Assembly: GCA_017551725.1 (NCBI GenBank) | Contig: JAFZKY010000021.1 | Coordinates: 2,547 to 66,546, forward strand | From: Bacteroidales bacterium | GTDB taxonomy: Bacteria > Bacteroidota > Bacteroidia > Bacteroidales > WCHB1-69 | Direction of reading: 5' to 3' | Length of the DNA stretch: 64,000 bases | Shown: positions 1-64,000 of the stretch, piece by piece | How positions within the stretch are numbered: the stretch's first letter is position 1 | Layout: every line of letters begins with the position of its first letter | Position numbers and translations under genes: made by a program | Notes under the pieces: model-generated | Seen by the model: the letters and a program-made list of their open reading frames with translations, nothing else | The model's database searches: none | Told to the model about the DNA's origin: nothing

Positions 1-222
1 GGTGGGTATCCGTGTTCATCCGTATAATTCACCACCAGTTCATCCACATACGGGCGGTAGGGTTCCATGATGTCATCGGCCAGACAATAGGCGTTGTAGC
101 GGTTGTGATGATGGATGCCCAGCGTGGGAAGCAACCCCGAAGCCACTAACGAACGGGCTATCACTGCCCGCAAGATGGCATAGCCGTAGTTGAGCAGGTT
201 GTTGGGCGCAACGCCATCCCGG
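1..222 (-). pseudogene. cas1: Type II CRISPR-associated Cas1, 5'-truncated fragment (continues off the left edge)
   Basis: Manual minus-strand translation gives RDGVAPNNLLNYGYAILRAVIARSLVASGLLPTLGIHHHNRYNAYCLADDIMEPYRP, the N..LNYGY..LR / GIHH / LADD.MEP.RP core of Bacteroidota type II Cas1. Similarity stops upstream of ~222 and the N-terminal half is absent. Not in the ORF track. Confidence 0.88.
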
Positions 223-310
223 TAAAGTGACAGTAAATGGAAAGCCCAGTGACGATACTTGGGGCGATGAATTAAAAAGTATAGAACAACAATCGGGGCT
301 GGTTTTCTAA
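218..310 (+). pseudogene. hicA: HicA-family toxin, C-terminal fragment
   Basis: Manual translation PGKVTVNGKPSDDTWGDELKSIEQQSGLVF* matches the C-terminal half of Bacteroidota HicA. In-frame TGA at 191 and no HicA N-terminus. Lies directly upstream of a HicB-like gene. Confidence 0.75.
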
Positions 311-329
311 CCTCAAAAAAATATTTTGT

Positions 330-737
330 ATGGAGGAAGTTGTCATTTCAACATCGAGAACCGAAAGAGGATTCAGTGCCAGCTGTGAGCTTCTGCCCGG
401 GTGGGTGGTGGCCTATACCGGCAATTTTTCAGGTTTTGTGGAATATGTAAAGGAGAGTGTTGATTTTTATGTGGAGTGCGCCCGAAATGATGGAGAGGAA
501 TATCCTGCTGTGTTCGATGGAGACTATAAATTGTTGTTCAAGATGAACATTCAGAGCTTGTTATACTGCTACGACAAAATCCTGACCCGTGCGGCACTAT
601 CGCGTCTTACGGGTATTAACGAGCGGCAACTCGGACATTATATTTGTGGCAGGAGCAAGCCGCGCAGTGCTCAAAGCGGCAAAATCGTTCGCGCTTTGCA
701 CTCGCTTGGCCAGGAACTGCAATCTGTTTGCGTTTGA
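330..737 (+). CDS. hicB: HicB-like antitoxin with C-terminal HTH
   Basis: 135 aa. N-terminal partial RNase H-like region (GFSASCELLPG...ESVDFY) followed by an Xre-type HTH (ALSRLTGINERQLGHYICGRSKPR). Follows the hicA fragment. Confidence 0.8.
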   Translation: MEEVVISTSRTERGFSASCELLPGWVVAYTGNFSGFVEYVKESVDFYVECARNDGEEYPAVFDGDYKLLFKMNIQSLLYCYDKILTRAALSRLTGINERQLGHYICGRSKPRSAQSGKIVRALHSLGQELQSVCV

Positions 738-801
738 TTTTCAACAACCGAAGTGCCTGAAGGCACATGTTGTCTCAATCGGCCGGAATTGTCTCGGCCC
801 A

Positions 802-2085
802 TTAGAACAACGCGCTCACCTTCTCGATGATAGTGTCGGAGGGTAGGTCCGGCGTGAGGACGAGGTCGGGCTCCTTGAACACGAAACCCTTGCTCATGGC
901 AGTGAGTGAGCCGCCGCCGGTGCAGTTGAGCATGATGTACTCTTCTTTTTTCACCACCCCTTCCTTGACAGCCTGGGCCAGTGCGCTCACGGCCACGCAG
1001 GCGGCGGGCAGGAGGTCGTAGCCCTCCAGGTTCCGGAACTGCATCATCCAGTACATGATGTCGTTGTTGTCGGCCAGGAAGGCATCGCCGTGGCTGTCGT
1101 TCAGCGTGTCGAAGAGGCCGCCGGCGAGACTGTAGGGCGGCTTGCGGTTGGAGAGCACCTTGGCGAGGATGATCTCGGCCTGTCGGCGTCCATCCTCGGC
1201 GGGCAGGTCGGGCAGGGCGCGGGAATGGGCTTTCCAAGCGTCGTAAATCAGGGTGAAGGGTTTGTTCTGGGCCACATACACACGCATGTTGTTCTCGCCG
1301 AAACGACCGTCGGCGGCCAGCCGGCAGGCGTTCTCCCAGGCGGCGATGGCGCCCGTGCCGGAACCTACGGCCTGGAAATAGGCGTCGGGGATGCGTCCCA
1401 TCTTCTCCACACAGCTGAGGACCGTGGTGCCCATGCCGTCGCGGCGCGCCACGTTCTTGGCTCCGCCTTCCAGGAAATAACGATGGTCTTCCGCCAGCTT
1501 CTCGCCCAGCGTGATGGCATCATAGTAGTCGTAGCCATGGGGCACGGCGATGAGCTTCACGCATTTGTGCAGGGGCTTGCTGAACCAGAGGTCGTGGAGG
1601 TTGTCCACAGGCACGCAAATCACGATGGGAATGCGGTTGTCGGAGCACACCTGCGCGAAGGCGCGGGCCGTGTTGCCGGCCGACTGCACCACCAGTATGC
1701 GGTTCTCGTTACGGGGAATGCGGGCCAGCACCGAGAAGGCTTCCGTCTCCTTGAAGGAGCAGGTGCGCATCTTGGCCCCGATCTTCGGACACCAGCCGGA
1801 GAAAGTGATGTAGAGGTTGTCCAGCCCCAGATGCTTGGCCAGCCCTTTGGACTTGTAGGAGACAGGGGCGCAGGAATTTTTCAGCGTGCGGTTGATGGGC
1901 ATCCAGTCGGCGTAGCGGTAGATGCCGTCCAGTTCCTCACGGGGGGTGAACTGGGTGTTCGCATATACGGCGCGTATCAGTGAAGGTGTTTTGCCTTCGG
2001 GGTCGCCTAATGTCCAACCCTTGTCTTCAAAAACACGTCCGGTTTCTACATTTGTAAGCTGGTATTTGGTGGGTTTGAATCGCAT
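802..2085 (-). CDS. Cysteate synthase (threonine synthase-like, PLP fold II), CapA-like
   Basis: TCSFKETEA PLP-lysine motif, SAGNTARAF, EGGAKNVARRDGMGT, YFQAVGSGTG and LSNRKPPY motifs typical of cysteate synthases. Last gene of the operon containing the SulA-like gene. Confidence 0.88.
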   Translation of the reverse strand: MRFKPTKYQLTNVETGRVFEDKGWTLGDPEGKTPSLIRAVYANTQFTPREELDGIYRYADWMPINRTLKNSCAPVSYKSKGLAKHLGLDNLYITFSGWCPKIGAKMRTCSFKETEAFSVLARIPRNENRILVVQSAGNTARAFAQVCSDNRIPIVICVPVDNLHDLWFSKPLHKCVKLIAVPHGYDYYDAITLGEKLAEDHRYFLEGGAKNVARRDGMGTTVLSCVEKMGRIPDAYFQAVGSGTGAIAAWENACRLAADGRFGENNMRVYVAQNKPFTLIYDAWKAHSRALPDLPAEDGRRQAEIILAKVLSNRKPPYSLAGGLFDTLNDSHGDAFLADNNDIMYWMMQFRNLEGYDLLPAACVAVSALAQAVKEGVVKKEEYIMLNCTGGGSLTAMSKGFVFKEPDLVLTPDLPSDTIIEKVSALF

Positions 2086-2118
2086 AATGGTGTTTTTTAA
2101 GGTGATAAAATGTTTTGA

Positions 2119-3948
2119 TTATTGATTTTTTTCTGAAACAGGTGAGGATTGTGCGTCGAGAATCTCGGCGATGTCGCGCACAGGCCGGTCGGCGTAGCGG
2201 CTGAAGGTGGCCATGCACAGCGGACAGGCGGTGGCGATGGCGTCGGCGCGACTGGTGTAGAGGTTCTCTAAGGCGGCACGCGTCATCTCCTCGCGTTGTG
2301 CGAAGCTGAGGGTGAGGGAGCCCAACGACCCGCCGCAGCAGATGCTCTCCGCGCGGTTCTTCTCGGCTTCCGCAATGCCCGCCGACTTGCCGATGAGCTT
2401 CCTCGGCTCGTCGTAGATGCCGCATCCGCGTCCCAACTCGCAGGGGTCATGGAACACGTAGCAGAGGTCGCTCTTTTCCAGATGCAGTTTTTCCTGTTGT
2501 AATAATTCGTTGAAATATTGGCTGTAATGCACCACACGGATACCCTTGAGCTGGTATTCCTCTTTGAACATCTTGTAGCAGATGGGACAGCTCACCAGCA
2601 GGGTGTCGGCGCCGCTGCCCAATATGATTTCCTCGTTTTTGTGTACGATTTCCTTGGCCGCCTCGAAACGTCCGGCTGTCAGCATGGGCCGTCCGCAGCA
2701 GAGGCCGCCTTCACGGTCCATCCACACGTAGTCCACGTCCGCTTTCTTGAGGATGGACTCCACGCTCTGTCCAATGGCGGGGGTGAGTTGGCTCATGCAA
2801 CCGCTGAAATAGAGCACCTTGGCGCCGGAAGAGGCTTCCACCATAGGTTGTACGTCGATGTTCGAGTAGTCGGGCGACAGGTTGTAGTGTCGGCGCGAGC
2901 GCTCTATGATGCGCAATTGAGGGCCTTCCACCTGCACTTGGCACACGGTGTGGCATTTGCCGCAGAGGAGGCATTTGTCGGAAATCTCCTCAATGCGTTT
3001 TTCGTTGCCTCTCCGCATCTGGCGGGTGAGATAGACGGTGCAGTCTTTAAGGTTGCCTCGGTTGACGCTCATCGGGCAGGCATCGATGCAGACGCCGCAG
3101 TTGGGACAGCTATATACCTGCAGTTTGGCGAACCCTTTGCGCGAATCGCGAATTTTGATTCCGGCGTTGCGCAGCGGTATCAGCATCATCTCCGCGGGGA
3201 TGTGCATGTAGCGCGTGAAGGGCAGCACGCACATGAAGACGCAGAGGGCGATGGAGTAGGCCCACCACGTGGGGAGCATGTTGAGGTCGTTGCCGAGGAA
3301 CTGCCGGAACAGCCAGTTGGCGGGAATCGTCAGGAAGGAGCCGCCGCTGATGTGGGCGGTGAAACTCTCGGCCAGCAGACGCAACGGGAAGATGGCCCAC
3401 AACGCATACAGACCGATCTGGTTCAGCAGGGAGGGACGTGCCGTGCGCCTCATGCCGAAGAAACGGGAGTGTACCCGCTTGATCATGGCCAGCACGATGC
3501 CGCTGAGCACAACCAGCAGGAAGAAATCCATGAGGAACATGAGCAAGGCACCCTGTATCGTCACATCCCCGACTTCCGCCACAAAATAGTTGAAGAAAAT
3601 GGGGTAGTAAAACATGTGGATGCGCTCGGGCACGAAAAGGAATACTTCGAGATGGCCGAGCACAATGAGCATGAACCAACCGAAGGCGATGCTCGAGTGC
3701 ATGTAGCCTAACAGCTTGTTGCGTTTCCAGAGTTTGACGTGGATAAGACAGTCCTTGAGGATGTCCCAGCAGTTCTTGACGATGATTTTGGGGTTGATGA
3801 GCGAAAGCAGGAACTTGCGCAGATCCTTTTTAGGCAGTTGCCATAATATACGTACCATCCCGAAGAGGCAGTATGACAGCACGAAGACCATTCCGAAGAG
3901 GAAGGGCAGTACAAACGGGTGGAAGCCGGAAGGTATTCTATCGATCAT
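2119..3948 (-). CDS. Membrane-anchored Fe-S oxidoreductase (HdrE/NarI-like TM domain + 2x[4Fe-4S] + two CCG domains; HdrED-like fusion)
   Basis: About 6 hydrophobic helices with histidines in the N-terminal ~250 aa. CPNCGVCIDACP and CLLCGKCHTVCQ ferredoxin motifs. CCG domains GC...CCGRP...CPIC and HDPC...CCGG...CPLC. Confidence 0.85.
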   Translation of the reverse strand: MIDRIPSGFHPFVLPFLFGMVFVLSYCLFGMVRILWQLPKKDLRKFLLSLINPKIIVKNCWDILKDCLIHVKLWKRNKLLGYMHSSIAFGWFMLIVLGHLEVFLFVPERIHMFYYPIFFNYFVAEVGDVTIQGALLMFLMDFFLLVVLSGIVLAMIKRVHSRFFGMRRTARPSLLNQIGLYALWAIFPLRLLAESFTAHISGGSFLTIPANWLFRQFLGNDLNMLPTWWAYSIALCVFMCVLPFTRYMHIPAEMMLIPLRNAGIKIRDSRKGFAKLQVYSCPNCGVCIDACPMSVNRGNLKDCTVYLTRQMRRGNEKRIEEISDKCLLCGKCHTVCQVQVEGPQLRIIERSRRHYNLSPDYSNIDVQPMVEASSGAKVLYFSGCMSQLTPAIGQSVESILKKADVDYVWMDREGGLCCGRPMLTAGRFEAAKEIVHKNEEIILGSGADTLLVSCPICYKMFKEEYQLKGIRVVHYSQYFNELLQQEKLHLEKSDLCYVFHDPCELGRGCGIYDEPRKLIGKSAGIAEAEKNRAESICCGGSLGSLTLSFAQREEMTRAALENLYTSRADAIATACPLCMATFSRYADRPVRDIAEILDAQSSPVSEKNQ

Positions 3949-4258
3949 AAATTCTGTAAAGGGTCAAAATTAGGTGACGTGTGTTGATTCCGCGAGGGCA
4001 CACCATGGTGCATTTGCCGCAGAGCATACAGTTGGATAACATGGGGCGCACATCCTGGTCGCGCTGGATGGCAAGGATGACCTTGCGCAGGCTCATGCCG
4101 CTGAACGGGGCGGCAGTGCAGCTCGCGCTGCAGGAACCGCAGCTCATGCAAATGCGGGCGTCGGGCTCCATCTCGCATAGTTTGCGGAACAGGGTGGTGT
4201 CCACCGTGTCGAGATTGATGGTGGAACTTTTGCTGAGGGAGAATCCAAAATCCATCAT
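3938..4258 (-). CDS. 4Fe-4S dicluster protein (HdrC-like)
   Basis: CMSCGSCSASC and CMLCGKCTMVCPRGI motifs. Overlaps both neighbours, suggesting translational coupling. Confidence 0.85.
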   Translation of the reverse strand: MMDFGFSLSKSSTINLDTVDTTLFRKLCEMEPDARICMSCGSCSASCTAAPFSGMSLRKVILAIQRDQDVRPMLSNCMLCGKCTMVCPRGINTRHLILTLYRIYDR

Positions 4259-5268
4259 GCTTTGGTAAGATAACGGTGAATACTCAGTACGGCGGCGCGG
4301 GCCTCAGCCACGGTCTCCGGCACGGTCTTGGTGCCCGTGCAGGCGCCGGCGTAGAAGATGCCCGGACGGTTCGACTCCATGATGGAATACACGTTGTCGC
4401 GGCTCTTGAGGAAGCCGTCGTCGTCAATGTCGAGGCCGACCATGTTGGCCAGCTCGTTGGTGCGCGGGTTGCACACCATGCCCGACATGAGCACGAGCAG
4501 GTCGAGGGTGACCTTCAGCGGCTTGCCGGTGAGCGTGTCCTCCGCCTTCACTTGCAGGCGGTTGTCGATGGTCTCGCCCACCTCCGACACGCGGCCACGG
4601 ATGAAATGTACACCGAAGTCCCGCTGCGCGTTGATGTAGAAGTCCTCGTATTTTTTGCCGAACAGACGCAGGTCCATATAGAAACAATAAACCTCCGTGT
4701 CGGGGAATATCTCCTTGACCTCGATGGCCTGTTTGATGGCGGTCGTGCAGCACACCTTGGAGCATTGGCTGTTGCCGGCCTTCAGGTCGCGCGAACCAAC
4801 GCAGTGTACGAAGCCCACCGCCTTGGGGTGCTCGGGTATGCGCGCGTCGGCACGCTTGTTGAACCAGGCCTCCAGGTCCGCATTGGTGATGACGTGGTCA
4901 TAGACGCCGTAGCCGTACTCCTCTTTCTTGGCCGCATCAAACAGATGGAAGCCGGAGGCAATGAGGATGGCCTTGGCCACAATGTTGACCCCGTTGTTCA
5001 AAATAACGTTGTAACTGTCACCCAAGGCATTGAGGGAGTTTACCTTGGTTTCCAGAAACACGTTGGCATCCTTGATTTGGTTGGAAAGGTCGTTGAGCAG
5101 CTCGTGTGAGGAGGTCATGTCGGGGAACAGCTTGTGCCATTGGAACACATGGCCGCCGAGATGGTCTTCCTGTTCGATGATGATGGGGTTGTAGCCGAGT
5201 ACGAGGAGTTGCTTGGCCGCCTCCATACCCGCTATTCCGCCACCGATGATTACGATGTTTTCTTTCAT
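4255..5268 (-). CDS. Short heterodisulfide reductase subunit A-like flavoprotein
   Basis: IIGGGIAG FAD-binding motif, EEYGYG, HCVGSRD...CSKVCC cluster motif, FYMDLR and FIRGRVSE of HdrA. Only 337 aa, with no inserted or terminal ferredoxin domains. Confidence 0.88.
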   Translation of the reverse strand: MKENIVIIGGGIAGMEAAKQLLVLGYNPIIIEQEDHLGGHVFQWHKLFPDMTSSHELLNDLSNQIKDANVFLETKVNSLNALGDSYNVILNNGVNIVAKAILIASGFHLFDAAKKEEYGYGVYDHVITNADLEAWFNKRADARIPEHPKAVGFVHCVGSRDLKAGNSQCSKVCCTTAIKQAIEVKEIFPDTEVYCFYMDLRLFGKKYEDFYINAQRDFGVHFIRGRVSEVGETIDNRLQVKAEDTLTGKPLKVTLDLLVLMSGMVCNPRTNELANMVGLDIDDDGFLKSRDNVYSIMESNRPGIFYAGACTGTKTVPETVAEARAAVLSIHRYLTKA

Positions 5269-5272
5269 ATTG

Positions 5273-6343
5273 CTAACAACATTTTATAGATTTGGGAAGT
5301 TCCGGTCGCATAATGTCTTCTTTGTTCAAGCCCAAATATTTGGCTTTTGGGTCGTATTCTACGCCGATTTTGTCTAAGAGAGGTTCCACGGCCACCTGAT
5401 GCAGTTGCAGACCGAGGTCCCAAGGATCATAGCCGAGGATAATGCCGGCCAGTTCCTCGTATGTCAACACGGGGATTCCGTAGCCGTCTTTGCCGTAGGT
5501 CTTGCCCGTCTGCTCGGCGATGACGTATTGCCAGCGGTCGAGGAAGTAGGGGCATCCGGGGCAGTTGGTGATGATGGCATCGGGGTGGAAGGGCTCCATG
5601 GATTCGAATTTCTTCCAGGTGTTGGAAACGCTGTAGCTACGGTTGGCCTTCACGTGGTACTGACGGAATCCGTAGCCGCAGCAGTGGCGCCGCTCTGGGT
5701 AGTCCACCACCTGTCCGCCCCAGCTCTCGATCATGCCGGCCAGCACGTAGGGATACTCCGCACCGCCCACGCCCTTGCTGGGGAACATCTTCGCATAGTG
5801 GCAGCCGATGTGCTCCACGATCTTCAGAGGCTCGCCCGTCTCCTTGTTGACGAGATGGTGTTTGGCCTTGGCGGCAATGGCATTGCGCCAATGGTAGATG
5901 AGGTCGCTGGTGTGTGCCAGATATTTGGGTTTGTTGAACTCCCGTTTGCAGGCTTTCCACAGGTTCTCGCGGATCTTGGCCTCCAGCTCGGGAAACTCGT
6001 GCCAGGTTTCCAAAATCTCGCAATAGTTGCCGAAGGAGGTGATGCAGCTGGGCACGTAGTTCTCGTAGCCGGCCTCCGTCATCAGGGCGAACTGCCGCGC
6101 CACGATGGTCATGACCGTCTCCTGGGGGATGGTGTCGCAGTGGTAGGCGATACCCCCGCAGGTAGTGTGGTGCGGCGTTTCGTAGATGTCCTTGCCCAAC
6201 ACTTTCCGTGTGATTTCCGTGAACATCTTCTCACTGGCGGGGAAGAAATTCTGCCGGATGCAGCTGCGCACGTAGTACCAGTGGTCATCGGGGATTTCCT
6301 TCTGGTAGTCGCTCCATATCTTTTGTTTACCTTCTGTAATCAT
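5273..6343 (-). CDS. Heterodisulfide reductase subunit B-like (CCG domain) protein
   Basis: HIGCHY, RRHCCGYG, NCPGC and IPVLTYEELAG motifs. First CCG domain is divergent (TTCGG...SCITS). Confidence 0.88.
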   Translation of the reverse strand: MITEGKQKIWSDYQKEIPDDHWYYVRSCIRQNFFPASEKMFTEITRKVLGKDIYETPHHTTCGGIAYHCDTIPQETVMTIVARQFALMTEAGYENYVPSCITSFGNYCEILETWHEFPELEAKIRENLWKACKREFNKPKYLAHTSDLIYHWRNAIAAKAKHHLVNKETGEPLKIVEHIGCHYAKMFPSKGVGGAEYPYVLAGMIESWGGQVVDYPERRHCCGYGFRQYHVKANRSYSVSNTWKKFESMEPFHPDAIITNCPGCPYFLDRWQYVIAEQTGKTYGKDGYGIPVLTYEELAGIILGYDPWDLGLQLHQVAVEPLLDKIGVEYDPKAKYLGLNKEDIMRPELPKSIKCC

Positions 6344-6349
6344 AACGGA

Positions 6350-7063
6350 TTAATGGTTAAAATGTTTGTCCGAGCAGTACTCGAACGCCTGTCTTTCGTA
6401 TTCTTCAATATCCATGCCCATCTCTTCGGCCTTGGCTTTGGAGTACTCCTCCACGATGCGGATGCGTTCGGTGCCGCCAGTCACGTCGAAGATGGCCTTG
6501 AGTTCGTCGAGCGACTCCTGCGGTATCTTCCGCAGAATGCCGGGCCCGTCGCCCATGTAGTTGGCACCCTGGCGTGCGAGGCTCTGCTCGAGATGCTCGG
6601 TATGCCATTTCCAGACGGGGCCGGATTCCTTATGGTCTTCCCATTTGAACGATTTGGGATGGACGCAGTAGCCGTAGTTGAGGATGTTGCCCGTCATGAT
6701 GTGAGTGAGGGGCAGCAGCTGGCGGCCCTTCTCCGATTCGGTGAAGTAGCCGAGGCGTGCGCTGAGGTCGCGCAGGGCGATGATGACGAGGCCGGGGCCG
6801 TTCTTGCGCGGGCAGCGCGTCACACAGCTCATGCACTCGCCGCAGTACCAGATGGTGTCCGACTTCAGCAGCTCCTCAATCTGCTTGTCGTCGCGCGTCT
6901 GCACGATGCTGACGATTTTCCGGGGATCGTATTTGTAGAACTCTGCTGCAGGGCACACCGCCGTGCAGGTCCCGCAGTTGATGCAGGTGTGGAATCCCTC
7001 TTTGAAACGGTAGTCCTTGCAGAGTTCCTCGAACAAGTTCTTGGGTTTGTTGTCGTTGTTCAT
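6350..7063 (-). CDS. Heterodisulfide reductase subunit C-like Fe-S protein
   Basis: CINCGTCTAVCP and IWYCGECMSCVTRCP motifs, immediately upstream of the HdrB-like gene. Confidence 0.88.
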   Translation of the reverse strand: MNNDNKPKNLFEELCKDYRFKEGFHTCINCGTCTAVCPAAEFYKYDPRKIVSIVQTRDDKQIEELLKSDTIWYCGECMSCVTRCPRKNGPGLVIIALRDLSARLGYFTESEKGRQLLPLTHIMTGNILNYGYCVHPKSFKWEDHKESGPVWKWHTEHLEQSLARQGANYMGDGPGILRKIPQESLDELKAIFDVTGGTERIRIVEEYSKAKAEEMGMDIEEYERQAFEYCSDKHFNH

Positions 7064-7861
7064 TTACATGGGTTTTATTCGTTTGGCGATTTTGGCACAA
7101 AGGCCCGGAAAGAAACGTTTAACATAGACCATGATGAGTTCCTTGCGCCCCACGAGCACCTCGCGTTTGCTCTTGTCGATGGCCTTCTGGATTATTTTCG
7201 CGGCCTGGTCGGGGGAAAGGCCTCCGCCTTGGCCGGGATCCATCTTGCCGTGCGGCTGACCGCCCTTGTCCAAGGCATGGAGCGAGATGTTGGTTCTCAC
7301 TCTGCCCGGGCATACGATGGTGACATGGATGTTGCGGTCCGAATATTCGGCTTGCAGTGTCTCGAAGAAGCCGTAGAGGGCGTGCTTGGAGGAACAGTAC
7401 CCGCAGCGCAACGGGAATCCGAACTTTCCGGCGATGGAGGTGGTCACGGCGATGTGGCCGCCGCCCGCCGCCAGCATTTTCGGCAGCACGGCCTTGGCGA
7501 TGGCTACTGGTGCGAAGTAGTTGATTTCCATGAGCTTGCGAATCATCCCCATGGATGTGTCTTCCACCGTGGTGCGCTGGCTGATGCCGGCGTTGCAGTA
7601 GAGAATATCGATGCGGTTGAACGCACTCCAGGCCTCTTCAGCCAACGCCTCGATGCCGTCCGGATGCTGCAAATCGTAGGGCAGGGCGTGGACTTTCGCG
7701 CCAAGGTCACGGCATTTGGCCACCACCGGCTCCAGCTCTTCCGCTGTCAAGGCCGTCAGGACCAGGGAGGCGTGCTCCGCGGCATAGCGGTAGGCACACG
7801 CCTCTCCGATGCCGGAGGAACCACCCGTGATCCAGATTACTTGTCCGTTTCGATCTGTCAT
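7064..7861 (-). CDS. SDR-family oxidoreductase, probable 3-dehydrocapnine reductase (CapC-like)
   Basis: ITGGSSGIG, NAGISQR and YCSSK SDR motifs. Directly downstream of the SulA-like gene. The specific function is inferred from context. Confidence 0.75.
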   Translation of the reverse strand: MTDRNGQVIWITGGSSGIGEACAYRYAAEHASLVLTALTAEELEPVVAKCRDLGAKVHALPYDLQHPDGIEALAEEAWSAFNRIDILYCNAGISQRTTVEDTSMGMIRKLMEINYFAPVAIAKAVLPKMLAAGGGHIAVTTSIAGKFGFPLRCGYCSSKHALYGFFETLQAEYSDRNIHVTIVCPGRVRTNISLHALDKGGQPHGKMDPGQGGGLSPDQAAKIIQKAIDKSKREVLVGRKELIMVYVKRFFPGLCAKIAKRIKPM

Positions 7862-7888
7862 GATGTCGGTTTGTGTTGTATAATGCCG

Positions 7889-9148
7889 TTAAAGCGCCAT
7901 GTTGGGAATCTCGTGGTCGTAGTCGCCCTTGGCCAGACGCTCCTTGATGTCGCGGAAGGCATCCAGGGTGCGGTCCACATCCTCGATGCTGTGCGCGGCG
8001 GTGGGGATGACGCGGAAGATCAACATTCCGGGAGGAATGACCGGGTAGGTGACGATGGAACAGAAGATGTTGTAGTTCTCGCGCAGATCGACGGCGATGT
8101 TGGTGGCCTGGTTCACGCCGCATTTCAGATGCACGGGCGTGACGCATGCCTCCGCGGGACCGATCTCGTAGCCGAGGTCGCGGAAGCCCTTCTGGAGCCG
8201 GCGGGTAACCTCCCACAGGTGGGCACGACGGGCATCGCCTTCGGCACTGCGGATGATCTCCAGACGTTTCAGACAGCCTTCCACGATGGGCATGGGCAGC
8301 GATTTGGCGTACATCTGCGAACGCATGTTGTATTTCAGATAGTCGATGATGGCCTTCTCCGTGGCGACGAAACCGCCGATGGTGGCCATGGACTTGGCGT
8401 AGGCGCCGATGTAGATGTCGATGTCGTCCATCACGCCGAAATGCTCGGAGGTGCCGCGTCCGTTGGGACCCATCACGCCGAAGCCGTGTGCATCGTCGAT
8501 GAGGATGCGGAATTTGTATTTTTTCTTCAGGGCAGCAATCTGGTCCAGGATGCCCAGCGCGCCCGTCATGCCGAAGACGCCTTCGGTGATGAGCAATACG
8601 CCGCCGCCGTTCTGGTCAGCCACCTCGGTGGCATGGGCCAACACGCGGTCGCAGTCCTCGATGTTGTTATGGCGGAATTTGTACTTGTGGCCCAGATGCA
8701 GACGGATGCCGTCCAGCAGGCAGGCGTGCGCTTCCGCGTCATACACGATGACGTCGTGGCGGTTCACCAAGGAGTCGATGGTGGAAAAGATGCCCTGATA
8801 GCCGAAGTTGAACTCGAAGGCGGCCTCTTTGTGCTCGAAGTCGGCGAGTTCACGCTCCAACTTTTCATGCAGAGCCGTTTGCCCCGTCATCATGCGGCTC
8901 CCCATCGGGTAGGCCATGCCCCAGCGGGCCGCAGCCTCCGCGTCGGTCTTTCTGACCTCCGGGTGGTTGGCGAGACCCAGATAGTTGTTGAGGCTCCAGC
9001 AGAGCACTTCCTTGCCGTTGAAACGCATGTGCGGACCCAATTCGCCTTCCAGTTTCGGAAAGGTGAAATAACCTTCCGCTTTATCACGGTATTGTCCGAT
9101 AGGACCGCCCGTGGATTGTTTGATTCTTTCGAAAATGTCTTTTTGCAT
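7889..9148 (-). CDS. Alpha-oxoamine synthase family PLP enzyme, cysteate acyl-ACP transferase (SulA/CapB-like)
   Basis: N-terminus DIFERI..GGPIGQY...GYF.FPKLEGE.GPHM.F.GK..L.WSLNNYLGLANHPEVRK as recalled for Alistipes SulA. DDAHGFG and AKS PLP motifs. Shares an operon with cysteate synthase. Confidence 0.85.
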   Translation of the reverse strand: MQKDIFERIKQSTGGPIGQYRDKAEGYFTFPKLEGELGPHMRFNGKEVLCWSLNNYLGLANHPEVRKTDAEAAARWGMAYPMGSRMMTGQTALHEKLERELADFEHKEAAFEFNFGYQGIFSTIDSLVNRHDVIVYDAEAHACLLDGIRLHLGHKYKFRHNNIEDCDRVLAHATEVADQNGGGVLLITEGVFGMTGALGILDQIAALKKKYKFRILIDDAHGFGVMGPNGRGTSEHFGVMDDIDIYIGAYAKSMATIGGFVATEKAIIDYLKYNMRSQMYAKSLPMPIVEGCLKRLEIIRSAEGDARRAHLWEVTRRLQKGFRDLGYEIGPAEACVTPVHLKCGVNQATNIAVDLRENYNIFCSIVTYPVIPPGMLIFRVIPTAAHSIEDVDRTLDAFRDIKERLAKGDYDHEIPNMAL

Positions 9149-9171
9149 AATGGTATAAATGTGATTGTTAA

Positions 9172-10257
9172 TTAATTGTCGGATTTGCTGACCTTCTCGC
9201 GGGACACTAAGCCCATGGCCTTGAACAGGAATTTGGGCAGGGGCTTCTCCCGTTTCCGGTTGATGAGGTCGATGAACCAGCCCAGCTTCTTGATGACGGG
9301 AATCTTGTGGGTCTCCACAAATTCTATCAGGGTGCCGTCCGGGTCTTCAATGTAGGTGAAATGGCCGGAGGCATCGCCCATGTCGAAGACCTCGTTGTCG
9401 GGACAGCTGTCCACGGTGAACGGATGGCCTTTGGAGGCGCAGAACTCGCCCAGTTTTTTCATGTTGGTGATGTCGAAGCAGAGTTGGATGAACCCCGGGT
9501 CGCCCCAGTAACGTCCTTCGTAGATTTTACGAGGCGTACGGTCTAATGCCTGCACCAGTTCGATGCTGCCTTTCGGCATAAGCTCGGACAACGGTCCTTT
9601 GGGCTTGGAGGGGTCTTTGAGCAGCACGCGGCGGTACTGTTCGCCGGAGCCGGGCATGATCTGCCAGTCGTCAAAGGTCCCCGTCTTGTCGTATATCACT
9701 TGTTCGTAGCCCAGCACTTCACGGTAAAAACGCACGGAGGCGTCCATGTCGGTAACCCCGATGACGGCACCTGATACGCCGCCGGTAAGACAGTTCTGCT
9801 CAATGAAGATGTCGGGCTGCTCCACCACCTGGAGGCAGTTGCCGTACAAGTCACGGAGATATAGACAGGGCGTGCCGTCGGGCAGGGCGGATACTGCACC
9901 GCAATCCTGCCATTTCGAGGAGGCGTATTGGTAAAAGGCTTTCACGTCGCGGCATTTGATCCTGGCGGCGAAGATGCCCAGGTCGCCCACGGCAATGTCA
10001 AAGGCCACGGGCACGGGCGTGCGCTCGCTGTATTGCCAGATCTCCAGCCCGCCGCCGCCTTGCAGGTTCACGGCGATGCAGGCATGCCGCTTCTGCGGCT
10101 GGTTGCCGGTGTAGGGAAGCATTCGCTCCGCCACGGTGTCGTCTTCCAAAATTTTGATGTCCACACCGAACATGTCGATATACCAATCCCATGATTTTCG
10201 CATGTTCACCGTGCCAACACCAATTTGTTGAATGCCAGAAATAAAAAAATTATCCAT
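9172..10257 (-). CDS. VOC (glyoxalase-like) superfamily protein, duplicated domains
   Basis: GIQQIGVG...WY..MFG, DLYGNCLQVV, FYREVLGY and YIEDPDGTLIEFVE VOC motifs. First gene of the operon. Confidence 0.8.
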   Translation of the reverse strand: MDNFFISGIQQIGVGTVNMRKSWDWYIDMFGVDIKILEDDTVAERMLPYTGNQPQKRHACIAVNLQGGGGLEIWQYSERTPVPVAFDIAVGDLGIFAARIKCRDVKAFYQYASSKWQDCGAVSALPDGTPCLYLRDLYGNCLQVVEQPDIFIEQNCLTGGVSGAVIGVTDMDASVRFYREVLGYEQVIYDKTGTFDDWQIMPGSGEQYRRVLLKDPSKPKGPLSELMPKGSIELVQALDRTPRKIYEGRYWGDPGFIQLCFDITNMKKLGEFCASKGHPFTVDSCPDNEVFDMGDASGHFTYIEDPDGTLIEFVETHKIPVIKKLGWFIDLINRKREKPLPKFLFKAMGLVSREKVSKSDN

Positions 10258-10289
10258 AAATGGTAAATGCTTTTACTAATTTTAGGCTG

Positions 10290-10297
10290 CAAAGATA
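10290..10297 (-). promoter_or_regulatory. Bacteroidota sigmaA -7 element (TATCTTTG) for the VOC-sulfonolipid-Hdr operon
   Basis: Reverse complement of caaagata matches TAnnTTTG, ~33 nt upstream of the VOC start codon. Confidence 0.65.
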
Positions 10298-10377
10298 GCA
10301 AAAGATATAGCTATCTCGGAAAAATAAGGTGGAATAATGTGTGGAATTGTCTATTTTTAATAATAAGATATTGAAAA

Positions 10378-11172
10378 TCAGAGTATTCTCTTGATGATTC
10401 TCAAGGTGTGGGTGTAGCGTCCCAGCGATTGGTTGAAGATGCCGTTTTCGTCTAGGGTGTTGATTTGGACATGCCCGGAGGCGTGGATGATCTGCTGGTG
10501 CCCGCACACGATGCCCGTGTGAACGATATGGCCTTCGTCGTTGGCAAAGAAGGCCACGTCGCCGATTTGGGCTTCTTCCACAAAATCCACCACCTCGCCG
10601 TGGTTGATTTGCTGGGATGCGTCGCGGGGCAGGTTGATGCCCAGACTGCGGAAGACCATCTGCACGAAGCCGGAGCAGTCGATGCCGGCAGGCGTGCGTC
10701 CGCCCCAAAGGTAGGGGGCGTTGAGGTAGTGGAAGGCGAAGGCCAGCAAGTCGTCCTGTTGAGGGGTGAGGCCTTCATGACGCGGTGTGGGGGAGGACTC
10801 GGGCAGTTCCACGGTGAACGCGTGCCCGCCTAACACGAAGCGGCCCTCTTCCGGCATGGGAAAAGAACTTCCGATGCATACCGGGAAGGCGATGTGGGTG
10901 GCCGCATTGCGCACATACAGGAACGTGTCGCGCACAAAATAACGGGGTGCGTGCTGGAGTTCATTCAGCTCATCTTCCGTCAGTGGCGTGTGCTGTTTTT
11001 TTTGCAGCCAGCCTTCGTAACTACAGTCGTGGGTGGTGATTTTGAGCCATTCGTCGGCACACTCCACAACAGAATAGGTCTCGCCAAACAGCAGTTGGGA
11101 AACCATTTCGGCACGGTGGGACGCCTCAGCCCGCAGGGCCACCGACATCCAGGTGCATACACCATGTTCCAT
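10378..11172 (-). CDS. NlpC/P60 (C40) peptidoglycan peptidase with N-terminal SH3
   Basis: EMVSQLLFGE SH3 region, PYLWGG..GIDCSG, LPRDASQQ and HTGI...IIHAS motifs. Confidence 0.92.
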   Translation of the reverse strand: MEHGVCTWMSVALRAEASHRAEMVSQLLFGETYSVVECADEWLKITTHDCSYEGWLQKKQHTPLTEDELNELQHAPRYFVRDTFLYVRNAATHIAFPVCIGSSFPMPEEGRFVLGGHAFTVELPESSPTPRHEGLTPQQDDLLAFAFHYLNAPYLWGGRTPAGIDCSGFVQMVFRSLGINLPRDASQQINHGEVVDFVEEAQIGDVAFFANDEGHIVHTGIVCGHQQIIHASGHVQINTLDENGIFNQSLGRYTHTLRIIKRIL

Positions 11173-11210
11173 AATTCCGGATTTAATAAAACAATATCCG
11201 ACGACAGGCC

Positions 11211-11654
11211 TTAGAACGGCAGGTCGTCGCCCACACCGTTGTCAGTGAAGGTATCACCCGCCGGCTCCAGGTCAGGCAGTGTGTTGATAGGATTCACCGT
11301 GTGTTGCGGAGCGGGGTTGAAGTTGGGTTGGGCAGGGTAGGGGAATTCTCCGCCTTGGGGAGGCATGGTGCCACCCACTTGGGGACGTTCCAGTTTCCAG
11401 GCTTTGACATCCGTGTACCATCTTCCATTGAACTCCCTGGATTCCAAGTCAAAGGAGACTTTTACCAAGTCGCCGATGTTGTACTGGTTGAGCTGGTCAA
11501 TCTTGTCGCCCCAGAGGTTGGCGCATATTTTTCTCGGATATTGGTCTTCGGTTTCAATGACAAATTCCTGTTTCTGCCAGGTGTTGCCTTTGGCGCTGGT
11601 TCCACCCACAGGTTGCATTTTCTGGATTAACTTTCCTGTTATTTCTAATGACAT
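11211..11654 (-). CDS. DUF3127 OB-fold (SSB-like) protein
   Basis: WQKQEFVIET..QYP.K, SREFNGRWYT and an acidic DDLPF tail. Confidence 0.88.
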   Translation of the reverse strand: MSLEITGKLIQKMQPVGGTSAKGNTWQKQEFVIETEDQYPRKICANLWGDKIDQLNQYNIGDLVKVSFDLESREFNGRWYTDVKAWKLERPQVGGTMPPQGGEFPYPAQPNFNPAPQHTVNPINTLPDLEPAGDTFTDNGVGDDLPF

Positions 11655-11675
11655 CTTGTTAAATGTAAATGTGTG

Positions 11676-12665
11676 TTATTGTGAATCTTTTTTCTTGTCT
11701 TTTTTGCCAAAAACGGTGACGTTGATGTATTTGGAGGGATGGGCCTTGAGATCTTTCACGAGTTCGTTGAGGCTTTCCAATGTTTTGCTGACGTTGTAAT
11801 AGAGGGTGTCGTTGTTGAGCAGTTGGCCGGCGGTGCCCTCGCCCGATTCCAGCTTGGCGGTGATGGCGTTGACGTTGGCCATGGTCTTTCCGGCGTCGTT
11901 CATCAGGGCGTTGATGTTGGCTTTCGCCAGCGAGTCGGAGATGTGGTCGAGGTTCTGGATGATGGCGTTGATTTGCGGTGAGGCGTCGCTCAGCGTGTTG
12001 CTTAACGTGCTCAGCTTGTTGACGATGTCGTTGACGGAGCTTTCGTTAGCGGCGAGGATGCGGTTGAGGTGGCGGGTGGAGGCTTCGAGGTTCACGAGGG
12101 TGGCTTTCAGCATGAGGGCGCCGTTCTCGTCGTCGGTCGGAAGGAAGGCCGTCTTGACGGTTTGGCCGATGGTATCTACGGAGGCCATGACGCTGTGAAG
12201 CTGCACCAGGATGTCGTCCAGGCCGTCCAACATGCCGCCCGCCACTGAGCAGGCTAGCGTGTCGCCGCTGCGGGCCATCTTGGACGAGGTGCCCAGCAGG
12301 AGGTTGACGCCGGTGCCGCCCAGCACGTCCGTCTGCACTACCTCAAGGCGCGAGTCCGACGGGATATCCACGTTTTCCGTGACGAGGATTTTGGCACAGA
12401 TGCGCACGGGTCGGGAACTCAGCATGGTGATCTGGCTCACCTTCCCGATGGGGAACCCGTTCAGGGAGACGGTGGTGCTTTCATGCAGGCTGCCGATGTT
12501 GTCGAAAACGGCGTAGTAGTAGGTCTTTTTGCCGAAAACGTTGATGCCTTTCAGAAGGCTGGCGCCGAAATAGAACACGATCATGGCCGTAATGCAGAAG
12601 ATGGCCACTTTCATGTTGCGGATGTTTTTCTCCGAGTATTCTTGTTTGTCTTTCTTATCGCTCAT
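11676..12665 (-). CDS. MlaD/MCE family protein
   Basis: N-terminal TM helix, MCE domain (V.LNGFPIGKV), helical region, GTAGQLLNNDTLY...DLKAHPSKYINVTVFG end. Confidence 0.9.
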   Translation of the reverse strand: MSDKKDKQEYSEKNIRNMKVAIFCITAMIVFYFGASLLKGINVFGKKTYYYAVFDNIGSLHESTTVSLNGFPIGKVSQITMLSSRPVRICAKILVTENVDIPSDSRLEVVQTDVLGGTGVNLLLGTSSKMARSGDTLACSVAGGMLDGLDDILVQLHSVMASVDTIGQTVKTAFLPTDDENGALMLKATLVNLEASTRHLNRILAANESSVNDIVNKLSTLSNTLSDASPQINAIIQNLDHISDSLAKANINALMNDAGKTMANVNAITAKLESGEGTAGQLLNNDTLYYNVSKTLESLNELVKDLKAHPSKYINVTVFGKKDKKKDSQ

Positions 12666-12692
12666 GCGGCATGTTTTGGAGGCGCAAAAATA

Positions 12693-13892
12693 TCATTTTT
12701 TCAGTAATCTCAAAGCCTCCTGCTCGCTTATTTTTTTGCCGTTTTGGAAACCGATGACAAAAGCGTCCGGGAATTTGCGCTTCACCTCGGTGAGGATCTC
12801 GCGGATGGCTGTGTGGGAGGTTTCGTTGCCGGCGGTGTATTTCCAGAGGTTGTTTTCAAAAAAGCGGTCCACGCCGGGCAGGTTGCGGAAACGGCTGTCG
12901 GTGAGGGGGAGTTTTTCCGGCGAGGCCAGGAACTGCACCTTGAAGCGGATGACGTTGCTGTCGGGGACCACCTCGTTGGCGATGGCTTGCAGCTTTTCCG
13001 GTGTCTCCGGCTTGGGCGTGACCGTTCCGGTGGGCACGTTTTCCTTCGGAAGGTCCTCTTTCACGGTCCCAGGTTTCGGGGTGGCGGGCGTGACGGCCTC
13101 GTGCGCGTGCGGCTGGCTGTTGGTGACGGCGGCCAGATAGTCCACGAAGGCGTTGTAGATGCTGGCGGCCTCCTTCTTGCGGTTTTCCGTCGAGGCCAGG
13201 AAGGCTTCGTCGTTTTTGTTGCTCAGGAAGCCCATCTCGATGAGGATGCTGGGCATGGCCACCTTGTAGAGCACCCAGAATCCGGCCTGCTTCACGCCAC
13301 GGTTGACGAGATGTGTGCTGTTGATGAGGTTTTTCTGTACCTTGTCGGCCAGCATGACGGAGTTTTTCAGGTAGGCGGATGAATATAGGGAGAAGAGCAC
13401 GTTGGCTTCCGGCGAGTTGGGGTCGAAGCCGTCGTAGTTGTTCTTGTAGTTCTTCTCTTTCAACATGGCTGCGTTCTCGGCGCGCGCCACCGCCTGGTTG
13501 GCCTCGCTCTTGTGCAGGCCCATCACCCACGTCTCGATGCCATTGCCGATGTGGTCCTCCGAAGCGTTGCAGTGGAACGAGATGAACAAGTCGGCATGTT
13601 CAGAGTTCGCGATCTGCGCCCGGCGGTACAACTCGACGAATACGTCCGTTTTGCGGGTGTAGATCACCTTCACCTCCGGACAATGTTCGCTGATGAGCTT
13701 GCCCACCATGAGGGCTATGTCCAGGCTTACGTCTTTTTCCTTCAGATGGCTGCCCAGACAGCCGGAGTCGTGCCCCCCGTGTCCTGCGTCAATCACCACT
13801 TTGAAGGTCTTCTCCTGCGCCACCATGCTTAGGGGTGAGAAGAGAAAAAGTAAGAGGGCATATACGAATATCTGTTTTTTGAAGTTCATCAT
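12693..13892 (-). CDS. N-acetylmuramoyl-L-alanine amidase (Amidase_3)
   Basis: VVIDAGHGGHD, ADLFISFHCNA and MPSILIEMGFLSN motifs, with a C-terminal SPOR-like region. Confidence 0.93.
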   Translation of the reverse strand: MMNFKKQIFVYALLLFLFSPLSMVAQEKTFKVVIDAGHGGHDSGCLGSHLKEKDVSLDIALMVGKLISEHCPEVKVIYTRKTDVFVELYRRAQIANSEHADLFISFHCNASEDHIGNGIETWVMGLHKSEANQAVARAENAAMLKEKNYKNNYDGFDPNSPEANVLFSLYSSAYLKNSVMLADKVQKNLINSTHLVNRGVKQAGFWVLYKVAMPSILIEMGFLSNKNDEAFLASTENRKKEAASIYNAFVDYLAAVTNSQPHAHEAVTPATPKPGTVKEDLPKENVPTGTVTPKPETPEKLQAIANEVVPDSNVIRFKVQFLASPEKLPLTDSRFRNLPGVDRFFENNLWKYTAGNETSHTAIREILTEVKRKFPDAFVIGFQNGKKISEQEALRLLKK

Positions 13893-14016
13893 TTTGAAGA
13901 TTTTGATTATTTTTGCCGATTTTAAAATCGCAAAGGTACTTTATATTGTATTTATTATAACGGGTTTGTCAGAAAAATTATACACAATAGTTTTTTCATA
14001 TTTCGGGAGATTGATT

Positions 14017-16569
14017 ATGCTCTTCATTTTCAGTCTCTTGTCTATGATTTCGACAGCCCAGGGCGTGCGAGGGCGAAGGCCTGTTAGACAAACGCAGGAC
14101 ACGTCGGTTTATTTTCAGCAGCCAGTACGACAGGATTCAATTGTGCGCGATTCCGTCGTCAAGCATCCCAAGCGTATATCCTCCAATGCGGTGAAGTCCA
14201 TCGTCTTCTACAGCGCCAAGGACTCCACCGTCAATGACCTGAACCGCCGCTATACTTATCTCTTCGGGGATGCGGTGGTGAAATACGAAGACTTGGAACT
14301 CCGCGCCGATTACATAGAGATTGATTTCAAAAACAATGAGTTGTATGCTTCCGGCGTGTCCGACAGCAATGGCGTAATACACGGAAGTCCGCTTTTCATC
14401 CAGGGAGAATCCAGATATCGAGCCCACGAGATCAAGTACAATTTTTCCACCCAGAAGGGCAAAATCACGCACGTGATCACCACGCAGGACGAGGGTTTCA
14501 TTCACGGGGAACAGATCAAGAAAATGGGCGACAATGTGGCCTTCCTCAAGGATGGCAAATACACGACCTGTGAGCTGGACCATCCTCATTATGAGATTGA
14601 TTTCACAAAGGCCAAGCTGATCCAGCACGACAAGATCGTCATCGGGCCGGCCTACCTGAGCTTCACGGGGGTGCCCACGCCGCTGGCGGTGCCGTTCGGT
14701 TTCTTCCCGCTGGACAAGGGCCGACGCTCCGGCTTTGTGATGCCCTCTTTCGGACAGTCCACCAACCTTGGCTTCTACCTTCAGGATTTAGGCTATTATT
14801 TCGCCATCAGCGACAACCTCGACCTGCTCCTCGGGGCCGATGTCTATACCCGAGGCAGCTGGGGCATCAAGGCGAAGTCCAACTACGTGTTCCGCTACAT
14901 CTGTTCCGGCAACGTGCATCTGGAGTTTGCCCAGACCCGCACCGGCGACAAGCTGGATTCCTCGTACCGTTGTTCCAACAATTTCAAAATCTATTGGGAT
15001 CACAAGCAGGACATCAAATCCCATCCCACCACTCGTTTCAATGCCCATATCGATGTTGTCAGCTCTAATTACGCCAAATACAACATCACTTCGGCACAGG
15101 ATTATCTCTCTAACCAATATACCTCTTCCATCAACGTGTCCACCTCGGCGCGCGACATCTTCTTCGTGGATGCCACGCTTTCCTATTCGCAGAATACGAG
15201 AACGCGGGACGTGAACCTCAAGTTGCCGGATTTGAACATGTCGGTGGTGCAATTTTACCCGTTCCGGAAGAAAAACAAGGCGGGCACGCTGAAATGGTAC
15301 GACAACATTTCGATGAAATGGACTTCCCAGTTCACCGGACAGGTTGACACCTACGACACGCTTTTCCTGAAACCCGAGACGTGGGAGACGCTCAATGTGG
15401 GTATGCGCCATGTCATCCCACTCACCATCCCCATCAAGATTGCGAAGCGCATCAACTGGAACACAACTGCCACGCTGACAGAAAAATGGTATCTGCAGTC
15501 CTATACCCGTGACATGTCTGTTGACACGCTGGATGATATACCCACTGTGAAATACAACCAATATTTCCATCGGGGGTTCAAGATGTTGCACGATGTGAAT
15601 GTCTCTTCGTCGTTCACCACGAAGATATACGTCATGTACAGTTTCAAGAAGGGAGGTTTGCAGGCCATCCGCCACATCATTACTCCAAATTTGAATTTTA
15701 CTTATCGTCCAAACCTCTCTGGTGGCACTACAGCCCGCTACTTCAACCCGATCACGGGCGAGCAGGTCGAATATTCTATGTTCGACAATGCCATCTTCGG
15801 GGGGGTCACGTCGCAGACGCAGGCATTGGCGCAGCTCTCCTTCGGTAACAACGTGGAAATCAAGGTGCGTTCGCGCAAGGACACGATCACGGGTTACAAG
15901 AAGGTGCCGCTGATCGATAACCTGAATGTGAGTATGTACTATAACTTCGCCGCCGACTCGTTGCGCTGGTCAAAACTGACTCTCAATGGTCGGAGCACGC
16001 TCTTCAAGCAACTTTACCTGACCTACAATTTTGCCTTCGACCCATACGTCATCGGGGAGAACGGCAACAGGGTTAACCGCTTCGAAGTCAAGGAGAACCA
16101 CCGTCTGTTCCGCCTGTCGTCCACCGATTTCAGTCTGGCTCTCAATTGGCGGCTGGACCAGAATACCTTCAAATCGAAAAAGAAAAAAGAGGAGGTCAAG
16201 CGTCTGCCCTGGTCTTTGACGTTGAATTACACATTCACCTACGGCATCAATGACAATATATATTATTATATGCGGATGGACACCCTTCTCTACAAGCACA
16301 ACATGGTCCACACCATCAATGTGGTGGGGGATTTCCACATCACCAAGAAATGGCGGGTGGGCTTCACCACGGGGTACGACTTTGTGCAGAAGAAACTCTC
16401 CTACACCTCCATCGACATCCACCGCGACATGCACTGTTGGGAGATGAGCTTCAACTGGGTGCCTTTCGGATACCGCAAGGGATGGGCTTTCCAAGTCAAC
16501 GTCAAGGCTGCGGTGCTCAAGGATGTGCTTAAACTTCCGTTGCATCAGGATTATCGTGATAATCTGTAA
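14017..16569 (+). CDS. lptD: Putative LPS assembly protein LptD (Bacteroidota type)
   Basis: YSAKDS, GKYTTC...PHY, PLAVPFGFFP, beta-barrel C-terminus RDMHCWEMSFNWVPFG. Divergent from the amidase. Start uncertain (TTG at 13966 or ATG at 14017), and the ORF-track start at 13693 overlaps the amidase. Confidence 0.85.
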   Translation: MLFIFSLLSMISTAQGVRGRRPVRQTQDTSVYFQQPVRQDSIVRDSVVKHPKRISSNAVKSIVFYSAKDSTVNDLNRRYTYLFGDAVVKYEDLELRADYIEIDFKNNELYASGVSDSNGVIHGSPLFIQGESRYRAHEIKYNFSTQKGKITHVITTQDEGFIHGEQIKKMGDNVAFLKDGKYTTCELDHPHYEIDFTKAKLIQHDKIVIGPAYLSFTGVPTPLAVPFGFFPLDKGRRSGFVMPSFGQSTNLGFYLQDLGYYFAISDNLDLLLGADVYTRGSWGIKAKSNYVFRYICSGNVHLEFAQTRTGDKLDSSYRCSNNFKIYWDHKQDIKSHPTTRFNAHIDVVSSNYAKYNITSAQDYLSNQYTSSINVSTSARDIFFVDATLSYSQNTRTRDVNLKLPDLNMSVVQFYPFRKKNKAGTLKWYDNISMKWTSQFTGQVDTYDTLFLKPETWETLNVGMRHVIPLTIPIKIAKRINWNTTATLTEKWYLQSYTRDMSVDTLDDIPTVKYNQYFHRGFKMLHDVNVSSSFTTKIYVMYSFKKGGLQAIRHIITPNLNFTYRPNLSGGTTARYFNPITGEQVEYSMFDNAIFGGVTSQTQALAQLSFGNNVEIKVRSRKDTITGYKKVPLIDNLNVSMYYNFAADSLRWSKLTLNGRSTLFKQLYLTYNFAFDPYVIGENGNRVNRFEVKENHRLFRLSSTDFSLALNWRLDQNTFKSKKKKEEVKRLPWSLTLNYTFTYGINDNIYYYMRMDTLLYKHNMVHTINVVGDFHITKKWRVGFTTGYDFVQKKLSYTSIDIHRDMHCWEMSFNWVPFGYRKGWAFQVNVKAAVLKDVLKLPLHQDYRDNL

Positions 16570-16637
16570 GTTAGACCTCTTTTTTGTTATGTTGAAAAAA
16601 ACTGTTCGGGCAGGATGGTTTCATGCTACAATTTTTG

Positions 16638-16645
16638 TATATTTG
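16638..16645 (+). promoter_or_regulatory. -7 promoter element TATATTTG upstream of secDF
   Basis: Matches the Bacteroidota TAnnTTTG consensus in an AT-rich intergenic region. Confidence 0.6.
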
Positions 16646-16708
16646 CAACCTTGAAATTTTTATGTCGAATTTTATATAAATTATTAAAAATCAAATAAAT
16701 AAAAGAAG

Positions 16709-19700
16709 ATGAAAAACAAAGGACTTGTATTATTCTTTACGATTCTCCTTGCGCTTGTCTGTTTGTACTGTCTGTCGTTCTCCTTCGTCACATGGCGTGT
16801 GGAGAAGAAGGCTGACGCGTATGCACACAACGAGGCCGCAATTGCAGAAGTGAAGAAGGCAGCGAACGGTGATTTGATGTTGGAGAAGCATCTGATTGAT
16901 TCTTTGATTGATGCCAGAAAGTTGCAGTATCTGACCAACATGAACGACTCCACCGTGTTCTTGGGCAACACTTACAAGAAATGTAAGTACAAAGAGTTGA
17001 ACTTGGGTTTGGACTTGAAGGGCGGTATGAACGTCACCCTGGAAATCTCCATGCCGGATGTGGTGCAAAGCCTGGCCGTCAACAAGGATGACGAGTTGTT
17101 CAAGACTGCTTTCGAGAATGCGGAGAAGGAGTTTGCCAACACGACGAACGGCGACTTTATCGATATTTTCGTGAACAATTTCAACAAGCAGAAGAGTGCG
17201 TTGAAGCTTAACAATGCGAACCTGCGCACTTATTTCGGCGAGCGTTCCGGCATCAAGAATGCCTCCGACGCCCAGATCATCTCTTGGTTGAAGAAAGAGT
17301 CCGGCGAGATTGCGGACCGCACGTTCAAGATCCTCCGTACCCGTATCGACCGTTTTGGTGTGGCCCAGCCCAACCTGCAGTTGCTCCAGGGCGGCCGTAT
17401 CCTCGTGGAACTTCCCGGCGTGAAAGAGCCCGAGCGTGTCACCGACCTGTTGAAGAGCACCGCCAAGCTGGAATTCTGGGAGGTCTATAACGATGTTGTG
17501 GGTGGCAAATCCATTCAACAGCGCTTCTTCGAGGCCGATGCCAAGTTGGCTGAACAGTTGAAGAACCAGAAAGATAACCCCACAGAGGCTGCTGCTCCGG
17601 ATTCCGTTGCCGACGCACTGGGTCTGGCAGATGCCGAGGTGGAAGAGGATGAGGACGAAATCGAAGACATTGATGTCACCACGGGTGCCATCATGAGCAA
17701 GGCGGTTGCCGTTCCCGGCAGTTTTGTCATCGGCTACTTCAAAGAGGCCGACATGCCCGCCATCAACGGCATGCTCCCGCAATTGCAGCGCATCCTGGGC
17801 GACAACAGCGTTGTCTTCTACTGGGGTGCCGCCGAGAAGGATTACAACAATGCCTTCCCGCTCTATCCGTTGAAGAAGAAAAACGACCGTATCGGACCGC
17901 TCTTGAGTTCCGAGACCATCGGCGGCGCGCGCGTGGTGCGTACGGCCCGTCAGGATGTCGATCAGAACAACCGCGTGGTGGTCAACATGTCCATGGAAGA
18001 CCAGGCTGCCGACGTGTGGCGTAAGATCACCAAGGAGGCCGCCGACAACAGCGCCACCAAGCTGACAGCCATCGCCATCGTGCTCGACGAGTTCGTCTAT
18101 TCCGCTCCTACAGTGCGTTCCGAGATCCCCAACGGTAACTCCGAGATCTCCGGTCACTTCACCGTGGACGAGGCCAAGGACCTTGCCACCGTGTTGAACT
18201 CCGGTAACTTGGAAGCCCGCGTCAATGTGGTGCAATCCGAAATCGTGGGTCCTACCCTTGGTAAGGAATCCATCCGTTCCGGTTTGCTCTCCTTCCTCGC
18301 CGCTTTCATTCTGGTGGTCATCTACATGTTCCTGTACTACAGCCGCGCCGGTCTTGTTGCCGACTTGGCTCTGTTCTCCAACGTGTTCTTCATCGTGGGT
18401 GTGCTCGCCTCCATGGGCGCTGTGCTCACCCTGCCGGGTATCGCCGGTATCGTCTTGACCTTGGGTATGGCTGTTGACGCCAACGTGATCATCTACGAGC
18501 GTGTGCGTGAGGAAGTGCGTGCCGGTAAGGGCATCCGCGTTGCGGTGGACGAAGGTTTCAAACACTCCTATTCCGCTATCATCGACGGTAACGTGACCAC
18601 CCTTATCACCGCTATCGTGCTTTACATCTTCGGTTCCGGTCCCATCCAGGGTTTCGCCACCACGTTGATCATCGGTATTCTCTCCTCCCTGTTCACCGCC
18701 ATCTTGCTGTCCCGTCTTGTCATCGAGGCTCGTCTGAAGAAAGGCAAATCTCTTGAGGTTGGCAACAGCGTCACGTTGAATGCTTTCACCAACACCAGCA
18801 TCGATTTCCTCAGCAAGAGAAAGATATTCTACACCATTTCCCTGGCGTTGATCGTGATCTCCACGATTTCGTTCTGCACCTTGAAGCTGCAACCCGGTAT
18901 CGACTTCACCGGTGGCCGTTGCTATGTGGTGCGTTTCGACAAGGATGTCACCACCAAGGATGTGCGTGCGGCTGTGATCAAGGAGTTCGGCGGCAACCCG
19001 GAAGTCAAGACCTTCGGTGCCAACGATCAGATCCGTATCATCACCAACTTCAGAATCGAAAGCAACAACCAGGCGGATGACCAGCTTTGCGAGAAGAAAC
19101 TCTACAACTGTTTGAAGGGCTTCTATGCCAAGCAGGATCTCTCCGAATACGACTTCACCCACTTGACCAACGATGTGCGTGGTATCCAGTCTTCCCAGAA
19201 GATCCAGCCCACCATCGCCAAGGAATTGTTGATGAAGGCTGTTTGGGCCGTCTTGGTCTCTTTGGTGTTGATATTCATCTACATCGCCTTGCGTTTCCGC
19301 AACTGGCAGTTCGGTGTGGCGGGTGTTTGCGCCCTGTTCCACGACACCTTCCTGACGGTGGGTATGTTCTCCCTCCTCTACAAGGTGATGCCGTTCTCCA
19401 TGGAAATCGACCAGAACTTCATCGCCGCCATCTTGACGGTGATCGGTTACTCCATCAACAACAACGTGGTGATCTTTGACCGTGTTCGTGAGAACCTGGC
19501 CCTCTATCCCAAACGTACCAATTACGAGAACTTCAACAACGCCATCAACCAGACGCTCGGTCGTAACATCAACACCGCCGGCACCACGTTGGTGACGCTG
19601 CTCGTGATCTTCCTGTTTGGCGGCGAGGTGATCCGCGGTTTCGTGTTCGCCATGTTCGTGGGTATCCTCATCGGTACCTACTCCGGTATTCTCGTTTCCA

Positions 19701-19771
19701 ACCCGTTCGCCTTCGACCTCTTCAGATTGTCCGGCGACAAGGTCAAACGTGCCAAAACCACTGTTGCATAG
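16709..19771 (+). CDS. secDF: Protein translocase subunit SecDF
   Basis: LNLGLDLKGG, RIDRFGVAQP, LTLPGIAGIVLTLGMAVDANV, GIDFTGG and IGYSIN..VVIFDRVRE motifs. Confidence 0.97.
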   Translation: MKNKGLVLFFTILLALVCLYCLSFSFVTWRVEKKADAYAHNEAAIAEVKKAANGDLMLEKHLIDSLIDARKLQYLTNMNDSTVFLGNTYKKCKYKELNLGLDLKGGMNVTLEISMPDVVQSLAVNKDDELFKTAFENAEKEFANTTNGDFIDIFVNNFNKQKSALKLNNANLRTYFGERSGIKNASDAQIISWLKKESGEIADRTFKILRTRIDRFGVAQPNLQLLQGGRILVELPGVKEPERVTDLLKSTAKLEFWEVYNDVVGGKSIQQRFFEADAKLAEQLKNQKDNPTEAAAPDSVADALGLADAEVEEDEDEIEDIDVTTGAIMSKAVAVPGSFVIGYFKEADMPAINGMLPQLQRILGDNSVVFYWGAAEKDYNNAFPLYPLKKKNDRIGPLLSSETIGGARVVRTARQDVDQNNRVVVNMSMEDQAADVWRKITKEAADNSATKLTAIAIVLDEFVYSAPTVRSEIPNGNSEISGHFTVDEAKDLATVLNSGNLEARVNVVQSEIVGPTLGKESIRSGLLSFLAAFILVVIYMFLYYSRAGLVADLALFSNVFFIVGVLASMGAVLTLPGIAGIVLTLGMAVDANVIIYERVREEVRAGKGIRVAVDEGFKHSYSAIIDGNVTTLITAIVLYIFGSGPIQGFATTLIIGILSSLFTAILLSRLVIEARLKKGKSLEVGNSVTLNAFTNTSIDFLSKRKIFYTISLALIVISTISFCTLKLQPGIDFTGGRCYVVRFDKDVTTKDVRAAVIKEFGGNPEVKTFGANDQIRIITNFRIESNNQADDQLCEKKLYNCLKGFYAKQDLSEYDFTHLTNDVRGIQSSQKIQPTIAKELLMKAVWAVLVSLVLIFIYIALRFRNWQFGVAGVCALFHDTFLTVGMFSLLYKVMPFSMEIDQNFIAAILTVIGYSINNNVVIFDRVRENLALYPKRTNYENFNNAINQTLGRNINTAGTTLVTLLVIFLFGGEVIRGFVFAMFVGILIGTYSGILVSNPFAFDLFRLSGDKVKRAKTTVA

Positions 19772-19803
19772 TAACAGGTTGTTGTACGACGATTTTTATA
19801 AAA

Positions 19804-19843
19804 ATAATTCGGGATAGTGTGGAAACTATCCCGAATTTTTTTT
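19804..19843 (+). terminator. Rho-independent terminator after secDF
   Basis: aattcgggatagt / actatcccgaatt stem followed by a T run. Confidence 0.85.
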
Positions 19844-19885
19844 ATTTTAGCGGCCCAATTTGTATAAGGTAAAATATTTTAAAAA

Positions 19886-22411
19886 ATGAAACTATATAAA
19901 CTGTCACTGTTACTATTATCTATTTTAATAACAGTTACTTACTCGTTATCTGCACAAAGCGTATTGCGTGATGCCGACAATCTGTTCAGGGACTGTCAGT
20001 ACGAAAAATCTTTGGAACAATATAAGAAAGGCATTAAAAAACTGCAATCCAACCGTGTGGAAATCCAGAGAGCCACGTTCCAGATAGCCGAATGTTATCG
20101 TATCATGGGTGATCTGAAGAAGGCAGAGCAGCAGTATCTCCGTTTGGAAAAGAAGAATTATCAGAAGGACAATCCGATCATACTCTTCCATTTGGGAAGT
20201 ATCTATAATCTTCGTGGTGATTATGACTTGGCTTTGAAGTATTATAACAACTTCAAGAAGCGTGCTCCCGAGGATTCGCGTGCGGATGCCCGCATCGAGG
20301 GTTGCAAGAATGCCAAGATGTGGACGGAGAACCCCACCCGCTACGAAGTGGAGAACCTCAAGAAATTCAACACTCGTGAAGATGAATGGGCTCCCCGCTG
20401 GGGCAATGACGAGAAGCGCAACTCCATTATCTTCACCTCCAATCGTGAAGGCTCTAAAGGCAAAGGCACCGACCAGTGGACGGGTGTCAATTTCTCCGAT
20501 ATCTACATTACCAACAAGCCGAAAAGCAAAAATACCGAATGGCCGGGTGAATGGTCTCCGGTGACAACCTTGGACGAGGGCGAGACGCTGAACACCGGCG
20601 TGAACGAAGGCGAAGCATCCTCCAACCGCAAGGGTACTGTCTATTATTTTACCAAATGTCCGCAAGACAAGAAAAAAGTACAAGGTTGCTATATTTACAA
20701 GTCGATGAAGAAGGGCAAAGCTTGGGGTGAAGCCGAATTGGTCTATTTGGGAGATTCCAGCTACAACTATGTGCATCCCTTCATCTCCGGCGACGAATTG
20801 ACAATTTATTTCGCCTCCAACCGTCCGGGTGGACATGGCGGCTATGACATCTGGATGGCCACACGTGCCAAGAAGTCGGCCAAGTTCTCCAATATCACCA
20901 ATCTCGGTCCCAATGTGAACACCGCCGGACAGGAGGTGTTCCCGAGCCTGCGCAACGATCAGGAACTCTATTTCTCCTCGGACGGATGGCCCGGCATGGG
21001 CGGCCTTGACCTGTTTGTCTCCCGCAACAAGGGTGGCGTATGGCAGAAGGCTGAGAACCTGATGGTGCCCATCAACTCTTGCGGTGATGATCTGGGTATT
21101 ATCTTTGATGAAAACGAGGCTATTGACCCCAAGTCCAAATCCCCTTACTTGGCTAAGGGTTATTTTTCATCCAACCGTGCGGGTGGACGTGGTGGCGATG
21201 ACATCTACTATTTTGTTCTGCGCCCGCTGGTCTATACCATTTCCGGTTATGTTCGCGATAAGAACAACGGCCAGTATATGGATGGCGTGGAGGTGGAAAT
21301 CGAAGGTTCGGACGGTACCACCTATAAGACCACTACGGATGTGAAGGGTTATTATCATTTCGACAAGACAAAAATCCTCGGATCCACTACCTATAATTTG
21401 AAGGTGAAGAAAAGCGGCTATTGGGAGAACGGCAACACCGCCCAGCAGACGACTGTCGGCTTGACAGAAAACACCGACCTCAAACAGGACTTCTCGCTGG
21501 AGCCTATCCCGAAGGAGCCGATCCTGCTGCCGGAGATTCTGTATGATCTGGCCAAGTGGGACCTCAAACCCCAGTATAAAGACTCGTTGATGTACCTATA
21601 TAATATTATGGTAAAGAATCCGACGATTGTCATTGAGTTGCGTTCCCACACCGACTCGCGTGACACGGAGGAGAAGAACGACATTCTGTCCCAGAACCGT
21701 GCTCAGTCCTGCGTCGATTTCCTCGTGAATGAGATGGGTATCGCCGCCGATCGTATCGTGGCCAAGGGTTATGGTGAGCGTGTCCCGAGAAAATTGGAGA
21801 AGGATATGTACTCCATCTATAACGGAAAGAAATATTTCTTCGCCAAGGGTACGGTGCTGACGGAGGCTTACTGCGAATCCTTCCCCACGAAGAACGAGAA
21901 GGAGGCTGCCCACCAGCTCAACCGTCGTACGGAATTCATCATTCTGCGTGACGACTATGTGCCGAGCAGCGACAACATTGACAGCGTGCGTCGCGGTGGT
22001 GGCGGTATCGCCTTGGTGCAGGAGCGTACGGTGCCCGTAACCATTGTCGGTGACGATGTGAAGGGTGCATGCTTCGCTAACAGCAAGTCGATGGATTTTG
22101 TGATTGGCAACAAGAACAATGAGGTCTTTATGAACTATGCGGATGCCACGCGTTTCCTGAAAGAATCCATCATCAACTTGGATGATTTCGAGGAGAAGGC
22201 CGCCGCTATCAAGCAGGAAGATGGTAGCATTATTGATGGTGTAGTTCTCTACTTGCAGGAACTCCGTGTGGGTGACGACTATGCCGAGAATGTGAAGGTC
22301 ACGGTGAAGAAGAACCTGCCCGCCGCCTTCGTCATTGGCGATGGCTTCATCCAAAACGAATGGGGTAACTTCACTGTCGACAAAACCCGTAGCCTGTTGA
22401 TTTTCCGATAG
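19886..22411 (+). CDS. PorE-like protein: TPR + PD40 beta-propeller + carboxypeptidase-regulatory-like + OmpA_C domains, plus a degenerate retropepsin-like C-terminal domain
   Basis: TPRs, repeated YFASNRPGG.GGYDI (PD40) motifs, IELRSHTDSR...LSQNRAQS...HQLNRRTEF (OmpA_C), and an extra ~130 aa C-terminal domain. Confidence 0.85.
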   Translation: MKLYKLSLLLLSILITVTYSLSAQSVLRDADNLFRDCQYEKSLEQYKKGIKKLQSNRVEIQRATFQIAECYRIMGDLKKAEQQYLRLEKKNYQKDNPIILFHLGSIYNLRGDYDLALKYYNNFKKRAPEDSRADARIEGCKNAKMWTENPTRYEVENLKKFNTREDEWAPRWGNDEKRNSIIFTSNREGSKGKGTDQWTGVNFSDIYITNKPKSKNTEWPGEWSPVTTLDEGETLNTGVNEGEASSNRKGTVYYFTKCPQDKKKVQGCYIYKSMKKGKAWGEAELVYLGDSSYNYVHPFISGDELTIYFASNRPGGHGGYDIWMATRAKKSAKFSNITNLGPNVNTAGQEVFPSLRNDQELYFSSDGWPGMGGLDLFVSRNKGGVWQKAENLMVPINSCGDDLGIIFDENEAIDPKSKSPYLAKGYFSSNRAGGRGGDDIYYFVLRPLVYTISGYVRDKNNGQYMDGVEVEIEGSDGTTYKTTTDVKGYYHFDKTKILGSTTYNLKVKKSGYWENGNTAQQTTVGLTENTDLKQDFSLEPIPKEPILLPEILYDLAKWDLKPQYKDSLMYLYNIMVKNPTIVIELRSHTDSRDTEEKNDILSQNRAQSCVDFLVNEMGIAADRIVAKGYGERVPRKLEKDMYSIYNGKKYFFAKGTVLTEAYCESFPTKNEKEAAHQLNRRTEFIILRDDYVPSSDNIDSVRRGGGGIALVQERTVPVTIVGDDVKGACFANSKSMDFVIGNKNNEVFMNYADATRFLKESIINLDDFEEKAAAIKQEDGSIIDGVVLYLQELRVGDDYAENVKVTVKKNLPAAFVIGDGFIQNEWGNFTVDKTRSLLIFR

Positions 22412-22427
22412 AAATCGGATGGACGAT

Positions 22428-22463
22428 AACAAAAAGGGATGGCAATTGCCATCCCTTTTTGTT
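22428..22463. terminator. Bidirectional terminator between the porE-like gene and lptB
   Basis: Perfect palindrome aacaaaaagggatggcaattgccatccctttttgtt between convergent genes. Confidence 0.85.
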
Positions 22464-22481
22464 GTTTGGGCTTGTGAAGAA

Positions 22482-23213
22482 TTATTTCCGCAACTCGAAG
22501 TTGGAGCCTAAATAGACCTTCTTGACCATCGGGTCGCTGGCCAGTTCCTCCGCAGTGCCCGACTTGAGCACACGTCCCTCGTACAGCAGGTAGGCGCGGT
22601 CGGTGATGGAGAGCGTTTCGTGGACGTTGTGGTCGGTGATGACGATGCCGATGTTCTTGTCTTTCAGCTTGGCCACGATGTTCTGAATGTCCTCCACGGC
22701 GATGGGGTCCACGCCGGCGAAGGGCTCGTCCAACAGGATGAACTTGGGGTCGGAGGCCAGGCAGCGGGCAATCTCCACACGACGGCGCTCGCCGCCGGAG
22801 AGGTTGTTGCCCTTGTTCTTCCGCACTTTCTGGATGTTGAACTCGGAGATGAGGCTTTCCAGTATGTCGCGTTGCTCTTCCTTGCTTTTGCCGCTGAACT
22901 CCAGTATGGCCTTGATGTTGTCCTCCACGGTCAGCTGGCGGAACACGGAGGCTTCCTGCGGCAGGTAGGCGAGGCCCAGCTGCGCACGGCGGTACATGGG
23001 CAGGTCGGTGATCTCCTGGTCGTTCAGGAATATCCGGCCCGAATAGGGCTTGATGAGCCCCACAATCATATAAAAGGAGGTGGTCTTGCCGGCACCGTTC
23101 GGACCGAGCAGTCCCACAATCTCCCCTTGGGTGAACTCGATGGAAACCTCGTTCACCACTGTCCGGTTCTTGTACTTCTTGACTAGTTTTTCTGTTCGGA
23201 TATGATATTCCAT
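22482..23213 (-). CDS. lptB: LPS export ABC transporter ATP-binding protein
   Basis: [54 protein letters not shown] and ITDHNV motifs. Confidence 0.96.
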
Positions 23214-23214
23214 G

Positions 23215-23619
23215 CTAACTCCTTTCTATTGCCTCTTTCAGTTTGCCCATGACGCTGTTCATCACCTGTTCCATCGGACCTTTGAGCATGGCCTGGATCC
23301 AGAAAGGCATGTCAGCCTCCGCTTCAACCTGTAATGTGCTGTCTGTCCCCATGCTTTCAATCCGGAAGTTCACCGTGGCGGAGATGCTCTTGTCGGTGTT
23401 AAGGTGGTAGGTGACAAGCCGGTAGGGTTGCGCATCGGTCAGGCGCATGTTGCAGGAAACCATGTTCTTGACGGTGAAGGAACATCCCTGCTCGTCGGCG
23501 TGCCAATCGGTAATGTCGGGGATGGGGGGCGCCTGCGTGGTCTGGATGAGATGGCAGAGGAAATCGTATGTGTTCGCCGCACTGGCGGCAATGGTTTCCG
23601 TGTGGCTGGTCAGCTTCAT
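23215..23619 (-). CDS. SRPBCC/CoxG-like hypothetical protein
   Basis: 134 aa with a helix-grip pattern and C-terminal [12 protein letters not shown] helix. Confidence 0.6.
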
Positions 23620-23644
23620 AGTTTTTTATCTTAAAAAAGTTGTG

Positions 23645-23672
23645 CAAAGATATGCTTTTTTTTGTACTTTTG
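23645..23672. promoter_or_regulatory. Divergent -7 elements (minus TATCTTTG 23645-23652; plus TACTTTTG 23665-23672)
   Basis: Two TAnnTTTG matches in the short divergent intergenic region before mscL. Confidence 0.6.
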
Positions 23673-23708
23673 CGGTGAAAAAATAGTATTAACCTAAATC
23701 GCGTTATT

Positions 23709-24143
23709 ATGAAAAAGTTTTTACAAGAGTTCAAAGACTTCGCCATGAAGGGCAATGTCATGGATATGGCGATTGGTGTCATCATCGGCGGCGCTTTCGG
23801 TAAAATCGTCACCTCGTTGGTGAACGACATCCTCATGCCCCTCGTCGGCGCATTGATCGGCAATGTGGATTTTACCACCCTGTCGGCCACGCTGCGTGCC
23901 CCGAAACTGGGCGAAGGCGGCGAGATTGTCAAGGAGGCCGTTACGCTGAACTATGGTAATTTCATCCAGACGACGGTGGACTTCCTCATCGTGGCACTCT
24001 GTATCTTCGGTGTCATCAAGCTCATCAACAAGGCTACATCTTTGGCCAAGAAGAAAGAGGAAGAGGCTCCCGCACCCGCTCCCGAACCTACCAAGGAGGA
24101 AGTGCTGCTGACCGAAATTCGCGACATCTTGAAACAGAAATAA
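23709..24143 (+). CDS. mscL: Large-conductance mechanosensitive channel
   Basis: [28 protein letters not shown]...[10 protein letters not shown]. Confidence 0.97.
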
Positions 24144-24211
24144 AAATGTTTTCTGACGATAGGAGAGGGGACCACAGGGTTCCCTCTTATTTTAATGAAA
24201 TACACTAAGGT

Positions 24212-25387
24212 ATGGAATATCAAAACATTCACATCATTGACGACGCTTTAGACACGCTCGCCAGTCTGGTCGTGGAGAACGGCCTGATACAGCGGATTGA
24301 CATCCTGGACGGCACACCGGATCCGTCGCTGCCGGTATATCTGCCCGCCTTTACGGACTTGCACGCGCATTTCCGCGACCCGGGCCTCACCTACAAGGAG
24401 GATGTGGAGTCGGGAAGCCGGGCGGCTGTGCGTGGCGGCTACACGGCTGTGAACCTCATGCCCAACACCCTGCCGGTGGTCAGCAGCGTGGCACAGGCCC
24501 GCGACGTGGAGGACCGCATCGCGAAGCTGGACCTGATACAGGCCAATCAGGTGGTGAGCATGACCTTGAACGAACAGGGACAAGACTGCTCGCATCTGCG
24601 CGACATCGCAGCTGGCACCATCCCCTTCGTCTCCGACGACGGCAAGGGCGTGAACCGTGACGATGTGATGGAGGAGATTTTCAACATCTGCAAGGAGAAG
24701 GATTTTCTTATCATGGCGCATGAGGAGGATGCCCGCTACAGTCCGCAGGATTTGCGCATGGCCGAGAACGCCATGACATTCCGTGACTTGCAACTGTGCG
24801 AGAAGACAGGCGGCAGCATCCACTTCTGCCACGTCAGCACGATAGAGGCCATCACGACCATTGCCGAGGCCAAGGCCAAAGGTTTGCGCGTGTCGTGCGA
24901 GGTGTGCCCACACCACATCTATTTCAATGCGGAGCAGGCCAACTACTACCGTGTGGCGCCACCCTTCCGCAACGACGAGGACATCGCCGCCCTCATTCAG
25001 GGGATGCAGGACGGTACGGTGGATGCCATCAGCACGGACCATGCGCCGCACACGCCCGAGGACAAGGCCAACGGAGCCAACGGCATCTCCGGCATCGAGA
25101 CGGCTTTCTCGCTTTGTTACACCAAGTTGGTGCGCGGCGGCTTCCTCACCGTCCAACAGTTGGTGAAGCTGATGTCCACCACACCATCGGCCATGATGCG
25201 CGTCAACAAGGGAAGTTTCAAGGTGGGCATGAGGGCCGATTTTGTGAAGGTGGACTTGAACACCCCGTATGTGATTCGTTCGGAAGAGTTTGCCTCGCGC
25301 GGAAAGAACACGCCTTTCGAGGGTCAGCAGGTGTATGGCCGCGTGCTTGAGACCATCAAGGCGGGCAAAACGGTTTATAAGGCATAG
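24212..25387 (+). CDS. pyrC: Dihydroorotase (type I)
   Basis: DLHAHFRDPG..YKED, MPNT, HFCHVST, EVCPHH, TDHAPH and SRGKNTPF motifs. Confidence 0.92.
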   Translation: MEYQNIHIIDDALDTLASLVVENGLIQRIDILDGTPDPSLPVYLPAFTDLHAHFRDPGLTYKEDVESGSRAAVRGGYTAVNLMPNTLPVVSSVAQARDVEDRIAKLDLIQANQVVSMTLNEQGQDCSHLRDIAAGTIPFVSDDGKGVNRDDVMEEIFNICKEKDFLIMAHEEDARYSPQDLRMAENAMTFRDLQLCEKTGGSIHFCHVSTIEAITTIAEAKAKGLRVSCEVCPHHIYFNAEQANYYRVAPPFRNDEDIAALIQGMQDGTVDAISTDHAPHTPEDKANGANGISGIETAFSLCYTKLVRGGFLTVQQLVKLMSTTPSAMMRVNKGSFKVGMRADFVKVDLNTPYVIRSEEFASRGKNTPFEGQQVYGRVLETIKAGKTVYKA

Positions 25388-25389
25388 CG

Positions 25390-26799
25390 ATGGAAACCAA
25401 GCGGGAGACATTTCAGGATTATCCGGTATATTCACTGTCGGAGATTGCGTTCAGCCTGCACAAGGTGGTGGAGCGCACCTATCCGCAGCCCTATTATATC
25501 AAAGCCGAAATTCTGAAACTCAATTATTATCCCCATAGCGGGCATTGTTATCCGGAACTGGTTGAAAAAGAGGGTAATACCATTAAGGCGGAGATGCGGG
25601 CTGTGATTTGGGCCTCCCATTACCAGCGGATTAACGAGCGTTTTATACAGATTACGGGCAATCCGCTGAAGGAGAATATCAGCATCCTCTGTCTGGCCAG
25701 CATCGAGTTCAGTCCGAAGCATGGTTTGGCGCTTCATATTCAGGACATTGAGCCGAGCTACACGTTGGGCGAGATGGTGAAGAACCGCAACGCCGTTATT
25801 GAGCGGTTGAAGAAAGAGGGTGTGTTCACGGCCAACAAGCGTTTGGAGATGCCGCTGCTGCCCAAGCGCATTGCGGTCATCTCGGTGGAAACCAGCAAGG
25901 GCTTCAGCGATTTCATGACCACGTTGAACGGGAATCGTTACGGCTATCGTTTTGAGACGGAGCTCTTTCCGTCTATCTTGCAGGGCGACAAGGCCATCGT
26001 GGGCATCACGGGTCGGCTGGCGGAGATTGAGCTGCGGCGGCAGGAGTTCGACTGTGTGGTGATTGTGCGCGGCGGCGGGGGTGATGTGGGCCTCAGCTGC
26101 TACGATGAATACGAGATGGCGCATTGCGTGGCCACGTTCCCGTTGCCGGTGTTTACGGGCATCGGACACTCCACCAACCTCAGTGTCACCGACATGGTGG
26201 CGCACACCTACAACATCACACCCACCGACGTGGCCTTCGCACTCATCGGCTATTTTCAGTCTTTCGACGAGCAGGTGCAGGAGTGCCAGAAACGCTTGGT
26301 GGAGATGGCTAAGGTCATACTGGCCGATGAGCAGGTGAAGTTGGTGGAGCTGGATGCACGGCGCAAAATCGCCGTTCCGAAGGTGATCAGTCAAAGCCGC
26401 AACCGGTTGGTTCAACTGTCGCAGGACATAGCTTTGAAATCGAAAGGCTTGTTGATGCTTCAGCGAACTCTTCTCCAAAATGCGAGTGCTGGCATGGAGC
26501 GTTTGTCTCAGGCGCGTATGTTGAGCGAGCGCAAGGAATTGGAGCGCCTGTCCGAAAGCCTGAAAACGTTGGGACCGCTTTGCTTGTCGAAGCAAAACGA
26601 ACGAATTGGCCATCTGGAAGATAAAATACAATTATTGCATCCCGAAAATATTCTCAAAAGAGGATTCAGCATCACGCGGCACAACGGAAAGGCCATCCTT
26701 GATGCTTCGCAGTTGACTAATGGCGACGAGATTGTCACGCAGGTGTATGCGGGCGAGGTGAAGAGCAGGGTGGAAACGACAATGGCCAACCCCTGTTAA
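25390..26799 (+). CDS. xseA: Exodeoxyribonuclease VII large subunit
   Basis: SGHCY.ELVE OB fold, RIAVIS, IVRGGG, TGIGH and L..ENILKRGFSI motifs. Confidence 0.95.
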   Translation: METKRETFQDYPVYSLSEIAFSLHKVVERTYPQPYYIKAEILKLNYYPHSGHCYPELVEKEGNTIKAEMRAVIWASHYQRINERFIQITGNPLKENISILCLASIEFSPKHGLALHIQDIEPSYTLGEMVKNRNAVIERLKKEGVFTANKRLEMPLLPKRIAVISVETSKGFSDFMTTLNGNRYGYRFETELFPSILQGDKAIVGITGRLAEIELRRQEFDCVVIVRGGGGDVGLSCYDEYEMAHCVATFPLPVFTGIGHSTNLSVTDMVAHTYNITPTDVAFALIGYFQSFDEQVQECQKRLVEMAKVILADEQVKLVELDARRKIAVPKVISQSRNRLVQLSQDIALKSKGLLMLQRTLLQNASAGMERLSQARMLSERKELERLSESLKTLGPLCLSKQNERIGHLEDKIQLLHPENILKRGFSITRHNGKAILDASQLTNGDEIVTQVYAGEVKSRVETTMANPC

Positions 26800-27728
26800 C
26801 TTTTCTTCAAATCCCTTACTTTGTAGTTTTTCCAGCGGTATTTGTCCAGGGCGGGATTGCGGTAGCTTTCGTCTATTCTCAGATGTTGCTTCTTAAAAAC
26901 ATAGTTGTTGACAAAATCCTCCATCAGATTCCCGTGTATGAAATATACGATGGCTACCTCGTGGCCCATTTCCCGATAGCGGCGGAAATAGTATGGATAA
27001 TCGTATTTCTCAAAACGTTTCACAATGGCGCTGCTGCCGTAGAAGCCGATGTTGGCGAATTCCGTCTGCTTGTAATTGACCAGATTGTCGGCAGTGCCGT
27101 GGCAGAAGAGCGTGGGCGCCGGCGGCTGCACGCGGTATTTGACCCGTCCGTTGGTGGAGAAGATGCCGCCGGCGAATGACATCACCCCGGCGTAGCGGAA
27201 CGTGTCGGGCAGTTGGGTGGCATTGTGCATCCGGTTGCCCAGGAAATAGTCGGCCTGCAAGGCGGTGATGGCCCCGGCACTGTTCCCCATCGTCACAATA
27301 TATGCCGGATCGATGGTGTATTGCGGCGTTTTTAATAAATTCTTCAGGAGATAGGAGGTCGCGTCAATCAGATCCTCCGCAGCCATGTCGATGGCCAGTC
27401 GGAATTTCTTGACCCCGGAAACTATCGAATAATGTTGCAACCCTTTCAATCCCAGACGGTAATCGATGGCCACAAAGACGAACCCATGCTCCAATGCCCA
27501 GCGCTTGATCGGGTTGACCTGTGCGGTGTCGTTGCGCGAACCGTTGATGAACCCGCCGCCGAAAATATAAATCAGGCACGCATGTTGGTCGTTCTGCTTG
27601 ACAGGCGCATAGACGTCCATTTTCAAGTGGTGGGTGTCCTTGACCACATACTCGTAGGTTTGCTTTTTTTGAGCGATGGCGGACAATACCATCAGCATCA
27701 GCAGCGATAGGGTGAGAATCTTTTTCAT
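26796..27728 (-). CDS. Secreted alpha/beta hydrolase (carboxylesterase)
   Basis: Signal peptide, FGGGF oxyanion motif, GNSAG nucleophile, HGTAD and GH motifs. Confidence 0.85.
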   Translation of the reverse strand: MKKILTLSLLMLMVLSAIAQKKQTYEYVVKDTHHLKMDVYAPVKQNDQHACLIYIFGGGFINGSRNDTAQVNPIKRWALEHGFVFVAIDYRLGLKGLQHYSIVSGVKKFRLAIDMAAEDLIDATSYLLKNLLKTPQYTIDPAYIVTMGNSAGAITALQADYFLGNRMHNATQLPDTFRYAGVMSFAGGIFSTNGRVKYRVQPPAPTLFCHGTADNLVNYKQTEFANIGFYGSSAIVKRFEKYDYPYYFRRYREMGHEVAIVYFIHGNLMEDFVNNYVFKKQHLRIDESYRNPALDKYRWKNYKVRDLKKS

Positions 27729-27841
27729 CGGCTTGAAATCAATACGTGAAACGTGCGGAAACGAATCTCTTTTAAAATGGGGTTTTTAGAATCGCAAAAA
27801 TAAGCAAAAAAAACGAGACCTGTTACAATCCGTTGCTCGTG

Positions 27842-27874
27842 AAAAAAATGACGGGTCGTGATGACCCGTCATTC
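27842..27874 (-). terminator. Terminator after the large T9SS substrate gene
   Basis: aatgacgggtc / gacccgtcatt stem with an A run on the plus strand (U run in the minus transcript). Confidence 0.75.
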
Positions 27875-27899
27875 TATGATTGTTACAAAAAGTATGCTA

Positions 27900-30800
27900 C
27901 TATTTGCGGACCACCTTGCGGGTGGCGATGCCGTTCTCTGTGGCGACGCGCAGGAAGTAGGTGCCCGTGGCGAACTGGCCGAGGCTGACCTCAACGGAAT
28001 TGCCGTCGGCGGGTACTGTCTCCAACAACTGGCCGAAGACATTGTACACGGACACGTTCAGCACTCTGTCGGCGCAACGCACCACACACTTGTCGGTGGT
28101 GGGGTTCGGGTAGAGTTCAATGGCAGCCTCATATCCCTGGATGCCCGACACCGTGTAAATGGCGATCTCGCTGCTCACCATACCAGCTTTCATGGCGATG
28201 GCTTTGATGGTGGTGCCACCACCCACGATGAAGGATTCGTTGTAGGCATCAGAAGTGTTGGTCGGGGTGGTGCCGTCCGTGGTGTAGTAGATGGAAGCTC
28301 CGTCGGTGGCGCAGGCGATGCTCACGCTGTGCATACCGTTGGTGAGCGGACTCACGGTGATAACCGGAGTGGCTACTGTGTCTTGTGCGACAGTGGAGAA
28401 TACAATGTCGTTGTTGCCTCTCGGTGCTAACTGGATGTTGCTGTTGTAACGCAACACAAAGCCAGTGACGTCGGCCACCTGGCCGGCAGGAATCGTCATG
28501 TCGAGGTTCTTGAACACGCTACGAACCACCATAGTGGAACCGTTCTGTTCAATATTGGCATTGCTGGGCGTTCCGTTTGTGAAGGTGGCTCCGTCGGTAA
28601 AGGTTACCTGCTGCAGTGTGACCAGACGGGATTCGAAGTTGTCGTATTGGCTGGCGATAGTGGCCACATCGGTGATGACTGGAGCCACCGCACCGGTGTT
28701 GGTGGTGGAAGCCGCGATGTTATGGGTGGGCTTCATTTCCACCAGGCCGTTGTACAGCGTGTAGGTGCCGTAGATACCGCCGCTGATGACGTCGCCCTCG
28801 GTGTAGGTGCCGTTGATGGTGTCGCCAACATCGTAGATGAGCAGACCGCCGGTGGCATCCTGGATATAGAAGTTGGCGCCGTTTTCATACACGAAAGTCA
28901 CATCTCCCGTAATCTTGTAGATTGTGTTGTTGGTGGTAGTATTGGCTGCCTTGAAGGCGGCGATGTTGTCCACGGGCACCGGGAAGGTGTATGTGGCAGT
29001 GGCTATGCCGCTGGCTTCATGACCTGTTTGGAAAGCCTTGGCCTTCACTGTGGTGTTGGTGGAAACCGTAAACGGAGCCGTGTAATGTGTGGAAGCCGTC
29101 GTAGGCGTAGTGCCATCTGTGGTGTAATAGATGTCTGCACCTTGCGTGGGACAGGTGATGCTCACTTGGACGGGATTATAGGAGAAACCACTGTTCGGGC
29201 TGATGACAGGCGTCTCCACCGGTGCGGGCGGAGCCGGTGCAGTGACAGTATAGGTGGCGGTTGTCGTGTTGCTCGGCAGCCAGAACATTCCATCCGCCTC
29301 TGCGGAGATGGTGTATGTGCCCGGCGTGTTCAGCACGATGGGACCGGTATAGACTTGATTGGCAGCGCCATTCAGGGAATAACTTATGAGGGCACTCGGC
29401 TCGGAGCAGGCAATGGTGACGTTGATCAGCGTGTCGCTCGTGCCGGTAGCCGGCGTGAAGGTGGGTGCCGGCAGCTTGGTCATCGCGATGAGGGCAATGT
29501 GACGTGTCATCGTGTCGCCCGTCACCGTAAGGGTGCCAAAGCCCGGATAGTTGCTGCAGTTGTACGAAATCTGCACATTGGCAGAGTTGGTGCCTACCGG
29601 AATGGTGGCCGGTGAGAAGTTGAAGCAGGAGTTGTCACTCGTGATAGTGATGGGGGTGGTGACAAAGGCAGAGGTAACATCAAAGGAATATCCCATAGGA
29701 ATACCGGTTGGATTATACAGCACCAAGGTGTCCACCGACACAGCCAAGGCAGGTTCGTGTGCGATGGTGTAGGTGGCTACAGCGGCGGCATCGGAAGGAT
29801 TCCAGTTGGTCAGGAAAGCCTTGGCCTTGACGGTGGTGTTCGTCGTGAGGGTGAACGGGCCTGTGTACAACGTGGAAGTCTCCGTGGGTTCGGTGTTATC
29901 CAGTGTGTAGCGGATAGCGGCATTCAGATTGCTGCATGAGATGGAAACATTCACGCTGTCGGGATAGGTGCCGTTTGCCGGTGTGATTGTCGGTACAGGA
30001 AGACTCGGCTTATGTGTGCGGAAATGCACCGTGTCGGTGGCAGGATGTGTCAGCGGCAGTGAGTCGAGGCCCACCAGGGAGACCACGGCCGTCATCCAGT
30101 TCTCCGGTAGCGGAGGTGCGATGCCATACGTGCGCAGAGCAGTCCAGGCTGCATTGTCCAGATAGATGGGGTTGGGCATGTTCATCATAGACAGGATGTT
30201 GCATTGGATTTTCAGCAGGCCGTCGGTGCCGACCGTGAAGTTCTGGATGTCAAAGTTGATGGGCAGGGTGTCAACGGTGCGATAGACTGCACCTTCCATG
30301 GGAGCCAAAATGGTGATGGAGGGTTGCGGCGTGCCGTCCACAATGTCGGCGTTGAAACGCGGAGAGAGCTCATACGTGGTGTTGAACTTCGTGGCGATGC
30401 CGGTCATGTTGGCCACCATGCCGTTGGCGATGGTCATATCTAGTGTTTTGAAAGCGTTGTACAGTGTCATGGAGTCGCCGTTCTGCACAAATATGATGTT
30501 GGCGCCTTGATCGCCGGAGGTGTAGGTTGTGCCTTGCGGGATGGTGACATCCGTGAGGGTTACCAAGTTGTTGGCGTAGAAATCGAAATTGCTTTTGATT
30601 TGGCTGATGGTGGCTGCCACAGGGGTTACGGTGCCGCCAGGAACTGCCGTCAGCGTGCCATTGGGGATAAATTCGGGTTGGTTCTGGTAGGTGGCGTACG
30701 TGCCGGTAAGCGTTCCCTGGAACACGTCGCCGGGTTGGAAGTTCAGACCGCCGCTCTGCTGGTACAGGACCAGACCGCCAGTGGCGTCTTGCAGGTAGAG

Positions 30801-31877
30801 GTTGTTGTTGCCCTTTTGGGCTGTCACCACAACATTGCCCGTAATGTGGTACAGTTGTGTGTTGTCGGCGGCACCGGCCGTCTTGAAGGCGGCGATGTTG
30901 GCCACAGGCACCGGGAAGGTGTAGGTGCTGGAAACAACCGGGCTGGCGGTATAGCCGGTGGCATACGCGATAGCCTTGATGGTGGTGGTCTGCGTCAGCG
31001 TGATGGGGGAGGAGTACAGGGTGGAGGTGTTGTCGGGCGTGCTGCCGTCAAGCGTGTAGTAGATGCTGGCGCCGGGCGTGGTGCAGCTGAGCGTCACGCT
31101 CGTGGAAGGCGTGGTGACAACTCCGCCGGCCGGGCTGAACGTAGGTGCATTGGCCATGTTGGTGCTGGATGCAGCCACAGCGTCCGCCCACGTGGTGGCC
31201 ACGCGGATGCCGTCCACCGTGATGTCCTGATTGTTGTTGTATTGGCGAAGGCATACGTAAGTAGCCGTGTTGGTTGTTGAGGTAGCCGTTGTCACAAATC
31301 CGCTGGTGGGTTGTGAGGATGGGAAATTGTCAAAAACGTATAAATTGCTATACCCCGTGGTGAAATTATGTTCGATGACGCCGAGATAGGTGTTGCCTGG
31401 CGTCACCGTCAGCATGTTCGTCGGGGTGGTGCTGTTTTGAGAAATGCCGACCTGTGTTCCGTTGGCCGAAACAAACACGCGGTCTGTGAAGCTGGTACTG
31501 CACGCACCAGAGGAATCAGCTTGTGCCAAGTGGAGGAAATATCCTGCATAGTTGGTCGTTCCAGTCTTGAACATAAAGGCCACATACAGGCTCCCTGAAG
31601 AGACCGTGCTGAACCCTTTGTCCACATCCTGACCGTTCTTGTTGACGATGGCCGCGCCGCCGATGCCGCTGCCGGCATAGCCGCTGAAGGCCAGTCCGTC
31701 GCCCACCAGTATGGGATTTGTGGTTCCGCCGCTGTGGGCCGCCCAGCCGTTGGCGGTCAACTGGCTGCCCACCGTGTAGTTGAAATCCTCCACAAGCAGC
31801 GCCTGCGCGAACGCACTCGTGCTGAAAACCATGCAACACAGCATCAGCACAAATTGTAGAATAAACGTCTTTTTCAT
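27900..31877 (-). CDS. Large T9SS-secreted protein with Fn3-associated/CHB_HEX_C repeats and duplicated OB-like modules
   Basis: Start at MKKTFILQ with a signal peptide. About 5 PTFSP...YYT.DG..P domains, two NIAAFK...Y.QDATGGL modules, and CTD LYPNP...YNVFGQ...GTYFLRV...KVVRK. Confidence 0.85.
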   Translation of the reverse strand: MKKTFILQFVLMLCCMVFSTSAFAQALLVEDFNYTVGSQLTANGWAAHSGGTTNPILVGDGLAFSGYAGSGIGGAAIVNKNGQDVDKGFSTVSSGSLYVAFMFKTGTTNYAGYFLHLAQADSSGACSTSFTDRVFVSANGTQVGISQNSTTPTNMLTVTPGNTYLGVIEHNFTTGYSNLYVFDNFPSSQPTSGFVTTATSTTNTATYVCLRQYNNNQDITVDGIRVATTWADAVAASSTNMANAPTFSPAGGVVTTPSTSVTLSCTTPGASIYYTLDGSTPDNTSTLYSSPITLTQTTTIKAIAYATGYTASPVVSSTYTFPVPVANIAAFKTAGAADNTQLYHITGNVVVTAQKGNNNLYLQDATGGLVLYQQSGGLNFQPGDVFQGTLTGTYATYQNQPEFIPNGTLTAVPGGTVTPVAATISQIKSNFDFYANNLVTLTDVTIPQGTTYTSGDQGANIIFVQNGDSMTLYNAFKTLDMTIANGMVANMTGIATKFNTTYELSPRFNADIVDGTPQPSITILAPMEGAVYRTVDTLPINFDIQNFTVGTDGLLKIQCNILSMMNMPNPIYLDNAAWTALRTYGIAPPLPENWMTAVVSLVGLDSLPLTHPATDTVHFRTHKPSLPVPTITPANGTYPDSVNVSISCSNLNAAIRYTLDNTEPTETSTLYTGPFTLTTNTTVKAKAFLTNWNPSDAAAVATYTIAHEPALAVSVDTLVLYNPTGIPMGYSFDVTSAFVTTPITITSDNSCFNFSPATIPVGTNSANVQISYNCSNYPGFGTLTVTGDTMTRHIALIAMTKLPAPTFTPATGTSDTLINVTIACSEPSALISYSLNGAANQVYTGPIVLNTPGTYTISAEADGMFWLPSNTTTATYTVTAPAPPAPVETPVISPNSGFSYNPVQVSITCPTQGADIYYTTDGTTPTTASTHYTAPFTVSTNTTVKAKAFQTGHEASGIATATYTFPVPVDNIAAFKAANTTTNNTIYKITGDVTFVYENGANFYIQDATGGLLIYDVGDTINGTYTEGDVISGGIYGTYTLYNGLVEMKPTHNIAASTTNTGAVAPVITDVATIASQYDNFESRLVTLQQVTFTDGATFTNGTPSNANIEQNGSTMVVRSVFKNLDMTIPAGQVADVTGFVLRYNSNIQLAPRGNNDIVFSTVAQDTVATPVITVSPLTNGMHSVSIACATDGASIYYTTDGTTPTNTSDAYNESFIVGGGTTIKAIAMKAGMVSSEIAIYTVSGIQGYEAAIELYPNPTTDKCVVRCADRVLNVSVYNVFGQLLETVPADGNSVEVSLGQFATGTYFLRVATENGIATRKVVRK

Positions 31878-31962
31878 GTTTTTGTGTTTTAAATTAATAA
31901 TGTATTGTGTCAATTTATTAATACTATCTTTAATTTTCAAAAACCAACCCTCAATCCCCAAC

Positions 31963-32030
31963 TTCAAAGTCAAAGTTCATAGCTCAAAGTATAATTATTA
32001 ATTGTTAATTGTAAATTATTAATTGTAAAC
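31963..32030. repeat. Bipartite ~7-nt tandem repeats (TTCAAAG-like; AATTRTW x5)
   Basis: ttcaaag tcaaag ttcatag ctcaaag followed by aattatt aattgtt aattgta aattatt aattgta. Confidence 0.8.
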
Positions 32031-33253
32031 TACTTACTCGCCTCCCTATAACTCAGCACCGCCCCTGTGTTGATGATGACGGCCATGACCGACAACACGA
32101 TGGTTTCCCTCATCACACTCTCAAACTCGCTGCCTTTCAATATCACTTTCTTTATCACTTCTATATAAAACGACATGGGATTGACATAGTTGATCTTGTG
32201 TGCCCATTCCGGCATTCCCTCGGTGGGGGTGAACACCCCGCTCAGCAGCACGAACACAATGAAGAGGAACAGCACGATGAACATGGACTGCAGCTGGTTT
32301 TCCGACACGCTGGAGATGAAGAAACCCAGTCCCAGCATGACAAACAGGTAGATGGCGGTGATGCCCAGCAGGAGGGGCAGGCTACCCTGCACCGAGATGC
32401 CGAACACGAACTTCATGATGATGAGGCCGGCGCCGAACTCCGCCATGCCGAGCAGCCAGAAGGGAATCATCTTGCCTAAAAGGAACTGCCACCGGCGGAT
32501 GGGTGTGACGTTCACCTGCTCAATGGTGCCGATTTCCTTTTCACGTACCAGGTTCAATGCCGTGACGTAGCAGCCAATCAGCGTTACCAGAATCACCAGG
32601 ATGCCGGGCACGATGAGGTTCTTGTAGTTCATCTGTTCATTATACCAATATATATTGGAAATGTTGATACGCACGGGTGTCTGGGGCACTACCGAGGTGG
32701 TGGGCATCACAATTGACGGGCGACGATCGTCCGAAGCGCGCGCCTTGCTCATTTCTTTCATCATCTCCTGCTGCATCATGGCCGTTGACATGCCGGTAGG
32801 GGTATGCGATGCGGCAAAATCCTGCATGTACCCGCCGATGATTTCCTGCACGTAACCCGTGCCGATGCCCGCCTTCACACTGTTGATGGCGTTGGCTGTG
32901 ACTGCAATCTGCGTGGATTCGTTTTTATACAGGGCCTCTTCAAAATGGCTCGGAAACTCGACCAACAGGTCAATCTTGTCGTGCTTCATCTTCTCATCCG
33001 CCTCTTTCTTACTGGTTAACAAACCTTTGGAAACAAAAATATTGGATGAGTTGAAACTGTGGATGATGTCTTTGGAAATCTGCGAGCGGTCGTTGTCGAT
33101 GAAGGCGATATTCAGTACCTTGATCTCATAGTCGGCGCAGAAGGGGAAGATCATGAACTCCACCATGGGCGCCACCACCAGGATGCTCAGCAGCAGGGGA
33201 TTTCGGAACACCTGTAGAAACTCTTTCTTTATCAGTATCAATATCGTCCGCAT
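32030..33253 (-). CDS. ABC-2 type transporter permease (YbhR-like)
   Basis: KEFLQVFRN, LVREKEIGTIEQVNVTPI and LLSGVFTP..GMP motifs. Confidence 0.93.
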   Translation of the reverse strand: MRTILILIKKEFLQVFRNPLLLSILVVAPMVEFMIFPFCADYEIKVLNIAFIDNDRSQISKDIIHSFNSSNIFVSKGLLTSKKEADEKMKHDKIDLLVEFPSHFEEALYKNESTQIAVTANAINSVKAGIGTGYVQEIIGGYMQDFAASHTPTGMSTAMMQQEMMKEMSKARASDDRRPSIVMPTTSVVPQTPVRINISNIYWYNEQMNYKNLIVPGILVILVTLIGCYVTALNLVREKEIGTIEQVNVTPIRRWQFLLGKMIPFWLLGMAEFGAGLIIMKFVFGISVQGSLPLLLGITAIYLFVMLGLGFFISSVSENQLQSMFIVLFLFIVFVLLSGVFTPTEGMPEWAHKINYVNPMSFYIEVIKKVILKGSEFESVMRETIVLSVMAVIINTGAVLSYREASK

Positions 33254-33255
33254 AG

Positions 33256-34362
33256 CTAATTCCGTTTATCCAATCGTGAAATACTGAATATAATGAAGAC
33301 CACCGCCATCCCAAACAATATTGCCAGATATAGCCAGATGTCGAAGAATCCGGACCCTTTGATCATCACATCCTTGATGGCCATGATGAACCATTTGGCC
33401 GGGAAGATGTTGGCCAGCACCTGGAACACCATCGGCATGCTGTTCAGCGGGAACAGGAAGCCCGACAGGAGCACCGTGGGGAGGAACAGCCCCATCATGG
33501 TGATCATCATGGCGTCCACCTGCGTGCGGCTGATGGAGGAGATGAGCATACCGAACGAGGCCGCCGTGAGCATGAAGATGATGCAGAGGAACAACAACAT
33601 CAGCAGACTGCCGTTGATCGGCATCTTGAACACTGTGACGCTGATGACCAGAATCGCAATCGTACTGATGAAGGAGATAATCATATAGGGAATAACCTTG
33701 CCTATGATGATATACAGTTTTTTCACCGGTGTGATCAGCAACATGCGCATGGTGCCCGTCTCCTTTTCACGGGCTAGCGTGATGGAACTCAAAAGGGCCG
33801 TCACCAGCACCATAATCAGCGTGATGATGCCCGGCACGAACATATAGACGCTGTTCGATTCAGGATTGTACAGCATCTTCACCGTGATGTCGAACGAGGA
33901 GGTGCTCTTGGTGATCTGGTCGTTGTAGTCGGATGCATACCCCTGCACCACCGCCCGTACGTAGTTGTTCAGGATCGAGGCCACGTTCAGGTCCGACACG
34001 TCGTTGATGACCTGCAAGGTGACGGTGCTCTCCTTGGAGAGCGATTCCTCGAAGTTGGGCGGTATTATCAAGGCCAGTTTTATATCCTTGTTTTTAAAAT
34101 CATTGTCAATCTCCAACTCGTTGTTGGGATAGGAGACGACTTGGAAATAGCCGGAGGCGGACAGCCGGTCAACCAGAGCTTTGGACTGAGTGTCCATCGA
34201 TTGGTCCAGGACGGAGATTTTCGCGTTGCGGATGTCGGTGCTGATGGTGAAACCGAAGAGGAGTACCAGGGCGATGGGCATGGCCAGCACCAGCGACAGC
34301 GTGATGGTGTCGCGGATGATGTGGATGAACTCCTTCTTCAATATCATTCTCAACTCTTTCAT
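33256..34362 (-). CDS. ABC-2 type transporter permease (YbhS-like)
   Basis: KEFIHIIRD, AREKETGT and LLSGFLFPL motifs. Confidence 0.93.
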   Translation of the reverse strand: MKELRMILKKEFIHIIRDTITLSLVLAMPIALVLLFGFTISTDIRNAKISVLDQSMDTQSKALVDRLSASGYFQVVSYPNNELEIDNDFKNKDIKLALIIPPNFEESLSKESTVTLQVINDVSDLNVASILNNYVRAVVQGYASDYNDQITKSTSSFDITVKMLYNPESNSVYMFVPGIITLIMVLVTALLSSITLAREKETGTMRMLLITPVKKLYIIIGKVIPYMIISFISTIAILVISVTVFKMPINGSLLMLLFLCIIFMLTAASFGMLISSISRTQVDAMMITMMGLFLPTVLLSGFLFPLNSMPMVFQVLANIFPAKWFIMAIKDVMIKGSGFFDIWLYLAILFGMAVVFIIFSISRLDKRN

Positions 34363-34370
34363 ATCCGGCC

Positions 34371-35090
34371 CTATCGTTTAACAAATTTCACAAACACATC
34401 GTTGATGGTGTCCACTCCCATCTGCTGCTTCAACTCTCCGGGTGTGCCGATGAGCTTGATTTGCCCTTCTGCCATGATGGAGATGCGGTTGCAATACTCC
34501 GCCTCGTCCATATAGTGGGTGGTCACCAGGATGGTGACGCCCTTGGACGCTGCAAGGTAAATCAGTTTCCAGAACTCGCGGCGCACGATGGGATCCACGC
34601 CGGAGGTGGGTTCGTCCAAAAAGACAATCTTCGGGCGATGGAGGATGGCAGTGGCGAAGGCCAGCTTCTGCTTCCAACCGAGGGGGATGGAATCCACCAG
34701 TGTGTTGGCCTGCTTCTCCATGTCCAACTCGCGCAAACTGTCCATAATGCGCTCTTTCAGCTCTTTGCGTGGAATCTTGTAGATAGTCCCGAACAGCTGC
34801 ATGTTCTCAAACACCGTGAGATCCCCGTATAGCGAAAACTTCTGGCTCATATAGCCGATGTTGCGCTTGATGAGTTTCGATTGCGTGCGTATGTCGTAAC
34901 CGGCAATCATCGCCGTGCCCGATGTGGGCAGCAGCAAGCCGCTCATCATCTTGATGGCCGTGGTCTTGCCCGCCCCGTTGGCCCCCAGGAAGCCGAAAAT
35001 CTCCCCTTCCCGCACCTCGAAACAGATGTGGTCAACAGCGGTGAAATCACCGAATTGCTTGGTCAGTTGGTTGGCTTCTATGCTGTACAT
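34371..35090 (-). CDS. ABC transporter ATP-binding protein (YbhF C-half-like)
   Basis: GANGAGKTT, YMSQKFSLY, LDEPTSGVDP and TTHYMDEAE motifs. Confidence 0.94.
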   Translation of the reverse strand: MYSIEANQLTKQFGDFTAVDHICFEVREGEIFGFLGANGAGKTTAIKMMSGLLLPTSGTAMIAGYDIRTQSKLIKRNIGYMSQKFSLYGDLTVFENMQLFGTIYKIPRKELKERIMDSLRELDMEKQANTLVDSIPLGWKQKLAFATAILHRPKIVFLDEPTSGVDPIVRREFWKLIYLAASKGVTILVTTHYMDEAEYCNRISIMAEGQIKLIGTPGELKQQMGVDTINDVFVKFVKR

Positions 35091-35093
35091 GCC

Positions 35094-35213
35094 GGGTTAG
35101 TAGTCAGGGGTCAGTAGTCAGGGGTTAGGGGTCAGTATTTAGTGATTAGTAGTTGTTGTTTTAATATTTCTAACTATTAATTGTAAACTATTAATTGTTA
35201 ATTGTTAATTGTT
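35094..35213. repeat. Bipartite 7-nt tandem repeats (GGGTYAG/TAGTCAG-like x8; AAYTRTW x6)
   Basis: gggttag tagtcag gggtcag tagtcag gggttag gggtcag tatttag tgattag, then aactatt aattgta aactatt aattgtt aattgtt aattgtt. Confidence 0.85.
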
Positions 35214-36125
35214 TCTTTGCACTATCTCAATAAAGCAGTCCTCCACAGAGGGTTGGATGGCTTGGATTTCGCCGTGCGACTGGTTGTGTTCCGCCAGAAA
35301 CTGTTTGAAAGCGGGCATGGCGGTGTCCATATCTTCGTAGAAAGCAATGTGGCAGTGTTCCCCGTATGGGTAGTAGTTGCAATCAAGCGGGCACTTCTCC
35401 AGCACCTGCATCAGGGAGAAGATGTCATCGCTCTGGAAGGTGTATAGTTTACCTTTGAATTGGTCAATGATGGTTTGTGGCGGATTTACGCCTATGATTT
35501 TTCCGTTCTGTATCAGGGCGATGCGGTCGCAGCGGGTGGCCTCGTCCATATAGGGCGTGGACACCATGACGGTTATATTCTGGCTGCGGATGGATTTGAG
35601 AATGTCCCAGAACTCCTTGCGGGATACAGGATCCACGCCCGTCGTGGGCTCGTCGAGGAAGAGGACGCGTGGACGGTGGATGAGGGCGCAGCAGAGGGCC
35701 AGTTTCTGCTTCATGCCACCGGACAACTTGCCCGCCTTGCGGTCCTTGAACGGGGAAATCTGCTTCCAAATGGGCTCGATGAGTGCCATGTTCTCCTCAA
35801 TGCTGCTCTTGTACATCACCGCGAAGAAATCCAGGTTCTCCTGCACGCTGAGGTCGGGGTAGAGCGAGAAGGTGCCGGGTAAGTAGCCGATAACCTGACG
35901 CACGGACTTGTAGTCGCGGATGACATCCATCCCGAAGAGGCTGATTTCGCCCCCGTCGGGAAGCAGCAGGGTGGTGAGAATGTTGAACAATGAGGACTTG
36001 CCCGCACCGTCAGGGCCTACCAGACCGAAGACCTCACCCTCCTCCACCTCAAGGGTGATATCCTTGAGGGCGGCGGTCTTGCCGTCGTATGTCTTGTTGA
36101 CTCCGCGAATGTTGATGGCGCTCAC
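35205..36125 (-). CDS. ABC transporter ATP-binding protein (YbhF N-half-like)
   Basis: GPDGAGKSS, LSGGMKQKL, LDEPTTGVDPVSR and STPYMDEA motifs. Confidence 0.94.
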   Translation of the reverse strand: MSAINIRGVNKTYDGKTAALKDITLEVEEGEVFGLVGPDGAGKSSLFNILTTLLLPDGGEISLFGMDVIRDYKSVRQVIGYLPGTFSLYPDLSVQENLDFFAVMYKSSIEENMALIEPIWKQISPFKDRKAGKLSGGMKQKLALCCALIHRPRVLFLDEPTTGVDPVSRKEFWDILKSIRSQNITVMVSTPYMDEATRCDRIALIQNGKIIGVNPPQTIIDQFKGKLYTFQSDDIFSLMQVLEKCPLDCNYYPYGEHCHIAFYEDMDTAMPAFKQFLAEHNQSHGEIQAIQPSVEDCFIEIVQRNN

Positions 36126-36130
36126 TGGTT

Positions 36131-36170
36131 GTTGAATTGTTTAATTGTTGAATGGTTGGATTGTTTATTT
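36131..36170. repeat. 8-nt tandem repeat x5 (GTTGAATT-like)
   Basis: gttgaatt gtttaatt gttgaatg gttggatt gtttattt fills the intergenic gap. Confidence 0.75.
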
Positions 36171-37103
36171 GAAAACCACGTCGCCGGGCATGCCGATTTT
36201 GGCGGAGCCGTCATTCTTGAAACTGACCTTCACCGCATACACGAGGTTGACGCGCTCGTTCTTGGTCTGGATCATCTTGGGGGTGAATTCCGCTTTGGGT
36301 GAAATCCAGGTCACCGTGCCGTCCAGCTTGATTGCCTTGCCGTCCTTGTTGTCCAGACGGACGATGGCCTTTTGCCCTAATTTTACAGATGCCAGCGCAT
36401 CCTCCGTGATATAGACTTTGATGAACATGTTGGTCAGGTCGGCCATCTTGAACAGCGGTTTGCCCTGGTAGGCCAACTCGTTCTCCTCGATGTATTTGTT
36501 GATGATGGTGCCCGTGATGGGGGCTTTGATCTTGCAACTCTCCATCACATGGCGCAGCTGTTGCAGCTGGAAGCGCATGGCCTCAACCTCCTCCAGCAAC
36601 GACTGGTCTTGGGTGGAGAGTGTGGAGCGGGTGGCGGCCATCTGGCTCTTGGTGATGTTGATTTCGGCTTGGATGTCATCCATCTGCTTGGTGGAGGCGG
36701 CGTTGGCCTCGATGAGGTTGTGTACGCGCTGCTTCTCCTTGTTGAGGGTGGCCAGTTTGTCTTCTAGCACCTTGATTTGGGAAGTGGCGTTCGGGCGGCG
36801 GGCCAGCACGGCATTGATGGAGGCTTCCAATTGCTTGATTTGCAGATAGGTCTGCATGGTGTCAATGCAGCCCAGCGTTTGGCCGGCCTCATACGCCTGT
36901 CCTTCCTCTATGTTGAAGGTCAGCATCTTGCCATTGCTTTCCGAGGAAACGGTGATTTCCGTCGCCTCGCAAACGCCGTAGGCATCGGCGTCGCCCTTGT
37001 TCTTTTTGCAACTCGTTCCTGACAATAGCAAACCGGCGAGCAGCACGAGGATGCCCAATTTCAACGATTTTGGCGCGAAGCCTGTTCCTTGTATTATGTT
37101 CAT
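36165..37103 (-). CDS. HlyD-family periplasmic adaptor (YbhG-like), probable lipoprotein
   Basis: GTSC lipobox-like signal, EATEITVSSE, coiled coil, KAEFTPK.IQT..ER..LVYAVK...KIGMPG. Confidence 0.92.
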   Translation of the reverse strand: MNIIQGTGFAPKSLKLGILVLLAGLLLSGTSCKKNKGDADAYGVCEATEITVSSESNGKMLTFNIEEGQAYEAGQTLGCIDTMQTYLQIKQLEASINAVLARRPNATSQIKVLEDKLATLNKEKQRVHNLIEANAASTKQMDDIQAEINITKSQMAATRSTLSTQDQSLLEEVEAMRFQLQQLRHVMESCKIKAPITGTIINKYIEENELAYQGKPLFKMADLTNMFIKVYITEDALASVKLGQKAIVRLDNKDGKAIKLDGTVTWISPKAEFTPKMIQTKNERVNLVYAVKVSFKNDGSAKIGMPGDVVFK

Positions 37104-37310
37104 CGTTTGTAAAATTTATTCAATACTTTAATTCACAACACTTTGAAAAAAGCCAAAGATACTCATTATAAGAGTGGCAAAGGTATATTTTTTTTTGATA
37201 TAAACAAAACATTGTTGATAGAATACTCTGGGTAATATTTGCCATCAGATGTTTCGGGATTTGCAAATTTAATTGTATCTTTGCCGCTCATAAAGATAAG
37301 AATGGCTACT

Positions 37311-38435
37311 ATGGATAATTTTATTGTTTCCGCCCGAAAATACCGTCCCACCACCTTCCATTCCGTGGTGGGACAGGAGTCCATCACCACCACCTTGAAG
37401 AACGCCATCCGGACCGGCAAGGTTGCGCAGGCATTCCTGTTCTGCGGTCCGCGAGGCGTGGGCAAGACCACGTGCGCGCGCATCTTCGCCAAGGCGCTCA
37501 ACTGCGAGCACCTGACGGAGGACTGCGAACCCTGCAACACGTGTGATTCCTGCCGCGCCTTCAACGATTCGGCCTCCTTCAACGTGTTTGAGCTGGACGC
37601 GGCTTCCAACAACTCGGTGGAGGATATGCGTTCGCTGGTGGAACGGGTGCGCATACCGCCGCAAGGAGCCAAGTACAAGGTCTATATCATCGATGAGGTC
37701 CACATGCTGTCCGGTTCGGCTTTCAATGCCTTCCTCAAAACGCTGGAGGAGCCGCCCGCGTATGCCAAGTTCATCATGGCCACCACGGAGAAGCACAAGA
37801 TTATCCCTACCATCCTGTCGCGCTGCCAGGTGTATGATTTCAAGAGGATTACGGAGAACGACATCCGCAAACACCTTCAATACGTGGCCGAGCAGGAAGG
37901 TGTGACGGTGGAGGAGGAGGCGCTGCGTGTCATGGCTACCAAGGCCGACGGCGCCCTGCGCGACGCCCTCTCCATCTTCGACCAGATTGTCAGCTTCACC
38001 GGCAAGAACATCACCTACCGGCAGACCGTCGAGAACCTTAACGTCCTCGACATCGACTACTATTTCCGGGTGACGGATTTCCTGTTCAGCGAGGATGTCT
38101 CCTCGGCGCTGCTGCTGCTGGACGAGATCATCGCCAAGGGCTTCGACCCGCAGAATTTCATCGCCGGCATGGCTTCCCATTTCCGCAACCTGCTGATGGC
38201 CCAGAATCCTGCCACGGTGACTCTGCTGGAAACTTCGGATAGTATCAAACAGCAGCTCCTACAACAGTCGCAGAAAGGAGACAGGGCCTTGCTTGTCAGG
38301 GCGTTGGAGTTGGCCAACCAGTGCGACTTCAACTACAAGATGTCCAACAACAAGCGACTATCGGTGGAGTTGTGCCTGATGCAGATAAACGCCAATTACG
38401 TCTATAAAAAGGCGAGGCAATCGCAGGAGCGCTAA
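37311..38435 (+). CDS. dnaX: DNA polymerase III subunit gamma/tau, N-terminal part
   Basis: ARKYRP..F, GPRGVGKTT, ELDAASNN, IIDEVHML and TILSRCQ motifs. Start ATG at 37311 or 37302, downstream of a TATCTTTG at 37276. Confidence 0.96.
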   Translation: MDNFIVSARKYRPTTFHSVVGQESITTTLKNAIRTGKVAQAFLFCGPRGVGKTTCARIFAKALNCEHLTEDCEPCNTCDSCRAFNDSASFNVFELDAASNNSVEDMRSLVERVRIPPQGAKYKVYIIDEVHMLSGSAFNAFLKTLEEPPAYAKFIMATTEKHKIIPTILSRCQVYDFKRITENDIRKHLQYVAEQEGVTVEEEALRVMATKADGALRDALSIFDQIVSFTGKNITYRQTVENLNVLDIDYYFRVTDFLFSEDVSSALLLLDEIIAKGFDPQNFIAGMASHFRNLLMAQNPATVTLLETSDSIKQQLLQQSQKGDRALLVRALELANQCDFNYKMSNNKRLSVELCLMQINANYVYKKARQSQER

Positions 38436-38481
38436 AAATCCAGGAGACGGTGCGGAGGCCGTCAGTGCAGATGAAACCAAG

Positions 38482-39108
38482 ATGGTTACATACTCCACAA
38501 CCCCGCAGATTTCAACGAAATCATTTCTTAATCCGGGCACGCCGCCCATTCCGGAGCTGCCTTCCATCCGGGGGGTGATGGGTGGTGCACGCGTTGCGCC
38601 GCCGGAAAGCGAGGTACCAGTGCCATCCGCTGGCCCTGCCACGGCTCCGACGGTCCCGGAACCCCTTCCCGTAGAAGAGAATATTGCCCCTGCAGTCGAG
38701 ACTCCGACGGTTGAAACCCCGGTCACGGAGACGGTTGCCACAGAAGAGGCTGTCGTAGAAGATTTTGCCACCTGCTGGCACCAGCTGTTCTCGGAACTCT
38801 TTGGCAACAACTTCCTCATCTACTATAGCATGAAAGATGAAACGCCCGAGTATCAGGACGACATCATCCGCATCACGGTGAAGAACGATATCCAAAAGGA
38901 GGAGTTCGACAGCCGCCGGAAGTCCATCCTCGAATACTGGCGCAACCATTTCAAGCTGAATGTGGACGATTTGGAGATTTTCGTGGATGAACAAAAGGCG
39001 GAGAAAAAGGTCATCATCAACGCCGAGGACAAGTTGAACAATATGATGGAGCAGAATCCGCAATTGAAAGATTTTTTAGGCATTTTACAATTTAGAATAA
39101 AAGACTGA
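38482..39108 (+). CDS. DnaX tau C-terminal region in the +1 frame (Pro/Thr linker + C-terminal domain)
   Basis: Low-complexity linker, then W....LF...and the DKL..MMEQNPQL..F...LQ end typical of Bacteroidota DnaX C-termini. Frame is open from 38389. Confidence 0.75.
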   Translation: MVTYSTTPQISTKSFLNPGTPPIPELPSIRGVMGGARVAPPESEVPVPSAGPATAPTVPEPLPVEENIAPAVETPTVETPVTETVATEEAVVEDFATCWHQLFSELFGNNFLIYYSMKDETPEYQDDIIRITVKNDIQKEEFDSRRKSILEYWRNHFKLNVDDLEIFVDEQKAEKKVIINAEDKLNNMMEQNPQLKDFLGILQFRIKD

Positions 39109-39111
39109 CGT

Positions 39112-40998
39112 ATGAAAAGAATACTACTTATCGCTTTTTTGGGGCTGATCAGCATCCAACTTTACAGCCAGGTTTGGCTGAACCGCTCCGTCGTTGACGG
39201 TCGTGTGGACAGTGTATGGAGCGGCTATGGTCTCCCGCAGGGCTTCAACGGAGATGGGGTGATCATCGGTGTCACGGACTGGGGCTTCGACTACACTCAT
39301 CCTGTCTTTTACGACACCAACATGATCCGCTATCGTGTGCTGCGTGCGTGGGACCAGTTCAAGACCAGTGGTCCTGCGCCTGACGGGTATGACTATGGCA
39401 CAGAATACATCGGGCCCGAGGCGTTGCTTACCGCCCACTGTGACACCTTCAACGCCTACAGCTACGGCTACCACGGCACGCACTGTGCCTCCATCGCCGC
39501 TGGCGGCGGTGCCGGCTCCAAATACCGAGGTGTGGCGCACGAGGCTAATTTGCTCTTCTGCTCCTTCTACCTGGAAGACCCGCATTACGTGATCGATGCC
39601 TGGCGCTGGATGTACAATGTGGCCCAGCAGGAGGGTAAGCGGCTTGTCATCAGCATGAGCTGGGGCGTCTATTATATGGACAATATGGATGGCACGGGCA
39701 TGGTGGCCGATGAAATCCGCCGCCTCACCGACTTGGGTGTCCTGTTCGTCACCTCCGCTGGCAATAACGGCGATTCCCCTTTCCATATCAAGCACCTTTT
39801 TGACCAACCGGGTGACACTATTCATAGCCAGTTTCTGTTCCCCTACAATAACGGGTACCTATGGGGTTCCTCCATTACCATGATGAACTCCGCCAATAGC
39901 CCGTTTGCCTTTTCCTTCACGGTGATGAACAGTAGCCTTCAGCCCGTGGCCGAGATTCCGTTCATCAACACCGCCGGCAACGATGGGTACGTGGACACGT
40001 TCTTGGTGGTGGGCAACGACACCATCGTCTATAACTACGACATCCAATCCTGCAACAGTTACAACCAGTCGCCTATCGTGCGCTTGCGTGTTATGAAAAA
40101 TTCCAATTACAGGTTTGCGCTGGCTGCGACGGCGGATACGGGCACTTTCCATGCTTGGAATGTGGCTGAACTCACCAAGGCGTACGGCAACTGGGGTGGT
40201 GATTTTGTGAAACCGGAGGCTTATCCGGATTGGCTGGCCGGCGATATTGAATACGGCATCAGCACTCCTGGCAACGTGGACGAGGTGATTACTGTGGCCG
40301 CCCACAATGCCCGTGTCAAGACTTCTATCGGTGTATGGTCTGGTGGCGCACTGGCTGACTTCTCCAGTTCCGGCCCCTGTTTCCATGATGTGATGAAACC
40401 AGACTTGTCGGCACCGGGGCAGAACGTCGTTTCCGCCATTTCCTCCTACACCAACACATTCTCAGGAAACTATTCCAGGACTTTCACTTTTAACGGCAGG
40501 ACATACCATTTTGCTGCCTTGTCGGGTACGTCTATGTCATGTCCCTTTGTGGCCGGTGTGGCTGCGCTTATGCTGCAGGCCAATCCCTATCTCTCACCAG
40601 GTCAGATACAGGACATCCTTAACGAGACTGCCTACAATGACGAGTTTACCGCCGAGTTCGGTCCCATTCGTTTCGGGCACGGCAAGGTGGACGCCTATGC
40701 CGCCATCCTGAAAGCCCTCAACACGGTGGGTGTTCAGGACTATGTCTCCACGCCGGAATCTTCCTATACGCTGTTTCCAAACCCCACCTCCGATGACTAT
40801 TGCTACTTGACCGTCCAGAGCGATATGCCGAGCATCCAATGCACCCTGCATGACATGATGGGCCGCATTCTTTATCGCGAAACCGTCACGCCGGGTGTCA
40901 ACACCCTCAACCTCCACGGACTTCCCTCCGGCTGCTACATCCTCCGCCTCAATGACGGGCAAAAGGTTACGACGAAGAAGTTGGTGAAGAACAATTAA
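39112..40998 (+). CDS. S8 subtilisin-like serine peptidase with T9SS CTD
   Basis: IGVTDWG (Asp), HGTHCAS (His), SAGNNG and SGTSMS (Ser) motifs, CTD LFPNP...GCYILR...KKLVK. Confidence 0.93.
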   Translation: MKRILLIAFLGLISIQLYSQVWLNRSVVDGRVDSVWSGYGLPQGFNGDGVIIGVTDWGFDYTHPVFYDTNMIRYRVLRAWDQFKTSGPAPDGYDYGTEYIGPEALLTAHCDTFNAYSYGYHGTHCASIAAGGGAGSKYRGVAHEANLLFCSFYLEDPHYVIDAWRWMYNVAQQEGKRLVISMSWGVYYMDNMDGTGMVADEIRRLTDLGVLFVTSAGNNGDSPFHIKHLFDQPGDTIHSQFLFPYNNGYLWGSSITMMNSANSPFAFSFTVMNSSLQPVAEIPFINTAGNDGYVDTFLVVGNDTIVYNYDIQSCNSYNQSPIVRLRVMKNSNYRFALAATADTGTFHAWNVAELTKAYGNWGGDFVKPEAYPDWLAGDIEYGISTPGNVDEVITVAAHNARVKTSIGVWSGGALADFSSSGPCFHDVMKPDLSAPGQNVVSAISSYTNTFSGNYSRTFTFNGRTYHFAALSGTSMSCPFVAGVAALMLQANPYLSPGQIQDILNETAYNDEFTAEFGPIRFGHGKVDAYAAILKALNTVGVQDYVSTPESSYTLFPNPTSDDYCYLTVQSDMPSIQCTLHDMMGRILYRETVTPGVNTLNLHGLPSGCYILRLNDGQKVTTKKLVKNN

Positions 40999-41090
40999 CA
41001 ATTAATAATTAATAATTAACAGTTAATAATTAATAGATACTGTAATTTTTTCTTACTTTCTACTTTTAATACTTTCCTACTTTTAACCTT
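40990..41090. repeat. Bipartite tandem repeats (AAYAATT x6; TTTYYTAC-like x5)
   Basis: aacaatt aacaatt aataatt aataatt aacagtt aataatt, then tttcttac tttctac ttttaatac tttcctac ttttaacc. Confidence 0.8.
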
Positions 41091-41116
41091 ATAAACCATA
41101 CAAACCATTTACCTCC

Positions 41117-43231
41117 GTGTCATACATTATAAACGAACAGGAAGAAAACCGGGCCATCGTGCGCAAGTATCGTGAATTGCTGACGGTGGTTTACCCCAAG
41201 ACCGACAAGGACGAGCGCAAGGCCATCCGCAAGGCGTTCGTGCTGGCCACCAATGCGCACAACGGTGTGCGGCGCAAGAGCGGTGAGCCTTACATTTACC
41301 ATCCCATCGCCGTGGCCATGATTTGCTGCAAGGAGATGAACCTCGGCGCCACTTCTGTCATCTGCGCCCTGCTCCACGACGTGGTGGAGGATACGGATTA
41401 CACGTTGGAGAACATCCGCGACATGTTCGGCGACCTGGTGGCGGAAATCATCGATGGTCTTACCAAGATTGAAGACCTTGTCTTTGACAACAATATGTCG
41501 ATTCAGGCCGAGAACTTCAAGAAGATATTCCTGTCCATGTCGAAAGATGTGCGTGTCATCCTTATCAAGTTGGCTGACCGGCTCCATAACATGCGGACAT
41601 TGGATTCGATGCCGCCGGAGAAACAGTTGAAGATTGCCTCCGAGACCTCCTATTTCTACGTTCCGTTTGCGCATCGTTTGGGTCTATATACCATCAAGAG
41701 CGAGTTGGAAGATTACGCCATGAAATATACGAACCCGACGGAATACTATGCCATTGCGGAGCGGCTGAAGGGTACCGAAGAGGAACGTACACACCTCATT
41801 GAGGAGTTTGTGAAGCCTATCAAGGAAAACCTGGAGGCCAACGGCATTCATGCCGAAATTTCGTCGCGTACCAAGTCCATTTATTCCATTCAGCAGAAGA
41901 TTTTGCGCAAGAATGTGAATTTTGAAGACATCTACGACATCTTCGCCGTGCGATTTGTTTTCGACAGCCCGATAGAGGAGGAATTTGAAATCTGTTGGAA
42001 GATTTACAAGATTGTATGTCTGTTGTATCAGACCAATCCTTCCCGCGATCGCAACTTTCTCACCCATCCGAAGGCAAACGGCTATCAGTCGCTGCATTTG
42101 ACAGCCATGAGTAAGGCGGGCAAATGGGTGGAGGTGCAGATTCGTTCCAAGCGCATGGACGAGATTGCCGAAAAAGGTTTGGCCGCTCATTATAAATACA
42201 AGGAGGACGGCACGGCACCGGACGACAGCGATGTGGATGCCCGTCTGGAGGACTGGCTGCTCAAGACCCGCGAGATTTTGAAGAGCAAGGACTCCGACGC
42301 GCTGGACTTCCTCAACGAGGTGCGGTTGAACTTGGGCCTCAAGGAGGTTTACGTGTTCACTCCCAAGGGCGACATGAAGACCTTGCCAGCGGGTTCCACC
42401 GTGCTTGACCTGGCATACTCCCTGCACACGAATTTGGGCAACCACTGCATCGGTGCGAAGGTGAACTACAACATCGTGCCGCTGAACAAGACATTGGAAA
42501 ACGGCGACCAGGTGGAGATCATCACCTCCAAACGCCAGACACCGAAGGCGGAGTGGGTGGAGTTTGTGCGCACGTCCAAGGCCAAACGCAGCATCCGTGA
42601 CTTCCTGCGTGCCGAATTGCGCAATGCCGCCACACAAGAAGGTCAGAACGCCAATACAAAAAATGCAGAAACCCCAACGCCCAAAGAAATCGCTGACTTC
42701 AAACGCAAGGTGTCCGGCGAAATTGCCAACAAGACCATCGACGAGCTGATTGACGAGCAGTTGAAGACCACCCCCAGCGCCTTTATGCTGGATGGGGACT
42801 ATGAAAAAATCAAATACGTGGTTGCCACCTGCTGCAATCCCATCCCTGGCGATCAGGTGGTGGGCTTCCAGGTGGCCGACAACAAGATTGTCGTACACCA
42901 GACCTCCTGCCCGCACGCCATCGAGCAAATGTCCAAATTCGGCAACCGCATCATCAAGACCAAGTGGCGGAAAGGACAGGATGTGGCTTTCCTCTCCGGC
43001 ATCAGCCTCTCCGGCTTCGACCGCAAGGGTATGATCAAGGAGATCATTGACGTGGTTACCTCTCAGTTGGATCTGAACATCCGTTCACTCAATATTGAGA
43101 CGAAGAACAATGTGTTCACGGGCACGCTGATGCTCTATATCCAGAGTGTACGCGCGCTCACCAACCTCATTGAATCGCTTCGCCACATTGACAGTCTGGA
43201 GAAGGTGGAACGCATCGGTTACGATGCATAG
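41117..43231 (+). CDS. relA: Bifunctional (p)ppGpp synthetase/hydrolase, RelA/SpoT family
   Basis: RKSGEPY..HP, LLHDVVED, KLADRLHNMRTL, NGYQSLH, EVQIRS, TGS domain, CCNPIPGD and ACT domain. GTG start. Confidence 0.95.
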   Translation: MSYIINEQEENRAIVRKYRELLTVVYPKTDKDERKAIRKAFVLATNAHNGVRRKSGEPYIYHPIAVAMICCKEMNLGATSVICALLHDVVEDTDYTLENIRDMFGDLVAEIIDGLTKIEDLVFDNNMSIQAENFKKIFLSMSKDVRVILIKLADRLHNMRTLDSMPPEKQLKIASETSYFYVPFAHRLGLYTIKSELEDYAMKYTNPTEYYAIAERLKGTEEERTHLIEEFVKPIKENLEANGIHAEISSRTKSIYSIQQKILRKNVNFEDIYDIFAVRFVFDSPIEEEFEICWKIYKIVCLLYQTNPSRDRNFLTHPKANGYQSLHLTAMSKAGKWVEVQIRSKRMDEIAEKGLAAHYKYKEDGTAPDDSDVDARLEDWLLKTREILKSKDSDALDFLNEVRLNLGLKEVYVFTPKGDMKTLPAGSTVLDLAYSLHTNLGNHCIGAKVNYNIVPLNKTLENGDQVEIITSKRQTPKAEWVEFVRTSKAKRSIRDFLRAELRNAATQEGQNANTKNAETPTPKEIADFKRKVSGEIANKTIDELIDEQLKTTPSAFMLDGDYEKIKYVVATCCNPIPGDQVVGFQVADNKIVVHQTSCPHAIEQMSKFGNRIIKTKWRKGQDVAFLSGISLSGFDRKGMIKEIIDVVTSQLDLNIRSLNIETKNNVFTGTLMLYIQSVRALTNLIESLRHIDSLEKVERIGYDA

Positions 43232-43260
43232 ACGAGAACACTTTCATATATGCGAACACG

Positions 43261-43295
43261 AAAACGGGCGGTTTAATCCGCCCGTTTTGTTTTTT
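43261..43295. terminator. Terminator between convergent relA and the T9SS substrate gene
   Basis: aaaacgggcgg / ccgcccgtttt stem followed by T-rich sequence. Confidence 0.85.
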
Positions 43296-43311
43296 ATAAA
43301 AAAGAGTTGCA

Positions 43312-45066
43312 CTAACGCACCACCACTTTCTTCGTGGTTTTGCCCGAGAGGGTCGTGACGGTCACCATGTAGGTGCCGGCGGTGAGGCGGCTGGCGTCGA
43401 GGATGATGTGACTGTCGTTGTATTCGTTGTCCATCATCTTCTGTCCGGCCAGGTTGAAGACTTCCACCCGGAGGATGCGGTCGGCAGAGATTTGTACCTG
43501 ATCCACTGTCGGGTTAGGATAGAGCGACACGGCGATGCGGTTGTGCTCATCCACCTCCACGTTGGTGATGGTCAGTGTTACCGGCACCACCACCTCCTTG
43601 TTGTTGAAGTCGGAGGAGTAGCAGTGTAGCTTGGCTGTATGTGTCTCTCCAAGTGCCATGCCAGAGGCGTTCGCCGTGATGGTGGGAGATGCGGTCCCGC
43701 CGGCGGCGATGGAACCCGTTGCCGGACTGACAGTTAGCCACGGGGTGATGGGCGTGCCGTCAATAAAGCCTACAATGGAGAGAGCGTATTCAAAGTTGGT
43801 AAAGTGTTTGTGCCATGTGTTTCCTGTTCTGTACCAAGCATTGTAATCGTCGGCATAGGTGTATTCGTCCATGGAAATCGGGAATGCGCCTACCGGCTGG
43901 TCAATCCAGGCGCCGAACCAAAGGTCACTTCCGTCAATGAGAACAGGTGTGGTCAAAGTGACATAGTTCCATCCATCAACCGGAACGAATGTCTGCTCGT
44001 ACAGCATTTCGCCCGGGCCTTCCTCCCAAAGAGGGTTGCTCATGCCAAACACCCTGATTTTGGCACCTGTTAAGGTGTCGCCATTGTTCAAATACACTGC
44101 AATCATCTGGAGAGTCTCTCCAATATGCGATTGGAGCGAGGAGGAAGGGAATCCGACGGCGAGGTCTAATTGGGTGGCGGCGTTGGTAAAGCCGATATAG
44201 TTTGTGGCATCGGTAGTATAAGCCAGCTGGGTGCCACCTGTCGAGGTTGTGTTGGGGTTGGGGATGTCGTAGGTGGCGACAATCTTGTAGTCGGTGGCGG
44301 CAGTGCCGGAGTTGGAGAATTCGGTGGTCATGGTGCCTGTCGTGTTCGGGGCGAGAGAGGTTGACAGGGTGGTGGGATTCACCGCGAACTCACCCACCAA
44401 TGCGGCGCTCACCTCCGTCACGGTGAAGTCGTCCACATAGTAGGTTCCAGTTCCGCTGGGCGCGCCAGCATACAGGTCGATGCCTGCCAGTTGGTTGACT
44501 CCGCCGGTGGTGAGTTCACTGGTGTAATGGAACGGCCATGTGTGCACCATCACGTTATAGATGGACAGGGAAGTCTGGTCCTGGTCAAGGTCCACATCCA
44601 TCACCACCGGGAACCATGCATTGGAGGGGTATGAGAAAGGGATGGAATCACCACCCACGGTGAGGTATCCCGTGCCATTGTTGTAGAAATAGCACTCATA
44701 CGACCATTGTTGCAGCAGCACGTGCTGGATGTTGAAATAGGCTCCGTTGCCTGTGCTGGGTATGTACATGTTGAATGTGACAGTGTAATGGCCTGTGGTG
44801 TAGTTGCCGAATGGATATACCTGGTCGGCGGAGCCTGAAATGAGCAGCGAGTTAGGTTGAGAGGCAGCTTGTGCGTTGGTGATCACACCGTCTTCCGATG
44901 AGCCAGGCAGATTGTTCCATGTGGTCCAGACAGAATTGCTTTGTGCAAGATGACTGCCCACCGTATAGGTGTCAAAATTGTCGCTGAATACGACGGTCTG
45001 TGCCATGCCGAAAGAAACGGCGGCAAGCATCAGAAAGGAAAAGAATACGATTTTTTTCATACGCAT
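43312..45066 (-). CDS. T9SS type A CTD-containing secreted protein of unknown function
   Basis: Signal peptide, beta-rich domains, a BACON-like WLTVSP.TGSI.AG segment, and CTD LYPNPT...FNLAGQ...GTYMV...KKVVVR. Confidence 0.82.
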   Translation of the reverse strand: MRMKKIVFFSFLMLAAVSFGMAQTVVFSDNFDTYTVGSHLAQSNSVWTTWNNLPGSSEDGVITNAQAASQPNSLLISGSADQVYPFGNYTTGHYTVTFNMYIPSTGNGAYFNIQHVLLQQWSYECYFYNNGTGYLTVGGDSIPFSYPSNAWFPVVMDVDLDQDQTSLSIYNVMVHTWPFHYTSELTTGGVNQLAGIDLYAGAPSGTGTYYVDDFTVTEVSAALVGEFAVNPTTLSTSLAPNTTGTMTTEFSNSGTAATDYKIVATYDIPNPNTTSTGGTQLAYTTDATNYIGFTNAATQLDLAVGFPSSSLQSHIGETLQMIAVYLNNGDTLTGAKIRVFGMSNPLWEEGPGEMLYEQTFVPVDGWNYVTLTTPVLIDGSDLWFGAWIDQPVGAFPISMDEYTYADDYNAWYRTGNTWHKHFTNFEYALSIVGFIDGTPITPWLTVSPATGSIAAGGTASPTITANASGMALGETHTAKLHCYSSDFNNKEVVVPVTLTITNVEVDEHNRIAVSLYPNPTVDQVQISADRILRVEVFNLAGQKMMDNEYNDSHIILDASRLTAGTYMVTVTTLSGKTTKKVVVR

Positions 45067-45175
45067 TGGTTTTAAGGTTAATACATATTAAGATTGCGGC
45101 AAAGATAAAAAATATTTATTTAGTATAAACCATAGTTTTTTTGTATTTTTGCAATTTCATAAAACTCTTTGGACA

Positions 45176-46036
45176 ATGCAAACACGAATCGCCATCTTAG
45201 GATATGGAAACATAGGCAAGGCCGTGGAACAGGCCGTGCTGGCCGCCGACGACATGCAGCTGGCGGGCATTTATCATCATAACGACAACCTCGATGCCAT
45301 TGACGCGGATGTGGTGGCGCTCTGCACGCCTACCCGTCAGGTGCCCGATTTCGCGGAGAAGTTGCTGTCCCGGGGCATCGCCACGGTGGACAGCTTCGAC
45401 ATCCACGGGCAGATCTTCGACCTGCGCAAGCGTCTCGCCCTCGTCGCCAAGGAACATCGCGCGGTAAGCGTCATCGCCGCTGGCTGGGACCCCGGCTCCG
45501 ACTCCGTGGTGCGTGCGCTGCTGCTGGCCCTCGCCCCCAAAGGCATCACCTACACCAACTTCGGCCCCGGACGCAGCATGGGTCATACGGTGGCCGCCAA
45601 GGCCATCCCCGGCGTGAAGAACGCCCTCTCCATGACCATTCCGCTCGGCACGGGCATCCATCGCCGTATGGTGTATGTGGAGCTGGAAGAGGGTGCCGAT
45701 TTCGCCACCGTGGAGAAACTGCTGCTGCAGGACGATTATTTTGCTCACGACGAGACCCACGTGGTGCCGGTGCCCTCCATCGACGTGCTGAACAATGTAG
45801 CCCACGGCGTGAACCTGGTGCGCTCCGGCGTGAGCGGCGACACCCACAACCAGCGTTTCGAGTTCAACATGGAAATCAACAACCCGGCCCTCACGGGACA
45901 GGTGCTCGTGTCGTGTGCTCGTGCGGCCATGCGTATGCGCCAGGAACAGCGTTACGGCGCTTTTACCATGATTGAAATACCGCCAATTTATCTGTTGTCC
46001 GGAAACGAGGAACAGCTGATCCGGACATTGGTGTAA
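45176..46036 (+). CDS. ddh: meso-Diaminopimelate dehydrogenase
   Basis: IAILGYGNIG, TVDSFDIH, GWDPGSDS, FGPGRSMGH, HRRMVYV and NNPALTGQ motifs. Confidence 0.95.
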   Translation: MQTRIAILGYGNIGKAVEQAVLAADDMQLAGIYHHNDNLDAIDADVVALCTPTRQVPDFAEKLLSRGIATVDSFDIHGQIFDLRKRLALVAKEHRAVSVIAAGWDPGSDSVVRALLLALAPKGITYTNFGPGRSMGHTVAAKAIPGVKNALSMTIPLGTGIHRRMVYVELEEGADFATVEKLLLQDDYFAHDETHVVPVPSIDVLNNVAHGVNLVRSGVSGDTHNQRFEFNMEINNPALTGQVLVSCARAAMRMRQEQRYGAFTMIEIPPIYLLSGNEEQLIRTLV

Positions 46037-46219
46037 AAAACGGCGTTTCATTGGGCAATAGGGTGGAAATGGATGTGAGCAAGGAAGCCGGAATGGTAAT
46101 TGGATTTTGTGTCAGGATGTCTGAAAAATGATTATCTTTGCACGGTAATAAAAGACGATTCCCCGTCGCCCGGACAGGCGGGGAATTGATGATTTGTAAG
46201 CCGGAAAAAACGAAGCAAC

Positions 46220-47806
46220 ATGTACGACAACGAACGCGGGCTTTATATCGCCCATTGCGCGGAAGGCGCACTCTCCATACAAGGTAAAATGGCCAATCGG
46301 CACGGCCTCATCGCAGGTGCCACTGGAACGGGCAAGACCGTCACCTTGCAGGTGATGGCCGAGTCATTCAGCCAGGCTGGCGTGCCCTGTTTCATGGCCG
46401 ATATGAAAGGCGACCTGTCCGGCATCAGCCAGGCCGGTGCGCTCAGCAGTTTCATTGAGAAACGTATGCCGGAATTCGGCATCGAGTCGCCCCAGTTCCA
46501 AGCCTGTCCCGTGCGCTTCTATGATGTGTACGGCGTGCAGGGCCATCCGATCCGCGCCACGGTCTCCCAGATGGGTCCCCAGTTGCTGTCGCGCATCCTC
46601 GGCCTCAACGAGACGCAGGACGGCGTGCTCAACATTGTCTTCCGCATCGCCGACGATCGCGGCCTGCTGATCCTCGACCTGAAGGACCTGCGCTCCATGT
46701 TGGACTATGTTTCCAAACATGCCAAGGAGTACACCACTCGCTACGGCAACATCTCCACGGCCACGGTCGGCGCCATCCAGCGGGCGTTGCTGCAACTGGA
46801 GAACCAGGGCGCTGACAAGTTCTTCGGCGAACCCTCCTTCGACATCCACGATCTGCTGCAGACTGAGAACGGTCGCGGGGTGATGAGCGTGCTGGCTGCC
46901 GACAAGCTTATGCTGCAACCGAAACTCTACAGCACCTTCCTGCTGTGGCTTCTTTCCGAACTCTACTCAACCTTGCCCGAGGTGGGCGATCCGGATATTC
47001 CCAAGTTGGTCTTCTTCTTCGACGAGGCACACACGCTGTTCGAAGACACCTCCAAAGCCCTTACCGACAAGATTGAACAGGTCATACGCCTGATCCGAAG
47101 CAAGGGTGTCGGCGTCTATTTCATCAGCCAGTATCCCAACGACTTGCCGGAGAACATTCTCGGCCAGCTGGGCAACCGTGTGCAACACGCGCTCCGCGCC
47201 TACACACCCAAGGATCAGAAGGCTGTGCGTGTGGCTGCCGACACGTTCCGCTCTAATCCGGAGTTCAAGACAGAGGAGGCGATCTCTACCTTGGAAACGG
47301 GCGAGGCATTGGTCAGTTTCTTGGATGAGAAAGGCGCTCCCGGCATTGTGCAACGGGCCAAGATCCTCTTCCCCTTGTCTCAAATCGGAGCCATTACGGG
47401 GGACCAGCGGCAGATGAACATTCGTCAAAGCCGCATTTATGGAAAATACGATACGATGGTGGATAGCGAGAGCGCGTACGAGATGTTGATGAAAGAGGAG
47501 GAAGCGCAATCGAATCTGCCTCAGACGCAAGAAACGGATGGCAAGGTTGCCAAGACAGAAAAGGAGGCTGCCGGAACATCCAAGAAGAAAGGCATCTTCT
47601 CGAAAGTACTGAAAGCGGTCATCACGGCCCTGACAGCCACCCTGGGTACCATTGTGGGCACGGCGGTCAGCGACAAGGTGACGGGCAAGAAAACCAAATC
47701 GACGAAGAGCACGGCCGAGAAGGTGGTGAAGAACACGACCTCGGCGGCTACACGTACCATCACACGGGAGATTACCCGCGATATTCTCGGCAACCTGATC
47801 AAATAG
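46220..47806 (+). CDS. HerA-like P-loop ATPase, DUF853/YjgR family
   Basis: [40 protein letters not shown] and [12 protein letters not shown] motifs. Confidence 0.93.
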
Positions 47807-47827
47807 TGAGCCTTTAAACAGACAAGA

Positions 47828-48163
47828 ATGAATTCTACAAGACAACAGAAAATAGCATCCTTGCTCCAAAAAGAACTGGCCAACCTGTTCCTGCAAGACA
47901 GCAAGAGCCTGTATAACTGCATGATTACGGTGACGAAGACTACCATCACCTCCGACCTTTCCATTGCGAGAGCTTACCTGAGCATCTATATGGCCCCGGA
48001 CAAGGATGTGGTAATCAAGGCTATCCGTGAGAACACCAAGGACATCCGCTTTCGCCTCGGCCAGCAGATCAAAAACCAGTTGCGCGTGGTGCCTCACTTG
48101 GAGTTCTTCATCGACGACACGTTGGACTACATGGAGCATATTGACAGCCTTTTGAAAAAATAG
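47828..48163 (+). CDS. rbfA: Ribosome-binding factor A
   Basis: TRQQKIASLLQKEL, DLSIARAYLSI and QLRVVP.LEFFIDD motifs. Confidence 0.96.
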   Translation: MNSTRQQKIASLLQKELANLFLQDSKSLYNCMITVTKTTITSDLSIARAYLSIYMAPDKDVVIKAIRENTKDIRFRLGQQIKNQLRVVPHLEFFIDDTLDYMEHIDSLLKK

Positions 48164-48165
48164 AG

Positions 48166-49410
48166 TTGGAATTATCACAACAGAAAACGGCCGCCTTCAT
48201 CGCGTTGCGATATGTTTTCTCGAAGAAGAAACACAATATCATCAACGTCATATCTCTTGTTTCCATGCTCGGCATCATGGTCAGCAGCGCGGCACTCGTC
48301 GTGGTGCTGTCGGTGTTCAACGGCATGGAGGAGATGATCGGGGGCTGGTTTAACTCGTTCAATCCCGACTTTAAAATCACCTTGGTGGAGGGGAAATCCT
48401 TCCCGGTGGACTCGTTCCCGATGGAAGATCTCAAGCGTCTTCCGGAGGTGGCGGCCGTGGATGAGGTGGTAAGCGACATGGTCCTGACTACGTATAACAA
48501 CCGGCAGGAACTGCTTACCATCAAGGGTGTTGGGGATGATTATGTGTCAAGAAACCGGTTGGACGAAATTCTCATAGATGGCAAATTTGCCCTGTGGCAG
48601 GGCGAGCAGCCCTGTGTGGTGGTGGGTGCCGTGGCCGCCGGCAAACTCCAGGTCAACCTGCTCAACTACGAGCTGATGAAGACCTACTATCCAAAGCGGA
48701 TGAAGAAAAACCTGGCGCAGGCGGCGGACGCCTTCAACACGCGCTACCTTTACCCGACGGGCGTGTTTATGACGAACACGAACTACGACGAGGATGTGGT
48801 CTTCTGCCCGATTGCGTTCGCCCGCGACCTGATGCACTACGAGGGCGAGGCTACCTCCATAGAGGTCCAGCTCCGCTCTCCCGACCATTATGCGAAATGT
48901 CAGAAGGAGGTGGAGAAAATTGTGAGCAGCCGCTTCAAGGTCCAGAACAAATACCAGCAGGAGGCATCGCTCTTTAAGACCATGCAGTCGGAAAAACTCA
49001 TTATTTACATCATCCTGGCCTTTATTCTGCTGGTGGCCGCCTTCAACATCATCGGCTCGCTGGGGATGTTGATGCTTGAGAAAAAAGAGGATATGGCCGT
49101 GTTGCGTCATCTGGGTGCCGGCGAGTCATTGATACAGCGGGTGTTCCTGTATGAGGGGGTGGTCGTCTCGCTCGTGGGCGGAATGCTCGGCATCCTGCTC
49201 GGCGTGGTGATAAGCGGGTTGCAGCAGATTTTCCATATCGTCAAACTCGGCGACGGCAGCACGGGATATGTTATCCCGTATTATCCGGTGCATATCCGGG
49301 TGACGGACCTCGCCATCGTGCTGCTGACAATCCTGATTGTGAGCTTGCTCACTTCGTTCCTTCCTGCCAGAAAATTGAAACAAGCCACCTCAAATCCCTA
49401 TATGTCATGA
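48166..49410 (+). CDS. LolC/LolE-like (FtsX-family) ABC permease
   Basis: IALRYVFSKK..NIINVIS, VLSVFNG, AAFNIIGSL.ML..EKK and YYPV motifs. TTG start. Confidence 0.88.
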   Translation: MELSQQKTAAFIALRYVFSKKKHNIINVISLVSMLGIMVSSAALVVVLSVFNGMEEMIGGWFNSFNPDFKITLVEGKSFPVDSFPMEDLKRLPEVAAVDEVVSDMVLTTYNNRQELLTIKGVGDDYVSRNRLDEILIDGKFALWQGEQPCVVVGAVAAGKLQVNLLNYELMKTYYPKRMKKNLAQAADAFNTRYLYPTGVFMTNTNYDEDVVFCPIAFARDLMHYEGEATSIEVQLRSPDHYAKCQKEVEKIVSSRFKVQNKYQQEASLFKTMQSEKLIIYIILAFILLVAAFNIIGSLGMLMLEKKEDMAVLRHLGAGESLIQRVFLYEGVVVSLVGGMLGILLGVVISGLQQIFHIVKLGDGSTGYVIPYYPVHIRVTDLAIVLLTILIVSLLTSFLPARKLKQATSNPYMS

Positions 49411-51767
49411 AAAAACTGCTGTTTATAGTTCTTTGTTCGGGCTTGCTGATGCAATCGTTTGCACAGATTCCAGTCGGGCGGTTTCGTAGTCACATCCCGA
49501 TGCATGCCTTCCATTCCGTGGCGGTGGCTTCGGATTATGTGTATGCCGCCACCACCAATGGTATGATGTTGCTGGATATCGCCACGATGGATGATAAAAA
49601 TCCGGATTTGCAGTCGTGGACCAAGGTGGATGGCCTTTCGGACATCGATATTGCCGTGATTTATTACGACAAACCGCATAAATGCCTGATTGTCTGCTAT
49701 AAGAATGGCAATCTGGATTTGATAAAAGAGGATGTCCTGTATAATCTCAGTGACATTAAAAACAAAGCTCTCAGCGGCTCCAAGCAGCCTTCCCATATTC
49801 GGGTGGTGGACGACATAGCCTATATTGCCTATCCGTTCGGGGTGGTTCTTCTGGACTTGAACGACCTGCTGGTGCTTGACACGTGGTTCACCCGGCGGAA
49901 TGGACGGCAGTTTGAGGTGACGGACTTCACGAAAACCCGCGACGAGTACTATATCAGCACCTCCAACGGCCTTTTCCATATTCGCACGGATCATCCCAAC
50001 CCGGCCAATTTCATGGAATGGGTTTGGGACGAACAGGCTGGAGATGCCTTATTTGACAATATCCTTTTCTTTGGTGGAAAACTCTTTGCCAACAAGGATT
50101 CCCATGACCCGTCAACATATCCCGCCATCTCCGACACGCTCTTCGTGAACGAGAATGGACAGTGGCATCCGACAGATTATGTGCCGTATGACCTGCGCTC
50201 CCTCACAGCTGCCGATGGCTATATGCTGGTTGGAAACTGGGATCATATTGATTTTCTGGATGAAACGCATCATCTGGTGAACAAATACTATTGGCAACAG
50301 TATTCCGGTTATCCCGATAACCAGGAGGCATTGCTGGATGGGAATTATATCTGGATTGCCGACAACCAGTACGGATTGGTCCGTATCAACGTTCAAGACC
50401 AGTCGCGTGTTGTCTTTACAGAAAGCGGACCATTTGCCAACAGTGTGGAGGGCATCAGTTGTGAGAAAGGCGTGGTGGCCGTGGTGCCCGGTTCCCGCAA
50501 GGGCTCGTCATATTCTCAGGGTTATCAGTACCCGTCGGCCAGTTGGTTTGTCAATCAGCAATGGCATTATTGCACGGATTTTTTGAATTATGATTCCCTG
50601 CATACCACATACGACTTGACGAATGTGGTGATCAACCCCCAAAACGAATCGGAATGTTACATTGCTTCGTGGGGTAATGGCTTGTTCCGGTGTGTGAACC
50701 ATGAGATTGTAGATCACTTCACATCCAACAACAGCATCCTTGATTCTATCAGCAATGGGCTGGTTTTTGTGTCGGGACTTGCTTACGACTCCAAAGGCAA
50801 TCTCTGGGTGACCAACAGCCAATGTGACAATATGTTGAAGATGAGGGAGCCGGATGGTACCTGGCATGAGTACAATATCACGCAAGGTGTGCTCACCGCT
50901 TCTTCTGCCGGCGTGGTGGCGGAAAATCTGCTGATTGATTCCCGTGGATATAAATGGGTGAATTTTCCGAGGGGTGACAATGTGAACAGGTACCATTTGG
51001 TGGCCTTTACGGAGAGTGGCACGTACGACAACCCGGGGGATGACAAGTTTGTCAGAATCAATATGAACGCTGCCTCCGAGGTGAATTCCACCAATGTTTT
51101 TTGCGTGACGGAGGATTTGGACGGTGAAATTTGGATTGGCACGGACAAGGGCATCAAGGTGATCTATTATCCCGATAAGGTCTTTGATGGCAATGTCTAT
51201 CCCAAAAACATACTTTTGGAGCAGGATGGTTATACGTCGGTACTTTTTGAGTTTGAGGAAATTACCGCTATCGCAGTGGATGGCGCGAACCGGAAGTGGG
51301 TGGGCACGAGCAAGGGTGGCGTTTTCCTGATCAGCGCGGACGGCGCGGAGGAGTTGCTCCATTTTACCGCCGAAGATCATCCGTTGTTTTCCAATCAGAT
51401 TTCCAGCATTGGCATTGACCCGTTGAGCGGGGAGGTCTTTTTTGGCAGCACGAAAGGGATGGTCAGCTACCGGGGGGAGGCCACTCGTGGCTCCGACGAT
51501 TACAGCGACCTGCTGGTGTTTCCCAATCCGGTGCGGCACGGCTATACCGGCCCGGTGGCCGTCAAGGGGTTGAAAAGCAATTCCTTGTGCAAGATAACGG
51601 ATGCTTCCGGGCGCTTGGTCTGGCAGGGCGTCAGCAACGGTGGCGAGCTGGTGTGGAACTGTCTGGACCATTTTGGCAGACGACCGGCCACAGGTGTCTA
51701 TTATGTGATGGCCTCCGATGAGAATGGCAAGCAGAAGATTGTTACAAAATTCCTGTTTATCCATTAG
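49407..51767 (+). CDS. porZ: T9SS component PorZ
   Basis: Two beta-propellers (GLSD, YKNGNLD, IAVDGANRKWVGT) and CTD VFPNPVR.GY.GPV...TGVY...KFLFIH. Upstream of recO, the usual Bacteroidota arrangement. Confidence 0.88.
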   Translation: MKKLLFIVLCSGLLMQSFAQIPVGRFRSHIPMHAFHSVAVASDYVYAATTNGMMLLDIATMDDKNPDLQSWTKVDGLSDIDIAVIYYDKPHKCLIVCYKNGNLDLIKEDVLYNLSDIKNKALSGSKQPSHIRVVDDIAYIAYPFGVVLLDLNDLLVLDTWFTRRNGRQFEVTDFTKTRDEYYISTSNGLFHIRTDHPNPANFMEWVWDEQAGDALFDNILFFGGKLFANKDSHDPSTYPAISDTLFVNENGQWHPTDYVPYDLRSLTAADGYMLVGNWDHIDFLDETHHLVNKYYWQQYSGYPDNQEALLDGNYIWIADNQYGLVRINVQDQSRVVFTESGPFANSVEGISCEKGVVAVVPGSRKGSSYSQGYQYPSASWFVNQQWHYCTDFLNYDSLHTTYDLTNVVINPQNESECYIASWGNGLFRCVNHEIVDHFTSNNSILDSISNGLVFVSGLAYDSKGNLWVTNSQCDNMLKMREPDGTWHEYNITQGVLTASSAGVVAENLLIDSRGYKWVNFPRGDNVNRYHLVAFTESGTYDNPGDDKFVRINMNAASEVNSTNVFCVTEDLDGEIWIGTDKGIKVIYYPDKVFDGNVYPKNILLEQDGYTSVLFEFEEITAIAVDGANRKWVGTSKGGVFLISADGAEELLHFTAEDHPLFSNQISSIGIDPLSGEVFFGSTKGMVSYRGEATRGSDDYSDLLVFPNPVRHGYTGPVAVKGLKSNSLCKITDASGRLVWQGVSNGGELVWNCLDHFGRRPATGVYYVMASDENGKQKIVTKFLFIH

Positions 51768-51780
51768 AGCCGAATGTGGT

Positions 51781-52494
51781 ATGCTGATTAACACCAGAGG
51801 AATTGTCTTACATTCAACGAAATACTCCGACACCTCGTTGGTTGTGAAAATCTACACCGAGGCCCGGGGCACGCAGTCGTTCATCGTGAAGGGTGTTCTC
51901 GGAAAGAAGGGCAAACTGCGTCCGGCTCTTTTCTCCTCGCTGGCATTGGTGAATCTGACGTTCGACGATAATCCGCGCCATAATTTGAAATATATCCGGG
52001 AGATGTCGCTTCAGCAGACGCCGGCGGATGTCTCCTTTGATCCGGTGCGCAGTTCCATCCTGATGTTTTACAATGAACTGTTGTACAAATTGTTGCCTGA
52101 GGCTGGGGAGGATGTCGTATTGTTCCACTTTTTGGAAAGGGAGATAGCGGATGTAGCCGGAGTGGGGGAGTTGGCTCCCGACCGCCCGTTGCGCTTTATG
52201 ATACGGTTGAGTGTGGTGCTGGGCTTTTTTCCGGAAAACAATTATTCGGAAAAGGAGTGCCATTTTTCTTTGGCTGAGGGCCGTTTCCAATCCTATTATG
52301 TGGATGAGCGCAACGATCTGCCGGTGGAGGAGAGCCGCTATTTGTCGCAGTTGATTTATGATGATGAGGTTGTGAGGGCTGACCGCACCCTGCGGAACAG
52401 CCTTCTCCGTTATCTTATACAATATTATATAATACACAACGAGCAAATCAAGACCATCGAGTCGGTGGATGTGCTGGCCGCCGTGTTGCATTAG
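51781..52494 (+). CDS. recO: DNA repair protein RecO
   Basis: TRGIVL...KYSDTSLVVKIYT...G and the C-terminal SVDVLAAVL. Confidence 0.92.
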   Translation: MLINTRGIVLHSTKYSDTSLVVKIYTEARGTQSFIVKGVLGKKGKLRPALFSSLALVNLTFDDNPRHNLKYIREMSLQQTPADVSFDPVRSSILMFYNELLYKLLPEAGEDVVLFHFLEREIADVAGVGELAPDRPLRFMIRLSVVLGFFPENNYSEKECHFSLAEGRFQSYYVDERNDLPVEESRYLSQLIYDDEVVRADRTLRNSLLRYLIQYYIIHNEQIKTIESVDVLAAVLH

Positions 52495-52554
52495 GATTTG
52501 TCGTGGGGAAATCGAATTTATTCGTATTTTTGCGCCGGTAAAAACAAAAGGAAT

Positions 52555-53568
52555 ATGGGCGAAGAACAATTCATTGATTATGTGAAGATTTTCTGCCGTT
52601 CGGGCAATGGTGGATCCGGCTCGGCGCATCTGGCGCGTACGGCGCGTAACCCGAAGGCCGGTCCCGACGGCGGCGACGGCGGCAAGGGCGGCAGCGTCAT
52701 TCTGAAGGCCAACCGTAACCTGTGGACGCTGTTGCATCTGCGCTACACGAAGCATATATTTGCCGAGGACGGCGGGAACGGACAGAAGAACAAATGTTTC
52801 GGCAAGAATGGCGAGAATGCCTACATTGAGGTGCCGCTGGGCACGGTGGTCCGGATGAGCGACACCGGCGAGTATGTGGGTGAGGTGCTTGAGGATGGCG
52901 AGGAACTGGTGATTATGAAAGGCGGGCGAGGCGGCCTTGGCAATGTGCATTTCAAAAGCCCCACCATGCAGACGCCACGCTTCGCGCAACCGGGCGAGGA
53001 GGGCACGGAGGGCTGGGTGAGCCTGGAGCTCAAGGTGCTGGCGGATGTGGGCCTGGTGGGCTTCCCCAATGCGGGCAAGTCCACGCTCATCAGCCAATTG
53101 TCGAATGCGAAACCTAAAATCGCCAATTATCCGTTTACCACGCTCACGCCCAATCTCGGTATGGTGGCTTACCGCGATTTCCAGTCCTTTGTCATCGCCG
53201 ACATTCCCGGAATCATAGAGGGAGCCTCCGAGGGCAAGGGCATTGGCCTGCGCTTTCTGCGCCATATCGAGCGCAACTCGGTTCTGCTCTACATGATCCC
53301 TGTGGTTTCGGAAGAGGGTCCCCGCACAGCGGACGAAATTGTGCGCGAGTGGAACATTCTCCGCCACGAACTCGAAGCTTATAATGACGAGCTGCTCGAC
53401 AAACGTTACCTCGTAGCCCTGACAAAATGCGACCTCACAACCCCCGAGGAAGTGGCGCGCCTTTTGGCAGAACTTCCGAAAAATATTCCCGTTATGAACA
53501 TTTCATCCTTGACAAATCTTCATCTTACCGAACTGAAAGACCGCCTTTGGTCTCTTCTGACGATGTGA
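52555..53568 (+). CDS. obgE: GTPase ObgE
   Basis: [33 protein letters not shown] and DIPGIIEGA motifs. Confidence 0.97.
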
Positions 53569-53710
53569 AAATAAATTATATTGTGTTGATTATCAACAAA
53601 ATATAACTTTGTCAAATTTTTTAACGAAAAAAAGACCATATAGAGTTGGCATATTGAAAAAAAGTGTATTTTTGCGCCGTTAAAGAACGAAAGTAAAAGG
53701 AGATAGAAAA

Positions 53711-53899
53711 ATGGCAAAGAAAGTAAAAGAAGCTCGTCAACAGGTTATCCTGGAATGTACGGAACAAAAGGCAAGTGGCGTTCCGGGCATGTCAAGATAT
53801 ATCACGACGAAGAACAGAAAGAACACGCCTGACAGATTGGAGTTAATGAAATACAATCCGTATCTGAAGAAAATGACGTTACACAAAGAAGTTAAATAA
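53711..53899 (+). CDS. rpmG: 50S ribosomal protein L33
   Basis: VILECTE...[23 protein letters not shown]...HKEVK. Confidence 0.97.
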
Positions 53900-53914
53900 T
53901 AAAATCGTAGAGAG

Positions 53915-54070
53915 ATGGCAAAGAAGGTTGTTGCAACATTGAAAAGAGAAGGTGGCGTTACCTATACGCGCGTCGTGAGAATGGAACGCTCACCGAAAAC
54001 GGGAGCTTACACCTTTAAAGAGGCTGTGATTGACTCCTCCACTGTAAAAGACTTTTTGGCTAAAAAGTAA
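53915..54070 (+). CDS. DUF4295 family small protein
   Basis: Manual translation MAKKVVATLKREGGVTYTRVVRMERSPKTGAYTFKEAVIDSSTVKDFLAKK* (51 aa, below the ORF-track cutoff). Lies between rpmG and ftsY. Confidence 0.92.
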   Translation: MAKKVVATLKREGGVTYTRVVRMERSPKTGAYTFKEAVIDSSTVKDFLAKK

Positions 54071-54092
54071 TATTTTGTTTTCATGGTTGAAG

Positions 54093-54122
54093 AAAGGTGG
54101 CCCTCCCGGGCCGCCTTTTTTC
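54093..54122 (+). terminator. Terminator after DUF4295
   Basis: aaaggtggcc / ggccgccttt stem followed by a T run. Confidence 0.75.
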
Positions 54123-54216
54123 GTTTAGGGAGAAGGCCCCCACGTATTGTTTTTTTCGCTATCTTTGCAACTGCATTTCAGCCCCTTCCATCGGGGCGTT
54201 TCAAAATTATACAGGC

Positions 54217-55176
54217 ATGGGATTCTTTTCTATATTTTCAAAAGAGAAAAAGCAGGAACTGGACGAAGGGCTCCAGAAATCCAAAGAGAGCTTTTTCGCC
54301 AAACTCGCCAAAACGGTTGTCGGAAAATCCAAGGTTGACGACGATGTGTTGGATAACCTGGAAGAGGTGCTTGTGACCTCCGACGTGGGTGTGGAGACCA
54401 CGCTGCGCATCATCGAGCGTATCGAGGCGCGTGTCTCCCGTGACAAATATATCGGTACTGAGCAACTCAATGCCATCCTCAAAGAGGAGATTGCCGGCCT
54501 GTTGTTGGAGAACGACATCGAGAAGGCCAACGACTTTGTGATTCCCGAGTTGGAAACGCCGTACATTGTGCTTGTTGTGGGCGTGAACGGTGTGGGCAAG
54601 ACCACCACCATCGGCAAGTTGGCCTACCAGTTCAAGAAAAAGGGCTATTCTGTCACGTTGGGTGCCGCCGACACGTTCCGTGCCGCCGCCATCGAGCAGT
54701 TGGCGGCATGGGCCAAACGCGCTGATGTGCCCATCATCACCCAGAAGATGGGCGCCGACCCGGCGGCGGTGGCCTACGACACCGTGGCTTCCGCCATCGC
54801 ACACAAGAGCGACGTGGTCATCATCGATACGGCCGGGCGCTTGCACAACAAGACCAACCTGATGAACGAGCTTATCAAGATCAAGAACGTGATCCGCAAG
54901 CTCGTGCCCGACGGTCCGCACGAGGTGCTGCTGGTCTTGGACGGCTCCACCGGCCAGAACGCCTTTGAGCAGGCTCGCCAGTTCTGCGCCGCCACTGAGG
55001 TTAACGCACTGGCCATCACCAAGCTGGATGGCACCGCCAAGGGTGGTGTGGTCATTGGCATCTCCGACCAGTTCAAGATTCCCATCAAATACATCGGCGT
55101 GGGCGAAAAAATTGACCAGCTGCAGGTCTTTAACCGCGCCGAGTTTGTGGACTCCCTTTTCCCTGACAACTGGTAA
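54217..55176 (+). CDS. ftsY: SRP receptor FtsY
   Basis: MGFFSIFSKEKK start, GVNGVGKTTTIGKLA, DTFRAAA, DTAGRL and TKLDGTAKGG motifs. Confidence 0.97.
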   Translation: MGFFSIFSKEKKQELDEGLQKSKESFFAKLAKTVVGKSKVDDDVLDNLEEVLVTSDVGVETTLRIIERIEARVSRDKYIGTEQLNAILKEEIAGLLLENDIEKANDFVIPELETPYIVLVVGVNGVGKTTTIGKLAYQFKKKGYSVTLGAADTFRAAAIEQLAAWAKRADVPIITQKMGADPAAVAYDTVASAIAHKSDVVIIDTAGRLHNKTNLMNELIKIKNVIRKLVPDGPHEVLLVLDGSTGQNAFEQARQFCAATEVNALAITKLDGTAKGGVVIGISDQFKIPIKYIGVGEKIDQLQVFNRAEFVDSLFPDNW

Positions 55177-55211
55177 ACCGCAATAATCCAATCCTTTAAC
55201 ATCCCAATGCC

Positions 55212-57623
55212 GTGCAAGTCACCATCGACCACAATTCAGGATTCTGCTTTGGTGTGATTCACGCCATCCAAACGGCGGAAGCGTACCTGTCAAAGCACGA
55301 CACCCTGTATTGCTTGGGCGACATTGTGCACAACAACGAGGAGGTGAAACGCCTCACCAGTCTCGGACTTCGTGTCATCAGCGACGAGCAGTTCCGTCAG
55401 CTGCGCGACACCACCGTGCTGATACGCGCCCACGGCGAGCCGCCGCAAACCTATCAGACGGCCAAAGCGAACAACATCACCCTCATTGATGCCACCTGCC
55501 CGGTGGTTTTGAAACTGCAACAGCGTATCGCCGACTTTTATCGTAATCCGGAAAATGCAGATATACAAATTCTTATCTTCGGCAAGAAAGGCCATGCTGA
55601 GGTGGTGGGACTGATGGGACAAGCCGACAACCGCGTGATTGTGATTTCCTCGCTGGAGGAGATTGACCGAATCGATTACCAGCGCCCGGCCATGTTGTAT
55701 TCGCAAACCACCCAAGGCCTGGAACCCTATTATGAGCTCATCCGGCTCATCAAGGAGCGTTACGAGGCCGCTGGCAATGGCGGCATGTTCCATTATGCCG
55801 ACACCATCTGCCGCAAAGTGGCCAACCGGACCGCCGAGATTGCCGAGTTCGCCCGACAGCACCAGGCCATCCTGTTCGTTTCCGGAGAGAAGAGTTCCAA
55901 CGGTCTGTATCTGTTCGACATCTGTCGGAAAAACAACTCCGCTACCTTCATGATTTCCGACCCTGCGCAGTTGGACGATCTTGACCTGCAGGCATATTCC
56001 ACCGTCGGCATCTGCGGTGCCACCTCCACGCCCATGTGGCTGATGGAGGAGTGTAAAAACAGAATTATCAATAAACAACATAGAAAAATGAAAAGAGCTA
56101 TCATCAGTGTAAGCGACAAAACCGGCATCGTACCTTTCGCCGCCGGACTTATAGAAGCGGGTTATGAGATCATCTCTACCGGCGGAACCAAGAAAGCCCT
56201 GGATGCAGCAGGTCTTAAAACCATTGGAATCAGTGAAATAACCGGGTTTCCGGAGATTATGGACGGGCGGGTGAAAACCTTGCATCCGAAAGTACACGGC
56301 AGACTGCTGGCCATCCGCGACAACGAGAAACACCAGCAGGAGATGCGCGAGAACGGCATTGAGCCCATCGACATGATTGTGGTGAATCTTTACCCGTTCA
56401 AGCAGACTATCGAGAAGGCCGGCGTGACCTATGAGGATGCCATCGAGAACATCGACATCGGCGGTCCCACCATGTTGCGCAGTGCCGCCAAGAACCACAA
56501 GTTCGTCACGGTGGTGGTGGATGCTGCTGATTACGATACGGTTTTGGCGGAAATCAAAGAAAATGGCGACACCACGTTTGAGACGCGTCGTCGCTTGGCC
56601 GCCAAGGTCTTCCGGCACACGGCCTCCTACGACAGCTATATTTCCGCCTACCTCACGGAGCAAGCCGGTGAGAAGGAGCCGGAGAGCCTTACGATGACCT
56701 TCTCGCGCAAGCAGAGTCTGCGCTATGGCGAAAATCCCCATCAGGAGGCCACTTTCTATGCGGGCAAGAAACAGGGCTTTTCCATCGCCTGGGCAGAACA
56801 ATTGCATGGCAAGGAATTGTCATATAATAATATACAGGATGCGGATGCCACCTTGCAGATTTTGAAGGAGTTCAAGGAACCGGCCATGGTGGCGGTGAAG
56901 CACAAGAATCCCTGTGGTGTGGGCTTGGGTGCTAACGCGCTGGAAGCCTGGCAGCGCGCCTACGAGGCGGATCCCGTGTCCATCTTCGGCGGCATCGTGG
57001 CCTCCAACCGCGAAATAGACCTGCCCACGGCGGAAGCCATGAAGCCTGTCTTCCTCGAAATCATCCTCGCCCCCAGTTTCACTCAGGAGGCCTTTGACCA
57101 TCTGGCCACCAAGAAAAATATCCGTCTGATGACCTTCGACCCGAGCTTTGAAAATGGCGATGAGAAGATGTTCATCAGCGTGCGCGGCGGCATGTTGCAG
57201 CAGACTATCGACAACAAGTCCACGGAGGATTATGTGTTGAATGTGGTCACCGAGAAGAAACCGACGGAGCAGGAATACGAAGACCTGTTTCTGGCGATGA
57301 AGATCTGCAAGCACGTGCGTTCCAATGCCATCACAGTGGCCAAGGACGGCAAGATTGCCGGCATCGGTGCAGGACAGATGAACAGGGTGGGTGCGGCCCA
57401 CATCGCTTTTGAGGAAGCCAAAGCCAAGGGTGTGACCTCCGGGCTGTGTCTGGCCTCCGATGCTTTCTTTCCCTTCGACGATGTGGTCAAGATGGCGGCC
57501 CAGTACGGTGTCACGGCCATCATCCAGCCCGGCGGCTCCGTCCGTGATGAAGACTCCATCAAAGCCTGCAACGAGCTTGGCATCGCGATGGTGTTCACCG
57601 GAGTACGGCATTTCAAACATTAA
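55212..57623 (+). CDS. ispH-purH: In-frame IspH (55212-~56087) and PurH (56088-57623) fusion ORF
   Basis: IspH motifs SGFCFGV, IRAHG, DATCP, SQTT, DTIC, SSNG and GATSTP. PurH motifs ISVSDKTG, GRVKTLHP, IDIGGP, LRYGENPHQ, KH.NPCG, ASDAFFPF and RHFKH. No stop codon between them. Confidence 0.93.
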   Translation: MQVTIDHNSGFCFGVIHAIQTAEAYLSKHDTLYCLGDIVHNNEEVKRLTSLGLRVISDEQFRQLRDTTVLIRAHGEPPQTYQTAKANNITLIDATCPVVLKLQQRIADFYRNPENADIQILIFGKKGHAEVVGLMGQADNRVIVISSLEEIDRIDYQRPAMLYSQTTQGLEPYYELIRLIKERYEAAGNGGMFHYADTICRKVANRTAEIAEFARQHQAILFVSGEKSSNGLYLFDICRKNNSATFMISDPAQLDDLDLQAYSTVGICGATSTPMWLMEECKNRIINKQHRKMKRAIISVSDKTGIVPFAAGLIEAGYEIISTGGTKKALDAAGLKTIGISEITGFPEIMDGRVKTLHPKVHGRLLAIRDNEKHQQEMRENGIEPIDMIVVNLYPFKQTIEKAGVTYEDAIENIDIGGPTMLRSAAKNHKFVTVVVDAADYDTVLAEIKENGDTTFETRRRLAAKVFRHTASYDSYISAYLTEQAGEKEPESLTMTFSRKQSLRYGENPHQEATFYAGKKQGFSIAWAEQLHGKELSYNNIQDADATLQILKEFKEPAMVAVKHKNPCGVGLGANALEAWQRAYEADPVSIFGGIVASNREIDLPTAEAMKPVFLEIILAPSFTQEAFDHLATKKNIRLMTFDPSFENGDEKMFISVRGGMLQQTIDNKSTEDYVLNVVTEKKPTEQEYEDLFLAMKICKHVRSNAITVAKDGKIAGIGAGQMNRVGAAHIAFEEAKAKGVTSGLCLASDAFFPFDDVVKMAAQYGVTAIIQPGGSVRDEDSIKACNELGIAMVFTGVRHFKH

Positions 57624-57629
57624 ACCGTT

Positions 57630-58307
57630 ATGGCAAACATCAACCCCACAATTGAACCCTCTTGGAAGACTCTCCTTTGGGACCAGTTTCAGGCCCCCTA
57701 TTTTGCGGAGCTGAAGCGTTTTTTGATTGAAGAGAAACAGCATTACCGCGTGTTCCCGCCGGGCAGCTGCATCTTCAACGCCTTCAATAGCACGCCGGTT
57801 GACCAGGTGAAGGTGGTCATCATCGGGCAGGATCCGTATCACGAGTACGGGCAAGCGCATGGCTTGTGCTTCTCGGTACAGGACGGGGTGCCGTTTCCCA
57901 AGTCATTGATTAACATATTCAAGGAGTTGAGCGACGATGTGGGATTCGTTACGCCACGGAGCGGCAATCTGCAGAAATGGACGCAGCAGGGCGTGCTTCT
58001 GCTCAATGCCACGCTCACGGTACGTGAACACGCCGCGGGCTCGCATCAGGGGCATGGCTGGGAAACCTTCACCGACTGTGCCATTCAGCGACTTTCGGAG
58101 CAGAAGGAGGGATTGGTGTTCCTGTTGTGGGGCAATTACGCCATCAACAAGCGCGCCCTCATCGACACAAGCAAGCATTATGTGCTTACGGCCGCGCACC
58201 CGTCGCCGCTGTCGGCATTCCGTGGCTTTTTTGGATGCAAGCATTTCTCGAAAACCAACCAGTTACTGCTGCAGATGGGCAAAACGCCCATTGACTGGCA
58301 GTTGTAA
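57630..58307 (+). CDS. ung: Uracil-DNA glycosylase
   Basis: GQDPYH, QAHGLCFSV, GVLLLN, HPSPLSA and FFGCKHFS motifs. Confidence 0.97.
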   Translation: MANINPTIEPSWKTLLWDQFQAPYFAELKRFLIEEKQHYRVFPPGSCIFNAFNSTPVDQVKVVIIGQDPYHEYGQAHGLCFSVQDGVPFPKSLINIFKELSDDVGFVTPRSGNLQKWTQQGVLLLNATLTVREHAAGSHQGHGWETFTDCAIQRLSEQKEGLVFLLWGNYAINKRALIDTSKHYVLTAAHPSPLSAFRGFFGCKHFSKTNQLLLQMGKTPIDWQL

Positions 58308-58316
58308 ATAATAGGA

Positions 58317-58751
58317 CTACAGCAGTATCAGGCATGCCAGCTGCCATTGGTCGGGGATGAAGTCGAAGTAATAGACGGGTGCGCCCCAACGATCCTTGAC
58401 GCGAAGTGTTTGACCGTCAAGGTAGTATAGTGCTGTACCCCAGCGGTCTTTCTGCCGGATGGTCTGTCCGTCGAAGTAGAGCAGGGGAGCGCCCCAACGG
58501 TCCTTCTGCCGCACGGTTGGGCCGTCCATGTAGAGCAGCACCTGTCCCCAGCGGTCTTTCTGTCGCACCTGCCGCGCCGCTGCGTCGTACCATATCAGCT
58601 GCTCGCCCCAGCGGTCTCTCTGCCGTATGGTGTTCTCCTGCATGAAATAGAGCTTCGCGCCCCAGCGGTCCTTCTGATAGACGGTCTGGGCATGGCCCAC
58701 TATTGCGGAGAGTGAGACGATGGCCAACAGGAACAGGATTCGTTTTTTCAT
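58317..58751 (-). CDS. Secreted repeat protein, 6 x (R)QKDRWG units, possible beta-flower fold
   Basis: Signal peptide ending HA|Q, six ~18-aa repeats, and a short hydrophobic C-terminal helix (QWQLACLILL). Confidence 0.75.
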   Translation of the reverse strand: MKKRILFLLAIVSLSAIVGHAQTVYQKDRWGAKLYFMQENTIRQRDRWGEQLIWYDAAARQVRQKDRWGQVLLYMDGPTVRQKDRWGAPLLYFDGQTIRQKDRWGTALYYLDGQTLRVKDRWGAPVYYFDFIPDQWQLACLILL

Positions 58752-58833
58752 ACGGGCAAAAATACAAATATTTTCCGTTTGTTCAAGTTGGATAAATGGC
58801 TGAATATAATGCGCTAAGGACTATGGGTGGCTT

Positions 58834-59328
58834 TTACAGCAGTCGCATGGCTATGTGTGCGCAGGCTTCCGCGTCGGCGAGGGCGTGGTGATGGTGGGTC
58901 ATCGGGGATCCGCAGGCGGCAGCCACCGTGTGCAGCTGATGATTGGGCAGCCGTCTGCCGAAATGCCGGCGCGAGGCTTGGCAGGTGCAAAAAAACGGAT
59001 AGTCAGGGTAGTCCATCTGGTATGTGCGAAACACGGCTTTGAGGCAACCTTCATCGAAGGGGCTGTTGTGTGCCACCAGCGGCAGTCCTTCAATCAGGGG
59101 CTCGATCTGCCGCCAAACGACGGGAAAAATGGGTGCGTTGTCGGTGTCTTTGTGCGAGAGGCCGTGAACCTGCTGGCAGAACCACGCGTAGTAGTCGGGC
59201 TCGGGCTTGATGAGCGAGTAGAACGTGTCGGTGATCACGCCACCGCGCACCACCACCACGCCCACGCTGCACACGCTGCTGCGCTGCCCGTTGGCCGTCT
59301 CGAAGTCTATGGCTGCAAAGTCTGTCAT
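58834..59328 (-). CDS. DEDDh 3'-5' exonuclease (DnaQ-like)
   Basis: AAIDFETAN, LVAHNSPFD and HHALADAEAC motifs. Confidence 0.92.
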   Translation of the reverse strand: MTDFAAIDFETANGQRSSVCSVGVVVVRGGVITDTFYSLIKPEPDYYAWFCQQVHGLSHKDTDNAPIFPVVWRQIEPLIEGLPLVAHNSPFDEGCLKAVFRTYQMDYPDYPFFCTCQASRRHFGRRLPNHQLHTVAAACGSPMTHHHHALADAEACAHIAMRLL

Positions 59329-59451
59329 ATCAGGTTTTTATGAATGAATTGGCCGTTTAATTACAGGGCTGCAAAGGTATAATAATTTCGGTTGCAAAAG
59401 TAGAGTGTTGGTATGCCGGTTCGTGGCATAGTCTGTTTTGGTTTTTTGTGT

Positions 59452-59484
59452 AAAAAAAAGCCGCACCCATTCGAGCGCGGCTTT
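59452..59484 (-). terminator. Terminator after hsp20
   Basis: aaagccgc / gcggcttt stem with an A run on the plus strand. Confidence 0.7.
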
Positions 59485-59509
59485 AGGTCATGTACATTGA
59501 TTTGGAAGA

Positions 59510-59935
59510 TTATCCGATGGCGATGGTTCGGGCGAGCTTGGGCTCCTCTTTCTGCACTCTCGGCAGGGTGACGGTCAGGATGCCGTTCTCCACCTTGGCG
59601 GCGATGTTCTCCTTGTCCACGTCCTCGGGCAGCGTGTAAACCTGCTCGTAGTTGGTGTAAGAGAATTCGCGGCGCAGATAGTGATGCTTTTTCTCGCTCT
59701 CCTTGTGCTCCATCTTGTTCTCGATGGCAACACTCAGATTGCCTTCGTCGTTGATGCTCACGCGGCAGAACTCTTTCTTGATGCCGGGTGCGGCCACTTC
59801 CATTGTGTAGGCCTTTTCGTCCTCCCTCACATTGACTGCCGGTGCTGTAGTATTGGCACGGGGCATAAAGTCGTTGTTCAGGAAATCTTCAAATACTGTC
59901 GGAAACCAACTGTTTTTAAACATTACTGGTAACAT
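59510..59935 (-). CDS. Hsp20/alpha-crystallin small heat shock protein
   Basis: APAVNV.E, EVAAPG, YLRREFSY and ENGILTVTLP motifs. Confidence 0.95.
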   Translation of the reverse strand: MLPVMFKNSWFPTVFEDFLNNDFMPRANTTAPAVNVREDEKAYTMEVAAPGIKKEFCRVSINDEGNLSVAIENKMEHKESEKKHHYLRREFSYTNYEQVYTLPEDVDKENIAAKVENGILTVTLPRVQKEEPKLARTIAIG

Positions 59936-60019
59936 AATACACCTCCGTTTTTAATTGTTAGACATTTGATTTTTTCTCGGCTGCCTCCGCTTTCGCTTCG
60001 GCGAACCGAAGCCTTATAG

Positions 60020-60036
60020 AGCAAAGCGCGTGCCAA
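60020..60036 (-). promoter_or_regulatory. Sigma54 (RpoN) -24/-12 promoter for hsp20
   Basis: Minus strand reads TTGGCACGCGCTTTGCT, an exact TGGCAC-N5-TTGC match ~85 nt upstream of the start codon. Confidence 0.75.
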
Positions 60037-60120
60037 CTGTCCATTGGGAAGATTTTTTTATCCCAATGGACAAATTGTCCACATTTGTGACAACGTGGCG
60101 TATTTTGTGACAGATGTTCT

Positions 60121-62196
60121 TTAGCGGTTCACGATTTTCCGCAAAACCGTTCCCTCTTTCATCTCGCAGCTGAGGATGAACACGCCGCTGGACGGCAGTC
60201 GCAGTTCCATAGTCTCTTTGTCGGGATTGATTTCCTGTACCAAAGCACCTTCGATGGTGTAAACCCGCACTACCTTGGGCATTTCCTGCGTGAAGTGTAC
60301 CACGCATTGTCCGTGTGCCGGGTTGGGGAATATCCGGATGCCGTTGGAGGTGTAAGAGTGGATGCCGGTGCTGTCATCCGGGATGACCGGCGGCACCAGC
60401 GTGTCGGTGTGGAACGTTATCATGGCCCATTCGCCCCAAAGGTCATTGCCGCACCCGCAGCGCACGTGGATGTCGTAGTAGGTGTCAGGCTGCAGGTCTG
60501 ACAGGTGAAGGAAACTTTCGCTGACGCCGACATGCGTCCCGCTGCCAAGTGCAAAGCCCTGTACGCCGTATTCTGCCTCGAAATGGTCGGGGTTGCCCTC
60601 GAACGACCAGCCTATTGTGGCGTGGGTGGTGTCTATATTGATGATGTGCAGATTGAAAACCGCGCTGCAGGTGTCAGGATCCGGGATGACCGGCGGCACC
60701 AGCGTGTCGGTTTGGAAGGTGAGCATGGCCCAGCTGCCCGCCAATGTGCTGCTGCACACGCAACGCACGTACACATCGTATGAGGTACCAGGCTGCAGGT
60801 TGGACAGGGAAAGGAAACTCTCGCTGCGACCGAGATGGGTTCCGTTGCCGAGTGTGAAGCCCTGCACGCCGTATTCGATCTCGAATTGGGTGGGGTCGCC
60901 CTCGAACGACCAGCCTATCGTGGCGTGTGTGGAGTCCACGTTGATGATGTGCAGGTTGAAAACCGCGCTGCAGGTGTCAGGATTGGGGATAACCGGCGGC
61001 ACCAGCGTGTCGGTGCGGAAGGTCGTCATGGCCCAGTTGCCTGCCAGCGTGCTGCTGCACACGCAACGCACGTACACGTCGTATGGGGTGTCGGGCTGAA
61101 GGTTGGAGAGGGGGAGGCTATTGCCATTGGCATTGACCAGCGTGCCGCTGCCTTGCACGAACCCCTGCACACCATACTCCACCTCAAAATGGTCGGGCGT
61201 GCCCTCGTAGGTCCAGTTCAATGTGGCGTGGGTGGTGTCCACGTTGCTGACGGTCAGTCCGAAAACGGCACTGCAAGTGTCAGCGGGAGCTGCATCCACA
61301 TGGGCCCACAGCTGGAGGTTGTCAAGGAAAAGGGCCGAGCCCTGTTGCGGGGATGTGTTGGCGGAGGAGAACATCAATATGATGAGGGAGTCCGCTTCCA
61401 CATGCGGGTATGAGGAGTTGATCTCAGAGAGCGGGGAGTAGGTCACCTCGAAGGGCGTGTAGTTGGCGGTGTCGGTCAATGCTACGGTATAGCCGAGGCC
61501 CACCATCTCGCGCCGGTGTGTGGCTGTGTTGTATTTGGAGCCGAGTATCAAAATGCCGCCATTGTCGCCGCTGGTGGCCGATGTGTACTTGTAATGCCCT
61601 GTCAGTCGGCTGGGGGTGGCTCCGTTCAAGGCAACACCACCGTCAATCAGCGTGTTTAAATCCACATTGGCGAAAGTGGAGATCAGTTGCGACACGTTGC
61701 TGAGGCTGCCGGTGATGGAACTCAGCAGAGGCAGCAATTGGTCGATATCGACCACGCCGGTGGTGAGCACCGTGGGGAATACCGTGGTGGTCAGCGTGGG
61801 GTCTAGCGATGAGGAAGCGAGGTTATAGACAGTGGAGCTGATGATGTCGGAGAGCATGAAGCTTTGCATCTTGAGGGCGTGGGAGCCGTCAACCGCGCCG
61901 CTGGTTTCGTTGGCCACCTTCAGCAGCGGAAGGTTGGTGTTCACGTTCACATTCATGCCGCTGTAGGTGACGGTTTGGTTTACCGGATACGTGGGGTAAT
62001 TCCATCCGGTAGGATAAGTGTAACTGCTATACACGGATAAAGGGATAAACAGCACGGTGACACTGTATCCGCTGCCATTAGACCAGTTTTCGAAACTGCC
62101 GTTGGGAATGGCGATGGTGCTGTCCTGAGGTTGGGCAGTCGCCCGGAAGGAAAAGAGGACGCACAATGTTATTAGTAGTAAGGAAATTTGTTTCAT
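60121..62196 (-). CDS. T9SS-secreted protein with a PCMD-like N-terminal domain and 3 fibronectin type III repeats
   Basis: IPNGSFENW start, three near-identical DTCSAVF...EYGVQGF...LQP.T.YDVYVRC repeats, and CTD IFPNP...GVFIL. Confidence 0.85.
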   Translation of the reverse strand: MKQISLLLITLCVLFSFRATAQPQDSTIAIPNGSFENWSNGSGYSVTVLFIPLSVYSSYTYPTGWNYPTYPVNQTVTYSGMNVNVNTNLPLLKVANETSGAVDGSHALKMQSFMLSDIISSTVYNLASSSLDPTLTTTVFPTVLTTGVVDIDQLLPLLSSITGSLSNVSQLISTFANVDLNTLIDGGVALNGATPSRLTGHYKYTSATSGDNGGILILGSKYNTATHRREMVGLGYTVALTDTANYTPFEVTYSPLSEINSSYPHVEADSLIILMFSSANTSPQQGSALFLDNLQLWAHVDAAPADTCSAVFGLTVSNVDTTHATLNWTYEGTPDHFEVEYGVQGFVQGSGTLVNANGNSLPLSNLQPDTPYDVYVRCVCSSTLAGNWAMTTFRTDTLVPPVIPNPDTCSAVFNLHIINVDSTHATIGWSFEGDPTQFEIEYGVQGFTLGNGTHLGRSESFLSLSNLQPGTSYDVYVRCVCSSTLAGSWAMLTFQTDTLVPPVIPDPDTCSAVFNLHIINIDTTHATIGWSFEGNPDHFEAEYGVQGFALGSGTHVGVSESFLHLSDLQPDTYYDIHVRCGCGNDLWGEWAMITFHTDTLVPPVIPDDSTGIHSYTSNGIRIFPNPAHGQCVVHFTQEMPKVVRVYTIEGALVQEINPDKETMELRLPSSGVFILSCEMKEGTVLRKIVNR

Positions 62197-62302
62197 ATTT
62201 TATGGAATTTAAAAATGCAAAAATAAAATATTTTTCAAGCAAACACATCATTGAAGTTTTTAATAAGGAATTATTGTGTAATTGTGTACTTTTGTCTGCG
62301 TG

Positions 62303-63295
62303 ATGGATTGTGTTAGAAATATTGTCAAGTACTTGTTTTTCTGTGGGTTGTCGTTGTCCTTGTGGGCATGCTTGCGCCCGGAGAAGGAACCTTGCGACGA
62401 TTATAGGCAGGCCATGCGCGACTTTGTTGTCCGCATCAGTGAAACGGCGCGTGCGCAAGATGCCGATTTCATCGTCATTCCTCAAAACGGCATTGAATTG
62501 GTGACGTTGGGCGATGATGCGGATGCCGATTTGTCTGCTTCGTATTTGTCAGCCATTGATGGTCATGGCCAGGAAGATCTCTTTTACGGGTATTCGCATG
62601 ATGACACCCCCACGCCGGTTCTTGTCACAGACGAGCTGTTGTCGTATCTGCGTCGTTCGAAGCAGGCGGGGAAAAGCATTTTGGTGACAGATTATTGTGT
62701 TCATCCCGACTACGTTACGGATGCACTTGGACGGTGTGATGCGGAAGGCTTCCTTTCCTTTGCTGCCCCGAGTCGCGAGTTGGATGTTGTTCCCGGCGGT
62801 GTGCCTCCTCATGAAAACGCACAAGATATTGTCCGGTTGGACGAGGCTCGTAATTTTCTTTATCTTATTAACAATCAAAATTTTGATAATAAAAAATCGT
62901 TTTTGAGGGCTGTCTCAGCCACCAATTACGATGTGCTCATCATGGATCTCTTTTTCAACGATGGCACCGCTTTCACGGCGCAGGAGGTGGAGCATTTGAA
63001 GCAAAAGGCAAACGGTGGCAGGCGGTTGGTGGTCTGCTATATGTCCATCGGGGAGGCGGAAGATTACCGTTATTACTGGCAGCCGTCGTGGAAACGGCAC
63101 AAGCCCGTCTGGTTGGCCCGCGAAAATCCCTCGTGGCCGGGCAACTATAAGGTTCGCTATTGGAATTCTGGGTGGCAAGAACTCATCTGCGGCTCTGGCG
63201 ACAGCTACCTGAACCGCATATTGGCTGCCCGTTTCGATGGGGTATATCTGGATATTGTGGATGCGTTCGAGTATTTTGAAGAGCGGGGCCTTTGA
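62303..63295 (+). CDS. Endo-alpha-1,4-polygalactosaminidase-like lipoprotein (GH114/GH166, TM1410-like)
   Basis: LWAC lipobox, IVIPQNG, QEDLFYG, CYMSIGEAEDYRYYW, ENPSWPGNY.VRYW and FDGVYLD motifs. Confidence 0.85.
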   Translation: MDCVRNIVKYLFFCGLSLSLWACLRPEKEPCDDYRQAMRDFVVRISETARAQDADFIVIPQNGIELVTLGDDADADLSASYLSAIDGHGQEDLFYGYSHDDTPTPVLVTDELLSYLRRSKQAGKSILVTDYCVHPDYVTDALGRCDAEGFLSFAAPSRELDVVPGGVPPHENAQDIVRLDEARNFLYLINNQNFDNKKSFLRAVSATNYDVLIMDLFFNDGTAFTAQEVEHLKQKANGGRRLVVCYMSIGEAEDYRYYWQPSWKRHKPVWLARENPSWPGNYKVRYWNSGWQELICGSGDSYLNRILAARFDGVYLDIVDAFEYFEERGL

Positions 63296-63328
63296 TGCTC
63301 TCGCACATCGGATCCATCCCTTCTGTAT

Positions 63329-63523
63329 TTACATGTTTGTGCCGTTTGTTGGCTTTCTGGAGGTTGATAGTTGTGAGTTTTTCGGCATCCGCCCAGCCTT
63401 CTTCAGCGCAGTGGATAATATCCACTCAATCTGGCCGTTGGCACTGCGGAATTCGTCGGCAGCCCATCGCTCGATGGCCTCGTATATTTCCGCATCCACC
63501 CGTAAGGCGAAATTTTTTTTCAT
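63329..63523 (-). CDS. Arc-like ribbon-helix-helix DNA-binding protein
   Basis: KKNFALRVD...IERWAADEFRSANGQIE. Usual partner downstream of SPFH genes. Confidence 0.88.
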   Translation of the reverse strand: MKKNFALRVDAEIYEAIERWAADEFRSANGQIEWILSTALKKAGRMPKNSQLSTSRKPTNGTNM

Positions 63524-63547
63524 AATTGACGGGTTGTTTCCACGTCC

Positions 63548-63577
63548 TGTAGAGACGGGGCGCGCCCCGTCTCTACA
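63548..63577. repeat. REP-like palindrome, GTAG family
   Basis: Perfect 30-bp palindrome tgtagagacggggcgcgccccgtctctaca in an intergenic region. Confidence 0.8.
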
Positions 63578-63598
63578 AAACGGGAATTTGGCATTCGG

Positions 63599-64000
63599 TT
63601 ACTGATACAACGTTCCTGTGTTGATGACTGGTGATGCTGATTCGTCGGCGCAGAGCACCACTAAGAGGTTGGAGACCATGGTGGCCTTGCGCTCCTCGTC
63701 GAGTTCCACGATCTTGTCCTCCGACAGTTTCTTGAGGGCCAGGTCCACCATGCTGACGGCGCCCTCCACAATCTTCTCGCGGGCGGAGATGATGGCATCG
63801 GCCTGCTGGCGGCGCAGCATCACGCTGGCAATCTCGGCGGCGTAGGCCAGGTAGTTGATGCGGGCTTCCACCACCTCTATGCCGGCAATTTCCAGATGTT
63901 TACGCAATTCGGCCTCTAACCGCTCGTTGATTTCCTCGCCGCCCGAGCGCAACGTCACTTCCTCGTCGTTGCGGTCCATGTTGTCGTAAGCATACAGACC
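63599..64000 (-). CDS. SPFH/band 7 domain protein, C-terminal part (runs off the right edge)
   Basis: EARINYLAYAAEIASVMLRRQQA...IVEGAV.MV...MVSNLLVVLC...INTGTLY. Confidence 0.92.
   Translation of the reverse strand, partial: GLYAYDNMDRNDEEVTLRSGGEEINERLEAELRKHLEIAGIEVVEARINYLAYAAEIASVMLRRQQADAIISAREKIVEGAVSMVDLALKKLSEDKIVELDEERKATMVSNLLVVLCADESASPVINTGTLYQ

Follow-up and report, generated by a model that had tools for sequence, protein, structure and literature searches.

The window analysed, i.e., the whole stretch of 64,000 nucleotides of DNA from an animal-gut Bacteroidales bacterium, harbors an operon in which sulfonolipid biosynthetic genes stand together with a five-gene block related to heterodisulfide reductases (Hdr). 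The block is conserved in 84-87 of the 251 genomes sampled from the order, it has been repeatedly joined to cysteate synthase and/or SulA genes, and its phyletic distribution is complementary to that of PAPS-reductase-family genes. We give about an even chance to the possibility that it represents an alternative, sulfate-independent source of sulfite for cysteate synthesis, working oxidatively in an sHdr-like manner; if this were true, the sulfonolipid pathway would get its sulfite in bacteria unable to reduce sulfate. The passages and term searches covered returned no paper linking an Hdr block with sulfonolipid synthesis.

Organization of the operon

The ORF listing of region 802-10257 (minus strand, as for all the genes described below) contains nine co-oriented ORFs, separated by 33 nt at most, in the order VOC protein, SulA/CFAT-type acyltransferase, SDR, HdrC, HdrB, short HdrA, small 2x[4Fe-4S] protein, membrane HdrD-like protein and cysteate synthase. 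Read in this direction, the spacings are 23, 27, 0, 6 and 4 nt, followed by two overlaps (4 and 11 nt) and by a last gap of 33 nt; the compact arrangement of the original prediction, with short gaps or overlaps throughout, is confirmed by these coordinates, and its gene identities by the family assignments. The upstream neighbor of the VOC gene, located 120 nt away, is an NlpC/P60 gene (10378-11172). The direct reading of the sequence revealed, 33 nt before the VOC start codon, the motif TATCTTTG (10290-10297, minus strand), which matches TAnnTTTG, a consensus that we take to be the Bacteroidota-type -7 promoter motif. The single promoter predicted for the operon is thus present as a motif at 10297-10290; the match is consistent with a promoter role and is no proof of it, and the sigma-70 scan is not informative for Bacteroidota.

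Contigs from two further studies run across the HdrB-HdrC-SDR-SulA junction (X5 record 15, corresponding to 5675-8449, and X7 record 22, corresponding to 5495-8075), and the remainder of the 802-10257 stretch is tiled by further contigs. Since independent contigs span this junction, the nine-gene order is no assembly artefact. The matches to the stretch also include a contig from an RNA library, which is no proof of a transcript.

The sulfonolipid biosynthetic genes

The last gene of the operon (802-2085) encodes a 427-aa cysteate synthase, referred to as CS1 (O-phosphoserine + sulfite -> L-cysteate), which scores 427 bits with TIGR03844 (cut-off 324.9) and aligns end to end (residues 3-427, E 4.3e-147) with PDB 9K3C, annotated as "cysteate synthase". 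The 419-aa product of the second gene (7889-9148) belongs to the alpha-oxoamine synthases (PF00155) and is recognised as a SulA/CFAT-type cysteate acyl-ACP (fatty acyl) transferase: its top PDB matches are 7U7H (E 2e-168) and 28EH, "cysteate-C-fatty acyltransferase" (E 4.5e-164), the serine palmitoyltransferase structure being matched at 1e-62 only, and with the CFB serine palmitoyltransferase model it scores 281 bits, less than the required 640. On the basis of these matches, it is assigned to the first committed step of capnine synthesis. The SDR (7064-7861, 265 aa, PF00106) scores 230 bits with NF004825 (cut-off 215) and has orthologues, sharing 59-63% identity, in the sulfonolipid clusters of G399, G525, G014, L087 and L105; this gene context makes it a candidate 3-ketocapnine reductase.

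The first gene (9172-10257) encodes a 361-aa protein of the VOC superfamily made up of two modules, with PF00903 covering residues 165-313 and a weak match to the same family in the N-terminal half (E 0.09). Its neighbors in the atlas are VOC-family clusters throughout, all of them from Bacteroidota. A VOC gene adjoins SDR/SulA/CS2 (CS2 being another type of cysteate synthase) in G399, G525, G014, G550, G432, L087, L105 and L114; it goes with the sulfonolipid genes and not with the Hdr block.

The capnine/sulfobacin pathway (CapA/CYS, CapB/SulA/CFAT, CapC/KCR) described in PMC13692747 and PMC11211663 accounts for three of the nine genes, and the operon adds the VOC protein to it. In the passages and term searches covering the published descriptions of this pathway, neither a sulfite source nor Hdr genes are named. 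No N-acyltransferase gene was recognised among the nine genes of the operon.

The five subunits of the Hdr block

The HdrC-like subunit (6350-7063, 237 aa) belongs to Fer4 families and carries two [4Fe-4S] motifs (Cys 27/30/33/37 and 74/77/80/84). HdrC models match it at E 7.5e-22, under their cut-off, and its comparison with sHdrC1 of true sHdr loci gives E values from 1e-21 to 1e-26, suggesting an sHdrC1-like protein. The adjacent gene (5273-6343) encodes the putative catalytic subunit, a 356-aa HdrB-like protein of the sHdrB1 type with the CCG domain (PF02754), aligning over the whole length with methanogen HdrB (9SFI/5ODC). Its C-terminal CCG site has all five cysteines, the N-terminal one maintaining three of five (C28, C62 and C100), with T61 and S103 replacing the others; the same degenerate pattern occurs in 6/6 sHdrB1 sequences (that of L077 included), unlike 5/5 sHdrB2.

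The third subunit (4255-5268) is a short HdrA-like flavoprotein of 337 aa, with predicted FAD and one [4Fe-4S] cluster (Pyr_redox_2; NCBIfam HdrA families). It aligns end to end with PDB 6TJR (349 aa; residues 4-329 vs 3-335, E 1.4e-58), maintaining the CSKxCC motif, whereas the match with the 650-aa methanogen HdrA is limited to the core; judged from these alignments, its architecture is that of sHdrA. In the sHdrC2 position lies a small ferredoxin-like subunit (3938-4258, 106 aa, Fer4 families) with two [4Fe-4S] motifs (Cys 37/40/43/47 and 77/80/83/87), matching sHdrC2 at E 1e-7 to 1e-9 and found without exception between HdrA and the membrane subunit across the compared loci.

The sHdrB2 position is occupied by a membrane HdrD/DsrK-like subunit of 609 aa (2119-3948; PF02754 twice, plus Fer4), in which hydropathy predicts about five hydrophobic helices within residues 1-250, and which also carries two [4Fe-4S] and two complete CCG motifs. 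H70, H84, H249 and every cluster cysteine are invariant in 23 sequences. The TfrB, LdhH, GlpC and DsrK models match it, all of them well under their cut-offs (47.7 vs 400 bits for DsrK). No Pfam family matched residues 1-265; the N-terminal part is nearest to Nitrate_red_gam (NarI/HdrE-type) clusters, with a score of 0.91 that is a lead only. We propose this subunit as the link to menaquinone.

Relationship with known Hdr systems

Taken together, sequence comparisons place the five-gene block nearest to sHdr (hdrC1B1A-hyp-hdrC2B2), the sulfur-oxidising system known from Hyphomicrobium denitrificans and further sulfur oxidisers and the origin of the HdrA structure 6TJR; a membrane anchor is added in the block. 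The two share the short HdrA and the sHdrB1-type cysteines of HdrB; the order C-B-A-(C2-like)-(B2-like) parallels the C1-B1-A-hyp-C2-B2 order of true sHdr loci (L102, L107, L108, L110 and L116), and sulfite is the proposed product of both. However, the block is devoid of the "hyp" gene, its B2 equivalent has both a ferredoxin domain and a five-helix membrane domain fused to it, and no lbpA, lipoate-ligase, dsrE3 or tusA gene is linked to it. The sHdr pathway is defined by, and dependent on, carrier proteins (DsrE, TusA, LbpA); in the five genomes with fused clusters that were searched for them, DsrE was found in none, TusA in one and a dedicated LbpA in none, GcvH being single-copy and unlinked in all five. 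The hosts differ as well, since the block belongs to strict-anaerobe Bacteroidales, where its proposed role is biosynthetic rather than dissimilatory, whereas sHdr is reported mainly from Proteobacteria in the portions of the surveys consulted (PMC12345210).

A membrane domain combined with an HdrD/DsrK-like Fe-S/two-CCG module is also known from the membrane-bound HdrDE (Methanosarcina) and from DsrMK(JOP), present in both sulfate reducers and sulfur oxidisers; the 609-aa subunit differs from them in carrying both parts in one polypeptide, in having just three invariant histidines in the membrane part and in always occurring together with A, B and C subunits of the sHdr type.

Distribution of the block and linkage to lipid genes

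Blocks located within 15 kb of CS1, CS2 or SulA were considered fused. In the draw of 251 genomes of the order, this was the case for 8 genomes of 6 families, with at least five gene orders, against a chance expectation of about 1.1-1.6 genomes. These are G000; G018 and G459 (block-CS1); G343 (block-CS2); G442 (SulA-CS2-block); G399 and G525 (SulA-CS2-SDR-VOC-rearranged block); and G471 (block-SulA). In a second sample, 11 of 65 block loci were linked, including the further order block-SulA-CS2-SDR-VOC. The fused blocks adjoin either of two unrelated-looking types of cysteate synthase, CS1 or CS2, and cysteate synthase is the commonest neighbor family of the block (15/78 loci); no conserved sulfur-transferase neighbor emerged from the neighbor survey, these 78 loci included. 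The co-location of Hdr and lipid genes foreseen by the original prediction therefore recurs, in 8 of 84-87 genomes and 11 of 65 loci. Nevertheless, the same prediction had named a usually unlinked block as evidence against itself, and this is literally what was found: roughly 90% of the blocks are located away from lipid genes (76-79 of 84-87 genomes in the order draw, 54 of 65 loci in the second sample). Outside the order, just three weak matches (28-29% identity) were retrieved among the 301 genomes of the phylum draw.

HdrB of the window is 81% identical to that of family f7 and about 60% to that of its own genus; LptD, encoded 3.4 kb away, is 63-75% identical to its own genus and 36% to f7. 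Since the nearest relatives of the two proteins differ in this way, the Hdr-CS1 unit has moved as one piece, the cluster of the window having been acquired horizontally.

Complementarity with PAPS-reductase-family genes

PF01507 was used as the marker of the PAPS-reductase family. Of the 57 genomes lacking PF01507, 29 have SulA and 26 of these carry the block, which none of the other 28 does (Fisher 3e-13). In the 104 genomes with CS1 or CS2, it is present in 21 of 24 without PF01507 and in 20 of 80 with PF01507 (Fisher 5e-8), and either a PAPS reductase or the block occurs in 101 of them. These Fisher values overstate the signal because the genomes are related; taking one genome per family (66 families, themselves not fully independent), p has a median of 1e-5 and reaches 0.002 at worst. 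Only 3 of 192 SulA genomes have neither PF01507 nor the block. No association exists in genomes without cysteate synthase (block in 5/33 PF01507-negative and 41/114 PF01507-positive genomes, derived counts); the predicted anti-correlation with sulfate activation/reduction genes holds within sulfonolipid genomes and fails outside them. Moreover, 62 SulA genomes contain both the block and PF01507, and 44 block-bearing SulA genomes have no recognisable CS1 or CS2, so that the block cannot be only a CysH stand-in feeding these synthases.

In G410, a CysH-type gene lies between SulA and CS2, in the slot held elsewhere by the block. The CysDN-CysC-CysH route (PAPS/APS reductase) would have the same role as the block, namely to furnish cysteate synthase with sulfite; the two are phyletically complementary in sulfonolipid genomes, and the route differs in its unrelated proteins and in its sulfur source, sulfate. 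Two Alistipes MAGs with the block, CS1 and SulA have no PF01507. As for the known sulfite routes in five fused-cluster genomes, PF01507 was found only in G459, in a frame of CysD length, and NIR_SIR in none; the missing CysH of G000 is weak evidence, this genome being 81% complete, and CysH is also absent from its genus mates G353 and G487, each 99% complete.

Possible roles of the block

In the oxidative, sHdr-like reading, the block would oxidise sulfane-level sulfur (persulfide or polysulfide deriving from sulfide or cysteine) to sulfite at CCG-type iron-sulfur sites, with menaquinone receiving the electrons via the ferredoxin-like subunits and the membrane domain. The sulfite would then be joined to O-phosphoserine by cysteate synthase, whose gene lies directly downstream, SulA would couple the resulting cysteate with an acyl chain, and the keto intermediate would be reduced by the SDR. 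The block might thus replace the CysDN/CysC/CysH route in anaerobes devoid of it, and the operon would be a self-contained path from reduced sulfur to a capnine-type sulfonolipid. The recurrent fusion and the PF01507 complementarity speak for the sulfite supply originally predicted, as do the kinship with sHdr, the CysH-type gene of G410, the lack of other known sulfite routes in the five fused-cluster genomes and the joint movement of Hdr and CS1; the mostly unlinked blocks, the 62 and 44 exceptional genomes and the missing carriers speak against it, and the sulfite product, the sulfur substrate and the oxidative direction are predicted from sHdr homology only.

Sulfite might also be released by reduction, the block splitting thiosulfate, S-sulfocysteine or a similar R-S-SO3- compound into sulfite and a thiol or sulfide, which we consider rather unlikely. 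Menaquinol and/or a low-potential donor acting via HdrA would then provide the electrons. The block is homologous to CCG-type HdrB/HdrD, for which two-electron cleavage of S-S bonds is established, and this reading agrees just as well with all the context and phyletic evidence for sulfite supply. A small-molecule substrate would be favored by the absence of DsrE, TusA and a dedicated LbpA, and 5 of 78 loci have a SulP-type permease close to the block. On the other hand, both HdrA and HdrB belong specifically to the sHdr type, which is known to act oxidatively, and the block has no conserved neighbor for thiosulfate handling. Moreover, menaquinol alone could not drive the cleavage, given the very negative potential of the thiosulfate/(sulfide + sulfite) couple (about -400 mV).

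That the block removes sulfite, as a siroheme-independent sulfite reductase or detoxifier acting as a safety valve or in assimilation for sulfite-using pathways, appears highly improbable. A missing sulfite reductase is conceivable, since 173 of the 251 genomes of the order have PF01507 and no siroheme NIR_SIR enzyme, and the 62 SulA genomes holding both block and PF01507 would agree with it. Yet no anticorrelation with NIR_SIR exists (HdrB match in 10/21 genomes with NIR_SIR vs 81/230 without), the SulA pattern of the PF01507-negative genomes would be left without explanation, and cysteate synthase would have to compete with a sulfite consumer encoded just upstream of it. Equally remote is a general electron-transfer or energy complex with no sulfur-based link to lipid synthesis, co-occurring with the lipid genes through shared ancestry, habitat or island hitch-hiking. 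Most blocks indeed stand alone among unrelated, non-conserved neighbors, CCG proteins are also part of lactate, glycolate, glycerol-3-phosphate and succinate oxidoreductases (whose models were matched), and the window's cluster came by horizontal transfer; however, this would not account for fusions involving different families, gene orders and both synthase types, for an association with PF01507 loss confined to genomes with cysteate synthase or SulA, or for the scarcity of matches beyond the order.

Going back to the oxidative reading, the electron acceptor of the block is presumably a quinone. In favor of this reading, MenA is present in G000; against it counts that fumarate-reductase cytochrome b, present in 3 of the 5 fused-cluster genomes, was not found in G000 and G399.

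Structure of the Operon

Nine ORFs are located on the minus strand within 802-10257 of the window (ORF listing of the window), their successive spacings being gaps of 23, 27, 0, 6, and 4 nt, overlaps of 4 and 11 nt, and a gap of 33 nt. According to Pfam and NCBIfam, the first gene (9172-10257) encodes a VOC-superfamily protein and is followed by those for an α-oxoamine synthase with the class I/II aminotransferase fold (SulA), an SDR, an HdrC-like dicluster protein, an HdrB-like CCG protein, an HdrA-like flavoprotein of 337 aa, a dicluster ferredoxin of 106 aa (Fd), a 609-aa protein combining a hydrophobic N-terminal third (from hydropathy) with a dicluster domain and two CCG domains, and a cysteate synthase. 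The five genes from HdrC to the 609-aa membrane HdrD-like subunit are referred to as the block. A TATCTTTG motif is located 33 nt 5' of the first start codon of the operon, and the next gene upstream, NlpC/P60, begins at a distance of 120 nt; a sigma-70 promoter scan of the window was set aside, the model being unsuited to Bacteroidota. The gene order is real, since the HdrB-HdrC-SDR-SulA junctions are bridged by contigs of two other studies and the remainder is tiled by contigs. The co-oriented nine-gene operon of the original prediction is thus borne out in every item of observation (ORFs, spacings, Pfam/NCBIfam assignments, and bridging contigs). A contig from a metatranscriptome library (X20 record 4), belonging to a 90%-identical relative, covers HdrA-HdrB-HdrC-SDR-SulA, bearing in mind that DNA may be present in such a library that a contig does not equal a single transcript, and that stretches lacking RNA cover are uninformative. 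Downstream of the cysteate synthase gene there is a convergent ORF of 135 aa (330-737, plus strand), for which no Pfam family was found.

Sulfonolipid Enzymes

The structures closest to the acyltransferase are 7U7H (E 2e-168) and 28EH, a "cysteate-C-fatty acyltransferase" (E 4.5e-164), whereas serine palmitoyltransferases are reached only at E 1e-62 in the PDB sequence search; judging from sequence, the enzyme is assigned to the cysteate-specific α-oxoamine synthases of the SulA/CFAT clade, apart from serine palmitoyltransferase. The last gene exceeds the TIGR03844 cut-off (427 vs. 324.9 bits) and its product aligns end to end with 9K3C, "cysteate synthase" (E 4.3e-147); it is therefore predicted to be the TIGR03844 cysteate synthase (CS1) of a capnine pathway. 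The SDR is a candidate 3-ketocapnine reductase on the basis of its family membership (Pfam/NCBIfam) and of its conserved place in sulfonolipid clusters. In G014, G550, and G432, genomes of the same order whose block lies at another place or is missing, the VOC gene still adjoins SDR, SulA, or the second synthase type described below (CS2); VOC is thus one of the lipid genes. Its product, of about 360 aa, consists of two modules with many invariant His/Glu/Asp residues in the multiple alignment, and it recurs in sulfonolipid clusters mostly beside SDR (fetched loci L013:13169-14239, L036:7184-8251, L087:13510-14604, and L114:4935-5996). As for its function, the Atlas neighbours were only VOC-family clusters, Pfam gave nothing specific, and the excerpts of the pathway literature that were consulted describe no role for it.

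Throughout, counts refer to the same 251 genomes drawn from the order of the window (the order draw). CS2, a threonine-synthase-like PLP enzyme (e.g., L013:15450-16670, minus strand), is present in 46 of them. Its TIGR03844 score of 120 bits falls short of the cut-off (325); in the PDB it matches threonine synthase (6e-27) better than the cysteate synthase 9K3C (2e-11), and it shares only a distant similarity with CS1. CS2 lies within 15 kb of SulA in eight genomes, directly adjoining it with gaps of 18-115 nt in five, and co-occurs with CS1 in just one genome; it is a candidate non-orthologous cysteate synthase or a related synthase. CS1 and CS2 are both missing from 93 of the 192 genomes that possess a SulA/CFAT-type enzyme, and a third synthase type or another route to cysteate may exist in them.

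Distribution of the Block and Its Linkage to Sulfonolipid Genes

The phylum-wide draw (301 genomes) contains few genomes of the order and was uninformative for co-occurrence, so that the order draw was used instead; in the former, HdrB matches are confined to five genomes, i.e., that of the window (G000), another member of its order, and three with weak matches at 28-29% identity, the block being nearly absent outside the order. The order draw yielded HdrB-like matches in 91/251 genomes, CS1 in 59/251, a SulA/CFAT-type synthase (E <= 1e-120) in 192/251, PF01507 (the PAPS-reductase family, both CysH and CysD) in 199/251, and NIR_SIR (the siroheme sulfite/nitrite reductase family) in 21/251; one of the SulA proteins, encoded in a genome that lacks CS1, reaches E 3.7e-187 against 28EH. 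HdrB alone is an unclean marker, as paralogue loci with only HdrC-HdrB exist, and therefore all 106 HdrB places were fetched and reclassified by the presence of HdrA and of the membrane subunit. The block is present in 84 genomes, a count that includes four for which the evidence is partial (in two genus-mates of the window the block is split over two loci, in one genome it is split over two small contigs, and in one it is cut by a contig end but includes HdrA); four genomes have the paralogue only, and contig ends leave three uncalled. The HdrB of the HdrC-HdrB-only loci is 61-65% identical to that of the window, and these loci (L006, L009, L012, L018, and L020, without HdrA or membrane subunit), whose flanks encode small repeated proteins of clusters c3 and c4, look like a different system.

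Linkage of the Hdr module to sulfonolipid genes is recurrent and not general: most blocks stand alone among unrelated neighbours, but the block is within 15 kb of CS1, CS2, or SulA in at least eight genomes of six families of the order draw (a lower bound, among the 150 of 196 SulA matches listed), the chance expectation being about 1.1-1.6. The arrangements are VOC-SulA-SDR-block-CS1 in the window, block-CS1 in G018 and G459, block-CS2 in G343, SulA-CS2-block in G442, SulA-CS2-SDR-VOC-HdrC-Fd-HdrD-HdrB-HdrA in G399 and G525, and block-SulA in G471. A second sample, biased towards the relatives of the window, has the block in 65/80 loci, with block-CS1 in eight of these, block-SulA-CS2-SDR-VOC in two, and VOC beside a rearranged block in one; its carriers are Candidatus Cryptobacteroides, rumen and gut Bacteroidales MAGs, Alistipes, Rikenella, Odoribacter, Prolixibacteraceae, Gaoshiqia hydrogeniformans, and others. 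Among the neighbour families of the block, cysteate synthase is the most frequent (15/78 loci). The weight of the linkage evidence is carried by the fusion of block and lipid genes in at least five different gene orders and by the direct adjacency of the block to either of two distantly similar synthases.

No sulfur-related conserved accessory gene was found beside the block except a SulP permease (5/78 loci). Recurrent but non-universal neighbours are MarR directly upstream (five loci), a LuxR-type response regulator (nine), and this SulP/STAS permease, examples being L002:8477-8926, L014:11331-11975, and L015:16014-17702; the response regulators, MarR, GATase, and ABC transporters near the block probably represent local synteny.

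The HdrB of the window shares 81% and 76% identity with genomes of another family (f7) and about 60% with its own genus, whereas LptD (13693-16569), 3.4 kb away on the same contig, shares 63-75% with its own genus and 36% with f7. The genus-mates of the window have CS2-SulA and a block in split form rather than this cluster. Hence, the block-CS1 unit was horizontally acquired and joined to VOC-SulA-SDR, and the joint transfer of block and synthase fits a functional pair.

Complementarity with PAPS Reductase

In the 104 genomes with CS1 or CS2, the block is present in 21 of the 24 lacking PF01507 and in 20 of the 80 possessing it, PF01507 being scored as absent from five genomes in which its sole match was weak (Fisher 5e-8, or 5e-7 with the alternative count of weak matches; the relatedness of the genomes inflates these and all the following association values). 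Only three of the 104 (G432, G457, and G507) have neither. When a single genome per family was retained (66 families), the median p was 1e-5 and the worst 0.002. Among the 57 PF01507-negative genomes, the block occurs in 26/29 with SulA vs. 0/28 without it (3e-13), and PF01507 or the block is found in 189/192 SulA genomes. The predicted anti-correlation between the block and the sulfate route holds for the genomes with a cysteate synthase, but not for those without one, where the block is found in 5/33 PF01507-negative vs. 41/114 PF01507-positive genomes, with no enrichment among the negatives. Since the association is conditional on cysteate synthase, a simple effect of habitat or lineage is argued against.

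At the level of single genomes, two Alistipes MAGs possess the block, CS1, and SulA and no PF01507, and two Odoribacter genomes possess all four. Of five genomes with fused clusters (G000, G018, G459, G399, and G442), only G459 has PF01507, as a CysD-length frame, and NIR_SIR was found in none. Siroheme sulfite reductase was also considered as the enzyme replaced by the block and was rejected, as there is no anti-correlation with NIR_SIR.

Comparison of the Block with Known Hdr Systems

The HdrA of the block aligns over its whole length (residues 4-329) with residues 3-335 of 6TJR (349 aa; E 1.4e-58), the CSKxCC motif being conserved; 6TJR represents the HdrA-like component of sHdr, the Hdr-like complex for sulfur oxidation in Hyphomicrobium denitrificans. 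Like the HdrA of sHdr (about 340 aa), that of the block (337 aa) is short, with one FAD and one [4Fe-4S] cluster and without ferredoxin domains or MvhD-binding domains. Methanogen HdrABC, the electron-bifurcating CoB-CoM heterodisulfide reductase, differs in its HdrA of about 650 aa with extra Fe-S and thioredoxin-like domains, of which only the core is matched by residues 94-335 of the block HdrA (184-240 bits vs. cut-offs of 1100-1400). The HdrB aligns full length with methanogen HdrB and retains three of the five cysteines of the N-terminal CCG site, a pattern that in the alignment agrees with 6/6 B1 and 0/5 B2 proteins (the B1 set comprising five true sHdr loci and the soluble variant L077, and the B1/B2 distinction deriving from the fetched sHdr loci and not from a paper), whereas both CCG motifs of the 609-aa protein are complete. 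The block thus shares with sHdr the two HdrB types, B1 with a degenerate N-terminal CCG and B2 with both complete.

On the other hand, sHdr is soluble and ordered hdrC1-hdrB1-hdrA-hyp-hdrC2-hdrB2 (C1-B1-A-hyp-C2-B2 in the true sHdr loci L102, L107, L108, L110, and L116), whereas the block is C-B-A-Fd-(TM+Fd+CCG), without "hyp" and with the last subunit membrane-bound. Moreover, sHdr is accompanied by the lipoate-binding protein LbpA, its ligases, and the DsrE3/TusA sulfur carriers, whereas, in a search covering DsrE, TusA, and GcvH, the five fused-cluster genomes have DsrE in 0/5, TusA in 1/5, and a single, unlinked GcvH-family gene in 5/5; no LbpA/DsrE3/TusA-type gene was found as a conserved neighbour in the block loci. 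Lacking "hyp", being membrane-bound, and with the carrier proteins mostly absent, the block is a membrane-anchored sHdr variant and not a member of sHdr as defined. It contains an HdrD-like module. In the membrane thiol-disulfide oxidoreductases HdrDE/DsrMK, the catalytic HdrD/DsrK subunit is paired with a distinct di-haem b subunit of the NarI type, which has four His ligands; the membrane part of the 609-aa protein has three invariant His in 23 sequences. For this part, no Pfam family was found, and the useful PDB sequence matches end with the Fe-S/CCG portion; by language-model features (Atlas), it is nearest to Nitrate_red_gam (NarI/HdrE-type) clusters with a score of 0.91, to be taken as a lead only.

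Two further loci deserve mention. L077:7928-12572, from a MAG labelled Phormidium sp., encodes a soluble HdrC-HdrB-HdrA-HdrC2-HdrB2 without "hyp" and without membrane domain; its A, B, and C subunits match the Bacteroidales block at E 1e-58 to 1e-94, far more closely than do their counterparts in true sHdr, and it may be an intermediate form. In L118, a Bacteroidota locus, C2 and B2 are fused.

Possible Function of the Block

Of the readings considered, the best supported has the block providing cysteate synthase with sulfite in places, or at times, in which no CysH route is available. Given the homology with sHdr, the favoured reaction would be the oxidation of sulfane-level sulfur to sulfite, with the membrane subunit passing the electrons on to menaquinone (G000 has MenA) and cysteate synthase drawing off the sulfite. 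The standard potentials of sulfite/sulfide, menaquinone, and fumarate/succinate are about -116, -74, and +30 mV, respectively; hence, the oxidation is feasible when the synthase draws off sulfite. Since the sHdr carrier proteins are absent, the hand-over of the substrate must differ from that of sHdr. Genomic context and phyletic pattern back sulfite formation from protein-bound sulfane sulfur only indirectly. A serious rival is the reductive cleavage of thiosulfate or S-sulfocysteine by the block, which would also yield sulfite. A block consuming sulfite would fit the genomes that have PF01507 and fail to fit those that lack it, and a role unrelated to the lipid pathway would leave both the conditional pattern and the repeated fusions unexplained. 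Supply of sulfite by the block is, in turn, hardly its exclusive role: 62 SulA genomes have both the block and PF01507, neither CS1 nor CS2 is recognisable in 44 of the SulA genomes that carry the block, and most blocks are unlinked, all of which counts against any exclusive role.

In the open literature (main texts), no paper was found tying Hdr-like genes to bacterial sulfonolipid or cysteate synthesis. In the portions consulted, the matches listed for cysteate synthase together with heterodisulfide reductase concern archaea (methanogens and Methanoperedens), sHdr is assigned mainly to Proteobacteria (PMC12345210), Alistipes and Odoribacter sulfonolipids are investigated as gut lipids that act on the host (PMC5591296, PMC11525784), and the sulfonolipid papers have cysteate synthase use sulfite without naming its source in anaerobes; the word "sulfite" does not occur in the text of Radka 2022. 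The architecture and the hosts of this sHdr-derived complex are new, as is the biosynthetic role proposed for it, and the five-gene candidate makes the sulfite source of anaerobic gut sulfonolipid producers directly testable. If the proposal is true, the sHdr family would extend from dissimilatory oxidation in mostly aerobic Proteobacteria to biosynthesis in strict anaerobes and would gain a membrane-anchored architecture without the lipoate-carrier system. It is conceivable, although somewhat short of probable, that strictly anaerobic Bacteroidales, including gut Alistipes, run a quinone-linked, sHdr-derived assimilatory "reverse" step, in which sulfane sulfur originating from sulfide or cysteine is oxidised to sulfite for the sole purpose of making sulfonate lipids, a biosynthetic sulfur oxidation independent of oxygen and sulfate activation, and that this step is the main control point of the immunologically active gut sulfonolipids.

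PF01507 is present and NIR_SIR absent in 173/251 genomes, 149 of which have SulA. The sulfate-to-sulfite route of the order may mainly feed sulfonate lipids rather than sulfide assimilation, a possible explanation for this pattern being that sulfite may be the end product destined for lipid synthesis and not an intermediate. One genome, G410, carries at L029:7252-12805 the genes for SulA, a CysH-type PAPS reductase (235 aa), DUF5395, a PF03601 membrane protein, and CS2, the PAPS-reductase gene of the CysH route lying between SulA and CS2, i.e., in the place taken by the block in other clusters.
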